Source: an uncultured bacterium
Lineage (GTDB): Bacteria > Bdellovibrionota_B > Oligoflexia > CAYFLR01
DNA: 62,094 nucleotides
Direction of reading: 5' to 3'
Assembly: GCA_964544765.1 (NCBI GenBank)
Contig: CAZJDM010000003.1
Location: forward strand, 1-62,094
The notes below the pieces were generated by a model. It saw nothing but the letters and a program-made list of their open reading frames with translations. It made no database searches and was not told the origin of the DNA. The translations under genes and the position numbers were made by a program. Positions 1 through 62,094 of this stretch are shown in pieces. Position 1 is the stretch's first letter. Every line of letters starts with the position of its first letter.

Positions 1-57
1 AAGAACGAAGATTCATTGAATCAATTCTACCCATCTCTCATTGGAAAGTTGAACTGT

Positions 58-2856
58 TTAAAAGACTCCTCCCATTGAAAATTGAGGACTCCATAACCAT
101 TCTCCATCGGGTAAAAAATAAAACCCCATTCCAATCATAAAAGGAAATTTTATTCGAAAGAGGTTGATATTAGAGGTTATTTCAATTCCTGAAGATTGAT
201 AAGTTTTTTGATGATGAGGCTCCAGACTCTGTCCATAATCAATGAATAAATTAGTATTAATTCGTTTAAAATAGATATACGAAAAGAAATTATAGTCCGG
301 GTAAAATACAGGAAATAAATAATTAAAAGAAGTCCCAATAAGTTCTTTATGGGGTTTAACTCCGTAGCCGCGAATATATCCAGTGTCATTTTCAAATAAA
401 TAAAACTCATCAATTTGTTGATAAAAGAAATCTAGATCAAAAGAAAAGCTGTGAAATCTGGTCAAGCCGGGAAATAAGAAGGTGCTGTCAATAGTAAAAA
501 GGCTTCCCGAGTTGTCACCTCCTAGAGGGGTATGGTGATAACGTAAATGTATTGTCTGCCCCCATGGAGGTTTTAGATCTAAAAGACTGGGTTTATGCAT
601 TCTACCTAAAGCTAAACCATAATTGATCGCGTGTAAGGAACCGTTTAGTTCTGAATATGATTCGTCCCAAAAATCTTTATTAGAGATTTGTCCATGAGTG
701 AAGGAGGTTGTTAGGTCAATAGTTTTTAAATATCCACCAGTGATGCTCTTAAAAAGTGGTATAAGAACACCCCAATTTATTTTGTTTTCGGTCCATATGT
801 GTTCGTTATTATATTCATCTACAAACCTTCTCTCACCAAGATTTCCAGATATGGTTAAAATGGGGTAAAATCCCTTATAACTTGTATCAATTGTTGTTCG
901 ATTGGTTTTGTAATCTAAATCATATTCGTAACTTAATATCAAATTTGTTGTATCCAGGACATCTTTGGATTGAATACCAAAATTAAGAGTATTACCAAGG
1001 AGAGTCATGATAGGATCAATTCCCCAACTGTGGATATTGATAATATTTTTATGAACACTATATTCTTGGGAAGGGTACTTATTAACAGTAATGTTTTGAA
1101 AAATATTTAGGTCGTTACTTTTAAGGGCTTTCTTATTGGTCGTTGGGGTAGTAGAGGTAGTAGGGGGGGTAGCTGGAGAGTAATTAATCTTTCTGATTTC
1201 AACCTGTTCAAGGGGAATCCAGCTTGGAGGGTTAAAAGGCATCTTTGCAATAACTCGACCATTAGGAGTATAATCACTAAAAATTATAGTTTGACCATCT
1301 TCAGATACCGCAGCGTCAAAAGCGCCTAATTTGCGAGAAGTTACTTGGTAAACAGATTGGTCGTTCAAATTATAAGCGTAAATATTATCGATACCCGAAT
1401 ATGAATAATTGAAAAATATGTAGGAGCCATAGCAAAAGGGCGAGGAAATAGTATCAAAACTGTAAGGAAGAAGGTTTTGGTGCTGCCCCGTTTTGAGATC
1501 AACTATGGCAAGAGTTTGTCCGTTAAGAGGATGCACCTTAACTACTACAATCTTTTTATTATTTTTTAACCATTTAGGGGTTATCAAGAATTCATTTTCC
1601 GGATTGGACAGTCTTTTTATTTCTTCACCAGTCTTAGCATCTAGTAAAACCAAGCGATATTGGCTGTCTTCAGAGACATGAACTACGATAATTGTTTTAC
1701 CATCAGGTGAAAGTGCTGGAGCAAAAAACCGTTTTTTATGGGCCAATGAAGTTATTTTTTTGCTATTGATATTTAAAATTCTAATTTCCGTGTTGCTAAC
1801 ATGTTCCCAACGTGGATCGGTAATATATTCGTTCCATAAAACTTTATCCTTATTGACTGAAAATTCTTTGGGACCAATATTGGGATAAGCAATAGTTTCT
1901 TCTTGTCCTTGAGAATCTACAATAACTAGGGAAGTAATATCACCATAACCACTTTTAAAAGCGACAACTTTGTTTTGATCAATAAAGTGAGGTTTATAAT
2001 AGTTAGTGTAGATAGGATCATTTGATTGACTAATAACAGTGGCAGGTGTAAGTTTTAAGCCATCTATTTGTTTGATCCATATGCTCCATAAGTCATCAAT
2101 GGTATCTTTATAAATTTTATCAATGTCCTTTTTAGTAATGTCTTCTAAAGTGTAGCCATCCCAAACATAGTTCCATTTATTGTTCCCATATTTACGTTTA
2201 ATATGAGTAATTAGTAGATAGCCAAGTGCATAAACACTAATATTAGGGTCATGATAACCTAAATAGGCGTTGTCATAAGAGATATCTTTTCCTGCCAATA
2301 CATTGGCTCTTATAGGTAAGATAAATTCTGGGATCCTACCTCGACCACCCTTTGTTAGATAGGTTTCCGCGTCTACCGCGTCTCCTTCTAAATACCAGTC
2401 AGGAGTAAAAATTTTAATAAATATTGATACTCCTAACTCCCCAAATAGGTAATAGATAATTTTATAATAATCTGACTGAAGTTTATCAAATTGTACTATA
2501 TGCCTAAACTCGTGAATAGCGGTTCCATTTATCCACTCATTGGTAAAATCCCATGACTGGGGTGGAGTGGTAATAAAATGGGCTGATTTAGGCGTTAAAT
2601 GGACAAAGGCATTAGATTCTATTGTTTTGTTATGCAATACGATAGCTATTTTAGCTGGCGTATAATTTAATGCTTTGGATGTTGGATGATAAATATGTTC
2701 AAGGAGGTTAGCGGTTCTTTGAGCTAGTTTTTCAAGTTCAAATGGATAGATAATTTGGAAATGAGGAGTATTTATTTGGTGCCAGGAAGTTGCTAGTGGA
2801 TAGGCTTTTAAATGTAACGATAAGCATAGGAATATAAATATATTGATAGTTTTCAA
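58..2856 (-). CDS. Large secreted/outer-membrane mosaic protein: MA-clan (HExxH) peptidase-like N-domain, TolB/WD40-like beta-propeller middle, beta-barrel-like C-terminus
   Basis: 932-aa ORF with an N-terminal signal peptide (MKTINIFIFLCLSLHLKA). 'AIHEFRH ... WYLEGDA' resembles the HExxH...xEGxA of M1/MA zinc peptidases. 'SPDGKTI' and 'SEDGQTI' strands are typical of TolB-like propellers. The C-terminus alternates hydrophobic residues and ends in Phe (FSMGGVF), as OMP barrels do. Confidence 0.55.
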   Translation of the reverse strand: MKTINIFIFLCLSLHLKAYPLATSWHQINTPHFQIIYPFELEKLAQRTANLLEHIYHPTSKALNYTPAKIAIVLHNKTIESNAFVHLTPKSAHFITTPPQSWDFTNEWINGTAIHEFRHIVQFDKLQSDYYKIIYYLFGELGVSIFIKIFTPDWYLEGDAVDAETYLTKGGRGRIPEFILPIRANVLAGKDISYDNAYLGYHDPNISVYALGYLLITHIKRKYGNNKWNYVWDGYTLEDITKKDIDKIYKDTIDDLWSIWIKQIDGLKLTPATVISQSNDPIYTNYYKPHFIDQNKVVAFKSGYGDITSLVIVDSQGQEETIAYPNIGPKEFSVNKDKVLWNEYITDPRWEHVSNTEIRILNINSKKITSLAHKKRFFAPALSPDGKTIIVVHVSEDSQYRLVLLDAKTGEEIKRLSNPENEFLITPKWLKNNKKIVVVKVHPLNGQTLAIVDLKTGQHQNLLPYSFDTISSPFCYGSYIFFNYSYSGIDNIYAYNLNDQSVYQVTSRKLGAFDAAVSEDGQTIIFSDYTPNGRVIAKMPFNPPSWIPLEQVEIRKINYSPATPPTTSTTPTTNKKALKSNDLNIFQNITVNKYPSQEYSVHKNIINIHSWGIDPIMTLLGNTLNFGIQSKDVLDTTNLILSYEYDLDYKTNRTTIDTSYKGFYPILTISGNLGERRFVDEYNNEHIWTENKINWGVLIPLFKSITGGYLKTIDLTTSFTHGQISNKDFWDESYSELNGSLHAINYGLALGRMHKPSLLDLKPPWGQTIHLRYHHTPLGGDNSGSLFTIDSTFLFPGLTRFHSFSFDLDFFYQQIDEFYLFENDTGYIRGYGVKPHKELIGTSFNYLFPVFYPDYNFFSYIYFKRINTNLFIDYGQSLEPHHQKTYQSSGIEITSNINLFRIKFPFMIGMGFYFLPDGEWLWSPQFSMGGVF

Positions 2857-2872
2857 GGTTTAAAGTCCTTTT

Positions 2873-3136
2873 TTAACCCGCACGTTTTTTAACTTCCTGA
2901 TTCCTCTCTTTTTGGGCTCGTTTTTCTTCTTCTTTACGACGCTTAATTAATTCCTTTTCTCTTTTAATAGCACGAATTTTAGCTTGTTTTCTTTTTTTGA
3001 TTCTACGGTTGTTCAACATTTCAGTTTTATTTAAACCACACCAACCAGTTCTAGATCCCAGGTATAAAGTTAAAATAGCACTAATTAATGTTAGAACAAT
3101 AATGGGAAATAATACTGCCAGTTGATTGTATTGCAT
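2873..3136 (-). CDS. Small single-pass membrane protein with highly charged K/R/E-rich tail
   Basis: 87-aa ORF sitting 16 nt upstream of the previous gene on the same strand. It has an N-terminal TM helix (LAVLFPIIVLTLISAILTLYL) followed by RRIKKRKQAKIRAIKREKELIKRRKEEEKRAQKERNQEVKKR. Confidence 0.5.
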   Translation of the reverse strand: MQYNQLAVLFPIIVLTLISAILTLYLGSRTGWCGLNKTEMLNNRRIKKRKQAKIRAIKREKELIKRRKEEEKRAQKERNQEVKKRAG

Positions 3137-3161
3137 GTGGTACCTCTTTATTCTAGCATAA

Positions 3162-5822
3162 TTATTTTACAATTCGTTTATAAAATAAATCAATATCTAC
3201 ATTATTGCTTTCTGGATAAGATTCTTGCATTGAGTCGATAATATCTTCTCTATATTTTTTATCTATTTCATATGTATGTTCCAATGAAATGTGATCAGAA
3301 ATAATATGGTTCCCAAATCGTTGTCTTTGATTTCTATTTTTACTATGACCAGCTTTCTTTATGTACTGTTTCATTTCTTGTGCCAGTTTTTCAAATCTAT
3401 TTTGAAGGTGGTCGATTTTGTTTTTGGTCCTCTCAATATGATAGTGAGCTTGTTTAAATGATTTCTGATCAATTGATTGATGGACCTTTTTTATTTCTTG
3501 ACTGATTGATTTAGATCCATCTTTGAGACTATCTGTATTTAATAAAGTACCATCAAGACCAGAAAGATATTTGTTCATGGCCTTAAGGGTTGATTCAACT
3601 TTTTTTTGTTTTTGACTCAGCTTTTGATATAGGGCCTCTTCTTGGGAAGAAGGAAATTGTCCGGGAAACTGACCTGATGGTTGGCCTGATGGTTGGCCTG
3701 GGGATTGATTGTGTTGTGATTGTTTATAGATTTGATTTTGTCGTTTTTGAGCTGAGTTTAATTGTTTCATCGCCATTTGGTATTGGTTCATGAGATCATT
3801 ATATTTTTGCTGATTATGTTGTCTAGTAGCAGAACTCATATCATTTATCGTTTTGGAATATTCTTCCATTAAGTGACTTAATTGTTTTTCTATATCTTCT
3901 ATTTCAAGAGAGTCTAGCGAATTCCCTATTTTATCAAGTGTTTCAGTTAGGTTGTTTTTTCTTAGTCTTTCTATGGCTTCTTTATTGATATTGCCTATTG
4001 ACATTTCTCGATATTTATTTCCCATAGCCAGATGCATTTCTTGTAGATACGTTTTTACTTCTTGCAGTGCTCTTTCAATTTTTTTCTTTAATTGTTCACT
4101 AGGATTACGTTTATAGTCTTGCAAAAGCTTTTCCAATCTTTGAAAAGCGGCAAAAAAATCTTCGGATCGATGGATGATGTTAGAGATTTCCTGATTCTGA
4201 ACAATATCATGAATCAAATAAATCAGGTTTTCATGAATAGGTATACCGGGCGTAAAAGCAATATCTTTTTCAAAGGCAATATCTTTATGTCTTTGTACTT
4301 GTCTTAGTAGTTTATAATAAAAACGTTTAAACTTTGAGCTTTCAATATTTAGACGTCTCATTAAGAAAGTATCCCCTAAAGGATTGGTTAATAAATTGTA
4401 ATTCAATTTATCAATTTTTTTAACAATATCTTTGGTATTATCTATTATTTGCTTGGGACTCAGGACTTTTATTTTAACGGTTAAATAGTCCGCTAAATTG
4501 TTTATTAAGGAAATTTTCAAATTTCTAAGATCAACTAGGTTATCCAAGTGTTTGTCATAGGCTCCTTGGATGGTAATAGTCTCTATATGAGATTGGCCAA
4601 TATTGGGTCCACTTATTCGATCGTTGTCCTTGGCCTCGATCCAGAATGATATTTGATCTTCAGATTGCAAAGGAATAACAAATAAGTTCCATTTATATTT
4701 CTCATGATAGGTTTTACGTTGACTCGATGAAAATTTTCTTATGGTTTCTCGTCTGGGCGAGCTATTGTTTATCTTATATACAACTTCTAGCTGTTGAAGG
4801 CCGAAGTCGTCAGTTGCATTAGTTTCTAGGGCAACTATATCTCTGTCGGAATAATCTTTCTTGGGATTTAAAATAGTCATATTTACTGAGGGATTTTGAT
4901 CTGGAATTAATGTTACTGGGTAAAACTGTTTACTCTTTCCTATTAATTTTGTTTCATCGAATTTTGCAAAGATTATTTTCCCAGGTTGAAGTATTAAAAA
5001 GTTGGTTTTCCATAATACATTACCTTCAGAGTCTTCTTTTAGGTAAAACCCATAAGACATCTCTTTTTTTGATTCTCTTTGATACTGGATAACAAATTTA
5101 TCCATTTCGGATTTAAGTAGATTAGTTGGTTCAACGGATATCAGCAGTCTAGATCCAGCGTGTACTTTTAATTCAAAAGTAGGATCATTAAAATCGTCAA
5201 CAACATAGGGTTCGAGGCGTGTATGTAAGGGGGGGGTTATTTGAATATTCTTTATATCAACATCGATAGTGGCAGTGTATAGAGGTAGATTAATTTCTTG
5301 GATACTTTTTAATGACTCATGGTAAGTGTTTTTAAAAGTATCAGGAAATATTAGGACTAATGGAATTCCTATGAGAACTACTAAAATAAGCTGATAATAA
5401 TAGTTTTTAATATTTATGAAGGATTTAATAGATGGTATTTGTAGGTTGTTAGCTAAGCTTTTGAAATTTTTTATGATCTGTTTGATAAAATAAGAAGAGG
5501 ACCTTGTCTTGGCATGATTCCAAAGGGTCCAGGCGACCCCCCTTAAGTTGGGATTTAAATCTTCTAACTTATTTAACAAAACCTCTGGATTACTTATTTG
5601 ATGTTTAATAGGCTGGAGAACTATGGTGTGTAATATAACGATGAGGGTAAAACAAGTTATCAATAACACATGGGGGTGGGAACCAAAAATTTGAGTAATA
5701 AAGGGAAATAGAAGTAAAAAGACCATGATCCAAAGGAAATAATGAGCTAGACAAATAAGGCCATATTCTCTTAAGAGCTTTTTTTTCAGCTTAAGGATGA
5801 AGATGAAAATATTAGTTGCCAA
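3162..5822 (-). CDS. Large multi-pass membrane protein with long Q/K-rich coiled-coil C-terminal half; function unknown
   Basis: 886-aa ORF, apparently with a TTG start 8 nt after the upstream stop. It has several N-terminal hydrophobic helices and a C-terminal heptad-like Q/K/E-rich region. A PGQPSGQPSGQFPGQFP micro-repeat lies at about nt 3650-3710. Confidence 0.6.
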   Translation of the reverse strand: MATNIFIFILKLKKKLLREYGLICLAHYFLWIMVFLLLFPFITQIFGSHPHVLLITCFTLIVILHTIVLQPIKHQISNPEVLLNKLEDLNPNLRGVAWTLWNHAKTRSSSYFIKQIIKNFKSLANNLQIPSIKSFINIKNYYYQLILVVLIGIPLVLIFPDTFKNTYHESLKSIQEINLPLYTATIDVDIKNIQITPPLHTRLEPYVVDDFNDPTFELKVHAGSRLLISVEPTNLLKSEMDKFVIQYQRESKKEMSYGFYLKEDSEGNVLWKTNFLILQPGKIIFAKFDETKLIGKSKQFYPVTLIPDQNPSVNMTILNPKKDYSDRDIVALETNATDDFGLQQLEVVYKINNSSPRRETIRKFSSSQRKTYHEKYKWNLFVIPLQSEDQISFWIEAKDNDRISGPNIGQSHIETITIQGAYDKHLDNLVDLRNLKISLINNLADYLTVKIKVLSPKQIIDNTKDIVKKIDKLNYNLLTNPLGDTFLMRRLNIESSKFKRFYYKLLRQVQRHKDIAFEKDIAFTPGIPIHENLIYLIHDIVQNQEISNIIHRSEDFFAAFQRLEKLLQDYKRNPSEQLKKKIERALQEVKTYLQEMHLAMGNKYREMSIGNINKEAIERLRKNNLTETLDKIGNSLDSLEIEDIEKQLSHLMEEYSKTINDMSSATRQHNQQKYNDLMNQYQMAMKQLNSAQKRQNQIYKQSQHNQSPGQPSGQPSGQFPGQFPSSQEEALYQKLSQKQKKVESTLKAMNKYLSGLDGTLLNTDSLKDGSKSISQEIKKVHQSIDQKSFKQAHYHIERTKNKIDHLQNRFEKLAQEMKQYIKKAGHSKNRNQRQRFGNHIISDHISLEHTYEIDKKYREDIIDSMQESYPESNNVDIDLFYKRIVK

Positions 5823-5830
5823 CTGAGCCT

Positions 5831-6691
5831 CTATAATATTTCAATAATGTCCTTAATGACATGTGAACGTTCTTTTTCGTTTATTATTTCATGATACAAT
5901 TTAGGGTATTCCGTATAACTTTTTTCCTGATTATTAACATAGGCATAAAACAATTTGCTTTTGCTTATTGAAACTAGAGGATCGTGTCCAGCTTGAAATA
6001 TGTGAGTTGGGACCGTTATTTTTTCAGCTAAAGCTAGAGAATCTTTTACCGCGAGATGAAATTCATATAGGAACTTGGCTGTTAACTGTTTTTGTCTTAA
6101 AGGATCATTGGCGATATGATCTAACATTTTTTTGTCATGGGTAAGGTGTTTGATGTTTATAATATTTTTGAAATAAAAATTGGGAAAAAAAGAAGAAAAA
6201 ATTTCTAAGGGTTTTTCAGCTAGATGGGACCAAGATGCCTTAAAACCTAAGCAAGGAGAAAGTAATACTAATTTGGATACTTTGTTAGCATTATTGGCTG
6301 TGTAGTAGCTGGCAATAAGACCACCCATACTATGACCCAAGAGGATAAGTTGTCGTTTTTTAGAATCTTTTAAAACAAATTTGATGAATTCGTCTAAATC
6401 ATCTACAAAATGAGAAAATTTTTCGATATGAGCTCTTTTTCCTGAAGATTTTCCGTGTCCCTGTAAATCGAAGGCATATACGGTAATTCCTTTTTGACAT
6501 ACTTTTTCAATTAGCTTATTGTAATTCAAGCTGTGTTCAAGGATGCCATGAAGAATAATAAGCACTTGGTTAGCTGTTTGAGAGGAAGAAGTCTCTTGGG
6601 TTTTGTGGTACATCAACCTAGTGTTGGTTTTAGTTGTTTTAAACGAATTGAATTCTTTGTGAACTTTAGTTGAGGGCAATGTTCTCTCCAA
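5831..6691 (-). CDS. Alpha/beta-hydrolase, lysophospholipase / monoacylglycerol-lipase-like
   Basis: 286 aa. 'LIILHGILEHS' matches the HG oxyanion motif and 'GHSMGG' the nucleophile elbow (GxSxG). A late 'YHEI' is consistent with the catalytic His region. The gene starts 2 nt after the upstream gene. Confidence 0.8.
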   Translation of the reverse strand: MERTLPSTKVHKEFNSFKTTKTNTRLMYHKTQETSSSQTANQVLIILHGILEHSLNYNKLIEKVCQKGITVYAFDLQGHGKSSGKRAHIEKFSHFVDDLDEFIKFVLKDSKKRQLILLGHSMGGLIASYYTANNANKVSKLVLLSPCLGFKASWSHLAEKPLEIFSSFFPNFYFKNIINIKHLTHDKKMLDHIANDPLRQKQLTAKFLYEFHLAVKDSLALAEKITVPTHIFQAGHDPLVSISKSKLFYAYVNNQEKSYTEYPKLYHEIINEKERSHVIKDIIEIL

Positions 6692-6693
6692 TT

Positions 6694-7740
6694 TTAAGTA
6701 GCTAGTTTTTTTACCTCTTGAGCTCTCTCTCCAGTGCAGATCAATATGTTGTCTCCTTTTTCCACAATAACTAAATCTTTAACACCTATTAGAGAAATGT
6801 TCTTTTGTGGAGCATGAACCATGTTATCTGAACTGTCAATTTGAACTAGATTCTTACATACGGGATAATTGTCATTTTTTCTTTCCATTATGTCTTTGAC
6901 CGCGGTCCAACTTCCTATATCGTTCCATCCAAATTGCGCTGGGGTACAGCAAACACGATCTGATTTTTCCATTACCGCATAGTCGATTGATATGGATTCA
7001 CATTTATCAAAGTGTTCTTCTAAAAAGGATTGCTCTTGTGTGTTGGGAATCTCAGCTAATGGTTTTAATAGTTCCATTGTGGAGGTAACATATTTATTTA
7101 GTTCCTCTAATATAATATCAAGGCGCCAAACAAACATACCCGCGTTCCAAAAATAATTTCCTTCTTTTAGATATTGAGCGGCTTTTGTTTCATCGGGTTT
7201 TTCTACAAAGCGCATAACATTATAATGTTGGTTATTGTTTGTTTTGTCGGTCATGTTACATTGTATGTATCCAAAGCCGGTGTGAGGAAAATCGGGTTTT
7301 ATTCCAAGGGTAAAAAGGGTTTTTTCTTCCCAGGCTTTTTGATTAGTGTATTTTAAGATATCTATGAAAGTTTTTTCATCTGAAATAAGGTGGTCCGATG
7401 GAAGTACCGACATGGTAGTGTCTGGTGGATAACGTTTTTGGAATATATAAGAAATTAAAGCAATGCATGGAGCCGTGTTTCTGGAGGCCGGTTCAAAATA
7501 TACATTTTCATCAGGTATATTAGGTAATTGTTGTTTGACCAGATTTTGATAAGCTTTGTTGGTTACAATAAAGATATCTTTTTCATCATAATAAGGCAGC
7601 AGGCGGCCAACCGTTTCTTGGATCAAGGTTTTATCATCGGTTAAAGATATAAATTGTTTGGGTTCTCCGGCTGTGCTTAAGGGCCACAATCGTGTTCCTT
7701 TTCCTCCTGCCATAATAACAACTGCTTTATTCTTTTCCAT
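6694..7740 (-). CDS. Mannose-1-phosphate guanylyltransferase (nucleotidyltransferase domain only, no PMI domain)
   Basis: 348 aa. N-terminal 'VIMAGGKGTRLWPLS' is the sugar-nucleotidyltransferase signature. 'PSDHLI', 'FGYI' and 'WNAGMFVW' are typical of the ManC/CpsB family. Confidence 0.85.
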   Translation of the reverse strand: MEKNKAVVIMAGGKGTRLWPLSTAGEPKQFISLTDDKTLIQETVGRLLPYYDEKDIFIVTNKAYQNLVKQQLPNIPDENVYFEPASRNTAPCIALISYIFQKRYPPDTTMSVLPSDHLISDEKTFIDILKYTNQKAWEEKTLFTLGIKPDFPHTGFGYIQCNMTDKTNNNQHYNVMRFVEKPDETKAAQYLKEGNYFWNAGMFVWRLDIILEELNKYVTSTMELLKPLAEIPNTQEQSFLEEHFDKCESISIDYAVMEKSDRVCCTPAQFGWNDIGSWTAVKDIMERKNDNYPVCKNLVQIDSSDNMVHAPQKNISLIGVKDLVIVEKGDNILICTGERAQEVKKLAT

Positions 7741-7835
7741 TTTGTATATTCTCCTTTTTTACACTTTTTACACTTCAGTTAAGTGTGATATACCTTTCTG
7801 GTTATCGCACCTTAGATTATGTTTAACCTTATATT

Positions 7836-8540
7836 TTATTGGACCATGGGGAGTACTTCAGATTTGACTCCTTCTTTATTTAGTTTAAAAGCAATGTTTA
7901 AAGCTTCTTTTTGGTTATCAAAAAGACCTATTCTTAATAGGTATGCTTTTTTATTATTTAACATAGTATTTAGAAAGTAGGCATTAAATCCTTTTTTCTC
8001 AAGTTCTATAATTTTTTGAGTTATTTCTTCGAGAGAATGATAAATGCCTCCATCGATCGTAAAATTTAAGACATTTCGTTTGTTAGAATGGATACTTAAA
8101 TCGTCTAGATGATCTTCACGAGAAACACCAGTTATAGTTGTAGCTTCAGGATGGTTATTAGGATCTTGAGTTGTATCGGATTCATCAGAATCATCTGATT
8201 CAGTGGAATCTAAAGTGTTTTGCGTATTGTCAGTAATGGTTGGTTCTGATGGATTTTCAGTATGATTAGTATCATCATTATCATCAATATTGCCATTTAT
8301 GCTGGGCTCTGGTTGTGTATTTGATGCTCCAATTAAATCATAGAAAAAACTTTCACTTGTTATCGTCCTATTTTTGGTATTAGTGGTGGTGGCAGTAGGT
8401 TGGGATGATGCTACATTCATAGATGTTTTTTGATTGGTCTCTAAAGATGGAACCAGGTTAATAGTAAGCTTAATCATTATAAGAAAAGATGTGACAAGTA
8501 TAACAGCAAATCCGCAAAACAATAAAGATAATTTGGTCAT
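7836..8540 (-). CDS. Membrane-anchored protein with acidic/Thr-rich linker and C-terminal SPOR-like domain
   Basis: 234 aa with an N-terminal TM segment (LLFCGFAVILVTSFLIMI) and a low-complexity T/D/N-rich middle. The C-terminal 'AYLLRIGLFDNQKEALNIAFKLNKEGVKSEV' resembles a SPOR peptidoglycan-binding repeat. Confidence 0.55.
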   Translation of the reverse strand: MTKLSLLFCGFAVILVTSFLIMIKLTINLVPSLETNQKTSMNVASSQPTATTTNTKNRTITSESFFYDLIGASNTQPEPSINGNIDDNDDTNHTENPSEPTITDNTQNTLDSTESDDSDESDTTQDPNNHPEATTITGVSREDHLDDLSIHSNKRNVLNFTIDGGIYHSLEEITQKIIELEKKGFNAYFLNTMLNNKKAYLLRIGLFDNQKEALNIAFKLNKEGVKSEVLPMVQ

Positions 8541-8822
8541 GCTTTCCCCTTTGATTTAGTATCAAATATAGACGGGAGATATCAGAAGACTACACTCTCA
8601 TCCCTTTTATCATGCTATCTTAAACTCGACAAAATTTCAATAAAGTAATCATCTTCGGTGTTTGCAAGCACGAATGTTTTTTTTCTTTAGATGGTATCTA
8701 TTTTGCTAGGGTTATTAATTGTTTGATTCTTACAGAAGTGTGATGTGTAAAATTTCGAGTTCGATTAAAGAAGGGAAATCTTGGTTATAAAATAAGGACA
8801 TTTTAAAAAAGGAGAACTTGAC

Positions 8823-9041
8823 TTGAAAAAAGTAAATGGGAAAAGTGGACAAGTTATTTTGGAATATATTTTACTTCTATCTTTGATAACTTTTTCTTCT
8901 ATAGCGTTATTAGGCTTTGTCAAAAAAATAATGAAAAATCAGGTGAGCGTATTGGCTTCTAAATTTACCGAAAATAAAGAATTGGGATCCAATGAGGAAA
9001 TTAAAAGTGCTTATGAAGAGCTATTTGGAGGAAATGATTGA
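8823..9041 (+). CDS. Flp/Fap-type (type IVb, class III signal) pilin-like small protein
   Basis: 72 aa with a TTG start 8 nt after GGAG (8811-8814). 'KSG/QVILEY' followed by a hydrophobic stretch (ILLLSLITFSSIALLGF) fits the Flp prepilin G/XXXXEY processing motif. Confidence 0.5.
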   Translation: MKKVNGKSGQVILEYILLLSLITFSSIALLGFVKKIMKNQVSVLASKFTENKELGSNEEIKSAYEELFGGND

Positions 9042-9301
9042 ACAATCAATTTTACTTACGAAGACGTAGGTCTCATTGGCGGAATAAACAAGGTCTGGCA
9101 ATAATAGATATTTGTCTGACCTTGTTTTTCTTGATGAGTATTTTGCAGTATTTAATCCCACTTTCTTTCAAAATATTGGCTAATTCAGTCGCTATGGAAG
9201 TGAATTACCATTTAAATTCGATAGTAAATGGCTTTCAGTCTGAGCATTTGACCCCACTAGAATTTGAAAAACATCTTGGAAATGAGATAAAAAAAAACTA
9301 A
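9038..9301 (+). CDS. Small membrane protein, possibly TadE/pseudopilin-like
   Basis: 87 aa whose start overlaps the previous stop by 4 nt (ATGA coupling). A basic N-terminus is followed by 'KQG/LAIID' plus a hydrophobic helix, a loose variant of the same processing motif. Confidence 0.35.
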   Translation: MNNQFYLRRRRSHWRNKQGLAIIDICLTLFFLMSILQYLIPLSFKILANSVAMEVNYHLNSIVNGFQSEHLTPLEFEKHLGNEIKKN

Positions 9302-9637
9302 AAAACGGTCTTGTTCAATCATTATTAAAAAAACAAATAATGGCTGTTCAAATCAAATTATGTAAGGAGAATTTATCCTCTTCCAGGCTGATAAAAAGAA
9401 GTAGAGTGGAGATTAGGACAATTGTTTCTGTTTTTAAAAAAAGGTATGCTCAAACTAAAAGGTTATTTATTCTATCTAACTGAGTCAATTATCGTCTGGA
9501 TGAATAGGTAGCTGGTATATTTTATTTTTTTCAAATCCTATCTTAAGACCTGGTTTCATTTTTTACAATTATTTTAATAAATGTTATAATTTTTTTTCCG
9601 AAACATACTATATAGAATAATTTTATTTGAATACTAA

Positions 9638-9777
9638 GTGGTCATTATACCCAGGTTGTATGGGCAGAAAGTAAATCCATCGGATGTGCTATGACAATTT
9701 GTCCAGATAAAGGACAAATTTGGGTTTGTAACTATGATCCAAGGGGAAATATTGTAGGGCGGAAACCGTATTAAATA
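9638..9777 (+). repeat. Left copy of ~140-bp direct repeat (duplicate of the 3' end of the CAP gene)
   Basis: Hand alignment with 11378-11517 gives about 8 mismatches in 140 nt (about 94% identity). Similarity stops abruptly upstream of 9638. Confidence 0.85.
9640..9774 (+). pseudogene. 3' fragment (last 44 codons plus stop) of a CAP/SCP/PR-1 domain gene, lacking start and N-terminal 206 codons
   Basis: Translates to [44 protein letters not shown]. The intact gene at 10762-11514 ends [16 protein letters not shown]...GQKPY*. An in-frame TGA lies at 9628-9630 and there is no start codon between that stop and the fragment. Confidence 0.75.
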
Positions 9778-9819
9778 TGTTCATAATATATTCGGATGAC
9801 GAGTTAAGACTTTTACATT

Positions 9820-10080
9820 TTAGGCAACTTTTTGCCTTGCTTCCCAAAGATCATATTCTGCTTGCATTCTTACCCACATTTCAGCAGAAGTATCGAGCAC
9901 TTTTTCAAGGATAATAGCAAAAGATGGAGAGATACCTCGCTTTTCATTAACAATTTCATTAATTTTTCGTGGAGAACAATGGCAAAGGGAGGCAAGTTCC
10001 GTTTGATTAAGGTTCATTTCTTTCATATAAATTTCAGACAAGACTTTACCAGGATGCAAGGGATTTGGATTTTTAATCAT
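9820..10080 (-). CDS. higA: HigA-family antitoxin (XRE-type HTH)
   Basis: 86 aa. 'HPGKVLSEIYMKEMNLNQTELASLCHCSPRKINEIVNEKRGISPSFAIILEKVLDTSAEMWVRMQAEYDLWEA' follows the HigA consensus (HPGE.L...L...T..LA..LGVSR..I..IVNGKR.IT...A..L...FG.S...W...Q..YDL). Confidence 0.85.
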   Translation of the reverse strand: MIKNPNPLHPGKVLSEIYMKEMNLNQTELASLCHCSPRKINEIVNEKRGISPSFAIILEKVLDTSAEMWVRMQAEYDLWEARQKVA

Positions 10081-10082
10081 AA

Positions 10083-10379
10083 TTAACCTCTATGGTAGTT
10101 TTCAATCTTAACCTCAGAGAATTCACCATTTTTGAATTTGAAAGTGATGCACCAAGGCAGTTTGATCGTTACACTCCAATATTTTTTTCGATCTCCTTTT
10201 AGTTTATGAAGTCTAATGTTTGGAGGTTGACCTCTTATTATTAAATCATCAATTGTTTGAGTAGAATGCATTATTGTCAATAGAGCTTTGGTACGAATCC
10301 AAATATCTTTAGGCAGGGTTCTAGAACTATTTTTTTCCCAAATGTCTCTAGCGATTTTATTAGCAAAATTTATAATCAC
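10083..10379 (-). CDS. higB: HigB-family toxin (RelE/ParE superfamily, 'plasmid maintenance system killer')
   Basis: 98 aa, ending 2 nt upstream of higA in the toxin-first order typical of HigBA. 'RLHKLKGDRKKYWSVTIKLPWCITFKFKNGEFSEVKIENYH' matches the HigB C-terminal consensus (L..L.G.R.G.WSIRIN..WRI.F.....V.I.DYH). Confidence 0.85.
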   Translation of the reverse strand: MIINFANKIARDIWEKNSSRTLPKDIWIRTKALLTIMHSTQTIDDLIIRGQPPNIRLHKLKGDRKKYWSVTIKLPWCITFKFKNGEFSEVKIENYHRG

Positions 10380-10761
10380 TCAAACACCTCGAATTACACT
10401 ATACCACATTCTGTAATAATGTAAATAATTACTGTGCGACTATCAGTTGAAAGTTTTCTGTAATATTACTTCTTTTGAAATATTTGATCTCGTATTTTCA
10501 TGCTCATCATGTAAAATATTAATATTATATGTATATTTGTGTTTTTGTAATCGATTAGCTAATTGAGAAAAAATCCGTGAAGCGTAATCAGTATATGCGG
10601 TTATCTGTATTCTGGAACGCCTGGTTCTGACCCTGAATCAAGCTACAGAATACGGATAGCACACAGTATTTAGAAGATTTAGTAAATTTTCTGGTATGCT
10701 TTACAAATATTTATTTTATTAAACTTAGTAGAAGTTCATGTAAATTAATGGAGTTATTGAT

Positions 10762-11514
10762 ATGAAAAAATCCTATGTGTTTTTAGTTATTTTAGTATTA
10801 ATTGGTGTTAGTTGTAGTGATGAAGACCAGATATTGGATAGTGGTTCTCAATCAAGTGAAGAACATACATCGAACGATAGTTCCTCATCAGATGAAGAGC
10901 AAACGTCAGATGATAGTACTCAGTCAAATGAAGAGCAATCCTCAGATGATAGATCTCCATCAAATGAAGGTCAATCATCGGATGATAGCTCTCCATCAGA
11001 AGAGTCAACTTCTTCAGATGACAATCAAGAATCAAGTAGTGAGACAGGGGTCCTTGCTGGTATTACAGATGCTCATAATAGAGCTAGAGCTAATGTTGGG
11101 GTGTCTGGATTGACGTGGTCCAATACGATAGCTTCTTTTGCCAAAGAATGGGCGGATTATTTAGCTCAACAAAACAATTGTAAAATGAAACATCGACCGA
11201 GTAGTGGATCATATGCTCAAAAATATGGGGAAAATATCTATTGGGCAAGTGCCCTTTCATCTAGTGATGGTACAGATTCGGTGCAAGATATTTCATCTAG
11301 TGTTCCAGTTACTAACTGGGACGATGAAAAACAGTATTATGATTATGAAAGCAATAGTTGCCAAAGTGGACAAGTTTGTGGTCATTATACCCAGGTTGTA
11401 TGGGCGGAAAGTAAAACGCTCGGATGTGCTATGACAATTTGTCCAGATAAAGGACAAATTTGGGTATGTAATTATGATCCAAGAGGAAATATTGTAGGGC
11501 AGAAACCGTATTAA
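10762..11514 (+). CDS. CAP / SCP / PR-1 superfamily lipoprotein with S/D/E-rich repetitive linker
   Basis: 250 aa with a lipobox (LIGVSC|S). Signature motifs are 'AHNRARANVGVSGLTWS' and 'GHYTQVVW'. The C-terminal half is Cys-rich, as in CAP domains. Confidence 0.85.
   Translation: MKKSYVFLVILVLIGVSCSDEDQILDSGSQSSEEHTSNDSSSSDEEQTSDDSTQSNEEQSSDDRSPSNEGQSSDDSSPSEESTSSDDNQESSSETGVLAGITDAHNRARANVGVSGLTWSNTIASFAKEWADYLAQQNNCKMKHRPSSGSYAQKYGENIYWASALSSSDGTDSVQDISSSVPVTNWDDEKQYYDYESNSCQSGQVCGHYTQVVWAESKTLGCAMTICPDKGQIWVCNYDPRGNIVGQKPY
10885..11022 (+). repeat. In-frame 36-bp tandem repeat (~3.8 copies) encoding the S/D/E-rich linker of the CAP lipoprotein
   Basis: Units at 10885-10920, 10921-10956 and 10957-10992 plus a partial fourth. 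They encode SSDEEQTSDDST / QSNEEQSSDDRS / PSNEGQSSDDSS. Confidence 0.8.
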
Positions 11515-11517
11515 ATA
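11378..11517 (+). repeat. Right copy of ~140-bp direct repeat (native 3' end of CAP gene)
   Basis: See 9638-9777. Confidence 0.85.
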
Positions 11518-11539
11518 AAAGTTCACTCCTGGGAAGTAA

Positions 11540-11875
11540 TCAAAGCGAAGACTTAAAAATAATTCGACTGTTTTGGGCGATTTCAAAAGCTATTGATCCA
11601 ATTTGTGGATCCGTTAATTCATGTGGGGTCAAAGCGATAGGTTCTATGTCATTGTCTATGTTTACTTTTAGTCGGTTTAATAATTTTAACGCAATAATAT
11701 AGTCCATTCCTAAAAAATCAGTACTTATGATTGCTAAATCAATATCACTATATTTATGGGATTTACGGTGGTAGTAAGAACCGAATAGCCTGATTTCAAT
11801 ATTATCGAACAGAGAGTCAAGTAATTTACCATATTTGATAGAAACTTCTTCTATTTCAACAATTGTTCGGCCCAT
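11540..11875 (-). CDS. Minimal nucleotidyltransferase (MNT-type antitoxin of HEPN/MNT module)
   Basis: 111 aa. 'RLFGSYYHRKSHKYSDIDLAI' matches the GS(x)n-DxD polymerase-beta-type nucleotidyltransferase motif. It overlaps the upstream HEPN gene by 25 nt. Confidence 0.75.
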   Translation of the reverse strand: MGRTIVEIEEVSIKYGKLLDSLFDNIEIRLFGSYYHRKSHKYSDIDLAIISTDFLGMDYIIALKLLNRLKVNIDNDIEPIALTPHELTDPQIGSIAFEIAQNSRIIFKSSL

Positions 11876-12255
11876 TTCAATAATTCCTCTGTTTTACTTA
11901 TATAGCTATTAAGTGAATCTTTGGTTAAGGATTGAGATAAGGACTCTCTATATGTTGGGTATCTAGCCAGAATATAATAAGGATTTAGCCCTGTAAATAA
12001 TTTATTATACACTTTTAATTCGGTTTTTTTATTAGTTATTAAAGTGGCTAGTTTTGCTAAATCATGTATATATGGAGGTTGATCGTTGTGAATACTGATG
12101 AACAATCCTTTTAAAATTTTTTCATTCGTTTGTTGTAAATTAAAGGCACAATGAAGAAGCTTATTATGTTTAAAAGCTATAATAGCCATATCAAAGTCGC
12201 TAACTGCCAAATCATACCATTTTGAGGTAATTAAATTTTTCTTTTTTTTTGTCAT
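11851..12255 (-). CDS. HEPN domain protein (toxin of HEPN/MNT module)
   Basis: 134 aa and all-helical. 'IHDLAKL' and 'ILARYPTY' resemble conserved HEPN (PF05168-type) motifs. It is paired with the MNT gene. Confidence 0.7.
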   Translation of the reverse strand: MTKKKKNLITSKWYDLAVSDFDMAIIAFKHNKLLHCAFNLQQTNEKILKGLFISIHNDQPPYIHDLAKLATLITNKKTELKVYNKLFTGLNPYYILARYPTYRESLSQSLTKDSLNSYISKTEELLKWAEQLLK

Positions 12256-12418
12256 TCTATTGATCCAAATACAATGTTATCTAATAGACTAATTAAACAA
12301 TTTTGACTTGTTAGAATTGATTAAGAATATTTACTCTTCATAAGTTAATATAATTTAATTCAGATTGAAAATACAGTCTTATTTCCTAAAAAATTGTCTA
12401 ATACTTTAAATTACCCAG

Positions 12419-12448
12419 TTGACATACTCAAGATTCAGTAGATACAAT
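12419..12448 (+). promoter_or_regulatory. Sigma70-like promoter upstream of exbB/tolQ-like gene
   Basis: TTGACA (12419-12424), an 18-nt spacer, then TACAAT (12443-12448). This lies about 58 nt upstream of the ATG at 12506, which is preceded by the RBS AGGGGGG. Confidence 0.4.
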
Positions 12449-12505
12449 ATCGTGAGGCAACAAAGATCTAATTCTTAACATGATAGAACTTATTAGGGGG
12501 GATTA

Positions 12506-13126
12506 ATGAATTTAACAGCTAACCTATTAGAACTTACTTCATCGGGCGGTGAATGGGTTCTGTGGATTTTAATTGTACTGAGTTTTTTCTCTTTAGCAGT
12601 GATTATTGAACGAGCTGTTTATATTAGTTTTAGACAAAATCGAGATTCAGGTTTGACGGCCAATTTATTATTATATTTAAAAGATAAGAAAGTAAATGAA
12701 GCTATTGAATATATAACCCAAAAACCAACCGTTCAATCTCAGGTTTTAAGGGTTGGTTTAGAAAATATTGATAAGGGATCTGTATATGTTGGAGAGCTAA
12801 TGGAGAGTCAAACCTTGTTAGAACGTAAACGCTTATCAAAAAGGCTGGTATTCTTGGCGACTGTTGGTAGTAATGCTCCATTTATAGGTTTATTTGGAAC
12901 AGTTTTAGGAATTATCAAAGCTTTTAGAGATTTATCATTAAATATTTCTGGTGGAGTTGATGCAGTTATGGCCGGTATTTCCGAAGCATTGGTAGCTACA
13001 GCTGTCGGATTGTTTGTGGCTATACCAGCTACCTTAGCGTATAACTATTTTCAAAAACAAATTCGAGTTATCTTTTGGGACACTGATTCTCTTACCAAAA
13101 CCGTTCTAGCCAATCTTCGACAATGA
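12506..13126 (+). CDS. MotA/TolQ/ExbB proton-channel family protein
   Basis: 206 aa with three TM segments. 'LATVGSNAPFIGLFGTVLGIIKAF' and 'ISEALVATAVGLFVAIPA' are canonical ExbB/TolQ motifs. Confidence 0.85.
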   Translation: MNLTANLLELTSSGGEWVLWILIVLSFFSLAVIIERAVYISFRQNRDSGLTANLLLYLKDKKVNEAIEYITQKPTVQSQVLRVGLENIDKGSVYVGELMESQTLLERKRLSKRLVFLATVGSNAPFIGLFGTVLGIIKAFRDLSLNISGGVDAVMAGISEALVATAVGLFVAIPATLAYNYFQKQIRVIFWDTDSLTKTVLANLRQ

Positions 13127-13178
13127 TTAAGCCACAGCTCGACAAATTGTTCATTTCAAACTTGAATTATATCTCGCG

Positions 13179-14261
13179 TTATTTATTAATTCTTTTTAGT
13201 AAATAAATTCCCAACAAAAGAAAGATAATATTAGCTCCCCAAGCTCCAATGAAAGGATGAAGGTCATTGGTTCTGCCTAGGGTTCGGCAGATGGATAATA
13301 CAACCCAGTAAGCCATACCTATACCAATGGAAATTACAATGCCTAGCGCCATACTTCCACTACGTTCTTTGATTAAAGCAAAAGGGATCCCTAAAATACA
13401 CATGACGATATTAATAAACGGGTAGGCGATTTTTAGATATAACTCAACTTCCAATTGAGAAACGTCAATTCCTTCAAGAGTATTCTTTTCAATAAATTTT
13501 GCAAGTTGGCTATAGCCCATTTGTTCTGGTTTCTGTTCAATGTAGGTTAATTCTGTGGGTTTGCCGGGTAAATGAAGTTCCCTTGATGGAGTAAAATTGG
13601 TACTCACTAGACCTTCTTTAGAAAAAGTACTAGTAGAAATATTAAAAGCGTCCCAGGTATTTTTTTCTTGATTCCATTTAGCTTTCTTTACATCAATTCT
13701 TGTTTTTAAGTTAAAACCATCGGCGAACTCAAATATAGATATTCCCGACAAGGTTTTCTTATCTCTAGATAAGTGTTGTATGTTGTAAAATCGATTATTT
13801 TCCTTTATCCAGTTTTTATCCATGATATCAATTGAATTGGATTTCTTTCTAATGGAGGTTCGATCTAATCTTTGAAGAGCTTTTGATGAAAAGGGAACCA
13901 ACAAATTGATTATCGCTAAATTGACAAAGAAAATAAGTGAAGCCAAAAGTAGAAAAGGTAACGTTATACGAAATAACGATAACCCACAAGATTGCATGGC
14001 CACAATTTCAGCATTTCTGGATAAAAGGATTAAGGTGATTATTACGGCTAATAGTACTGCTAAGGGGGAGAATAGGATAAACTGTTCGGGAACCGAAAAG
14101 AGATAATATTGAGTAATGGTCCACCAATCTGCATTATATCGCACAAAATAATTAGGATTCTTTTCGATAAAATCAATTAATACAAAAATTCCTAACGAAA
14201 AAAATATCGTTATAAGATAATATTTTAAAAAATCTCTACCGATATACTTAAAAAATATCAT
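13179..14261 (-). CDS. lptG: LPS export ABC transporter permease LptG (YjgP/YjgQ family)
   Basis: 360 aa with the 3+3 TM topology and a central periplasmic domain. It is the second of two adjacent YjgP/YjgQ paralogs, 3 nt after the first, as in lptF-lptG operons. Confidence 0.75.
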   Translation of the reverse strand: MIFFKYIGRDFLKYYLITIFFSLGIFVLIDFIEKNPNYFVRYNADWWTITQYYLFSVPEQFILFSPLAVLLAVIITLILLSRNAEIVAMQSCGLSLFRITLPFLLLASLIFFVNLAIINLLVPFSSKALQRLDRTSIRKKSNSIDIMDKNWIKENNRFYNIQHLSRDKKTLSGISIFEFADGFNLKTRIDVKKAKWNQEKNTWDAFNISTSTFSKEGLVSTNFTPSRELHLPGKPTELTYIEQKPEQMGYSQLAKFIEKNTLEGIDVSQLEVELYLKIAYPFINIVMCILGIPFALIKERSGSMALGIVISIGIGMAYWVVLSICRTLGRTNDLHPFIGAWGANIIFLLLGIYLLKRINK

Positions 14262-14264
14262 TAA

Positions 14265-15521
14265 TTACCTTCTTTTGGACCGGAAGAATAGGTTTTTTAG
14301 TTTGCTAATAGCTTTAAAGAAGAATCCCTCTATTGCATAGAACATAGGTGATTCAATTATCATTCTTTGATTTCTCCTATGAAAATAAAATACTGCGGCT
14401 CCCATAAAAAATATATTTGGTCCCCATGAAGCTAATATAGGATCAATTAAACCACGTTCGGCTAGATTTTTGGCTATCATTATAAATAAATAGTATACAA
14501 GGATAGTTATAATGCCTACTACATAACCTCTTGACTTACCACTTCGTGGTCCTTGCAAACCAAGGGGCATGCCAAATAATCCAAATATAATACAAGCAAA
14601 TGGAAGAGAAAGTTTTTGATTTAGTAAGAAAATAGCTCGGTAATAATGATGATCCAATACTTTTTTCTTGCTCTCGATATAGCGGATCATTTCGTTAGGG
14701 TACATAGCCTGATAGTGGTTAGTAATCTCACGAGCCGAAAAACTGATGGTATTTTCAAATAATTCTACTAGGTCAATATCTCCTTGTTTGAAAGTCATCA
14801 TTTCATAATATTCTTGAGGAGATTTGCCGTGGAATTCGCCATTTATGAGTCGTAGTACGGCAATTTTGTTTTCCTCATCAGCTATAACCTCTCCTTCTTT
14901 AGAGAAAATATAGGAATTAGATGATTTGGCTTTACTAGCCAAAAGAATTTCTTTCAATTTGGAGTTTTGGTCGGATAGATCAGTTACGTAAAGGGTTTGA
15001 CCAAAAAAGTCCTGAATAAAACTACCTGCTTTTAATTTAGTCTTTAAAAGAATTGCCGCTTTACTTTTTCCTTCCATAGCAAGATGGTTATTAAAATATT
15101 TTTTGCTCCAGGGATCAAGATAGGATGATGCGTATGCTGTCATACCAAAACAAACTAGAGATAGACAAAGGACCACAGGATATAAATCAAAGAGGCTGAT
15201 TCCCACGGCATTCATAGCAGTATATTCCTCATCGCTCGATAAACGAGCAAAAGCAATAATAGTAGCTAAAAATAAAGAAATAGGGATGGTGAAATTTAAA
15301 AAGGGGGGAACAAGTAGGAAAAAAGATATGAAAATTGTTTCTAAGGATATTCCATACTCAAAGATCATTTGACTAAGTTTTAAAATTTGAAAAATAACCA
15401 GAATGGTTGAAAATAAAAGAATTCCAATAAAAAATAAGGGAAGAATCTCTTTAAGAATATATAAGTTTATTCTTATTTTGTTAACGGGTTTAATATATTT
15501 GACGTTGTTGTAAAAATCCAT
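14265..15521 (-). CDS. lptF: LPS export ABC transporter permease LptF (YjgP/YjgQ family)
   Basis: 418 aa. 'ILKEILPLFFIGILLFSTILVIFQILKL' is a typical YjgP/YjgQ N-terminus. The TM/periplasmic-domain/TM architecture fits, and it lies upstream of the paralog. Confidence 0.75.
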   Translation of the reverse strand: MDFYNNVKYIKPVNKIRINLYILKEILPLFFIGILLFSTILVIFQILKLSQMIFEYGISLETIFISFFLLVPPFLNFTIPISLFLATIIAFARLSSDEEYTAMNAVGISLFDLYPVVLCLSLVCFGMTAYASSYLDPWSKKYFNNHLAMEGKSKAAILLKTKLKAGSFIQDFFGQTLYVTDLSDQNSKLKEILLASKAKSSNSYIFSKEGEVIADEENKIAVLRLINGEFHGKSPQEYYEMMTFKQGDIDLVELFENTISFSAREITNHYQAMYPNEMIRYIESKKKVLDHHYYRAIFLLNQKLSLPFACIIFGLFGMPLGLQGPRSGKSRGYVVGIITILVYYLFIMIAKNLAERGLIDPILASWGPNIFFMGAAVFYFHRRNQRMIIESPMFYAIEGFFFKAISKLKNLFFRSKRR

Positions 15522-15546
15522 TCAAATTTCTCATTTTTTTATTTTG

Positions 15547-16674
15547 TTAAAATATATACTTATAATAACAAAATCCACCCGGTTGTCGATCTCCATGTTC
15601 ACTACGTCGTATTCCATTTTCTCTTTTTTCCCCTCCCCTAAAATATCCACCAAGGTTGAGGGTGTGATTGGTGGTAGTAATACTAAAAGCTAAGCGGCTG
15701 ACCCAACTTCTATCTTGAAAGTTTAGAATAGCTATGTTGTTGATGTTATAATGACGGGTTAAATAAATAATTAGTTGAGAACCGATGATTCTTTGACCCA
15801 AAGCATTTGTGGAGTACGGAGCTGAACCTCTTTCACTGGCTTCAAAAGCATCAAATTCACTCGGATCATTTTTCCCAAAACCATTAACATATAATTCCAG
15901 TGTCGCTAGTATTGTTGTTGGTACTTGATATCTAATTTGGGAGGCCAGTGAGAAATAGCCTTTACTATTTTTATCTAGAGTTAAAGCAAATTCAGAACTG
16001 ACTCCAAAATATTTTAAACGAGTTGAGATATCTCCGCTGATAATAGTGTCCTTATTATTAACCCCTAAAACGTTCAAATTTAACTGAACTTCATCTACTT
16101 GATGTTTGGCTCTGAACAAAAATTTTGCATTGGTTAATAGTATGAAATGAATTTCTGATGATTGTGCCGCTTGCCATTGATATAAAAAGGCATCAATTGG
16201 TTCTTGTTTATCATGCGATAAAATATCAATTGGTGAAAAGAAGTTGGAGGGAGAAAAAAGAGAAAAAGGACTTAGAGTATAATAAAACCTACCAAGAGTG
16301 TAGGTCATCTGGGAGTCATTGTATTTGAAAGATAATAACTTTACTAATGGTTTAATTTCAGAAGGTTTTTTTAAAAAATATTTTTCGTCTTTAAAAGTAT
16401 GCTTAGTAAGTAGTCCTAATTTAGTATAGTAACCTAATTGCCATATTTGCCCTTTTGATCCTACCAATAAATTGTTTTCGTTATAATTATCTAGATTCTC
16501 GTTGCGTAGGATAAAAAAAGATCCTTCTCCAATAAATTCTCCAGTAAAGAACTTTTTTTCTTCTGGAGAAGTGGAACTATCCGTTGGAGACGAAATGCCA
16601 GCTTGTAATATGTTAAATCCATATCCAGTTGCAAAAAGTGTAAGTATCAGTTTGAATGTTAAATTGATTACCAC
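15547..16674 (-). CDS. Putative outer-membrane beta-barrel protein (unknown family)
   Basis: 375 aa with a GTG start and a signal-like N-terminus. Alternating hydrophobic beta-strand patterns run throughout and the C-terminus is aromatic (YYKYIF). It sits immediately upstream of lptF. Confidence 0.5.
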   Translation of the reverse strand: MVINLTFKLILTLFATGYGFNILQAGISSPTDSSTSPEEKKFFTGEFIGEGSFFILRNENLDNYNENNLLVGSKGQIWQLGYYTKLGLLTKHTFKDEKYFLKKPSEIKPLVKLLSFKYNDSQMTYTLGRFYYTLSPFSLFSPSNFFSPIDILSHDKQEPIDAFLYQWQAAQSSEIHFILLTNAKFLFRAKHQVDEVQLNLNVLGVNNKDTIISGDISTRLKYFGVSSEFALTLDKNSKGYFSLASQIRYQVPTTILATLELYVNGFGKNDPSEFDAFEASERGSAPYSTNALGQRIIGSQLIIYLTRHYNINNIAILNFQDRSWVSRLAFSITTTNHTLNLGGYFRGGEKRENGIRRSEHGDRQPGGFCYYKYIF

Positions 16675-16739
16675 TGCTCCTAAAAACCTATGTAAAGCTT
16701 GGTTTTCATAAAATTTTAGGTAATTCGCTCTCCCTACTA

Positions 16740-17225
16740 TTAAAAGGGAATGTCTTCTTCAGAAGAGATTCCTTGAGGAGTATTTGTAAATGATGGGATT
16801 TCCATATTTGAAGGTTGTTGTTGCGTTGGTTCTGGTTTAGCATAAGAATTATTCGATTGGAACTGCCCTCCCCCCACTTCATTGTTATTGGCTCTTGCCC
16901 CATCTAAAAACTGCATATTATTAGCCACAATTTCGGTAGTATATCTTTTCATTCCATTTTGGTCTTCCCAGGAGCGAGTTTGGAGCTTTCCTTCAATATA
17001 TACCTGTCGTCCTTTATTTAAATAACGTCCCGCCAAATCGGCTAGTTTGCTCCACAGTACAACGTTGTGCCATTCTGTTTTTTCTTCTTTTTGGCCTTCT
17101 TTGTTGACCCATGATTCACTAGTAGCAAGAGATAAAGAAGCTACAGGTGTTCCGGAATTAGTACTCCTAATCTCGGGATCTTTTCCTAAGCGGCCTACTA
17201 TTATTACTTTGTTTACTCCAGACAT
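16740..17225 (-). CDS. ssb: Single-stranded DNA-binding protein
   Basis: 161 aa. The OB-fold N-terminus '[20 protein letters not shown]...TEWHNVVLW' is canonical. It has a G/Q/P-rich linker and the acidic tip 'EEDIPF'. Confidence 0.95.
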
Positions 17226-17466
17226 ATATCCTCCTGATAAATTTTTCTCATAACTACCATGTTATAAAATTACTGTCATCTCAAATATGCAAAAAATTGC
17301 GTCTATATCAAAATAAATCAAAATAATTTCTAGGTCAAAGATATCCGTTAAGAACCTAAATAGGAACTATTACCTCAAATTTACTTAATTGTTTGGGCTG
17401 TCAATAGGTAGAGGAAGCTTTACAAAAAGACAAAAATTTGGATATGATAGGATCAATAATAAATCA

Positions 17467-19755
17467 ATGAGAGAAATCAAAATGAGAAGATGGGCTTTTT
17501 TAAGCACTTTTATCATCGTATTGTGTGGTTATTATGATTATGTAGGATATGCCCGGTATCCAAATATCCCATTAATGGAAGAACCTGCTGATATAGTTAA
17601 TTCTACAGATGAAGGTGCCAGCTCTGTTGCTTATGACCAAATTCAAGGATGGTTGATACCAAAGGAAAGTTATAAAAGTATAAATTTTCAAAACCAAAAG
17701 ACCTCTTTAGATTTTCATCAACGAACCCTTGAAGGTGTTGAATCTATTGTTCAAAACTTGCACATTTTTCATTTACGAGGACAGTTTTTGGATTTGTTTT
17801 TTTTCAAAATGGCAGAAATCAGTGAAGATAATTTTTTAATTTCGCCGGCTGCAGTTTTTGATGAATATAAAAGTGTTGAGAGTTACTTTTTAAACGAGGT
17901 CCCTAGCCATATAATTGTTGCCAATACTTATGAACACTTGCATTATTTTTTTAGTTACTGGAGATTATTGTCTAATTCATTATTATTGGCAGATATTCAA
18001 GAATTAGAGCCAATAAGGCAAGGAAATACTTTTAAAGTAATTGTCTGTAATGATGGTAAAACAGAAAAAGTTGACCGATGTTTAGATGAGAGTCATCGGA
18101 ATAATGCTGCTTATGATTTTGAAAAAGATGATTTGATTTTCTTTGCTCAGGAGGATTTAAATACCTGTTTGCCTGTTCATACCGGATTAGATCCATCAGT
18201 GATTTTTCATGAAGCTAGTCATTCTTTAATCTATAAGATCACATCATTTAAGAAAGAAACATCTTTCAACTGGTTTGCTATTCATGAAGGATTGGCAGAT
18301 TATATTTCAGCTTCGATGCTGGATTCACCTGAAATTGGAAAAATCTTTTTAGCTGGATGCAGTAATCAAAATCCTAAATTTGTTTCAGATAAAGGTGAAG
18401 GTTTTTATTTGAGAACAGTAGAAAATTCAGTTTCTTTTGATGGAGAAAATAACGTTTTTACTTATATGGATCCCCATGTTCTTGGTTTGGCTTTTGCTTC
18501 GACTTTGTGGGAAATCAGAAGGAAGATTATCGCAGAAGTAAAAGATAACGAAGTAGGAAAATCATTTGCCGATCATATTGTTTTAATGGCGCTAGTTGAA
18601 ATGAAGGATTCCTTAAAACCTTATTTAGAAATGTTTTACCAAGCTTTATTGGATAGTGAAGAGTATTTGTTTCAAGAAAAATTTAGAAATATAATTGTAG
18701 ATGCTTTTGCTCAAAAAGGCTTAGTGGATACATTTGGGGATATTAATCCCAATTTATTAGAAAATCATCCAGCGTTTTATTCGGAAAAGAGGATTACCGA
18801 AACTGATCGAGAAAATGTAAATATAGGAGGATGCAGCATTCAGTCATCGAATTCTTCAATGAATTTTTTGATGTCGTTATTACTGCTGTTGCCTCTATTT
18901 ATTCTCCTTTTAAGAAGAAAGATAATATTAATTCTATCAGTTTGTGTTCTATTTTCTTCTTGTTTATATGAGGAAATAGAAAAAGATTATATTCAAAAAA
19001 AGCCAGAAGGTAATTGGGTAGAGTATGTTATTTTTCCTTTTAATGATCATGGACTATTGAACACTGAAAAAGGGGTATTTTTTCGTTTTTTTAATGCCTA
19101 TCAGAAAAATAATAATAATTACAACTGGCTGGGCTTGAGAATGGGGTTATTTGAACTTTCTTTAGATGATGGAAAGGTTAAGGAAACTGAATGGAAGGAC
19201 AAAGATTCCTATCTTTTATATGATCGAAAACAAAAGATCATTGATAAAAAGGTACGAAAGTTAGATGCGGGACTTGTGACGCAAGATGACCAACAAGAAA
19301 GTATACATCTTGTTTCTGAGGACATTTACAATGTGGGCAATGTCCCTTTAATGCCTATCATTGAGTTATTACTTGAATATTTACCCAAAGCATCGCAAAA
19401 CTATTTGAAATTATTAAACAATATGGGTGTAGATGAGTCTGACATTGTTTTGGGTATTCCTGAGTTAAATTATAAAAGAGTTGTACATCTTTCTGAAGAA
19501 CAATCTATTGAAATGGGTTCCCGCATTTTTCATAAATGCACCAAATTTCTGGCAGTTAAAGATCTAGAACCAGGAGGCTCTATTGATCTTAATTCAGAGG
19601 GTATTAGTTGGATCTATTGCGATGATAATGACGCTATTTTTTCAGTGCTGGAAATTAATGGGTTGGACCAGGTATCAATGATTAAATATGAATCCGTTTC
19701 CGCAGCTTTAGGATTCAAGGTACAGATGTTACTGTGTGTTGGAGATGGAGTTTAA
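17467..19755 (+). CDS. Secreted thermolysin-like (gluzincin HExxH+E) metalloprotease-like protein with internal GGC-TM-RRK signal followed by a lipobox and a ~270-aa C-terminal domain
   Basis: The open frame runs from a TTG at 17389. ATG at 17467 (MREIKMRRWAFLSTFIIVLCG) is the more plausible start. 'FHEASHS' followed 21 residues later by 'HEGLADY' is gluzincin-like. 'GGCSIQSSNSS-MNFLMSLLLLLPLFILLL-RRK' at nt 18826-18921 is immediately followed by 'ILSVCVLFSSC' (Cys codon 18961-18963). Confidence 0.6.
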   Translation: MREIKMRRWAFLSTFIIVLCGYYDYVGYARYPNIPLMEEPADIVNSTDEGASSVAYDQIQGWLIPKESYKSINFQNQKTSLDFHQRTLEGVESIVQNLHIFHLRGQFLDLFFFKMAEISEDNFLISPAAVFDEYKSVESYFLNEVPSHIIVANTYEHLHYFFSYWRLLSNSLLLADIQELEPIRQGNTFKVIVCNDGKTEKVDRCLDESHRNNAAYDFEKDDLIFFAQEDLNTCLPVHTGLDPSVIFHEASHSLIYKITSFKKETSFNWFAIHEGLADYISASMLDSPEIGKIFLAGCSNQNPKFVSDKGEGFYLRTVENSVSFDGENNVFTYMDPHVLGLAFASTLWEIRRKIIAEVKDNEVGKSFADHIVLMALVEMKDSLKPYLEMFYQALLDSEEYLFQEKFRNIIVDAFAQKGLVDTFGDINPNLLENHPAFYSEKRITETDRENVNIGGCSIQSSNSSMNFLMSLLLLLPLFILLLRRKIILILSVCVLFSSCLYEEIEKDYIQKKPEGNWVEYVIFPFNDHGLLNTEKGVFFRFFNAYQKNNNNYNWLGLRMGLFELSLDDGKVKETEWKDKDSYLLYDRKQKIIDKKVRKLDAGLVTQDDQQESIHLVSEDIYNVGNVPLMPIIELLLEYLPKASQNYLKLLNNMGVDESDIVLGIPELNYKRVVHLSEEQSIEMGSRIFHKCTKFLAVKDLEPGGSIDLNSEGISWIYCDDNDAIFSVLEINGLDQVSMIKYESVSAALGFKVQMLLCVGDGV

Positions 19756-20029
19756 AAAATCTAGTAAAATCCTCATTAATGGCCTTTTTCCATTAAATAA
19801 TAGCCTTTTTTGTCTAAATATTGTGTATAAATTTTTGACACCTGCCTTTTCTTTGTCATCTATTTATATATAAGTAGTAACCTGTAATGGGGCCTTTTTC
19901 TAAATAAACTCATAAATTACAATATGATATCTCTGTTTTAGGCTTGTGGTATGAATCTTGCTCAAATACCTAGGTGTGGGAGGATGTCTTCCATTAATAC
20001 GAGTTTAACAAGGGACGGAGATATATTAT

Positions 20030-21820
20030 ATGAAAGAACGATTAAAAGTTTTTATCATCAGTGTGTTACTGATCTTCGCTTCTCTTATATTATTTGAGAA
20101 TGTCAGTTTTGCGGAGGAAGGTAGCCCTGATCAAACAGAAGAAACTACTAATGACGGAGATAATCCCAGCGGTGATGGAGAAACTGCTAATGGTGAAGAA
20201 AATACAAATGGAGAAGATGGGCAACAAGATAATACCGAGGGAGAAGATGGTCAACAAGAAGAAAATCAAGATGGAGATCAGGACGAGGCAGCCTTTTTTA
20301 AAGCTATATTAGACAGAGTGTCTGATTATTGTGGTGAAGATCTTGAAAAGATTGAAGATGTAGATAAGTGTTTTTTGAAGGATATTGAAGAAGAACCGCC
20401 AGAGATTGAACCAATTGCCGCATCTGATGAGGAGAAAGAAGAAGAACCTGAGTCTGAACCAAAAGAAGAAAAACCAGCTAAACCTAAACTTACCACCAAA
20501 AAAGGGGACCCAGCTGAGGATTTAGTTGTTACTCGTTTGAAAGGTGGTGGTTGTGGAGTCATTTCTTCAAATCAAAAAGCTAACTTTAACAACTTAAATT
20601 GGTCTTGGTGGATATTTCTTGTTCCATGTTTAATAGTTTTGATGATTCGTTTCGATTTTTTCAATTTATTGAGAAAGAGACAATTTGTCTTGGTTAGAAA
20701 TAAATTGTTAATTTTTATAGTAATGATTACATGTTTAGGCAAATCAGGATTTGGTTACGACTTTTCTAAGAAATATATCAACAATTTTGGTAGTCGAGGT
20801 TTTGTTGAACGAGCGGTAGTTTTAAAACAGGGATCTATGTATATAAGCACTCAGGGAGATTTTGCCAGAGGGCTTTTAACGGCCGAGACTGAGGATAATA
20901 AAGATTTTAATTTAGTGGATCAGTCAGTTCGTAATAACCTAAATCTTAGTTTTGGAATTACAGACATTATTCAATTGGGTTTCAGTGTACCAGTAACTGC
21001 CTATCAAAAAGCGCGTTATTTAGGATATTCTGATTATGATAATCATTTTGGTGTTTCTGATTTGTTGATGGAACTAAAAATTTTAGTATTATCTTTTGAT
21101 GTTATCAATTGGAGTATATCTTCGGATGTTTCTTATAATAAACCTAAAAAATTCAATTTTTATTCAGGAAATAGTTGGCAGGCAGGTTTTAGGACCGCTT
21201 TAACCTCTAAATTTAAAAAATCTGTTCTTTCTTTTAATTTAGGTTATCGTTATTTGCAAACCGAATATATATACGACATAGCTTTTAACGATTATATTAA
21301 TGCTGGTATTGTCTATTCTTATTATATTTTGGGCAATAGCCTAGAATTTTCGGGTGGTTTTGACGGGCAAATACAGACTTCAGCTTTAAAGAATGAAAAG
21401 AATGCCGCAAAAAATATACCTGTAGAGTTTAATGGTTTTATAACATACCATGTTTCAAAAAGATTAAGGTTTCAAACAGGTGGAGGTTTAGGACTAACCG
21501 ACGCATATGGCGCTCCCGCTTGGAGAGTTTTTGCCGGTGCCAGTTACAAGATTAACCTTCTTAAGTTAGGTAAAAGTAAAAGGCGATATTCTCGTAAAAA
21601 GAAGAATTATTTTTCTTTTTCAAAATCCAAAAAGAGGAAGAAAAAGAAAAGGAGAAAAAAAAGGAAAAGAAGATCAAGGAAGAAAAATAAAGTAGTTCAA
21701 GTGGATTTTGATGATAGTCATAGCAGTGATTGGAAGAAATCAAGTTATAGAAGAGATTTAAAAAGAAAAATTCAAAAACAATATGAAAATAGTGATATTA
21801 ATTTTGATGGATTGGATTAA
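20030..21820 (+). CDS. Secreted protein: acidic low-complexity N-region, internal GGGCG-TM-RKR signal, beta-barrel-like domain, polybasic tail
   Basis: 596 aa with a signal peptide (LLIFASLILFENVSFA) and a D/E/G/N/Q-rich region. 'LKGGGCGV...WWIFLVPCLIVLMI...LLRKRQ' spans nt 20543-20690. An alternating-strand region ends 'WRVFAGASYKINL', followed by 'KSKRRYSRKKK...KKRKKKKRRKKRKRRSRKKNK'. Confidence 0.6.
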   Translation: MKERLKVFIISVLLIFASLILFENVSFAEEGSPDQTEETTNDGDNPSGDGETANGEENTNGEDGQQDNTEGEDGQQEENQDGDQDEAAFFKAILDRVSDYCGEDLEKIEDVDKCFLKDIEEEPPEIEPIAASDEEKEEEPESEPKEEKPAKPKLTTKKGDPAEDLVVTRLKGGGCGVISSNQKANFNNLNWSWWIFLVPCLIVLMIRFDFFNLLRKRQFVLVRNKLLIFIVMITCLGKSGFGYDFSKKYINNFGSRGFVERAVVLKQGSMYISTQGDFARGLLTAETEDNKDFNLVDQSVRNNLNLSFGITDIIQLGFSVPVTAYQKARYLGYSDYDNHFGVSDLLMELKILVLSFDVINWSISSDVSYNKPKKFNFYSGNSWQAGFRTALTSKFKKSVLSFNLGYRYLQTEYIYDIAFNDYINAGIVYSYYILGNSLEFSGGFDGQIQTSALKNEKNAAKNIPVEFNGFITYHVSKRLRFQTGGGLGLTDAYGAPAWRVFAGASYKINLLKLGKSKRRYSRKKKNYFSFSKSKKRKKKKRRKKRKRRSRKKNKVVQVDFDDSHSSDWKKSSYRRDLKRKIQKQYENSDINFDGLD

Positions 21821-21913
21821 TTACATGTGATAAAAGTTACTCTTGCATGTTTACCATGTTTACATGTTTAGCTTATTATTTTGCTTTGCTAATATTGTGA
21901 GAGTGATGATGCT

Positions 21914-23899
21914 GTGAATAAAATCAAAGTCTTGCCAGAGCGGTTAGTTCATAAAATTGCCGCTGGTGAAGTGGTTGAAAGGCCCTTTTCTGTAGTAAAA
22001 GAATTAATCGAAAATTCTATTGATGCTTATGCTTCCCAAATATTAGTCGAAATAGTTGATGGAGGGAAAAAAAGTATTCGTGTCGCTGATGATGGAACAG
22101 GGATGACATCTGATGATGCTTTATTATCTCTTTCTAATCATGCTACTAGTAAATTAACTTCAGATGAAGATCTTTTTGCAATTGATTCACTGGGTTTTAG
22201 GGGAGAAGCTATTCCCTCCATTGCCAGTATTGCCAAATTTTCCATGAAAACTAAAGTAGAAGGGGATAGTTTAGGTACTATTGTTGAGGTTCTTAATGAT
22301 AAAAAACCAGTAGTTGGTTCTGTTAATACTTCGAAAGGTACAACAATTCAGATTGATGATTTGTTTTACAATATTCCAGCCCGGAAAAAATTCTTGAAAG
22401 CTTCAGCAACCGAATATTCGCATATATTAGATTATATTGTGCAAGTAGCTTTATGTTATCATACCGTACATTTTACCTTAAAACACAATCATAAACTTAT
22501 CCATAATTTCCCTTCAGCCAAAGATAGAAAATTACGTATTAGCCAGGTATTTGGTTTTGATTTGTCTAAGCAGTTAATCGAAGTTAATTTTAGTAACGAT
22601 GAACTATCCTTTAAGGGATACATAGGAAGTCCTCAAACTGTAAGAGGTAATATGAAGGCTCAACATTTTTTTGTTAATGGAAGAGCCATAAAGGATCAGG
22701 CCATAACTCATGCTGTTAATAGCGCGTATGAAACGATTGTTCCAAAGGGTCAGTATCCGATAATAATATTATTTATACAAATTGCTCATGATTTAATTGA
22801 TGTCAATGTGCATCCCGCTAAACGGGAAATTCGATTTGTTAACAAAGGAATGGTTCATGATTGTATATATAGTACGTTAAGAGAAGCTCTCAGAAAAGCT
22901 TCCTGGGCAGATAAACCGTCAGTGTCGGATAGTAATGGTGGAAGATCTATTAGCATTCATATTCCTACGAGGAATTCTAAATATGAAGGTGCGGATTTGA
23001 ATAATAAATGTGCTGGATTGAATAAAAAGAGTACAAACTCGAATAATATGAATACAAGCGCAAAAAATATTGCTCTGAATCAAAGTAATAAAAATAATCA
23101 AAGGTTCAACCTAGCTTCTAACAAGGGCGATTATGATCGTCCAATTGTAAAGTATGGGAAAAAGATCCCTAGTCCAGCTAAACTTAAAATTAAGTCGGAG
23201 CAATTAATTGAGTCGGAGCAATTAGTAAAAGAGGATCAATCACCTATTTCAACAGTTAAAGAAGACATTTTGCTAGAATCTACCGATTTGGTAGATTCTG
23301 CCGATAATATTACAAATGACCTTGCCAATATACGCATGATAGGGCAATACGCCGAATGTTATATGCTGTTTGAACAAAAAGGAGAATTGTTTATTATCGA
23401 TCAGCATGCTTTGCATGAGAGGATTCGTTATGAATCTATGATGAAGCAATATAGAGATGGAAATATCGAACGACAAGCCCTATTGTTTCCTGAGGTAATT
23501 GATTTGATGCCAGGAGAATTAGAGTTGATCACTTCTTTTCAAGAAAAAATAATGCAATTGGGCTTTGAAATAGAACCCTTTGGGGGAAATAGTATCGTTG
23601 TTAAGTCTGTTCCCCAAATCCTATCTTCATCTGATATCAAAACACTCTTTGAAAAATTAGTAGGAGAGTTAAAGGATATTGATACTACCGGTCATTTTGA
23701 GGAATATGTATCAAAAACAGTCGCTACTATTGCTTGTCATAGTTCGGTTAGAAGTGGAGAAATATTAACTAAGGCGCAAGTCGCCAAGTTGTTATCTGAC
23801 CTAAGCACGTCTTCTTATTTCGCAACTTGTCCTCATGGTCGGAATGTTATGAAATCTTTTTCATTAAAAGATATTAAAAAGATGTTTGATCGGAGTTAA
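21914..23899 (+). CDS. mutL: DNA mismatch repair protein MutL
   Basis: 661 aa with a GTG start. 'IKVLPERLVHKIAAGEVVERPFSVVKELIENSIDA' is the GHKL ATPase signature, followed by 'DDGTGM' and 'LGFRGEAIPSIASI'. The C-terminal dimerisation domain carries 'FIIDQHALHERIRYE'. A long N/S/K-rich linker separates the two. Confidence 0.95.
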   Translation: MNKIKVLPERLVHKIAAGEVVERPFSVVKELIENSIDAYASQILVEIVDGGKKSIRVADDGTGMTSDDALLSLSNHATSKLTSDEDLFAIDSLGFRGEAIPSIASIAKFSMKTKVEGDSLGTIVEVLNDKKPVVGSVNTSKGTTIQIDDLFYNIPARKKFLKASATEYSHILDYIVQVALCYHTVHFTLKHNHKLIHNFPSAKDRKLRISQVFGFDLSKQLIEVNFSNDELSFKGYIGSPQTVRGNMKAQHFFVNGRAIKDQAITHAVNSAYETIVPKGQYPIIILFIQIAHDLIDVNVHPAKREIRFVNKGMVHDCIYSTLREALRKASWADKPSVSDSNGGRSISIHIPTRNSKYEGADLNNKCAGLNKKSTNSNNMNTSAKNIALNQSNKNNQRFNLASNKGDYDRPIVKYGKKIPSPAKLKIKSEQLIESEQLVKEDQSPISTVKEDILLESTDLVDSADNITNDLANIRMIGQYAECYMLFEQKGELFIIDQHALHERIRYESMMKQYRDGNIERQALLFPEVIDLMPGELELITSFQEKIMQLGFEIEPFGGNSIVVKSVPQILSSSDIKTLFEKLVGELKDIDTTGHFEEYVSKTVATIACHSSVRSGEILTKAQVAKLLSDLSTSSYFATCPHGRNVMKSFSLKDIKKMFDRS

Positions 23900-23981
23900 C
23901 AATTAGTCGGCTATCTCACCAACTACTTTTGATAACCTTGTTTAAGTATGAACGGTAATTAACAGCCTGGGAGAATTTTAA

Positions 23982-24893
23982 GTGAAACCCATTATAGTAA
24001 TAAGTGGACCTACTGCCTGTGGTAAGACTGATATAGCTATTTCTATCGCTAAGAAATATAATGCCGAAATTATTAGCGCTGACTCTCGACAAGTTTATAA
24101 AAAATTATCTATTGGGACCGCAAAGCCAACCCAGGAACAATTAAATCAAGTTCCCCATCATCTTATAGATGTAGTTGATCCTAAAGAATCATTTAATGTG
24201 GCCGACTTTAAAAAACAGGCTGATCTAGTGGTGGAGGACATTTTAAAAAGAGGAAAAAATATAGTGATTGCTGGTGGAACAGGATTGTATATCAAAGCGT
24301 TTATCTGGGGACTTTCTAATGTGCCGAATCAGGATCCTAAATTGCGTCAATCATTTAAAGAAAGGATAGACAAGGAAGGTCTAGAATCATTACATCAAGA
24401 ATTAAGCAAAGTGGACTCTCAGAGTGCGAAAGAGATACATGTTAATGATGAGGTGAGAATTGTAAGAGCCTTGGAGATATTTTATCTTACAGGTAAAACT
24501 AAGAGCTTTTTTTCTAATCAACATCAATTTCAAGATCCCAGATATCCTACGCTCTATTTTATAATAACTCCTGATAGGTTCTGGTTATATCCTCGAATTG
24601 AAAGCCGGGTTGATGAAATGATGCAAGCTGGTCTTGAGAAAGAGGTAAGATCTTTGTTGGATCAAGGTTACAGTTTTAAGGATGAAGGGTTAGCAACCAT
24701 TGGCTATCAAGAATTTGAACCTTATATAGCTGGGCAGTGTGAGTTGGAACAAGTAATACATGGTATTAAGAAATCTACAAAACAATTTGCCAAAAGACAA
24801 TATATTTGGAACAGGGGAATAAAGCCAAAGATTGAGATCAACATGGAAGATAATTTTGAAATAGAGAAGTGTATTTTAAAGCAGATTAAATAA
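23982..24893 (+). CDS. miaA: tRNA dimethylallyltransferase MiaA
   Basis: 303 aa with a GTG start. It has the P-loop 'ISGPTACGKT', then 'ISADSRQVYKKLSIGTAKP' and 'PHHLID'. It follows mutL, the conserved synteny. Confidence 0.95.
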   Translation: MKPIIVISGPTACGKTDIAISIAKKYNAEIISADSRQVYKKLSIGTAKPTQEQLNQVPHHLIDVVDPKESFNVADFKKQADLVVEDILKRGKNIVIAGGTGLYIKAFIWGLSNVPNQDPKLRQSFKERIDKEGLESLHQELSKVDSQSAKEIHVNDEVRIVRALEIFYLTGKTKSFFSNQHQFQDPRYPTLYFIITPDRFWLYPRIESRVDEMMQAGLEKEVRSLLDQGYSFKDEGLATIGYQEFEPYIAGQCELEQVIHGIKKSTKQFAKRQYIWNRGIKPKIEINMEDNFEIEKCILKQIK

Positions 24894-24963
24894 TTACTTT
24901 ACAAACAATAAAAAATAGGTTGAACTTCATTAAGCAAGTCATTTACAAGTAATCAATTAATTG

Positions 24964-25071
24964 ATGAAGAGTGCCAAAATGAAGCCATTCAATCTAGTTA
25001 CAATAGTAATAATCTTCTCAAGTCTTTTTACTGTTTATTGCCAAGATGAAAAAAGTGGTCTTGACAAATGA
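24964..25071 (+). CDS. Possible 35-aa mini-lipoprotein (not in ORF track because it is under 60 aa)
   Basis: MKSAKMKPFNLVTIVIIFSSLFTVYC|QDEKSGLDK*. It has a positive n-region, an h-region and a lipobox-like TVYC, leaving a 10-residue mature peptide. I see no clear RBS. Confidence 0.2.
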   Translation: MKSAKMKPFNLVTIVIIFSSLFTVYCQDEKSGLDK

Positions 25072-25129
25072 CCCCACCTTAATATTGCAACTAAACTTAT
25101 TTACCGTAAATAGTCAAATATACGGATTT

Positions 25130-25819
25130 TTAGAGACCATGGCGTTCTAAAATGTCTTGGTAAGAGTTTATAGATCTGGCGCACCATTTATAAAGTAGAA
25201 GATCTTTAGTGTTTTCATCTATTGGAGTAGGGGATTTTTTTTGTAATGTTTTAGCTGTTTGCAATATGATTCCTAGGCATACAGATACATTTAAACTTTC
25301 AACGAATCCTCTCATTGGTATTTTAAAAGATACATCAGCTATTTCTTTTACATCATTTGAAATTCCTTCTAATTCATTACCCATTACAAAAGCGATCTTC
25401 TTTTCAAAATTCAATTCATCTAATTTTTTGTTGGCCTCTGGTGAAGCATAAACAATCTTAAATCCCTTTTCTTTAATGGAACTTAAACAAGTTTTGGCGT
25501 TGACATCGTAACTAATGGTTAACCAGTTATGAGCACCACGGGTAATATTATTAGTTAGATGAATTCGTTCTTTGCTGATAATGTGAGTATTTTGAATACC
25601 AAAGGCTTCACAAGTGCGTAACATGGCGGCTATGTTGTGTGGATGATGGATATCCTGAAATACGACCCGAAATTGATCTGTGCGGTTTTTTATGACCTTT
25701 AAAAAACGGTTAAAACGTTTTGCTGTTAAATGTTCTTTTAAAATTGCAATCGCTTTTTTAATATCATTGTCTTTAGGGAGGTAAAGATTTTGGTGATTAG
25801 GGTGGTCTTGGTTCTGCAT
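25130..25819 (-). CDS. trmH: SpoU/TrmH-family tRNA (guanosine-2'-O)-methyltransferase
   Basis: 229 aa. 'HPHNIAAMLRTCEAFG', 'FVMGNELEGIS' and 'IPMRGFVESLNVSVCLGIIL' are SPOUT motifs 1-3. Confidence 0.85.
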   Translation of the reverse strand: MQNQDHPNHQNLYLPKDNDIKKAIAILKEHLTAKRFNRFLKVIKNRTDQFRVVFQDIHHPHNIAAMLRTCEAFGIQNTHIISKERIHLTNNITRGAHNWLTISYDVNAKTCLSSIKEKGFKIVYASPEANKKLDELNFEKKIAFVMGNELEGISNDVKEIADVSFKIPMRGFVESLNVSVCLGIILQTAKTLQKKSPTPIDENTKDLLLYKWCARSINSYQDILERHGL

Positions 25820-25835
25820 AAAATGTCAAAATCCT

Positions 25836-26684
25836 TTAGTCAGAGTTGGTTTTGATAGTGAGGTTATTTAATAAAAAAGGCAAAGACAAAGGTTTTTTGT
25901 TTATAGCTGAAGAGGCTCCATGTAATTTGTAGTCCAGTAAATTCACTGTGATAATGGTCCCATTTGATTTTTGCAAAGTTAAAGAGGTTAAGCCAGAAAA
26001 AGGTATTTGGGGAGTAATTTGTAATTTTGCTCTTTCAGTAGGAACAGAAAAGACATTCACCGACATATCTTGTCCATTAATAACTTGTTTAACTGTGCCT
26101 TGTGAAATGATGTTTTCGGCGGAATTTTGGAAAATTTGTCTGATCTCTTGATTGGTCTTGTCTGCTTTTTGTAATAACTTTTTAAATACGGTAGTTAATA
26201 GTTTAGAAGTTGTTTTGACTGGTGGGCTTGATCCGTATTGAATAATGACGTCTTTATTATACTTTTGATCTATTAGAGAAAACATTTCATCTAAACTGTT
26301 TTTGAATCGTGGTTTGGGTGGTATAGTAGGCGATTTGAAGATTATATCTTTTTCACCTGGATTTTTAATTAAAACCTCTTTCCAATAGGTACTATTATCA
26401 GTCTTGGCTACTAGTGAAATGGTTAGAAAAGTTGTTTTGATTTTTTTCTGAGGTTTTTTGATAAGAATTTTATAACGCACCATTTGCCCCTTCTTCCATT
26501 TTAATAAGGGAAAAGTCTGAAGGGTGATAGCTTTGTTTGATTTGCCGGATTGTTTGGATTTATCGCTGACATTTAGGTTAGTTTTAGGTTTTTCTATTGC
26601 AAAAGAAAAGTAGGAGAAAAAGATCAAAATAGTTGGGGTGATTAATTTAGAAAACCAAATGATTTTTTTTTTCTTTATCTTCAT
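25836..26684 (-). CDS. Secreted hypothetical protein
   Basis: 282 aa with an N-terminal signal peptide (LITPTILIFFSYFSFA). I recognise no motif. Confidence 0.5.
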   Translation of the reverse strand: MKIKKKKIIWFSKLITPTILIFFSYFSFAIEKPKTNLNVSDKSKQSGKSNKAITLQTFPLLKWKKGQMVRYKILIKKPQKKIKTTFLTISLVAKTDNSTYWKEVLIKNPGEKDIIFKSPTIPPKPRFKNSLDEMFSLIDQKYNKDVIIQYGSSPPVKTTSKLLTTVFKKLLQKADKTNQEIRQIFQNSAENIISQGTVKQVINGQDMSVNVFSVPTERAKLQITPQIPFSGLTSLTLQKSNGTIITVNLLDYKLHGASSAINKKPLSLPFLLNNLTIKTNSD

Positions 26685-26878
26685 AGAAGTGGATCTAAGT
26701 ATTTGAACGATGAATTGTCAAGATAAAATTATTTTGATTTAACTGACGTGCTAGTTGATTAAATAGTCAACTTACAATAGAAGTGTTTACTTCAACCCTA
26801 AGGCAATGATACAATTGGGTTTATAATCGTATAAAAATCAAATTAAGGATGAAAGGTATTTTCTTTGTGACTTGTAAC

Positions 26879-27682
26879 ATGAGGAAATTATTAGCGTTAA
26901 TGGTTCTATTGATGGGAACCAATTTATCAGCTAAAAAGTTTAAGATATTCCAGGATATAGATGTTTTTACAGGTTATGGATATTATCAAGCTACTTTGGT
27001 AGATGCCGCTATTGATTTTGACGATAAACTTACTGGTTTTGCTCCCAATGTTGGAATTAGGGTTCATTTTTTTCCGCCATCTTGGGTTAAATTGGGTTTG
27101 ACCTGTTCCTTGGGCATGATGGATACTTTAACGGGGGATATTGATAAAGAGGGGGAGGGTTTTTACTCCTTTGAAATTAAACCAAAGTTTTATGGAATGA
27201 AATCATGGCACTTGAACTCAGGTTTGGATATCATGATCCCCTTTAATTTAAGTAAAATAAAGTTTATTAAATTTTTTCGGAAAATGAAAAAGATAGAATT
27301 TGCTTTGCGAGGGGAAGCGGGTTTAATGTTGGGTACTGCTGATACCAGTGTAACTTTTGCCAAAAATGATTCTACTCAAGCAGAAAGTCTATATGGTGCC
27401 AAATTGCAGGCTGAGATGCAGGCTCTTGGACAATATTGGCAAGCTGATTTAACTACTAGTTGGATAATCAAAAAGAAGTTTAAACTGGGTATTACCATGG
27501 GTTATAGAAGGGTTATGTCATATATAATTGGTTCAAAAGTACCATTATTGTTAGATAGACCTAAAAGTATTAATGTGTCAGAGGTTGTATATGATGAAGA
27601 TATTGAAACTCTGGCTGTTTATAAAAATCTTAATACCATTCTTTTGCTACTTAATTTTAAATGGACCTTGGCTAAGCGTTGA
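26879..27682 (+). CDS. Secreted hypothetical protein, possibly small OM beta-barrel
   Basis: The ORF opens at 26849, but 'MRKLLALMVLLMGTNLSA' from the ATG at 26879 is a clean signal peptide. It shows alternating beta-strand-like patterns. Confidence 0.5.
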   Translation: MRKLLALMVLLMGTNLSAKKFKIFQDIDVFTGYGYYQATLVDAAIDFDDKLTGFAPNVGIRVHFFPPSWVKLGLTCSLGMMDTLTGDIDKEGEGFYSFEIKPKFYGMKSWHLNSGLDIMIPFNLSKIKFIKFFRKMKKIEFALRGEAGLMLGTADTSVTFAKNDSTQAESLYGAKLQAEMQALGQYWQADLTTSWIIKKKFKLGITMGYRRVMSYIIGSKVPLLLDRPKSINVSEVVYDEDIETLAVYKNLNTILLLLNFKWTLAKR

Positions 27683-27803
27683 GTATGTTCTGCTCATAAA
27701 TCAACCTAGTAATAATTCATAAGTATTCAATAAATTAATAAAGAATCGAAAAAATTTTACGAAAAAAATAGTGATATGATGACCTTTTCTATGTTTTGAG
27801 GTT

Positions 27804-28622
27804 GTGGTGAAGTTATTTTATATTTTCATTATGAAGATATGTCTAGTTTATATTTGTAATTTCTTTATGTTATTGGGATTAACAGCAGAAAGCTGGGCGA
27901 TAGAAAAAGACCCACAAGTCAATGAAAAACCAAAAAAATCGACTATTAAAAAGAAACGAATAAAAAAGAAAAGGAGAGTGGAGAAGGAAGAAAGTCAAGA
28001 AATAATCAAACCTCAAAGATCTAAAAAGGAGGAGAGACAAAAAGAAGTTGTTGTTAGGGATAAAGAACCTGTTATCTGGGATATGCCCTATATAATTGAA
28101 ACAGCTTTTCAAACTGGAACATTACTTAATGAATCATATGTTAAGGCGTATTTGTTTGGAGCCAAAGGCGGTATTATATTTTCTGGCTTAGTAGGGATCG
28201 AGGTAGAGTTTAGCTTGATAAGTTCAGCAGAAAACCAGGATAAAAAAGAACTGAATAAGTTGAAAGATCTAGCCGAAGCTAATTCGAAAACTGTGAATAT
28301 TAACCTAGATAAAAATGTTGTAAAAACTTATTTTGATTATGAATTTTTTATAATTCCTATTAAGGCCAAACTCATTTCATTTGTCTTACCTGTGTATTAT
28401 TTTGATATGTTTTTCTTGGCTGGTCAAAGTCAATTGAAGACAGATCAAGGTAGGATCAGTGCTTTAATGATGGGTGTGGGTCAGAGAATTTACGTAAGCT
28501 ACAATCTTTCAATCAGGATGGATTTAAAAATTAGGTTTTTCTCGGAAGAAAAAGGAACAGATGAAGAAAACATTAGTCGACGACTAGTAAGTTTTGGTTT
28601 GGGAGTAAGTTATATGCTTTGA
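27804..28622 (+). CDS. Secreted hypothetical protein with K/R/E-rich segment, possibly OM beta-barrel
   Basis: 272 aa with a GTG start (alternative ATG at 27831). It has a signal peptide and 'KPKKSTIKKKRIKKKRRVEKEESQE...' followed by beta-rich sequence. Confidence 0.5.
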   Translation: MVKLFYIFIMKICLVYICNFFMLLGLTAESWAIEKDPQVNEKPKKSTIKKKRIKKKRRVEKEESQEIIKPQRSKKEERQKEVVVRDKEPVIWDMPYIIETAFQTGTLLNESYVKAYLFGAKGGIIFSGLVGIEVEFSLISSAENQDKKELNKLKDLAEANSKTVNINLDKNVVKTYFDYEFFIIPIKAKLISFVLPVYYFDMFFLAGQSQLKTDQGRISALMMGVGQRIYVSYNLSIRMDLKIRFFSEEKGTDEENISRRLVSFGLGVSYML

Positions 28623-28650
28623 TATGATGAGATGAGGTGAGTAACACCGA

Positions 28651-29799
28651 TTATAGATCAATCAAAGGACGGTTGTGTAATTCGCTATTACATGAGTTAA
28701 AAGTTGATTTGTCCATTTTGATCCATTCGAAGACCGGTTGTCCCAATCCTAGTGGAGCAGTTAGATCCTTTCCTACAAATCGGTAATATGTTTTTTGATC
28801 CTCTTGTCGGGCGTACATTTTTTCTAAGGCGTTATCAAGAGTGACGTCCTCTTCTTTTAGTTTCAATAAAAATTGCATAGCCGTATATTTTATAAAGTAA
28901 CTAAATGATTCATGTTCAGGTAAAAAGGCTTCAAAATGGACTCTATCAATACATTTAAGGTATTTCTTTTTTAATTCAGGTTCGGTTTTCTTTTTCTTCA
29001 TGGTCTTTTTATATCTTTTATGACAAGCTGCTATGAATTTATCTATTTCAGAGGGGTCAGCTATAGGGAAGTCTTGAGTTACATATTGAAGAGCTCTTTT
29101 ATATCCCAAAAAATTTGTAACTTTGTATAGAGGGTATTGCTTATTTTTATCAATAAAAGGTCCTTTATAGGTCGACCAGAAGTTTACAAGTAAGTTTCGT
29201 GTTGATTGTTTTAATTCACTTATATCTTTTACTCCAGTATATTCAGGATCTTTAGGATCAATGGCCACCACTTTCCAGTCTGCTTTCCAATGTTTTTTCT
29301 TCTTACAAGGAGCTTTCTTGCATTTATGTAATTTCATTATTCCAATTACCTTAACAGTCGAAGACTCTTTTTTTCCTGAATCAAGTAGTTGTTTATAATA
29401 TTCATCTCTTCCTATTACTATAAGCTGTAATATTTTTCCTTTTTTGCTGTAACGACCCGGAGAAACACCATAATTAGCGACAAATCCATCAGATGTATAG
29501 TCTTTAGTTACCGATTTTTGAGAGCATGTTAATCGTTTTACTGATAAATTGCCTGTTGAAAGGTGATAACGAAATAATTTATTACCACCACTATATGCGG
29601 TAGGTGTAAATAAAACCTCGTCGTCTGCCAAATCAGCCGAGTCTAATAATTTATAAAGTAATTTGGGTTTATCCGGCTCAAATGGGTTATTTTGACCAGA
29701 GCCAGATTCATCCTGCTCCCCTTCTTTGTCTTTTTTAGTGGGGGTACAAGCTGAAAAAACTAATAATATCAATAGTAAAATAAATTTAAGATTTGACAT
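28651..29799 (-). CDS. Lipoprotein, unknown function
   Basis: 382 aa with a lipobox (LLVFSAC|T). It contains a Cys/Lys-rich patch, 'KLHKCKKAPCKKKKHWK'. Confidence 0.55.
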   Translation of the reverse strand: MSNLKFILLLILLVFSACTPTKKDKEGEQDESGSGQNNPFEPDKPKLLYKLLDSADLADDEVLFTPTAYSGGNKLFRYHLSTGNLSVKRLTCSQKSVTKDYTSDGFVANYGVSPGRYSKKGKILQLIVIGRDEYYKQLLDSGKKESSTVKVIGIMKLHKCKKAPCKKKKHWKADWKVVAIDPKDPEYTGVKDISELKQSTRNLLVNFWSTYKGPFIDKNKQYPLYKVTNFLGYKRALQYVTQDFPIADPSEIDKFIAACHKRYKKTMKKKKTEPELKKKYLKCIDRVHFEAFLPEHESFSYFIKYTAMQFLLKLKEEDVTLDNALEKMYARQEDQKTYYRFVGKDLTAPLGLGQPVFEWIKMDKSTFNSCNSELHNRPLIDL

Positions 29800-29946
29800 A
29801 GATGTTAAGATTCCTTTAAAGGTATTAAGGTATTACACACCGAAACGCTTCTTTTGAAGCTCTTACTCTTTAACATAAAAATTATGTTATTTGCAAGTTT
29901 CTTGCTCAATTTATAAAGGTTATAGAGGTTTATAAAGGTGGATCAG

Positions 29947-32190
29947 CTAATTTCTGTCCTTTAAATAAGTGTCGTTAGAAGCATAGTAGGTAAATTGGGG
30001 TAAGGGAATATGTGCTAATTTAGACTCAGACTTGTAGATTTTGCGGTAATGAAAGAAATTTACCATTACCTTTTTGACGTAATTTCTGGTTTCTCGGAAA
30101 GGTATATTTTCAATAAATTGATCAATGTATAAATCAGGGCCCTGATTTATCCAGTTTAACACGCGTTCTTCCCCTGCATTATATGCTGCTGTTGCCAATA
30201 TGTAATTTCCATCAAAGAGATCTAATAACTGTCTTAAGTAGTATGTTCCTAATTTAATATTGGTGGTTGGTTGACTTAAGTATGTGGTATCAAAATCTAT
30301 TAGTTTGGTAAGATCTGCTAATCGTTTACCAGTCTTGGGCATAATTTGCATCAAGCCAATAGCTCCAGCGGGAGATACAACTTGAGGGCGAAATCCACTT
30401 TCTGCTCTCATTATGGACCAGATGAAAGCCATATCAATATCATGTTTTCTGGCGTTTTTTTCAACTTGACTTCTAAAGGCCTGAGGGTAAAACGCTTGTA
30501 TTAAGATTGACTTTTGGGTTGTCGTTAATGGCAATTTTTCCTTGTGGTATTTTAATACTGCCTTATAAGGTGTTCGATAATTATTAACTTTGGAAAACAA
30601 ATATGTAAAAGCAGGAATGTAGTTGTCATTTTTTGCGTATTGATAAAAATCATTTTGCATTAGTATATTGGCCTCAGTTTTATACCCTAACTCGATTAAG
30701 GTAATCTTCTTATCCAATTCATTAACAGGAGGGTATACTTCAGATAATATTTCTGGTTCTTGTATTTTTCGGTAAGCAATAGTATCTTCTGGTTGATCTT
30801 CGACACTATTGGATTCGTTAATGTTATTGAGCCATTTATGGGCCATTAAGCCATAATAACCGTGAGGACTTTTATCTCGAATATTTTGAAATATTACTTT
30901 TGCCTCCTCTTTCTTTTTTAAGCTCCATAATGTTCTGGCTTTCCAATAAGAAGCTTTTTTACCTAGATGTCGTGTAGGGTATTGTTTACTTATATTGTTA
31001 AATTTTGATAATGCCTTATTCAGGTCCCTATTTAAAAGTGAATTCCAAGCACTATACCATTTAGAAGAGGATCTTCTACCAGATAAATTAAAATATTTAT
31101 CAGCTGTGGCAAAATCTCCTTCGCGTAAATATTCCAGGGCTAGTTCAAAGGTTGCATTACGACCATACTTGGTCTTAGGATGGTTATTGATAGCTTTTTT
31201 AAAATAGTATTTGCCTTGTTCCGATTTTCCTGATCGATTATATGAACGAGCGGTTTGATACAAAGCATAGGCTTTTTGGGATGATTTACGTACAAGTGAA
31301 TAGAGAAATTTATAAGTCGGTGCAGCTTTGCTATAATTCCTTTCTTTAAAATAATAATTTGCTATGTGCTTGGCAGTTTCAATTTCAATTTTTTGGATAC
31401 GATTTTTCTTTTGAGGTGTATTTAAAGCTTGATAGATTGATAAAATTCCCTTCCTGTCTTTATTTCGGGCATAAAATCTGGTTAACTTCGGTAGTTTTTT
31501 TCTACCAGAGAATTTAGATGAAGGAGATAAAATATTATTTTTTACTAGAAATGTTTTAACTTTTTTATAAAAAGCCGGATCCTTTATCTCCCATAATAGA
31601 GTATTTAAGGTTTTGCTAGCTTTAGTAACAATACCTTGTTTGAGATATGCTTTACCCAATTTGAACCATAGTTCATTTTTGTCCTGCTTGTTACCATAAG
31701 CGATCTTTTTTTTCGTTAGGATTAGTCTGACTTTTTCTAAGTTTGATAATTCCAATTCTGACTCTAATATTCGATAAAAAGCTTCTTTTTGAAACTTTTT
31801 TATTTCTTTAATTTTTTTGAATTTTTTAATATGGGCCATTTTTTGTAGTGATTGATACGCGTCAATTGCTTTTAAAAACTGCCTATCATTAAAAAAACTC
31901 TTACCTAAGTAAAGATAGACTAGTTGTATATAATCGTTTTCTTCATTTTGTTTTAGATAGTTTAGGCACTTTAAATAGTGTGGAATTGCTAAACTATATT
32001 TTGTTTGATCAAAAAATTGCTTACCCTTTTTTAAGTCGGAATAAAAAGATTTCTCTTGTATTAGTTTTTGAGAACTTTCTATTACAGCGGGTATTGTTGT
32101 ACAAAAGAAAATTATCAAAACTGGGTAACTGAGAATTATAAGCAGTGTACGTAACATTATTAAGGATTTCTTTCGAATGGAGTTGAACAT
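29947..32190 (-). CDS. slt: Soluble lytic murein transglycosylase (Slt70-like: superhelical TPR-like N-domain plus SLT domain)
   Basis: 747 aa. 'IMRAESGFRPQVVSPAGAIGLMQIMP' matches the catalytic SLT motif ES...S.AGA.GLMQ. 'AAYNAGEERV' follows downstream. The N-terminal region is long and helical-repeat-like. Confidence 0.85.
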   Translation of the reverse strand: MFNSIRKKSLIMLRTLLIILSYPVLIIFFCTTIPAVIESSQKLIQEKSFYSDLKKGKQFFDQTKYSLAIPHYLKCLNYLKQNEENDYIQLVYLYLGKSFFNDRQFLKAIDAYQSLQKMAHIKKFKKIKEIKKFQKEAFYRILESELELSNLEKVRLILTKKKIAYGNKQDKNELWFKLGKAYLKQGIVTKASKTLNTLLWEIKDPAFYKKVKTFLVKNNILSPSSKFSGRKKLPKLTRFYARNKDRKGILSIYQALNTPQKKNRIQKIEIETAKHIANYYFKERNYSKAAPTYKFLYSLVRKSSQKAYALYQTARSYNRSGKSEQGKYYFKKAINNHPKTKYGRNATFELALEYLREGDFATADKYFNLSGRRSSSKWYSAWNSLLNRDLNKALSKFNNISKQYPTRHLGKKASYWKARTLWSLKKKEEAKVIFQNIRDKSPHGYYGLMAHKWLNNINESNSVEDQPEDTIAYRKIQEPEILSEVYPPVNELDKKITLIELGYKTEANILMQNDFYQYAKNDNYIPAFTYLFSKVNNYRTPYKAVLKYHKEKLPLTTTQKSILIQAFYPQAFRSQVEKNARKHDIDMAFIWSIMRAESGFRPQVVSPAGAIGLMQIMPKTGKRLADLTKLIDFDTTYLSQPTTNIKLGTYYLRQLLDLFDGNYILATAAYNAGEERVLNWINQGPDLYIDQFIENIPFRETRNYVKKVMVNFFHYRKIYKSESKLAHIPLPQFTYYASNDTYLKDRN

Positions 32191-32252
32191 ACCTACAAGT
32201 ATTCGGTAGGAATTTTAAATACTTGAGTAAATTTCTTGTAACTTCTTAATTC

Positions 32253-33137
32253 CTAAAGATGAACAAAAAAGGTGAGACCTCCAAAATAGGAGGTTAAAGT
32301 TAACTCAGTTACATGAAATTTTTGTGATTCAAAATTTCTTGAGGCATACGAATATCCACCAAAAAATCTCAGCGCTCCGATTTCAATGAAGAACTCTCCT
32401 TCGTACGAGTAATATTGTTTAAAAGATGGATCGGTTCCATTGGTATAATAATTGAATTCCTTCCAGTAAAAGAAATGTCCTTCGATTCCAATAATAGGAA
32501 AGAAATAAAAAGTCATGGCCACGCCAGGAGCATATGCCGCGAATTTTTCTAAATAAGGATCGTAATCTGAAGACATCTCCATTTTTTCTAAATGAAATTG
32601 TGTTCGAAATTTTAATGCAAGTTGGAAATCCTGTGAATCAACACCTAAAAAACGGAAGGATAATTCCAATCCTTGAATATCCAGTAATGATGCGGGATAA
32701 AGCGTTTTGGGTTTGGGTATTAAGTTTCGAAAGGTTTTCTCGGGGCCAAAGGACATGCCATTTGGTGAGATACTTTGATAAATAAAAAATAACCCAATAT
32801 CAAAATCATACATTCTGTTGGAAGTAGCTTCTAATAAACAATTATTACAATAAACCCCACCTCGTAAATAATATGAGGGCGCTGCTACCATATTTTTACT
32901 CGATCTGTAGGCAGTTAATACTCCATTGTTCCACCTAATGGAGGAGTGTAAAGAATATTCGATATCAGCTTTATTACTTTTTCTACGTTTATCTGTAATT
33001 GCGCTTTGAAAGGGTTTGGCCATTATTTTTTCAATAAAGGTCATTTCGGCCCACAAGATTTTTGAAAAAGATAAAAATACACCAATAGTTATTAGTATTT
33101 GAATAAAAACAAAACGTAGGGTCATGCTTGTAAGCAT
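32253..33137 (-). CDS. Secreted hypothetical protein, possibly OM beta-barrel
   Basis: 294 aa with a signal peptide (IQILITIGVFLSFSKILWA) and aromatic-rich alternating strands. Confidence 0.5.
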   Translation of the reverse strand: MLTSMTLRFVFIQILITIGVFLSFSKILWAEMTFIEKIMAKPFQSAITDKRRKSNKADIEYSLHSSIRWNNGVLTAYRSSKNMVAAPSYYLRGGVYCNNCLLEATSNRMYDFDIGLFFIYQSISPNGMSFGPEKTFRNLIPKPKTLYPASLLDIQGLELSFRFLGVDSQDFQLALKFRTQFHLEKMEMSSDYDPYLEKFAAYAPGVAMTFYFFPIIGIEGHFFYWKEFNYYTNGTDPSFKQYYSYEGEFFIEIGALRFFGGYSYASRNFESQKFHVTELTLTSYFGGLTFFVHL

Positions 33138-33223
33138 AATAGAATTTTAAAAATTATTCAATTTTTAACTATTTTCAAAAGGAGCTTGAACTATATCCTC
33201 AAAAAAGATTTTATTCTATTCAT

Positions 33224-33775
33224 TTAATTGATTGACTCTCCACCTGGTATTAATCCGGCTGGATCGATATTCATCTTTTTAAGAACTGTATTCCAGATAG
33301 TTTTGGGGGAAGAATTAAAAATAATTTCTTTGTTTGCTTCGGTTGAGATCCAGGTACCAATCTTGATCTCATTGTTCAGTTGATCTATTCCCCAACCTGA
33401 ATATCCTAAGAAGAAGCGTATTTGTTGACTGTCATTCTTCAATAATTCTTCTAGAGACTCCTTGGAGGTGCTTAAATATACTCCAGGAAGAATTTCTTGT
33501 TTTTCCTCTACTTTGTTGTTGTCGTGAACAATCCATCCTAATTCGGTCTGAACGGGTCCACCCTGATAGGCGGGAATATTTTTAATGGCATCGTTACATT
33601 CTAATTGCTGATCTTTTCCTATCTGGTTTAAAGTAATAGATAGAGGATTATTAATGATTAAACCAAAGGCACCCTTAGAAGAATCTTCCAAAAGGAGAAT
33701 GACGCTTTGTTTAAAGTTTGCATCCGACATTTGGGGCATGGCAATTAAAAATGATACTTTATCTATTTTCTTCAT
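33224..33775 (-). CDS. YqgE/AlgH family protein (UPF0301)
   Basis: 183 aa. 'FKQSVILLLEDSSKGAFGLIINNPL', 'YQGGPV' and 'FLGYSGWGIDQLNNEI' are characteristic of the family. Confidence 0.85.
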   Translation of the reverse strand: MKKIDKVSFLIAMPQMSDANFKQSVILLLEDSSKGAFGLIINNPLSITLNQIGKDQQLECNDAIKNIPAYQGGPVQTELGWIVHDNNKVEEKQEILPGVYLSTSKESLEELLKNDSQQIRFFLGYSGWGIDQLNNEIKIGTWISTEANKEIIFNSSPKTIWNTVLKKMNIDPAGLIPGGESIN

Positions 33776-33846
33776 ACAAATTAGGTGTTACATCATTTGG
33801 ATGTTATTTGTCAATAAGTGCTGGTAGTATCTGTTTTGCTATTGTA

Positions 33847-34398
33847 CTAATTAAGGTGACAGGTAAGCGAAGTTGTACCTCTCAAAATTCCTCGTTGAAC
33901 TGTTTTTACTTGGTAGTAAATATCGACCTTTAAGGGATCCGCAGTTTCCTCAAAATTATTGGGAATCAAATATTCAATACTGGATTCTTCGACCCCTATA
34001 GTAGTACCGTCAGGTTGCCAGGTAAACTGTTTACTAGGACTAGGATAGTTTATGCAAATATTTTGCTTTAATAAATTGGGATCAATTAATGTACATGGAA
34101 GCATCTGAAGGTTCCTTCCTACCCATGGTTGAGAAAAAGATAAATTTGTTAAATAGATATTTATATAAAGCATCTCAAGATATTTGGAGTTTTTAAAATA
34201 GTTAATTTTGGCACTTGATTTTTTTGAAGAAGAGCTGACGCATTGCCATGTTTTTGTGGGAACTGGTTCAATTGCAATTCTTTTTACTTCACTTTGATTT
34301 TTTTGCTTTGATCTGGTGTGACAAGAATATAAAAATATTGAAATAAACACTATAAAAGATATTGAAGATAGTATTAAGAGTATATTTTGTTTTCTCAT
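33847..34398 (-). CDS. Lipoprotein, unknown function
   Basis: 183 aa with a lipobox (IFLYSC|H). It lies 20 nt downstream of the 1285-aa gene, so it is probably co-transcribed. Confidence 0.5.
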   Translation of the reverse strand: MRKQNILLILSSISFIVFISIFLYSCHTRSKQKNQSEVKRIAIEPVPTKTWQCVSSSSKKSSAKINYFKNSKYLEMLYINIYLTNLSFSQPWVGRNLQMLPCTLIDPNLLKQNICINYPSPSKQFTWQPDGTTIGVEESSIEYLIPNNFEETADPLKVDIYYQVKTVQRGILRGTTSLTCHLN

Positions 34399-34418
34399 AG
34401 TGCTTCTCCTAATCTTAG

Positions 34419-37400
34419 CTAAAAACCTCCATCAGGATGCCAACCATACCAAGTATTTCTGGGATCCGATGTATCAAGTTTATATTGGTCCAAAAAGTCT
34501 TGAAGAGGAGTATCTTGTAAAATTTTATTAGGTGATTTTAATATTTCTACACTTGAGGTATATGTATCCAATTGTGGTGTGAGTTGTTGTCCGTAACTAT
34601 AATTTTCGTAATGAATTCTCTGTGGTCTTCCCTGAAGGGTTCTAAAACCATCTACAACATCAACTACCTGTTCTTCTTCTTTTAGTTCAGAGGACCAACT
34701 ATTATCTCCGAAATTCATGTCTTTCTGATAGTATATATGGTGAAGTGATTCGTGAAGTAATGTTTCACCCAGAGTTATGGGTTCTACAGCCAAACCTAAG
34801 CTTTGCCCTTGTTCATCAAAAAGTTCACGACTTTTATCTAAATAACCTCCTGGTGTGCCGTTTATGATGCTTGCTGGTGATAAACTAATCATGCTTGGAT
34901 CTCTTAGGTCATCAGGCATAAACACTCGATCCCCCATGTCCAATAGATCTGGAATTGCTGTTATTTTTATACTTGGCCCTTCACGACCACTTTCAAAGTG
35001 CTCTGAGATAAGAGCAATAGCTACATCAGGGTAATCACGCGCTAAATCGCGAATGCCATCTTTTATTCCCTCTACAGTATATTTAGCTTGACTTCCTGAA
35101 TATTCACCCAACTCTCCAAACTCATTATCCCAAGCCTGCTCAATTTGAGGTAAAGCTTTATCGTTGGGGTCATCAAGGTTGATAAAAACATCTTCATCGA
35201 TTTCATATACTTGCATAAGAAGATCCGCTATATTTCCCCTATGAATTTCTGGGACGGGACGTGGAGGTGGTACTTTAATTAAATCGTCAGGAGGTGGAGG
35301 TGGAGGACCTTCTTCACCGACTCGCCATGGTGTGGTAACTGGAATAGGAGGAGGTGGTCTAGGCTCCCCTTTTTTCCAGGGAGCTATGTCGGGTAATCCT
35401 GGAGGAGGGGAAGGTTTTTTCTTTATAAAGATTTCTCCTATTTTCCCTTGAGAACTGATACCACCTCGGGTTCTAATACCCCTAATCGATTCAGGGTCAT
35501 TAAGCATGCATGCGTCGGGACCAGCCACTAATCCAAAACCACATGGATCATTATTTAAGAAAGACTCTTCCATATCATTTGAAATTAAATTGAATAATGT
35601 AATTTTATTCTCTGAGGTGAGATCACTTATAAATTCTGGAGTATATGATCTGGTACTTCCAAACCTAATTAAGGTAACTTCATTTTTATCAATCATGGGA
35701 AAGATTGATTCTTCATTGTATAATTTTGTTAAAGGAGACTGGTCAAGGGCCAATTTGGTAAAAGGATGAGCATATATATTATCAACATTATTAGTCTTTT
35801 TATATTGCTCAATATACGTTTTTATTTTGTCTATATCTGGGTTTTGATCTCCTTGGACAACAGAATCCCGATATCTGGTAGTTTCTTTTTCTAAGGCATA
35901 TCTAAAATCAATATCTCTAAGTTGAATAAAGATAGATTCGGCCCATTTTGTTCCCTTTTTAGAGTCTTGATATTGATCTTGAATATATTGCTCAATATCT
36001 ACCTCATCTGCTTGATCGTCTTTAAGGTAAACTTTGTCAAAATTTTCAGTAAAAACCAGTTCAGAAGTATTTGCTAAATTGAAGATTAATGCTTTGGCCA
36101 CATATCGTTTTTCATTTACCAGTATCATATTATAAGGAACTGTTGCTGATTGATAAGTGAAATTAAATACAGGGTCATTGGCTGGAGTGCTTAGTACAAT
36201 CGGTATGTATCTTGCTTTGCCGTTTTTATCCAAAAATTGTTTTGAAGCGGTAGTAGGAGAAATTTCTATATAATTTTGAACTACCGGAAAACTTTCAATG
36301 TCCTTATTCAAATCATAAAAAAAGGCATAGTGGGTAGAAATATTATTTTCGGCAAATTCAAGAATCAATGAGAGCTCCCTATTATCAAAAGCATTATCTA
36401 TAATAACATTAATAACATCTCTTTTTGAATTCAAAGGTTCAGAGCGGTAAATTTGTTTTTTTTCTTTGTCTAAAATACTTAATTGGTAATAAATCATGTT
36501 GGTAATACTATCCCATTCAATAATTGTCTGGGAACTGTCCATTGTCAATTTAAGACTAGGTTTATTAATATCAAAATCGGTTAGTTGAATAGTATCCTTT
36601 TTAATAGTAGCGCTGATACAAGAAGACTCGTTTCCGGATAAGTCGCTATATTTTACAGATACATTGTTTGATGGTTTTAGTTGTTTAGGAAAGATCCAAG
36701 TTATAGAAGGATTGTATAAGTACCATTCGCCATTTATGGCACAGTCTTCAGAATTAGAAATATATACATATGATGGTGAACCTTCAGCAGCGAGAGATAA
36801 TCGTACTGATCTGGAATCAGTGTAACCAAAATTGTTATTTACGCTTATGGTGGGATTAGAAGGAGCTTTAATATCCCTAAATACATATGCAGCTCCACAG
36901 TTAATTTTATCGTCAGCACTGTTGACATAAGGAGCGCTGACAATCAAATCTTTACCGGTAATAGCCATATCCCAGCCAAAATAATCAGATTTGTTCCCCA
37001 CCTCTCCGTTAATTTTTGAAGCTTGCTTCCAAGAATATCCATCGTGCTGGAACATGTAGGTTGTGCCTGTAGTATTCTTTGAGTATTCAAAAAAGGAACC
37101 TACTAGGATAATTTGTCCGGAAATGGCTACCCTTTGACCAAAAAAATCACCGGTCATGGGGGTGTCTGATATCAGTTTTTGGCTCTCTAACCATCCTTGA
37201 GATGTATGTTGAAAGATGTATGCCGCACCGGATAACTCACCATAATCATCGTCTCCAAAAGCTCCAACAACAGCATGATCGTGGGAAATACCTACACTGA
37301 ATCCAAAATAATCATTTTCAGTCTTATCATAAGCTGTTAAAACAGATTCCAATTTAAAATTTTCTTTTTCTTCTGACCAAGAATAAATATAGGATGATCC

Positions 37401-38276
37401 TTGGTAATTATAGTCACCAGGTGATCCAACAATTATCCTTCCGTTTCTGATATCCACGCTCCAGCCAAAATTAGCGCTGGTTGTTTTATTAGGTACAAGG
37501 CCAAAATGTCGTGACCAATTTACTTTATTCTCATTAATGATGGGGTGAAAAACATATACTTTGCCAATATTAGATTCTATATCATTCCTGTGATAAGGCT
37601 CGCCAACTATTACTACACCTTGATCTATAGCCACGCTGTATCCGAAATAGCCTTTTAACTGTGGTTCGGGTGAGGTGAACTTCTCAATTTGTTCCCAATT
37701 ATTGATTTCTTTATTGTATTTAAAAATATATACAGCGCCTACATCCTGCAGTAAGTTGAGTTTCAGATCATGAGCATAGGCTCCTACTACAATTAAATTG
37801 CCTGTTGGATCGATATCAACGCTGAAACCAAAGTGATCATGACGGACTCCATCATTGGCAGTTAATTGCTGTTGAAAAATCCACTCATTCCCCTCTCCCT
37901 CTCGTTGATATATGTAGACTGCTCCTAATCTACCTGACGCTAAGTCTCCTCCCACCACCATTCTATTAGCGGATACTGCTACGCTTTTTCCTAGATTATA
38001 ATGATTTTTATCACAATCGGTTTCATATTTTAATTTAGCAAAGTTTCCCAATCCTGAAGCTACTAAGTTGGCAGTTGGAGCTTGGGTGGTTTTTTCCACT
38101 AAAGGAGAACAAACTAAATCAGGGTCGATTTGTAGCAAATATTCTTCTAAGTCTTCTAAATTACCACTTTTTTTACAATCGTTATCTAAATATGACTGTA
38201 TTTCACCCTCAAATACGTTACAATTTGAGATTAATATAGTACAACATAAGATTATTACTACATATAATCGCTTCAT
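34419..38276 (-). CDS. Giant lipoprotein: FG-GAP/integrin-alpha-like beta-propeller, middle beta-rich region, polyproline tract, C-terminal HExxH region
   Basis: 1285 aa with a lipobox (ILISNC|N). There are at least 7 FG-GAP-like blades (DHFGFSVDI, GYFGYSVAI, ANFGWSVDI, DYFGFSVGI, DFFGQRVAI, DYFGWDMAI). The tract 'PSPPPGLPD...PRPPPPIP...GPPPPPPDD...PPPRPVPE' and the motif 'LLHESLHH' follow. Confidence 0.7.
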   Translation of the reverse strand: MKRLYVVIILCCTILISNCNVFEGEIQSYLDNDCKKSGNLEDLEEYLLQIDPDLVCSPLVEKTTQAPTANLVASGLGNFAKLKYETDCDKNHYNLGKSVAVSANRMVVGGDLASGRLGAVYIYQREGEGNEWIFQQQLTANDGVRHDHFGFSVDIDPTGNLIVVGAYAHDLKLNLLQDVGAVYIFKYNKEINNWEQIEKFTSPEPQLKGYFGYSVAIDQGVVIVGEPYHRNDIESNIGKVYVFHPIINENKVNWSRHFGLVPNKTTSANFGWSVDIRNGRIIVGSPGDYNYQGSSYIYSWSEEKENFKLESVLTAYDKTENDYFGFSVGISHDHAVVGAFGDDDYGELSGAAYIFQHTSQGWLESQKLISDTPMTGDFFGQRVAISGQIILVGSFFEYSKNTTGTTYMFQHDGYSWKQASKINGEVGNKSDYFGWDMAITGKDLIVSAPYVNSADDKINCGAAYVFRDIKAPSNPTISVNNNFGYTDSRSVRLSLAAEGSPSYVYISNSEDCAINGEWYLYNPSITWIFPKQLKPSNNVSVKYSDLSGNESSCISATIKKDTIQLTDFDINKPSLKLTMDSSQTIIEWDSITNMIYYQLSILDKEKKQIYRSEPLNSKRDVINVIIDNAFDNRELSLILEFAENNISTHYAFFYDLNKDIESFPVVQNYIEISPTTASKQFLDKNGKARYIPIVLSTPANDPVFNFTYQSATVPYNMILVNEKRYVAKALIFNLANTSELVFTENFDKVYLKDDQADEVDIEQYIQDQYQDSKKGTKWAESIFIQLRDIDFRYALEKETTRYRDSVVQGDQNPDIDKIKTYIEQYKKTNNVDNIYAHPFTKLALDQSPLTKLYNEESIFPMIDKNEVTLIRFGSTRSYTPEFISDLTSENKITLFNLISNDMEESFLNNDPCGFGLVAGPDACMLNDPESIRGIRTRGGISSQGKIGEIFIKKKPSPPPGLPDIAPWKKGEPRPPPPIPVTTPWRVGEEGPPPPPPDDLIKVPPPRPVPEIHRGNIADLLMQVYEIDEDVFINLDDPNDKALPQIEQAWDNEFGELGEYSGSQAKYTVEGIKDGIRDLARDYPDVAIALISEHFESGREGPSIKITAIPDLLDMGDRVFMPDDLRDPSMISLSPASIINGTPGGYLDKSRELFDEQGQSLGLAVEPITLGETLLHESLHHIYYQKDMNFGDNSWSSELKEEEQVVDVVDGFRTLQGRPQRIHYENYSYGQQLTPQLDTYTSSVEILKSPNKILQDTPLQDFLDQYKLDTSDPRNTWYGWHPDGGF

Positions 38277-38430
38277 ATTACTTCTTTTTCAAATTCTAGG
38301 ATTATGTAGTGATAATAAAGATAAATTTCTCTAGTATCAATTTTCTTTCGGTTTTAATTAATGATCAGCTTAGAAGTATGTATTTTATTTGTGAAATAAG
38401 TAGGTTAGAAAGGGTGAATTAAAAAGAATG

Positions 38431-39360
38431 TTAATGCCCTAATCCGTGTGCCATCTCAATCAAGTGTTCTAGTGTTTTAAGTATTTCGTCCATGTATTCC
38501 TTAGCAGCTTTAACACTACCAGGGAGTGTATATATTAGGCTTTTGTTCATTACTCCAGAGATACTTCTACTAATAAGTGCTTGAGGATTATTCTGTCCGT
38601 ATTTCCATCTAATGTGTTCCATAATTCCTGGTATTATTTTATCGCAATGCTTATTAGCTACCTCATAAGTTATATCTCGTGGACCAATTCCTGTTCCTCC
38701 AGTTGTAATAACAACATCGATGTAGCTTTTTTTGGCCTTATCTAGTTCTTGACCCAGTATACTTGGATCGTCCGGGACAATAGAAGATGTTAAGTCGAAG
38801 TGCCATCTAGTATTAATAAAATGTTCATTGATTGCTTTAAATATTGTTGGACCGCTTAGGTCTTCGTATTCACCTTGACTAGCTCGGTCACTGACAGTGA
38901 TAATTTGGAAGCGTAGCAAATAGGGAATGTATTTAAATTTATCTCCAGCTTTAATGGTTCCACCGTTAATTACTCGACAAAAAACCCCCTCTTGGGGCAT
39001 TACGCACTTACCGACCTCTTGGTAAATTGCGCATCCTCCTCCATGACATTTTTTACCGATTTGAGTAACCTCCAATTCTACATCGTCATTTCCTATTATG
39101 AACCGATCCAATAAGGAGACTTTAGTAAGATCAAATCCTACGGTGGTAATATTTTCGGCAAATTCGCCGGGTTTAAAATCTCGGTTACCTTTTTGGTTAG
39201 CGAATTTATCGATACTTTCTTTTGCTAACAAACTAACTTGCCTGTGCCATGGACCAGAATGAGCATCATTTATTATTCCTCGGTGGTTGATATTAATTTC
39301 ATCAACAGGAGATTTTAAGGTGCCTTTGACTTTAGAAATGTTAACTGAATGTATAATCAT
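38431..39360 (-). CDS. MOSC domain fused to MogA/MoaB-type molybdopterin adenylyltransferase domain
   Basis: 309 aa. The N-terminal ~150 aa are MOSC-like ('GEFAENITTVGFDL...', Cys cluster 'KKCHGGGC'). The C-terminal half has 'ITVSDRASQGEYEDLSGP' and 'TTGGTGIGPRDIT', which are MogA/MoaB signatures. Confidence 0.8.
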   Translation of the reverse strand: MIIHSVNISKVKGTLKSPVDEININHRGIINDAHSGPWHRQVSLLAKESIDKFANQKGNRDFKPGEFAENITTVGFDLTKVSLLDRFIIGNDDVELEVTQIGKKCHGGGCAIYQEVGKCVMPQEGVFCRVINGGTIKAGDKFKYIPYLLRFQIITVSDRASQGEYEDLSGPTIFKAINEHFINTRWHFDLTSSIVPDDPSILGQELDKAKKSYIDVVITTGGTGIGPRDITYEVANKHCDKIIPGIMEHIRWKYGQNNPQALISRSISGVMNKSLIYTLPGSVKAAKEYMDEILKTLEHLIEMAHGLGH

Positions 39361-39547
39361 AATTTAAGTTCCTCTTGTCTTCCAAATACTAAATAATATG
39401 TATCTTATTTTTTATGACTAATGTGAAATTATTCTTTAAATAAAGACAAATGTTTGGTACCTACTTTTGATGATGGTGACTATAGCAAAGTTTCTCTAAG
39501 CAGGCAAATAATACAAAACTCAAGTGCTTTTGGGGAGTGATCTCAGA

Positions 39548-40033
39548 ATGGACAATGACAATACTCTATCTCATATCGATAAAGACGGAAATCCAACTAT
39601 TGTGGATATTAGTTCTAAGTCAATTACTAGAAGAACAGCAGTCGCCTGTTCTTTGGTGGTTTTAGATCCAAAAATTGCAGCTCTTTTGAAAGAAGGCGAA
39701 ATTAACACTAAAAAAGGACCCGTCTTTCAAACCGCGATCATTGCTGGTACAATGGCGGCAAAACAAACCTTTAACCTTATACCATTGTGCCATCCAATTG
39801 GACTTGAGGATTGTAGAATTAAGATCTATCTTGATAAAGATAATATTGTTCATATTCAATGCAAGGTTGTTGTTAATGCTAAGACTGGTGTGGAAATGGA
39901 AGCTCTTACGGGAGCCAGTGTTGCGGCTCTTACAGTTTATGATATGTGTAAAGGGGTATCTCATAATATTATTATTAAGGAAATTAGACTATTTGAAAAG
40001 AAAGGCGGCAAAAGCGATTTCACATTTCCTTAA
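39548..40033 (+). CDS. moaC: Cyclic pyranopterin monophosphate synthase MoaC
   Basis: 'LSHIDKDGNPTIVDIS.K..T.R.A', 'LIPLCHP' and 'GVEMEALTGASVAALTVYDMCK' are canonical MoaC motifs. The ORF opens at a GTG at 39524, but the ATG at 39548 gives the usual N-terminus. Confidence 0.9.
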   Translation: MDNDNTLSHIDKDGNPTIVDISSKSITRRTAVACSLVVLDPKIAALLKEGEINTKKGPVFQTAIIAGTMAAKQTFNLIPLCHPIGLEDCRIKIYLDKDNIVHIQCKVVVNAKTGVEMEALTGASVAALTVYDMCKGVSHNIIIKEIRLFEKKGGKSDFTFP

Positions 40034-40254
40034 TTTTATATTTATATTGTGTCATAGTCAAAGTCAAAATAATAAACTAGCTACTAGGGATATTTCTTTA
40101 AAAAATGGTTCAATTATGGATCAAGTATCTGAAGAAATGTAAGGTGGAAATTAGTCATATAAATGCAAACTAGAATGATTCTGGGTTTTTGTTTATTATT
40201 AATATTTCTTTGTTGTTGGATGGTTAGAGATAATTACTTAGAATTGAGATTAAA

Positions 40255-40274
40255 TACCAACAAAATTGTTGGTA
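40255..40274 (-). terminator. Possible intrinsic terminator hairpin for the 40318-40551 gene
   Basis: A perfect 8-bp stem (taccaaca/tgttggta) with a 4-nt loop, about 45 nt downstream of the stop. On the minus strand it is followed by TTTAATCT, a weak U-tract. Confidence 0.3.
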
Positions 40275-40317
40275 AGTGATGAAAGTGCCAACGAATGTGT
40301 TTTCCTAAATAAAATAT

Positions 40318-40551
40318 TTACCTGTTTAAACAATCTCCGTTAGTAGAATAATCATCCCAGGCCCACTTACATTTTTTTGAGGCTCTACATTTATAACAAG
40401 TAAAATTTTCGATGTTGTAATCTGATTTACATCTTGCTTTGCTAAATTGTTTTAGTTTTTCTATTAAAGTTTGTTGTTCTTTTAGAAACTCATGCAAGTC
40501 CATTAAGCTTTTATATTTAGATATTTGTTCTAAAATCTCTTTGTCTTTCAT
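40318..40551 (-). CDS. Small cytoplasmic Cys-rich protein, unknown function
   Basis: 77 aa with a helical N-half and a C-half containing 5 Cys (CKSDYNIENFTCYKCRASKKCKW...GDC). No signal peptide. Confidence 0.4.
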   Translation of the reverse strand: MKDKEILEQISKYKSLMDLHEFLKEQQTLIEKLKQFSKARCKSDYNIENFTCYKCRASKKCKWAWDDYSTNGDCLNR

Positions 40552-40704
40552 AATTAAACGTCAAATCATTAGCTTATCTTAAATATACCATTAATATTTC
40601 TTATTTACCGCATTAAGCAAATTAAGTCCAGAATTTCTTTAAATGATTTTTGGAGTTTTATTCAAATCAAAGTTAATTAGCGCTACTTGTGATATAATAA
40701 TTAC

Positions 40705-41463
40705 ATGAATCAAGTAATACACCTATTGATTTGGTTAACTGCTTTTTTCCTTTTTAGTAGGGAACAATATTTTGCCGCCTTAGGGTTTGCTATATTGGGA
40801 ACTTGGAGACTGGTTCGGTCTTTAATTCAACTTTCTAAGGAAAAAAAGCTTAAAAATGAGTTAAAAGAAGATGTTTTTGATATCGAGGTTTCGGGCCAAA
40901 CCAAAATATATAGAAACCAAAAGCGATATTTGTTGAATACATTACGGGTGGCAATTTTTTTGGCACTATTTATTTTTATTCCAGGTAGCCACAATTTTGA
41001 TATTCTCTTGGTAACCATATTTGCAGCTTTTATTCTTTATCAAATAATAACCAGGTTGGAAAATGAATATATTTCTTTTTCATCTGAAGGTTTTACCTTG
41101 GGAGATCGAAATTTTTCGTTTGTTGTCAATTGGGATAATATTTCCGAAATTGATTTGGGATCAATGTATAATATTCAATGTGTTTTAATCAATTTATTAG
41201 ATACAAAGTCATTAAAAGACTCCATCGAACCTAACAAGAATTTTTCCAAGGATAAAGCCGAGAAAATGATCCAGAGAAATATCGATGTTAGTCGTGATTG
41301 GATCGGATGGGATTTTGCAATCGTTTCAGAAAAATTTGGTTTAAGTCCGGTGTATTTTCTCAGATTAATTGAGAAGTATCGATCTAATCCTGATAATAGA
41401 AAAGATTTGCAAACAAAAGAGAGTGTTTCCGAGATAAATAACCTAGATAAAACAGGATCCTAA
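40705..41463 (+). CDS. Membrane protein, unknown function
   Basis: 252 aa with four hydrophobic helices in the N-terminal half and a soluble C-terminal domain. Confidence 0.5.
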   Translation: MNQVIHLLIWLTAFFLFSREQYFAALGFAILGTWRLVRSLIQLSKEKKLKNELKEDVFDIEVSGQTKIYRNQKRYLLNTLRVAIFLALFIFIPGSHNFDILLVTIFAAFILYQIITRLENEYISFSSEGFTLGDRNFSFVVNWDNISEIDLGSMYNIQCVLINLLDTKSLKDSIEPNKNFSKDKAEKMIQRNIDVSRDWIGWDFAIVSEKFGLSPVYFLRLIEKYRSNPDNRKDLQTKESVSEINNLDKTGS

Positions 41464-41542
41464 CATTTTATATATATTTTTTGATTAAATTTAGAATTTA
41501 TGTTAGCGTCGTCCCTAATTATTTAGTGTTAGGGATGAAATT

Positions 41543-42925
41543 ATGGGATCAAAAGATACACCTATTGACTATAATGTTGTGATCAATAACATTAATAAGA
41601 GCGGAATAAAACGATTTGAACATGCCTCGATCAGAGAAATTAGAAAGCTGATCAATGATATTGAAAGTGAAACTGATAAGAAGTTTATTCGTATGGAAAT
41701 GGGCGTTCCTGGTTTACCAACACCACAAATTGCTATTGATGCTGAAATTGATGCCATAAGGTCCGGGGTTACCAATATTTACCCTAATGTAGATGGCATT
41801 CCTGATTTAAAACAAGAAACCCAAAGGTTTATTAAGTTATTTTTAGATATTGATATTGATCAACAAGGTTGTATTCCAACCGTAGGCTCTATTAATGGAA
41901 TGTTTGCTGCTTTAATGGTGTTGGGAAGGGCTAATCCTGGGCGAGATACGGTATTATTTATCGAACCGGGCTTTCCGGTTCAAAAACAAATAGTTAATAT
42001 TATTGGTTTAAAACAGGTTAGTTTTGATGTTTACCCATATAGGGGCAACAAGTTAAAAGCAGTATTGGAGAAATATTTAGTTCAAGGTAATATTTCATCC
42101 ATTGTCTATTCTAATCCAAATAATCCAACCTGGATATGTTTTAACGAAGAAGAATTGAGAATAATAGGTGAGTTATCCAATCGGTATAATGTACAAATTA
42201 TTGAAGATTTAGCTTATTTTGCCATGGATTTTCGAAAGGATTTGGCTCATCCGGGTATTCCTCCCTTTCAATCTACTGTTGCTAAATATACCGATAATTA
42301 CATTATGTTGATTTCCAGCTCGAAATCTTTTAGTTATGCAGGTCAACGAATTGGTATGATGGCTATTAGTGATAAATTATATCATTCAAGTTTTGAGGGA
42401 TTATGTAAATACTATTCAACAACTAATTTTGGTCGAGCGGTAGTTATGGGTACTGTTTATGTGACAACTGCTGGAGTTTGTCACTCAGCTCAATATGGAT
42501 TAGCAGCGGTCCTAAAAGCTGTTAATGATGGTAAATATGATTTTGTTAAAACGGTGAGAGAGTACGGTAAAAGGGCCAAGATAATGAAATCTGTTTTTCA
42601 AAAAAATGGTTTCAACATAGTTTACGATAAAGATATTGACCAGCCTATTGGCGATGGTTTTTATTTTACTTTTGCCTATCCAGGAATGTCTGGAGAGGAA
42701 CTTTTAAAAGAATTACTTTTTTACGGCATTAGCGCGATTGGTCTATCTATTACGGGAAGTGAGAGAACAGAGGGTTTGCGAGCTTGTGTTTCTCAAGTCT
42801 CCACAGAACAATTAAACGAATTAGATAAACGATTACACCAGTTTATGGTGAATCATCCTCCAATGGCTATACAAGGATTAAAAAAACAAAAGGAAATAGG
42901 AAATAATAAATGTCCCATTTTGTAG
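41543..42925 (+). CDS. PLP-dependent aminotransferase (class I/II fold type I)
   Basis: 460 aa. 'YSNPNNPTW', 'IIEDLAYF' and 'SSSKSFSYAGQRIG' (the PLP-lysine motif SxSKxxxxxGxR) are present. It overlaps the downstream ior gene by 16 nt. Confidence 0.85.
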   Translation: MGSKDTPIDYNVVINNINKSGIKRFEHASIREIRKLINDIESETDKKFIRMEMGVPGLPTPQIAIDAEIDAIRSGVTNIYPNVDGIPDLKQETQRFIKLFLDIDIDQQGCIPTVGSINGMFAALMVLGRANPGRDTVLFIEPGFPVQKQIVNIIGLKQVSFDVYPYRGNKLKAVLEKYLVQGNISSIVYSNPNNPTWICFNEEELRIIGELSNRYNVQIIEDLAYFAMDFRKDLAHPGIPPFQSTVAKYTDNYIMLISSSKSFSYAGQRIGMMAISDKLYHSSFEGLCKYYSTTNFGRAVVMGTVYVTTAGVCHSAQYGLAAVLKAVNDGKYDFVKTVREYGKRAKIMKSVFQKNGFNIVYDKDIDQPIGDGFYFTFAYPGMSGEELLKELLFYGISAIGLSITGSERTEGLRACVSQVSTEQLNELDKRLHQFMVNHPPMAIQGLKKQKEIGNNKCPIL

Positions 42926-45561
42926 AAATGGTAAATTCTCCAACCAACAGTAAATTGGTTGTTCAGGGGAATGTTTCTTTTGCTTTAGGGGTTATTCATG
43001 CTGGCTATCATGCCGCTGATGGATATCCAGGTACTCCTAGTACTGAAGTAATTGATAAAGCTCTTAACTATGTTCAAGATAGAATTAAAGTTGGGTGGTC
43101 GGTTAATGAAGCCGTTGCTGTTAGCCTAGCTGTAGGTCATGCTATTGCCGGCTCTGATGTGGTAGTAACTATGAAAATTCCGGGTGTTTTTCAAGCTGCT
43201 GATGCCATTACTACTTCTGCTTTTTACAATGCTCCTGCTGGAGCTTTAGTTATCTATGCTGCTACTGATTATGTTCCATCTAGTACTCAACATGTAATTG
43301 ATGCTAGGTATTTTTTTGCATCTGCTAGGATTCCTGTATTAGAGCCACGTAATCATCAAGAAATGTACGAAATTGCTTGTTCAGCAGCAGACATTAGTCG
43401 GAAGTTTAATACCCCAGTAGTAGTCTTAGCTTCAGGTATATTGGCTCACTCAGAAGGATTGATTACTACCAAAGCTCCTCGTTTGGTTGAACCGAGAAAA
43501 ATACCAGATAACTTAAATCCTTGGATGCTTTTGCCAACCATTGCTAGAGAGAATTATAATATTGCGACTACTGAGAGAATCCCTGATGTTCAAAAATGGT
43601 ATGAATCATCCCATTTGATTACTGAAATTGATAATGGATTTGACAGTGGAATTGATGGTGAAGGTGATAATGCAAGTGTCGATGAAAGCAGTGATAAAAA
43701 TAGTGATGAAAAAAAATCTTGGGGAATCATTGTAGCCGGTGACTGTGAAATCATCGTAAATGAAGCTTTGGCTGTTCTCAGGCAAAAACCATCTATTTTG
43801 TCTATAAGCGCGGTTTATCCGATCCCTGAAGATAGAATTAAAAAATTTGCCGAGAAAGTGAGTGGTAAATTATTCATAATTGAAAATGGTGATAAATTTC
43901 TACAAGAAAAAATTTCCTTATTAGGCTTAAGTGTGGTTGGTAAGGATAAGTTTAGTACTATTACCCAATGGACCTGTGCCTCAATAATAAATCATTTAAC
44001 CAAGCATTTAGAAATACCTTACTCACCCAATCAATCTAAAAAATTATCGCTTCAACCTGTAAAACGACCCCCTATTATTTGTCCGGGATGTCCTTATCGG
44101 GGTTTTGCTTTAGTAGTAAAGAAATTAAAAAAGAAAAAGAAGTTATATGCTTCTTTTGGTGATATTGGATGTTCCACCTTGATCTATTTTTTAAATGGAA
44201 TTGATACGGTGTCTTGTATGGGAGCTTCTGATTCAATGCGACAGGGATTTGTAATTTCACGCCCTGAGATGGCATCCAAAACTATAAGTGTAATTGGTGA
44301 TTCGTGTGAATGTCATTCGGGTTTAGATTCGACTAGAAATGCTGTCTTTAGAAAGGTGCCAGGTGTAAAAGTTATTTTGGATAATAGAACGACAGCAATG
44401 ACTGGAGGTCAACCAGCTCCCAGTTCAATTCAAAATTTAGCCGGTCAAAATAACTATTTTAACTTATTAAAAGCGGTAGAAGCGGAAAATGAGAGAACCC
44501 TAAAGGTTGATGCCTTTGATATGAAACAAATTGAACATGAATTATTGTCAGCTCTGGAGTTAGCTGAAAAGGGTGTATATTCAACTATAATTGTTGAAGG
44601 TCCCTGTATTCGCGAGGTAGATAGGAGCAAAAAAGCCCTGGAGCTGGAAATAGATCTTGAAAAGTGTAAAAAATGTGGTTTGTGTGATGTTTGTTCAGGA
44701 ATCGAATTGAATGAGGACAAAATTCCCAAGTTCACTGAGCTATGTGCTAACTGTGGATCTCTTTCTCCCATTTGTCAACAAACATGTCCTTTTAATGCGA
44801 TTGTTCCCATTGATCACATAATACCTGAAGTTGATGATAAACGTATAGTTAAATCTATTTCCCCTCAAGATGTGTCTATACAAGATGTATCTATAGAAGA
44901 AAAGAAGGATGAAGTAGCGATTAAAGAAGTTAGATCAGTTTCTATGGATAAATTACCATCTTCTATTAGACTCGCTATTAGGGGAGTCGGGGGGCAAGGT
45001 AATTTATTTTTTGGTAAAGTGCTGTCTAAAGTAGCTTTTAAAGCTAACTATGATCAAAGGAATATTGTGAAGGGTGATACTCATGGTATGGCTCAGTTGG
45101 GAGGATCTGTTATATCCACATTTAGTTGTGGTGAAGTTTATTCTCCTATTTTGGCTCCCTATACAGCGGATGTATTGGTTGTCATGGAAGCAAGTGAAGT
45201 ATTACGTTCCGAATTTTTAGATTTACTTAAACCTCAAGGTACTATTATATTAAATAATTTTAAGGCTTTGCCAATAAATGTAAAAAGGGAAGTTTATCCT
45301 TTGGTAGAACAGATTGATAAAGTCTTAGCTGAATATAAGGTTATAAAAGTAGATGCCAATAAAATAATGGTCAAATTAGGAGATAAATATGGCAAAGCAT
45401 CAAATGTTTTAGTATTAGGGATATTATCAACGGTTTCTCCTTTTGATCTGATCTCGGAGGAATTATGGGTTAATTCTTTAAAAGAGATGCCATATAAGGA
45501 GTCAATAAATACAGCAAATATTAGAGCTTTTAAGAAGGGGAGATCCTTTAAAGAATCTTAA
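42910..45561 (+). CDS. Indolepyruvate:ferredoxin oxidoreductase, IorA and IorB fused in one polypeptide
   Basis: 883 aa. The IorA-like N-terminus is 'VQGNVSFALGVIHAGYHAADGYPGTPSTEV', with TPP-region motifs 'GDIGCSTL' and 'GDSCECHSG'. Two ferredoxin-type Cys clusters follow ('CKKCGLCDVC' and 'CANCG...CQQTCP'). After a linker comes the IorB/gamma-type 'IRLAIRGVGGQGNLFFGKVLS'. Confidence 0.85.
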   Translation: MSHFVEMVNSPTNSKLVVQGNVSFALGVIHAGYHAADGYPGTPSTEVIDKALNYVQDRIKVGWSVNEAVAVSLAVGHAIAGSDVVVTMKIPGVFQAADAITTSAFYNAPAGALVIYAATDYVPSSTQHVIDARYFFASARIPVLEPRNHQEMYEIACSAADISRKFNTPVVVLASGILAHSEGLITTKAPRLVEPRKIPDNLNPWMLLPTIARENYNIATTERIPDVQKWYESSHLITEIDNGFDSGIDGEGDNASVDESSDKNSDEKKSWGIIVAGDCEIIVNEALAVLRQKPSILSISAVYPIPEDRIKKFAEKVSGKLFIIENGDKFLQEKISLLGLSVVGKDKFSTITQWTCASIINHLTKHLEIPYSPNQSKKLSLQPVKRPPIICPGCPYRGFALVVKKLKKKKKLYASFGDIGCSTLIYFLNGIDTVSCMGASDSMRQGFVISRPEMASKTISVIGDSCECHSGLDSTRNAVFRKVPGVKVILDNRTTAMTGGQPAPSSIQNLAGQNNYFNLLKAVEAENERTLKVDAFDMKQIEHELLSALELAEKGVYSTIIVEGPCIREVDRSKKALELEIDLEKCKKCGLCDVCSGIELNEDKIPKFTELCANCGSLSPICQQTCPFNAIVPIDHIIPEVDDKRIVKSISPQDVSIQDVSIEEKKDEVAIKEVRSVSMDKLPSSIRLAIRGVGGQGNLFFGKVLSKVAFKANYDQRNIVKGDTHGMAQLGGSVISTFSCGEVYSPILAPYTADVLVVMEASEVLRSEFLDLLKPQGTIILNNFKALPINVKREVYPLVEQIDKVLAEYKVIKVDANKIMVKLGDKYGKASNVLVLGILSTVSPFDLISEELWVNSLKEMPYKESINTANIRAFKKGRSFKES

Positions 45562-45668
45562 GTTATCAGTCACCTGTATTCAGTCTTCAGCTGAAGTTGC
45601 TTTTTTAAAAACAGAAAACTGATAACCAAAAACTGATATAACTGACATATTAGGAGGAATGAAAAAAT

Positions 45669-46871
45669 ATGAGTAAATCAACTGATATTATTAAAACAAC
45701 CGAGGGATATGGAGCACATAATTATAAGCCATTACCTGTTGTTTTATCAGAGGCAAATGGAGCGTGGGTTACAGATGTTGAAGGTAAAAAATATTTAGAT
45801 TTTTTATCTGCTTATTCAGCTGTTAATCAGGGACATAGACATCCTAAGATTATAAATGCTTTAATAGAACAGGCCAATAAATTAACCCTTACTTCTCGGG
45901 CTTTTCATAACGATATTCTGGGTGATTTTTTAGAGCAACTCTGTGAGTATACAGGGTTTGAAATGGCTCTGCCAATGAATACTGGCGCGGAAGCTGTAGA
46001 AACAGCATTAAAGATGGCTCGTAGATGGGGAAATAAAGTTAAGGGAATTCCCGATGGCAAACAAGAGATTATTACTTGTGAGGATAATTTTCATGGTAGA
46101 ACCATCTCAATAATTTCTTTTTCCACTGATCCGGATTGTCGTGAGGGTTTTGGTCCTTTTAATCCAGGTTTTAAAGTGGTCCCTTATAATAATAGTCAAG
46201 CTATTGAAGATGCGATTAACGAAAACACATGCGCCGTTTTATTGGAGCCGATTCAAGGTGAAGCTGGAGTTATTGTTCCTGATGAAGGATATTTAAAACG
46301 AGTTAGAGAAATTTGTACAACTAAAAATGTTTTATTAATAGCTGATGAGATTCAAACCGGTTTTTGTCGCACTGGAGCTAAATTCGCGTGTGATCTTGAA
46401 CAGGTAAAACCAGATGCTATGACTTTAGGAAAAGCTCTTGGTGGAGGTGTATTTCCGGTTTCAGCGGTAGTATCAAGTCGTAAAATTATGGATGTATTTT
46501 ATCCCGGTTCACATGGAAGTACCTTTGGTGGAAATCCATTAGCTTGTAAAGTCGCAATGGCTGCTTTAGACGTTTTAAAAGAAGAAAATCTGTCAGAAAA
46601 AAGTTATGAAGATGGAATTTATTTTAGGGATCGTTTGAGTAAGCATAGTTGTTCCAAGATAGTTGAAATCAGGGGTCGAGGTCTTTTAAACGCGATAGTT
46701 TTTGAAAAAGGTTTTGAAGCCTGGGATGTTTGCGTTGAGTTAAAGGAGAAGGGCTTACTTGCTAAACAAACTCATGGTAATATTGTCCGTTTTGCTCCTC
46801 CATTAATGATTTCTAGAGAAGATCTTGATCATGGTTGTTCAATAATAGAAGATGTTTTAAATAACGTTTAG
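45669..46871 (+). CDS. rocD: Ornithine--oxo-acid aminotransferase
   Basis: 400 aa. 'GAHNYKPLPVVLSEANGAWVTDVEGKKYLDFLSAYSAVNQGHRHPKI', 'ADEIQTGFCRTG' and 'LGKALGGGVFPVSAV' match the OAT/RocD pattern of class III aminotransferases. Confidence 0.88.
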   Translation: MSKSTDIIKTTEGYGAHNYKPLPVVLSEANGAWVTDVEGKKYLDFLSAYSAVNQGHRHPKIINALIEQANKLTLTSRAFHNDILGDFLEQLCEYTGFEMALPMNTGAEAVETALKMARRWGNKVKGIPDGKQEIITCEDNFHGRTISIISFSTDPDCREGFGPFNPGFKVVPYNNSQAIEDAINENTCAVLLEPIQGEAGVIVPDEGYLKRVREICTTKNVLLIADEIQTGFCRTGAKFACDLEQVKPDAMTLGKALGGGVFPVSAVVSSRKIMDVFYPGSHGSTFGGNPLACKVAMAALDVLKEENLSEKSYEDGIYFRDRLSKHSCSKIVEIRGRGLLNAIVFEKGFEAWDVCVELKEKGLLAKQTHGNIVRFAPPLMISREDLDHGCSIIEDVLNNV

Positions 46872-46879
46872 TTGATAAT

Positions 46880-47509
46880 TTAATTTTTATTCACCAGTAT
46901 TCTATTTTGTTGGTTGGACAGGTAGAACAGATCCATAAACACTTTTTTATGTCGATCTTCTGGAGGAAAAAGATCCGATATAGAAGCACTAATTGTCCCT
47001 TTATAACCGGTATCAATTATAAGAATTTTTTTTCCTTGTGCCAAAGCTTGTGCACTAATTCCCTCTTGAGCTAGGTATTTTGATAAATTGGGGTCATCCA
47101 TGTTGTCACGACTTACATTGATCAAATGAATCTTTTTCCTTCTCTGTAGAGAATCATTCAACATCAATTGAGCAAAGTCAAATAAGTACTCACTATCTCT
47201 CGCTACAAAGTATATTTCGCGATCAGGATATATTTCTAAAAACATGGAAATAGCATCTATTAAAGTCCATTTAAAGTTTTCCCAAGTGCTTCCCAATTGG
47301 TGAGTCCTAGGATTAATTGCCATGATACTCGGTCTATCATGATAACTTTCATGCTTTTCCTCATGGTAGTCAGCCAAGCAAGTATTAAGATTAAATTGCT
47401 TAAAATTAGCTAAATCGGCCAAAAGGATCAACAAGGGAAAGAATAGTAATTTATTAATTTTAAAAAGATATATATCTTTTCTTTTTGTAGACATTTTACC
47501 TGCTATCAA
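46880..47509 (-). CDS. Hypothetical protein (N-terminal hydrophobic anchor)
   Basis: 209 aa with an N-terminal hydrophobic segment (LLFFPLLILLADLA). No motif recognised. Confidence 0.45.
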   Translation of the reverse strand: MIAGKMSTKRKDIYLFKINKLLFFPLLILLADLANFKQFNLNTCLADYHEEKHESYHDRPSIMAINPRTHQLGSTWENFKWTLIDAISMFLEIYPDREIYFVARDSEYLFDFAQLMLNDSLQRRKKIHLINVSRDNMDDPNLSKYLAQEGISAQALAQGKKILIIDTGYKGTISASISDLFPPEDRHKKVFMDLFYLSNQQNRILVNKN

Positions 47510-47770
47510 TGCTAAAAACCTTGTTTATTACATGAAATTATATCTCTTTTAAAATGATGAGCCAACGACAAAAATGAAAGAAATCAATACAGCATACCAA
47601 CGACTAAAAGCCCATTTTTAGGTGCTTTAGTAAATATCTTTAAGCTCAATATGCCCGGTGAGACGGATTTAAGGGACACTCAGGCCGCAATTTACTGGAC
47701 AGATAAATCAAATAATTTGGCTAGATCAATATAAAAAATAGCCATCCCAAAATTACTTTTCGATAATGCC

Positions 47771-48478
47771 CTACTTTAAACAATTATCGGCGGCTTTAAA
47801 GGTTGAATTTAAAACCACAGAATCTTCCAATGTGGGATTTTGTGGTGAATAACTAATATAAACTACTTCAAACTGTCTTAACTTATGATATTTGATAAAC
47901 TTATCATATCTTTCTTTTGTTTTTTTTAGCTTATTCTCTTCAGTGAAATTTATTATAGTAGTTTTAACATCTACAAAAGAAGCGTAATCCATAGTAGGGT
48001 AGCCTTGAGAAAAACCTACAACACAAAAATGGTAATCGGTAAATTGTTTTATAATTTGGTTATAAACAAAATCAATCATGTTTGATGACCAATTTAACAT
48101 TGGATCCCGTTTATAATGGTCTTTGTTAGAAAATAGCACAGTATTTATTACAGCCATAGAATTAGCTTTACTCATAGGAACATATCCAGAAGATTCATCA
48201 AAACTATATACAAAAACAACGTCTGAAAATACCCGTTTATTAACCCGTTCAAGGAAAGAACGAATTTGGATGTCCATGCTAACCATAAAAGGATGATTAT
48301 CTATTGCTTCTCGATAGCTGGTTTCATATTGCAGTGGATATATTATAATTAGGATTTTCTTTTGAGTACTGTCTGACTTGGATTTTATATTGCTAAAGGC
48401 ATCTCTAGATTTACAAGATAAAATTAACAAACACCCAATTATAATAAACATTAAAAATCGATTCATTTTTCTCTCCAT
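47771..48478 (-). CDS. Lipoprotein, unknown function
   Basis: 235 aa with a lipobox (LLILSC|K). Confidence 0.5.
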   Translation of the reverse strand: MERKMNRFLMFIIIGCLLILSCKSRDAFSNIKSKSDSTQKKILIIIYPLQYETSYREAIDNHPFMVSMDIQIRSFLERVNKRVFSDVVFVYSFDESSGYVPMSKANSMAVINTVLFSNKDHYKRDPMLNWSSNMIDFVYNQIIKQFTDYHFCVVGFSQGYPTMDYASFVDVKTTIINFTEENKLKKTKERYDKFIKYHKLRQFEVVYISYSPQNPTLEDSVVLNSTFKAADNCLK

Positions 48479-48750
48479 TTAGTATTTAATCTCTGGGCAT
48501 TAGTAATATCAAACACATCGCCATGTTTTTTCTTGCCTTTCAATAGACAACTATGCTCTTTGTTTTTATAGAATCTCTCAAAATTTGAACTCATACTTTA
48601 TGTTCGTTGTATATTATATTATTCTTAAGATAATTCTTTTTCTAATGGCATAACTAGTTAAAATTTTACACTTAAAATTTTGAGAATCAAGTTGGATTCA
48701 TAGTTTTACATGGCCACCACTCATAATTTCAGAATGCCATAAACATAGCC

Positions 48751-50661
48751 TTATAAAGCTGTTTGCATCAGGGTTAACTTCTTTAAAAATTGGTTTATTT
48801 CGGAGGAAGTAGCCTTTTCGACAAAATATAGGTAATCATATAAACGGATGACATTGTAGTGGTGCCGCAGTCGAATCAGCGAGGACCATCTTAATAATGT
48901 TTGATTGGAACTGAAAATATTCTTTTCGGATGAGGAAATGACATTAGAATTATAGACATCTGATTCACAAGCATTGAATACTGAGATGGTGATATTATTT
49001 TCCTGTTCTGTTAACTCATTTTTACAAACAGCAGATAGGGTTGGATAGTTTATTATTTTTTCTATCATGGCTTTATTGAAAGCAAAACGAGAAAAATCTA
49101 AATATTTTTCAGAAAGGTGTTGTTCAAAGAGGTCGGAGTCTTCCTCTATTTGATACTTGGTTAATTCAACTTCTCCATTTATGAAATCGATTATTTGGAG
49201 TTGATTTTCGAATTTATCACTATCACCATTATTGTTATTCTCATCACTATTATTATTACTGTTTTTATTGGTATCATTGGTATCATTGGGGGTTTCTAGT
49301 AAACCTACTACGGTTGATTCAAGTGTAGAAATCTGACTTTCTAAATCAGATAAGTTAAATTCAGAAGATAAGGATTCAAGTTCCTCTTTTTCAGTATCAA
49401 AATTGTTTAGATAGTATTGGTAAAAAGGTTTATGGGGTGATTTTTCGTCCATAAATTCTTTAACCAGGTAATCTAATGTGTTCCATGTAATGTTTTCGAT
49501 AGCGCGGTAGTGAGTGATGAGATAGTGTTCTAAAAAAGTATCAACTTCTCCATCAATAAGTCTTGAGTCAACTTCGAAATCTTTTAAGTAGATCGAAGCA
49601 GAATGATCGATTACATCCGCTAGATAATCTTCGGTTAAAGTTAAGTCGTCAACCGCTCCTTTTTGGCCAACGCCTGATTTAAACATGGCTACTGAGTCAT
49701 GGGTCGCTGAAGAACTAACAATTACATTGTCTAACTTAGAAAGTTCTAAAAATTGACCGGAGAAACAAGATGAAATAGTAGTAAATATTGGAGCGTGTTG
49801 TTCAATTTGGCTAAAGGCATCGTATAGGAGCGACATGGTTAGATAACCATCTTCATTGGGTTCTGAAAACACTCTAATGGTTGGCACTTTGGGTGTGCCG
49901 TGAGCAATAACATAAACATGGACGGTATATCCTTCCTCGGCTTTGACAATATTTAATACATCATCAAAGATAGCATTTATATCTTTTAAGCTGTTGTTGT
50001 GAGTAACAATGGGGGTAGGAGATTGGTACAATTTATTATTAAAATAGAATTCATTGGTTGAATAGTTTTGCTTTTGCAAAATATCTTGAGATATAGCAGA
50101 ATTGTTGAAAGAATCATATCCAGTAATTTGTTGTTGTAAAAAAGAGGTGTTTATGGTGCTTAGTTCTCCATCCCAGGTTTTGAGAGCTTTTTTAAATTGA
50201 GAAATGAGGTCATTGGTTTCGGAAAATTCAGGAAGTTCTAAAGTGGAAAAATAAGAATATTGAGGATTGATGTTATATGATTCAGTTTTTTGATTAGTAC
50301 CGTCAGTATATGCATAGAAGACATAATCAGGATCATATTTCAATTTGAAGATTGATGTATACCAGTAATTTAAACCATACTGATAAAATCTTGGATAATT
50401 AGTTAGGTGATTTTGATTAGAACCATTACTAAAAGTTCCTCCGCCAGTTAATATAATGGCAATTTTTTTAGACTCTGTGTCCTCTGGAAGAGTGATTTTG
50501 TTAGATACCTCTTTTGCCGGTTCCTGTAGCTCTTCCTCATCATCATTATTTGATGGGTTACAGGCTGACAGATGAAATAAAATTAGTATCATCCATATCC
50601 AGGTAATACTGTACCAACTAGTTGTTACAGGCTGTCTCTTTAGCTTTCTTCCATGCTTCAT
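48751..50661 (-). CDS. Legumain-like (peptidase C13, clan CD) lipoprotein with long helical/acidic C-terminal extension
   Basis: The open frame reaches 50742, but the probable start is MKHGRK at 50661 (lipobox FHLSAC|N). 'VHVYVIAHGTPKVPTIRVFSEPNEDGYL...PIFTTISSCFSGQFL...NVIVSSSAT' aligns by eye with legumain '[21 protein letters not shown]...MVFYIEACESGSMM...NVYATTAAN'. The His-Gly and Cys of the dyad are about 45 residues apart, each preceded by a hydrophobic strand. Confidence 0.55.
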   Translation of the reverse strand: MKHGRKLKRQPVTTSWYSITWIWMILILFHLSACNPSNNDDEEELQEPAKEVSNKITLPEDTESKKIAIILTGGGTFSNGSNQNHLTNYPRFYQYGLNYWYTSIFKLKYDPDYVFYAYTDGTNQKTESYNINPQYSYFSTLELPEFSETNDLISQFKKALKTWDGELSTINTSFLQQQITGYDSFNNSAISQDILQKQNYSTNEFYFNNKLYQSPTPIVTHNNSLKDINAIFDDVLNIVKAEEGYTVHVYVIAHGTPKVPTIRVFSEPNEDGYLTMSLLYDAFSQIEQHAPIFTTISSCFSGQFLELSKLDNVIVSSSATHDSVAMFKSGVGQKGAVDDLTLTEDYLADVIDHSASIYLKDFEVDSRLIDGEVDTFLEHYLITHYRAIENITWNTLDYLVKEFMDEKSPHKPFYQYYLNNFDTEKEELESLSSEFNLSDLESQISTLESTVVGLLETPNDTNDTNKNSNNNSDENNNNGDSDKFENQLQIIDFINGEVELTKYQIEEDSDLFEQHLSEKYLDFSRFAFNKAMIEKIINYPTLSAVCKNELTEQENNITISVFNACESDVYNSNVISSSEKNIFSSNQTLLRWSSLIRLRHHYNVIRLYDYLYFVEKATSSEINQFLKKLTLMQTAL

Positions 50662-51490
50662 TTTTAAAAAACTCCTTTTTACTGATGTAAATGTCATTTC
50701 CGGGACCGATGTCCCAACCCGTACTATTATTGGTGTCTTCAAATATGATTAATGGATCGTTATTTATTTCTAATGATAACCCTATTTTAGTGATATGAAC
50801 AGCTTCTTGGGATTTAATTAAGATTCGGCTAAGAGCTGTATGTTTCCATCCAACGGTGGTTTGGAGGTCAGCGCTGCCAAGGGTGCCACTAAAAGGGGTT
50901 AGTATGTTTTGATTTGAATTTACGGTAAAGGCTCCTTGATTGGTGCCAAAATCCACCGATAGTTGTAGTAATTGACTTTCTTGATTATCAGTTCCTTCTT
51001 GATTGTTTGTTCCTTCTAGATTACCTGTTTTTTCTAGATTACCTGTTTCTTCTGGAACGCTGGTACCAATAAAAATATGCAATGACCGGTCCACTGGTCT
51101 AGACGTAAGACAATTATTCTCTTCGGACTGAGTTTCAATATCATCAAATAGTCTTAGAATTTCAAGCAGATCTCCGAGTCTATTTTCGGATTGAATTAGT
51201 TCTTGAATACACCTTTCTTGATTTTGACAATTAGTGAAAGAATTATTGGGGGTGACTGGAGCGGTATTGGTAGTGTTAGTGGTACTGGTAGTGCTGGGAG
51301 TATTAGTAGTATCTGTAGTTTGAGGAATATTCTGGGTTGTGGGTAATTGGCTGTTTTCATTAGTAGAATTTGATAATGGAGGTGGTGCGACTGTCTGTGG
51401 AGAGGTGGGATTATGTTGAGCGTTTAAGGGTATTATACTGCTATAACACATTGAAAATATAAATATAATGTATTTGCTTGCTCTAATCAT
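50618..51490 (-). CDS. Secreted T/P/N-rich protein carrying one copy of the unrecognised domain duplicated in the 725-aa lipoprotein
   Basis: 290 aa with a signal peptide (IIFIFSMCYSSIIPLNA) and a PT-rich linker. 'ENNCLTSRPVDRSLHIFIGTS' and 'ITKIGLSLEINNDP' parallel 'KKGCFLRKPLKKMEIILGVED' / 'DEGCFYQQPISRLSIRIVAK' and 'IIRIDSIELKINNEVA' in ORF 53937-56114. An in-frame 18-bp tandem duplication lies at 51014-51049. Confidence 0.55.
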   Translation of the reverse strand: MIRASKYIIFIFSMCYSSIIPLNAQHNPTSPQTVAPPPLSNSTNENSQLPTTQNIPQTTDTTNTPSTTSTTNTTNTAPVTPNNSFTNCQNQERCIQELIQSENRLGDLLEILRLFDDIETQSEENNCLTSRPVDRSLHIFIGTSVPEETGNLEKTGNLEGTNNQEGTDNQESQLLQLSVDFGTNQGAFTVNSNQNILTPFSGTLGSADLQTTVGWKHTALSRILIKSQEAVHITKIGLSLEINNDPLIIFEDTNNSTGWDIGPGNDIYISKKEFFKNEAWKKAKETACNN

Positions 51491-51504
51491 TCAAAAATCC
51501 TGGG

Positions 51505-51536
51505 TAATCCGAAGATAATCCGAAGATAATCCGAAC
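51505..51536. repeat. 11-bp tandem repeat (taatccgaaga x2.9) in the divergent intergenic region
   Basis: taatccgaaga / taatccgaaga / taatccgaac, located 15-46 nt upstream of the start codon of the minus-strand gene that begins at 51490. Confidence 0.8.
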
Positions 51537-51706
51537 TTTTTTCCCTTCTATTGCCTGCAAGGGCCTCAATTTATATATCGGCAGAATCTAAATAACCTTG
51601 AGGCTTTTTAAGGTGGAATTTAGGCTTAGAATGCGTAAAGCAAGTGTTCAATAACACAATAAAAAGAAGATTTATTTGTTTTTTATATAATATATAGTAA
51701 AGGAAA

Positions 51707-53443
51707 GTGAAAAAAATGCCGAAAAATATATTAGCTTTCGGGTTAATAGAAGGTTTGGGACTTAATGATATGATTTTTAAATATAAAAATGATAAAAAAA
51801 TTAAATCAGGCGAAATAGAGCAAAGGCCTAGAATTATAAAAGGGTCTTTTCATAAAATGCTTAGTTTCGTTTGGTTTTTAGTATTTATCGGTAGTATATC
51901 CTGTGATCGTAGCCTGCCAGTGTCTTATGTCCGACAATCTTTCTTAGTAAATGAGCAAAGTGTTGATTCTCCAGAGGATCTTAAGAGAGATTTAGCTAAG
52001 TATAGGTTTGAAATGTTGACTAGGGATACCAATAGTCGTCATGCAAGAATTTCTGGTTTGGTAGTAAATTATTTGGCGATTGCCAATGATGTTCAGGTTC
52101 CTTTTATCGAGTGGGACCAAAATGATTATGTCGAGTTTGTTCGAGTTATGCGTTGTTTTCAATTTCCATCTACCGGACCTGCGGCTACGACTGACGGAGA
52201 CATCCTATCAGGAGCAGAATATAGTGGTGGAACTGTTAGTGGTTGGATGAAAAATGCTGGAACAAGTGATTTTCAAGCGCCGACTGAGCAGTTAGGCATG
52301 TCCTCATATGAAGATATTTATAGACAATCCTGGGATGCTGGTTTTCGAGATTGTTATGAAGTTGGTAATTCTTATATGGGAGATAGTGTTCAAGATCCTT
52401 CTGCTGAAACAGGTGATTATACTTATGTCGTTCAGGGGTGTTTTGAGAACCAAGGTTGTGGGCCTTTAGCTACATTTTCTAACTTCAATTATGTTCGCAA
52501 TTTACCTCTAGGAACAAAAGAGTTGTTTCAACAACGTGATCAAATTTTTGCTGAGTTAAAAGGCTTAGCCAGACAAATAGTTGAGTATGATGCCATTGCT
52601 GAACAGGAATATGCACGGTGTGATCAATTGAGAGAAGATGCTTTTGATGAGGATTTTGATCGAAGAATGACGGGGATATTTGTTGAGATGGGTGTGAACC
52701 TAACTTTAGGATTGATTACGGCCATGAGTATTGGAGATGGTAAAAAGAATGATGGAACCACTAAAACTACTGGAGCTACTAGTAATCAAGATAATGGGAT
52801 TATGGACAGAATTCAAAATCGATTGACAAACCGTGCTATTGGTCATTTTGCCGGTTATGGTGGAGATTGTGGTGCGCCGGCAGACAATGAAAGCTTTGAA
52901 GCAGAACAGGCTCGTATGGACTGTTATATTGGTAATTTAACCAGAGCAAGTAGTCTTGTCAAAGACTATGGACTAAAAAAAATTGACGGCATCGATCTGG
53001 GTTTTGGCTTATTAGGACTAGGAATTGATTCTTTGCCGATGAATAATTCAAGACTGGGAAGTGTGGGAATTGGCGGTATAGGAATTGCTATTCAAAGTTT
53101 TATGATTGACGAAGAAACTGCCAAAAATTTAAGAGAAAGCTGCCCTCTATATGATCAAGCTACCGCCAATAGAAATAGAAGTATTCAATTAGCTGAGATT
53201 AAAGGCTATGACTTAAAACAAAAAATAAATGAGATTAATAGATTGGGTGAAGAAGGGTTTATAGAAGAATCTACTCAATTAGAAGTAATGCAATTTAAGG
53301 CTAATAAGGAAATATGCGAAGAACAAGGTATGCGGTACGGGTATATACAAGGAATGCAAAAGGGCTGTATTCCTATAAATTCAAGCAATATGAATAATGC
53401 TGGTGATAGCACAGATGGAAGTTCCATGAGTAACGAGGTGTAA
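51707..53443 (+). CDS. Lipoprotein, paralog family A (Cys-patterned head, coiled coil, two Gly-rich hydrophobic segments); gene 1 of 5
   Basis: 578-aa ORF starting at a GTG preceded by AAGGAAA. Alternative starts are 51770 and 51857. The lipobox is 'FLVFIGSISC|D'. 'DYVEFVRVMRC', 'FRDCYEVG...GDYTYVVQGCFENQGC', 'ARCDQL' and the Gly-rich 'IFVEMGVNLTLGLITAMSIG' and 'LGFGLLGLGID...GSVGIGGIGIAIQSF' parallel ORFs 56119 and 57407. Confidence 0.6.
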   Translation: MKKMPKNILAFGLIEGLGLNDMIFKYKNDKKIKSGEIEQRPRIIKGSFHKMLSFVWFLVFIGSISCDRSLPVSYVRQSFLVNEQSVDSPEDLKRDLAKYRFEMLTRDTNSRHARISGLVVNYLAIANDVQVPFIEWDQNDYVEFVRVMRCFQFPSTGPAATTDGDILSGAEYSGGTVSGWMKNAGTSDFQAPTEQLGMSSYEDIYRQSWDAGFRDCYEVGNSYMGDSVQDPSAETGDYTYVVQGCFENQGCGPLATFSNFNYVRNLPLGTKELFQQRDQIFAELKGLARQIVEYDAIAEQEYARCDQLREDAFDEDFDRRMTGIFVEMGVNLTLGLITAMSIGDGKKNDGTTKTTGATSNQDNGIMDRIQNRLTNRAIGHFAGYGGDCGAPADNESFEAEQARMDCYIGNLTRASSLVKDYGLKKIDGIDLGFGLLGLGIDSLPMNNSRLGSVGIGGIGIAIQSFMIDEETAKNLRESCPLYDQATANRNRSIQLAEIKGYDLKQKINEINRLGEEGFIEESTQLEVMQFKANKEICEEQGMRYGYIQGMQKGCIPINSSNMNNAGDSTDGSSMSNEV

Positions 53444-53446
53444 GCA

Positions 53447-53944
53447 GTGAAACTTAATTTGATTGTTCTTATAATTTGGAGTGTGGTTTTTTATGCGGCA
53501 TGTGCTGAAGATAAACCAGTACGTTCTTCTAGGGTTTCATCGCAGCAAACAGCTATGGATAATAATCCGGATGGTTCGGTAAAAAGTGAAGCTGAAATTG
53601 AATATGAAAAGGAGGCCGGAGGCTATATTGATGAAGTAAAAGAAGTTGATCGGTGTAAGGATGATCTGTTGGTTGAGATGGGAGTTGAAGATTTAAACGA
53701 TGGAAATCTAGAAGAAGAGAGTCTTAGAAGATGTAGATATAGAAAGTTAAAGACAAGTGTAGTTTTAGACATGTTAGCTGAGGTGAAAGGTAAGATATTG
53801 GTAGTTGAAGAAGCAATACTTAATCGGTGTCTTGATGCTAAGCGTGCTTTGCAGTCATTGCAGACAGAGAATAGGGTCAAGGCAGAACGTATTCTTTCCA
53901 CACCGTCGGGTAGATGGTTAATGGAGGAAATTAGTTGTGAATAA
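53447..53944 (+). CDS. Small coiled-coil lipoprotein; gene 2 of 5
   Basis: 165 aa, with a GTG start 3 nt after the upstream stop, preceded by GAGGTG. The lipobox is 'VFYAAC|A'. It is charged and helical with 4 further Cys. Confidence 0.55.
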   Translation: MKLNLIVLIIWSVVFYAACAEDKPVRSSRVSSQQTAMDNNPDGSVKSEAEIEYEKEAGGYIDEVKEVDRCKDDLLVEMGVEDLNDGNLEEESLRRCRYRKLKTSVVLDMLAEVKGKILVVEEAILNRCLDAKRALQSLQTENRVKAERILSTPSGRWLMEEISCE

Positions 53945-60954: not shown

Positions 60955-62094
60955 ATGTTAGAAATCCTATCCGATGGTTTTCGTAATGCTAGACTAAAAT
61001 TTCAAGGTAAGACGGTTCTGTCTGAAGATAATGTTAACGAGGCCGCAATAGAAATTAGAAAAAGCTTATTAGAAGCCGATGTTGAATTTGGAGTAGCAAA
61101 ATCTTTTGTTTCCAAAGTCAAAGAAAAGGCCATTGGAGAAATTGTAAGAACCAAGGTTAATCGCAAAGGGAAATTGTACAAAGCATCCCCCGCGGAACAT
61201 TTTATCAAGATCTGTCAGGACGAATTAGAATCCTTGATGGGACCGGTAGATGTCTCCATTAACTATAAAACTGGAGATAATGCCATATCAACGATTATGA
61301 TGGTGGGACTACAAGGAGCAGGAAAAACCACTGTCTCAGTTAAATTAGCCAAAAAATTAGCAGAATTAGAAAAGAAAAGAAAACCCCTATTAGTTGCCGC
61401 GGATGTTTACCGACCTGCTGCTATACAGCAATTGGAAGTTTTAGGGGAGAGGGTAAATATTCCAGTATATACTGAAAAAAACGATGATCCTGTTCAGATA
61501 TGTAAGAACGCAATTGATTATGCCAAAACCAAAAGTCTGGATACGGTTATTTTTGATACCGCTGGACGATTAGCCATTGATGAGGCAATGATAGATGAAT
61601 TATTGCGTATCAAGGACCAAACTTCACCCGATAATATCTATTTAGTCTGTGATGCAATGATTGGCCAGGATGCTGTGACTACAGCTAAAGCATTTGATAA
61701 CCATTTGTCCATGTCGGGATTCATCTTAACTAAATTAGATGGTGATGCCCGAGGTGGAGCAGCTCTATCCATCAAAGAAGTTACAGGCAAATCAATCAAA
61801 TTTTTAGGAATGGGTGAAAATCTAGATGCTTTAGAGGAATTTAGACCAGAAGGATTAGCCTCCAGAATTCTAGGTAAGGGCGATATCGTTGGTCTAATGA
61901 ATGATTTTGAGAAAGTGGTAGAAAAGGAACAAGCCGAAGAAGATGCCGCTCGTATGTTGAAAGGGCAATTTACCTTTCAAGATTTTTATGAACAAATATC
62001 AGTTATTAAGAAATTGGGGCCATTATCGGGAGTAATAGCCAAGATGCCTTTTGGTGATATGATACCAAGCGGTACCAAGGTTGATGATAATGAA
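60955..62094 (+). CDS. ffh: Signal recognition particle protein Ffh (5' 380 codons; runs off the window end)
   Basis: Not in the ORF track because there is no stop within the window. The ATG at 60955 follows AAGGAG. The translation is MLEILSDGFRNARLKFQGK... with 'MMVGLQGAGKTT' (G1), 'DTAGRL' (G3), 'TKLDGDARGGAALS' (G4/G5) and 'ASRILGKGDI'. Confidence 0.95.
   Translation, partial: MLEILSDGFRNARLKFQGKTVLSEDNVNEAAIEIRKSLLEADVEFGVAKSFVSKVKEKAIGEIVRTKVNRKGKLYKASPAEHFIKICQDELESLMGPVDVSINYKTGDNAISTIMMVGLQGAGKTTVSVKLAKKLAELEKKRKPLLVAADVYRPAAIQQLEVLGERVNIPVYTEKNDDPVQICKNAIDYAKTKSLDTVIFDTAGRLAIDEAMIDELLRIKDQTSPDNIYLVCDAMIGQDAVTTAKAFDNHLSMSGFILTKLDGDARGGAALSIKEVTGKSIKFLGMGENLDALEEFRPEGLASRILGKGDIVGLMNDFEKVVEKEQAEEDAARMLKGQFTFQDFYEQISVIKKLGPLSGVIAKMPFGDMIPSGTKVDDNE

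What the first reader, a model, noticed from the sequence alone, without database searches (positions are those of the whole stretch)
17467..21820. MYXO-CTERM-like tripartite sorting signals (GGC, TM helix, basic cluster) located in the middle of two neighbouring large secreted proteins
C-terminal sorting domains of the MYXO-CTERM / GlyGly-CTERM type consist of a Gly-Gly(-Cys) signature, a short Ser-rich spacer, one hydrophobic helix and an Arg/Lys cluster at the extreme C-terminus. Here the same tripartite element occurs internally in two adjacent genes.

- ORF 17467-19755 has 'GGCSIQSSNSS-MNFLMSLLLLLPLFILLL-RRK' (nt 18826-18921). It follows a thermolysin-like HExxH+E domain and is directly followed by a lipobox-like 'ILSVCVLFSSC' and about 270 more residues.
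- ORF 20030-21820 has 'GGGCGVISSN...WWIFLVPCLIVLMI...LLRKRQ' (nt 20543-20690). It follows an acidic domain and is followed by about 390 residues of beta-barrel-like sequence.

Possible explanations:
- Gene fusions through loss of a stop codon.
- Polyproteins cleaved at the sorting signal into a surface-anchored N-terminal product and a separately targeted C-terminal product.
- A two-domain topology straddling the inner membrane.

Seeing this architecture twice in adjacent genes argues against accident.
Basis: partly seen in the sequence, partly recalled or inferred. Interest (0 to 1): 0.65.

Follow-up and report, generated by a model that had tools for sequence, protein, structure and literature searches.

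The report
Sorting tags trapped inside fused genes
Two neighbouring genes of an uncultured marine bacterium each join a surface-anchored protein to the next exported protein, so a normally terminal sorting tag sits mid-protein; one fusion is old, common and already noted in myxobacteria, the other is recent and private to this lineage.

Summary
Both ORFs carry an internal Gly-Gly-Cys motif, then a hydrophobic helix, then a basic cluster. A second hydrophobic segment follows directly and has the form of a signal peptide.

**ORF1 (17467-19755)** is a lineage-specific in-frame fusion of an M36-like metalloprotease and the lipoprotein gene downstream of it. In the only two related lineages found, these are separate genes, and in one the tag is truly C-terminal. 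It is not an assembly error: contigs from six sequencing runs and two ENA scaffolds have an identical junction.

**ORF2 (20030-21820)** is an old, conserved fusion. A small acidic domain with the Cys tag is joined to a signal peptide and a roughly 12-stranded outer-membrane barrel of the TraB / FapF / COG4313 type. About 31% of the 149 barrel-family representatives have the same internal tag-plus-signal-peptide junction. This architecture was noted once before, for M. xanthus MXAN_5598 (mBio 2025).

**Most likely mechanism (inferred, not shown):** the junction forms an inner-membrane hairpin. It is cut on one side by a myxosortase-type protease and on the other by signal peptidase (LspA for ORF1, SPase I for ORF2), giving two products.

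**Caveats:** the window's tags score below every curated sorting-domain threshold, and no sorting enzyme lies in the 62 kb window. New variant of a known kind; moderate interest.

The parts
17467..19755 (+). ORF1: a 762-aa fusion protein with signal peptide, M36-like metalloprotease, internal Cys tag, lipoprotein signal and lipoprotein domain.
   Evidence: The identical ORF is found in two ENA scaffolds.
17467..17553 (+). ORF1 N-terminal signal peptide (MREIKMRRWAFLSTFIIVLCGYYDYVGYA), read by eye.
   Evidence: translation. No signal-peptide predictor was available.
18181..18723 (+). M36-like gluzincin protease domain. HEASH lies at nt 18208-18222 and HEGLADY starts at nt 18283.
   Evidence: Pfam PF02128, E=5.9e-5, 22.9 bits against a 23.3 cut-off. 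Both motifs are invariant in the orthologue.
18826..18921 (+). ORF1 internal Cys-type sorting tag: GGC (Cys at 18832-18834), Ser-rich spacer, Pro-containing helix (18859-18912) and RRK (18913-18921).
   Evidence: The orthologue P0002 carries the same tag at its true C terminus.
18922..18963 (+). Former lipoprotein signal peptide h-region and lipobox (IILILSVCVLFSS-C). The Cys aligns with the canonical lipobox Cys (LTGC, VSGC) of the separate orthologous genes.
   Evidence: There is no ATG, GTG or TTG between RRK and the Cys.
18961..19752 (+). Lipoprotein domain of unknown fold. It is 41-46% identical to the separate 286-aa and 283-aa genes of relatives.
   Evidence: Single-sequence AF2 failed with pLDDT 35.
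20030..21820 (+). ORF2: a 596-aa TraA/TraB-like fusion protein.
20030..20113 (+). ORF2 N-terminal signal peptide (…NVSFA|EE).
   Evidence: AF2 predicts a helix at residues 2-24.
20114..20542 (+). Acidic, mostly disordered passenger domain. It has two confident helices and a conserved Cys pair (C-x15-C).
20543..20704 (+). ORF2 internal Cys tag: GGGC (Cys at 20552-20554), spacer, Pro-containing helix (20600-20647) and a basic stretch (20648-20704) that also serves as the n-region of the next signal peptide.
   Evidence: Conserved in P0004 and P0005. AF2 predicts helices at 192-214 and 219-234.
20705..20755 (+). Internal signal-peptide h- and c-regions (LLIFIVMITCLG-KSGFG), with a predicted SPase I site after G242.
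   Evidence: This segment aligns with the N-terminal signal peptides of stand-alone barrel homologues. The orthologue has a canonical AQA|F site.
20756..21559 (+). Outer-membrane beta-barrel of about 12 strands, TraB / FapF / COG4313 type.
   Evidence: AF2 pLDDT is above 90 over residues 250-510. Foldseek finds FapF at E=3e-11 (TMt 0.63-0.72) and 4rl8. The family matches the TraB model in 33 of 37 members.
21560..21817 (+). Lys/Arg-rich tail ending in the conserved YE[NS]xDxNFDGLD. It sits where most family members have an OmpA domain.

Best explanation
Both ORFs are head-to-tail fusions of two Sec-exported proteins that were once adjacent genes.

**Origin.** The upstream partner ended in a Cys-type tripartite sorting tag: a Gly-Gly-Cys signature, a helix and a basic tail. 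This is the class that CPBP-family 'myxosortases' process. The downstream partner began with a signal peptide. Losing the stop, the spacer and the start welded the tag's cytoplasmic basic tail to the signal peptide's basic n-region.

**Junction.** The result is a helical hairpin in the inner membrane, running out-to-in through the tag helix and in-to-out through the signal peptide. Both flanking domains end up in the periplasm, and both processing sites sit on the correct face of the membrane.

**ORF2.** This fusion is ancient. It is a TraA/TraB-like unit made of a small acidic passenger, a tag, a signal peptide and a 12-stranded outer-membrane barrel.

**ORF1.** This fusion is recent and private to this lineage. 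It joins an M36-like protease carrying the tag to a partner lipoprotein.

**Inferred processing.**
1. The Cys is lipidated and a myxosortase-like protease cuts after it, releasing a lipid-anchored N-terminal product for surface display.
2. Signal peptidase I (ORF2, after GFG) or Lgt/LspA (ORF1, at LFSS-C) releases the C-terminal product.
3. That product goes to the outer membrane, through BAM for the barrel or Lol for the lipoprotein.
4. A hairpin peptide of 42-67 aa is left behind in the inner membrane.

**Shown:** the anatomy, the fusion history, the barrel fold and the family distribution. **Inferred:** every cleavage and every destination.
For: **ORF1 history.**
- The only homologue of the N-terminal part, P0002 (469 aa, 44% identity), ends ...GSGCSITNS...LLFLMLPLLIPFFRRRLGGY*. 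Four nucleotides later a 286-aa lipoprotein gene starts, MKSLIFCLISAVLLTGC|LYEE.
- A third lineage (L038/L039) has stops in all frames and an SD+TTG start before its 283-aa lipoprotein.
- The window's lipobox Cys and the whole downstream domain align at 41-46% identity with no frame damage.

**Not an artefact.** The junction is identical in two ENA scaffolds and in contigs from six runs in two studies.

**ORF2.**
- The internal tag plus signal peptide is conserved in P0004 and P0005 at 37-41% identity.
- Of 149 family representatives, 103 are stand-alone and 46 carry the barrel deep inside. Of those 46, 36 (plus 2 by eye) have a Gly...Cys tag with a double hydrophobic junction, and 8 have a CFIATAA box.
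- All 37 examined show two adjacent hydrophobic segments. Under a strict rule, 27 of 37 show the pattern Cys 4-17 aa before TM1, a basic loop, H2 and then an AxA-like site.
- 23 of 33 junction segments hit TIGR03901. For example, P0102 scores 31.2 bits against a cut-off of 20.
- The signal peptides of stand-alone homologues align with ORF2's second hydrophobic segment.

**Structure and family.**
- AF2 gives a confident barrel and the hairpin helices.
- Foldseek finds FapF and COG4313.
- The family matches TraB in 33 of 37 members and OmpA in 30 of 37.

**Literature.**
- MXAN_5598 is described with an internal MYXO-CTERM followed by a barrel and OmpA. Processing of its N-terminal part was proposed, and precedents for functional internal tags were cited.
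- MXAN_5598 was detected in the OMV/membrane proteome.
Against: - No cleavage product has been observed for any of these proteins. Even for MXAN_5598, processing is only proposed.
- The window's tags are below every curated HMM cut-off, and the ORF2 tag hits nothing.
- The tag helix contains Pro in five of the six tags of this lineage seen here. MYXO-CTERM is described as lacking Pro in its helix.
- No CPBP or rhomboid protease is encoded in the 62 kb window, and the rest of the genome could not be searched.
- ORF1's lipobox (LFSS-C) is less canonical than those of its orthologues. LspA and Lgt acting on an internal signal is assumed, not known.
- ORF2's basic cluster is separated from the helix by RFDFFNLL, which is atypical.
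Confidence: 0.62

Rival explanations
1. The proteins are not cut. The hairpin is a permanent inner-membrane anchor that holds two periplasmic domains side by side, which is the reader's 'two-domain topology'.
For: The hairpin topology itself is compatible with this reading. No sortase was found in the window. The tags are sub-threshold.
Against: ORF2's C-terminal domain is a confident outer-membrane barrel. Its stand-alone homologues are released by an N-terminal signal peptide at the same position, and a barrel tethered to the inner membrane could not insert in the outer membrane. The invariant Cys and the AxA-like sites are conserved across the family, which a plain anchor would not require.
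Confidence: 0.13
2. The ORF1 fusion is a recent neutral or mildly harmful lesion. Loss of the stop and start means the lipoprotein part, and perhaps the protease, is now mis-sorted or non-functional and on its way to decay.
For: The fusion is seen in one of three lineages only. The lipobox is degraded from L-T-G-C / V-S-G-C to F-S-S-C. No canonical start codon is left.
Against: The 264-aa downstream domain shows no frameshift or stop, and 81 of its residues are invariant across the three lineages (83 invariant columns in all). The same allele is present in samples from two studies. The fused topology keeps both processing sites correctly oriented. Recency cannot be ruled out.
Confidence: 0.15
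3. The downstream domains are made mainly by internal translation initiation, so the long ORFs are only a read-through by-product.
For: The orthologue P0005 has an in-frame Met inside the second hydrophobic segment. The ORF1 junction has ATA and ATT codons after a purine-rich stretch.
Against: ORF1 has no ATG, GTG or TTG and no GGAG-type Shine-Dalgarno between RRK and the lipobox. Without a stop codon the upstream ribosomes still make the fusion. The architecture is conserved in 46 family representatives.
Confidence: 0.07
4. Sequencing or assembly error merged two genes.
For: Orthologues of ORF1 are split. The NCBI MAG of the third lineage has an N-gap exactly at this junction.
Against: Contigs spanning the junction from six runs, plus two ENA scaffolds, are identical with no indels. 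ORF2's fused state is shared by divergent orthologues.
Confidence: 0.02
5. The tags are GlyGly-CTERM signals for a rhombosortase rather than Cys-type signals for a myxosortase.
For: A Gly-Gly precedes the Cys, followed by a Ser-rich spacer. There is a weak GlyGly-CTERM hit at E=1.9.
Against: The Cys is invariant in all 33 aligned tags. The best HMM hits are the Cys-type families JDVT, MYXO, Synerg and CGP. Homologous positions in the family are bona fide MYXO-CTERM.
Confidence: 0.03

Closest known systems
M. xanthus MXAN_5598 (internal MYXO-CTERM; Wall lab, mBio 2025, PMC11980579)
   Same: The order of parts matches ORF2: signal peptide, passenger, internal Cys tag, then an outer-membrane beta-barrel. 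That paper interprets it as a TraA+TraB-like gene fusion whose N-terminal part is processed and surface anchored. The barrel family found here is TraB-like in 33 of 37 members.
   Different: ORF2 has no OmpA domain and carries a Lys/Arg tail instead. Its passenger is a 145-aa acidic segment rather than a large adhesin. Its tag is sub-threshold and contains Pro. It comes from a 33% GC marine lineage of unknown phylum. The paper calls such cases rare, whereas here 46 of 149 barrel representatives are fused. A direct comparison with the MXAN_5598 sequence was not possible.
TraA / TraB outer-membrane exchange pair of Myxococcus
   Same: A MYXO-CTERM surface protein is encoded next to (overlapping) a barrel partner. 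ORF2's barrel weakly matches the TraB model over model positions 65-290 (E=0.022).
   Different: In Myxococcus these are two genes, not one. ORF2 scores 12.8 bits against a cut-off of 700, so it is not TraB. No PA14 or Cys-repeat TraA domain is present, and nothing here shows a role in membrane exchange.
Haloferax volcanii ArtA substrate with a non-terminal tripartite structure (Abdul Halim 2017) and internal LPXTG (Navarre & Schneewind 1994)
   Same: These are experimental precedents that a 'C-terminal' sorting tag still works when sequence follows it. They are cited.
   Different: They involve different tag classes and enzymes (archaeosortase, sortase). No downstream signal peptide or second exported domain is described. 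The papers themselves were not readable here.
Myxosortase-dependent M36 family metallopeptidase (NCBIfam NF038112)
   Same: An M36-type protease carrying a Cys-type C-terminal tag, like the N-terminal part of ORF1 and its orthologue P0002.
   Different: NF038112 is a model of about 1600 positions with a cut-off of 1500 bits. ORF1 did not match it at E<=1. ORF1's protease part is about 450 aa and is fused to a lipoprotein.
FapF amyloid transporter and COG4313 channel (PDB 5o65, 4rl8; Pfam PF13557)
   Same: Best structural matches of the ORF2 barrel are these 12-stranded barrels. PF13557 hits 16 of 37 fused family members.
   Different: Sequence identity is 12-15%. ORF2 itself has no Pfam hit. 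A transport function is not shown.

Membership tests
MYXO-CTERM sorting domain (TIGR03901) | HMM score at or above the curated cut-off of 20 bits. | tested here: not met
   The ORF1 tag scores 13.7-14.1 bits. The ORF2 tag has no hit at E<=10. The P0005 tag scores 16 bits. A high-GC family member, P0102, scores 31.2 bits.
MYXO-CTERM sorting domain (TIGR03901) | Signature motif with an invariant Cys, followed by a TM helix and then an Arg-rich cluster. | tested here: met
   Cys is the only invariant column in 33 aligned tags. ORF2's basic cluster is displaced by 8 residues.
MYXO-CTERM sorting domain (TIGR03901) | TM helix without Pro or charged residues (Haft 2023). | tested here: not met
   Pro is present in the helix in ORF1, ORF2, P0002, P0004 and P0005. 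The defining criterion is quoted.
MYXO-CTERM sorting domain (TIGR03901) | Located at the extreme C terminus. | tested here: not met
   In the window the tag is internal, with 309 and 424 codons to the stop. It is terminal in the orthologue P0002.
MYXO-CTERM sorting domain (TIGR03901) | A cognate CPBP-family myxosortase (MrtX) in the same genome. | not testable with these tools
   No PF02517 or rhomboid hit among the window's ORFs.
JDVT-CTERM (NF033191) | HMM score of at least 27 bits, a DP motif about nine residues after the Cys, and an adjacent MrtJ gene. | tested here: not met
   ORF1 scores 21.9 bits. No DP motif is present (the sequence there is SNSS). There is no CPBP gene nearby.
GlyGly-CTERM (TIGR03501) | HMM score of at least 15.5 bits. 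| tested here: not met
   ORF1 scores 9.4 bits (E=1.9). ORF2 has no hit.
Internal-tag TraA/TraB-like fusion (MXAN_5598 type) | The order: N-terminal signal peptide, passenger, internal Cys tag, second signal-like segment, TraB-type outer-membrane barrel. | tested here: met
Internal-tag TraA/TraB-like fusion (MXAN_5598 type) | A C-terminal OmpA peptidoglycan-binding domain. | tested here: not met
   ORF2 has no OmpA hit, whereas 30 of 37 family members do.
TraB (NF033763) | HMM score of at least 700 bits. | tested here: not met
   12.8 bits, E=0.022, over the barrel part only.
Peptidase M36 (PF02128) | Gathering score of 23.3 bits, plus HExxH and a downstream Glu ligand. | tested here: inconclusive
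   22.9 bits, E=5.9e-5. HEASH and HEGLADY are invariant in the orthologue. There is no PDB sequence match.
Bacterial lipoprotein (lipobox, Lgt/LspA substrate), C-terminal part of ORF1 | An N-terminal signal peptide ending in [LVI][ASTVI][GAS]C. | tested here: inconclusive
   Orthologues have canonical LTGC and VSGC at the N terminus. The window has LFSS-C at the aligned position, but it is internal.

The most novel reading that the evidence does not exclude
The tag-hairpin-signal-peptide junction may be a selected polyprotein device rather than a tolerated accident. One precursor would deliver a lipid-anchored passenger and, in 1:1 ratio, its own FapF-like 12-stranded barrel. The barrel would then act as the dedicated outer-membrane translocon or dock for that passenger. 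This would be an autotransporter-like route with the order of parts reversed and an inner-membrane hairpin intermediate, independent of the type II secretion system. ORF1 would show that the same junction can form anew with a lipoprotein partner.
Probability: 0.1. Interest if true: 0.8.

Novelty: new variant of a known kind. Interest (0 to 1): 0.4.

Why it matters
**What is new here.**
- Internal MYXO-CTERM tags had been mentioned for one M. xanthus protein and called rare. In this sampling, roughly a third of TraB-type barrel representatives carry one, always followed by a signal peptide.
- A divergent, Pro-containing form of the tag exists in a low-GC marine lineage.
- ORF1 is a natural before-and-after pair: split in two related lineages, fused in this one.

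**General rule it suggests.** A gene ending in a tail-in sorting tag can fuse to any downstream exported-protein gene at no topological cost, because the basic cluster serves both signals.

**Practical uses.**
- Annotation pipelines could recognise these junctions instead of reporting odd two-TM proteins.
- Groups working on myxosortase get simple substrates to test whether the enzyme cuts internal tags, and whether Lgt/LspA or SPase I acts on an internal signal.

None of this overturns current models.

Tried and rejected
- **ORF2 homologue search:** It was replaced by an exhaustive search with residues 165-510.
- **Taxon:** a genome-collection scan with MutL gave only hits of about 33% identity to Acidobacteriota, Babeliales and one Bacteriovoracia MAG, with no synteny beyond mutL-miaA.
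- **More relatives:** two JGI metagenome scans, one with the lipoprotein alignment and one with the protease alignment, found nothing. The last protein search found only the two known lipoprotein orthologues.
- **Lipoprotein fold:** The single-sequence model was useless, with pLDDT 35, so no fold search was run.
- **Protease:** a profile search against PDB sequences found no match.
- **Expression:** no RNA run holds the locus.
- **Non-coding RNA:** no Rfam family or tRNA is present in the window.
- **Sortase in the window:** Pfam scans of all other ORFs of at least 100 aa found no CPBP or rhomboid protease.
- **Rejected readings:** assembly error; GlyGly-CTERM with rhombosortase; stop-codon reassignment, which is not needed because the ORFs are open in table 11 and their neighbours translate normally.
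- **Unreadable source:** the Abdul Halim 2017 paper is not held, so it is cited only through the mBio reference list.

Full report
**1. The observation**

ORF1 was called from the ATG at 17467 as a 762-aa protein in two ENA assemblies. Its junction reads ...NVNIGGCSIQSSNSS-MNFLMSLLLLLPLFILLL-RRK-IILILSVCVLFSSC-LYEE... The GGC is at nt 18826-18834, RRK at 18913-18921, and the second Cys at 18961-18963.

ORF2 (20030-21820, 596 aa) reads ...RLKGGGCGVISSNQKANFNNLN-WSWWIFLVPCLIVLMI-RFDFFNLLRKRQFVLVRNK-LLIFIVMITCLG-KSGFG|YDFSK...

The pattern is specific:
- A six-frame scan for G[GSA]C, then a hydrophobic 13-mer within 35 residues, then three or more R/K in four, finds only these two sites in the 62,094-nt window.
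- The same scan finds none in 484,900 nt of 33 unrelated loci fetched for another purpose. It recovers the tags in the window's relatives.

**2. ORF1 is a lineage-specific fusion of two genes, and it is real DNA**

A search of 5.8 billion proteins with ORF1 found one homologue, P0002 (469 aa, 44% identity), covering only the N-terminal 59%. P0002 ends ...DLGSGCSITNSVSQPSGANKLLFLMLPLLIPFFRRRLGGY*. This is the same tag, at a true C terminus.

On its contig (L001/L002) the gene order is SSB(-), the 469-aa gene, a 286-aa gene, a 605-aa gene, MutL, MiaA. This matches the window, except that four nucleotides after the stop of P0002 a separate gene begins: MKSLIFCLISAVLLTGC|LYEESSKEY, a textbook lipoprotein signal with the lipobox LTGC.

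A third lineage is represented by ENA contig L038 and NCBI GCA_964343805.1 contig CAYFLR010000070.1 (L039). Its protease (495 aa as called) carries ...KIEGCSINAKRDGLSNGLFLWVFLGSVLF. Stop codons then follow in all three frames, then AAGGAG and a TTG start for a 283-aa lipoprotein with the lipobox VSGC. That MAG has a 10-N scaffold gap inside the tag helix, so its tail is unread.

The three lipoprotein sequences align over their whole length at 41-46% identity, with 83 invariant columns. The window's Cys at 18961 lies on the lipobox Cys of the other two. The window therefore lacks the tail, the stop, the spacer and the start codon. The junction is about 28 nt shorter than in L001. No ATG, GTG or TTG and no GGAG-type Shine-Dalgarno lies between RRK and the Cys.

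The fusion is not an assembly artefact:
- Two ENA scaffolds from different samples encode the identical 762-aa protein.
- Logan contigs spanning the junction from six runs in two marine studies are identical, with no indels.

**3. ORF2's internal tag is old, conserved and belongs to a large family**

The ORF2 orthologues in the two related lineages (P0005, 605 aa; P0004, 609 aa) keep the same internal element. It reads GLKGGGCGTITNA...ALFLGLPLVGLLL-RRRKR-NTLQLMNLTVLFVLLLGVSVMPFTAQA|FDFSK in P0005 and RLRGGGCGVIKSH...LSLLLILPLILVGIL... in P0004.

An exhaustive HMMER search with ORF2 residues 165-510 against 1.84 billion cluster representatives gave 156 proteins at E<=1e-3. I classified the 149 listed non-self proteins by a local phmmer run:

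| Class | Count |
|---|---|
| Barrel within the first ~130 residues (stand-alone) | 103 |
| Barrel deep inside proteins of 500-2700 aa | 46 |
| ...of these, Gly...Cys motif plus two adjacent hydrophobic segments just before the barrel | 36 (plus 2 by eye) |
| ...of these, GGGCFIATAAFGS-type box in that place | 8 |

Typical junctions:
- ...GASGGGCSAAGTSTEGGLVLLLGLALLALGFGRRRRRAVLVGAASAVALVGLGQGVARAQ|SNT... (P0102)
- ...GGSCAWGAKAGGDANAAPLLLLLSLLLAIALFRRRRVATGTGSALALAIVLSLGAGDASAAG... (P0148)

In 27 of 37 examined proteins a strict rule finds a Cys 4-17 residues before TM1, a basic loop, a second hydrophobic segment and then an AxA-like site. The other ten have the two segments too close together for the rule to separate.

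Scanning 33 junction segments against NCBIfam, 23 hit MYXO-CTERM (TIGR03901) with a best E-value of 7e-8. P0102 scores 31.2 bits, above the 20-bit cut-off. The position homologous to ORF2's tag is therefore occupied by bona fide MYXO-CTERM domains in relatives.

Stand-alone homologues begin with ordinary signal peptides, for example MKILIFILLLTIPGTAQA|LNSEQFRPN. The HMMER alignments run from ORF2's second hydrophobic segment onto these signal peptides. That segment is a former N-terminal signal peptide.

**4. What the parts are**

*ORF2 barrel.* An AlphaFold2 model of ORF2, using the 37-sequence family alignment, has pLDDT above 90 for residues about 250-510. These form about 12 beta-strands. 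The model also has two helices, at 192-214 and 219-234, that make the hairpin.

Foldseek against the PDB puts the FapF polypeptide transporter first (5o65/5o67/5o68; E down to 3e-11, target TM-score 0.63-0.72). The COG4313 channel 4rl8 comes next.

Across 37 fused family members:
- Pfam finds OmpA in 30 and Phenol_MetA_deg (PF13557) in 16. Adhesin-type passengers are common: TSP3, DUF4215, DUF11, Ig-like, cadherin and lectin domains.
- NCBIfam's TraB model hits 33, with a best E-value of 4e-86.

ORF2 itself has only a weak TraB hit (E=0.022). It has no OmpA domain. Its passenger is a short acidic region with two confident helices and a conserved Cys pair. After the barrel comes an 86-residue Lys/Arg tail ending in the conserved ...YE[NS]xDxNFDGLD.

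*ORF1 N-terminal part.* It is M36-like. Pfam PF02128 gives E=5.9e-5 and 22.9 bits against a 23.3-bit cut-off. HEASH and HEGLADY are invariant in the orthologue. A known NCBIfam family, NF038112, is named 'myxosortase-dependent M36 family metallopeptidase', though ORF1 does not match it.

*ORF1 lipoprotein part.* It has no family hit and no usable model.

**5. Are the tags sorting signals?**

By curated thresholds they are not.

| Tag | Best hits |
|---|---|
| ORF1 | JDVT-CTERM 21.9 bits (cut-off 27); MYXO-CTERM 13.7-14.1 (cut-off 20); GlyGly-CTERM 9.4 (E=1.9) |
| ORF2 | none |
| P0002 (terminal tag) | none |
| P0005 | MYXO-CTERM 16 bits; Synerg-CTERM 14; CGP-CTERM 13.9 |

Three points still favour a sorting role:
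- Nine other TM segments from the window hit no sorting model at all.
- Every family hit belongs to the Cys-containing class that Haft assigns to CPBP-type myxosortases. He also notes that tag and enzyme co-evolve into lineage-specific forms that need custom models.
- Cys is the only invariant column in the 33-tag alignment.

This lineage's form differs from MYXO-CTERM. It has a single Cys in the motif GC[SG][IVT] and a Pro in the helix: LPL in four tags, VPC in ORF2, and unread in L039. MYXO-CTERM is described as lacking Pro there, and JDVT-CTERM as having a DP motif that is absent here. I therefore treat the window's elements as a divergent, lineage-specific member of the Cys-type class, not as MYXO-CTERM proper.

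No CPBP or rhomboid protease is encoded in the window. The rest of the genome could not be examined.

**6. Mechanism**

*Shown.* Each ORF has an N-terminal signal peptide, then a domain, a Cys tag, a helix, a basic cluster, a signal-peptide-like segment with a conserved cleavage motif, and a second domain that in relatives is an independently exported protein.

*Inferred from standard Sec topology rules.* The tag helix acts as a stop-transfer sequence, with the basic cluster left in the cytoplasm. The next segment re-initiates translocation. Both domains are then periplasmic, and both cleavage sites sit at the outer face of the inner membrane. The single basic cluster serves as the tag's tail and as the signal peptide's n-region, which is why the fusion costs nothing topologically.

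*Inferred by analogy with the published MYXO-CTERM model.* In that model the Cys is lipidated, MrtX cuts distal to it, and the product is exported to the surface. By analogy the N-terminal products here become lipid-anchored surface proteins. The C-terminal products would be released by SPase I (ORF2, after GFG; AQA in P0005) or by Lgt/LspA (ORF1), then go to the outer membrane. A hairpin peptide of 42 aa (ORF1) or 67 aa (ORF2) would be left behind.

The Wall laboratory proposed exactly this for MXAN_5598. [quoted passage not shown] They cited experimental precedents for functional internal LPXTG and PGF-type tags. MXAN_5598 is listed among OMV/membrane proteins in a proteome study. No cleavage has been demonstrated for any member.

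**7. Rivals**

- *Permanent hairpin anchor.* This is hard to reconcile with an outer-membrane barrel and with the conserved Cys and AxA sites.
- *Recent lesion in ORF1.* The ORF1 fusion may be on the way to decay. Its lipobox is weaker (LFSS-C) and it occurs in one lineage only. Against this, the downstream domain is intact and the allele is found across samples.
- *Internal initiation.* It lacks a start codon and a Shine-Dalgarno sequence in ORF1.
- *Assembly error.* Excluded.
- *GlyGly-CTERM with rhombosortase.* Not supported by the HMM results or by the invariant Cys.

**8. Novelty and verdict**

ORF2 is a new, reduced member of a kind already noted in the literature. The survey here suggests that kind is far commoner than 'rare cases': 46 of 149 representatives.

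ORF1 is a new variant, joining the tag to a lipoprotein signal instead of a barrel's signal peptide. Its split orthologues document the event.

The two fusions are adjacent, but they are not one event. Both upstream genes carried the tag and both downstream genes encode exported proteins, so both were predisposed to tolerate fusion.

The organism remains unidentified. It is a 33% GC marine bacterium with an outer membrane (LptF/G and outer-membrane barrels are present), seen in only three lineages in public data. Interest is moderate.

Noticed in passing
window 21560-21817: ORF2 ends in an 86-residue Lys/Arg-rich tail (runs such as KKRKKKKRRKKRKRRSRKK). It is followed by a terminal motif, YE[NS]xDxNFDGLD, conserved in all three orthologues. 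The tail sits where 30 of 37 family members have an OmpA peptidoglycan-binding domain. The same precursor carries a very acidic N-terminal domain.
   Followed up: partly
proteins P0011, P0021, P0022, P0023, P0038, P0075, P0084 and one more of the 8 counted (not in the window): A second class of barrel fusions replaces the short Cys tag with a ~100-residue box, GGGCFIATAAFGSYxxxHVxxLRxFRDxxLL... This is followed by a helix, RRR, a signal peptide and a barrel that ends the protein. It may be a different Cys-containing sorting or anchoring module.
   Followed up: no
window 15547-16674 (-): A 375-aa protein with no Pfam hit, a signal-like N terminus and an aromatic C-terminal end (...CYYKYIF). It lies between LptF and SSB in all three lineages. 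It looks like an outer-membrane protein that is syntenic with the tagged genes.
   Followed up: no
window 9820-10379 (-): A small gene pair that reads like a HigB-type toxin (98 aa) and a HigA-type helix-turn-helix antitoxin (86 aa). This was judged by eye only.
   Followed up: no
window 11540-12255 (-): An overlapping HEPN (134 aa) and minimal nucleotidyltransferase (111 aa) pair, the usual HEPN/MNT toxin-antitoxin arrangement (Pfam).
   Followed up: partly
window 8823-9301 (+): Two small ORFs (72 and 87 aa) with prepilin-like N termini (KSG|QVILEY..., NKQG|LAIID...). They lie in a stretch that otherwise has no ORF of 100 aa or more. They may be pseudopilin or Flp-like genes.
   Followed up: no
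window 51707-58624 (+): Five consecutive ORFs (578, 165, 725, 439 and 405 aa) with no Pfam hit. Most have lipoprotein-like N termini. The segment has higher GC (0.36-0.38) and a strong positive GC skew.
   Followed up: partly
window 34419-38276 (-): A 1285-aa predicted lipoprotein made of FG-GAP repeats (Pfam E=4e-67), likely a large surface protein. It has no Cys-type C-terminal tag.
   Followed up: partly
window 18933-19116, run X4: A 185-nt contig about 86% identical to the window starts just after the ORF1 junction. This shows that a sister strain or species is present in the same sample. Whether its junction is fused or split is unknown.
   Followed up: partly
L039 9879-9950 (NCBI GCA_964343805.1, CAYFLR010000070.1): The deposited MAG of the third lineage has a 10-N scaffold gap exactly inside the protease's tag helix. 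As a result the called 495-aa product has a spurious tail (XXXXFGFIKGAKFE).
   Followed up: yes
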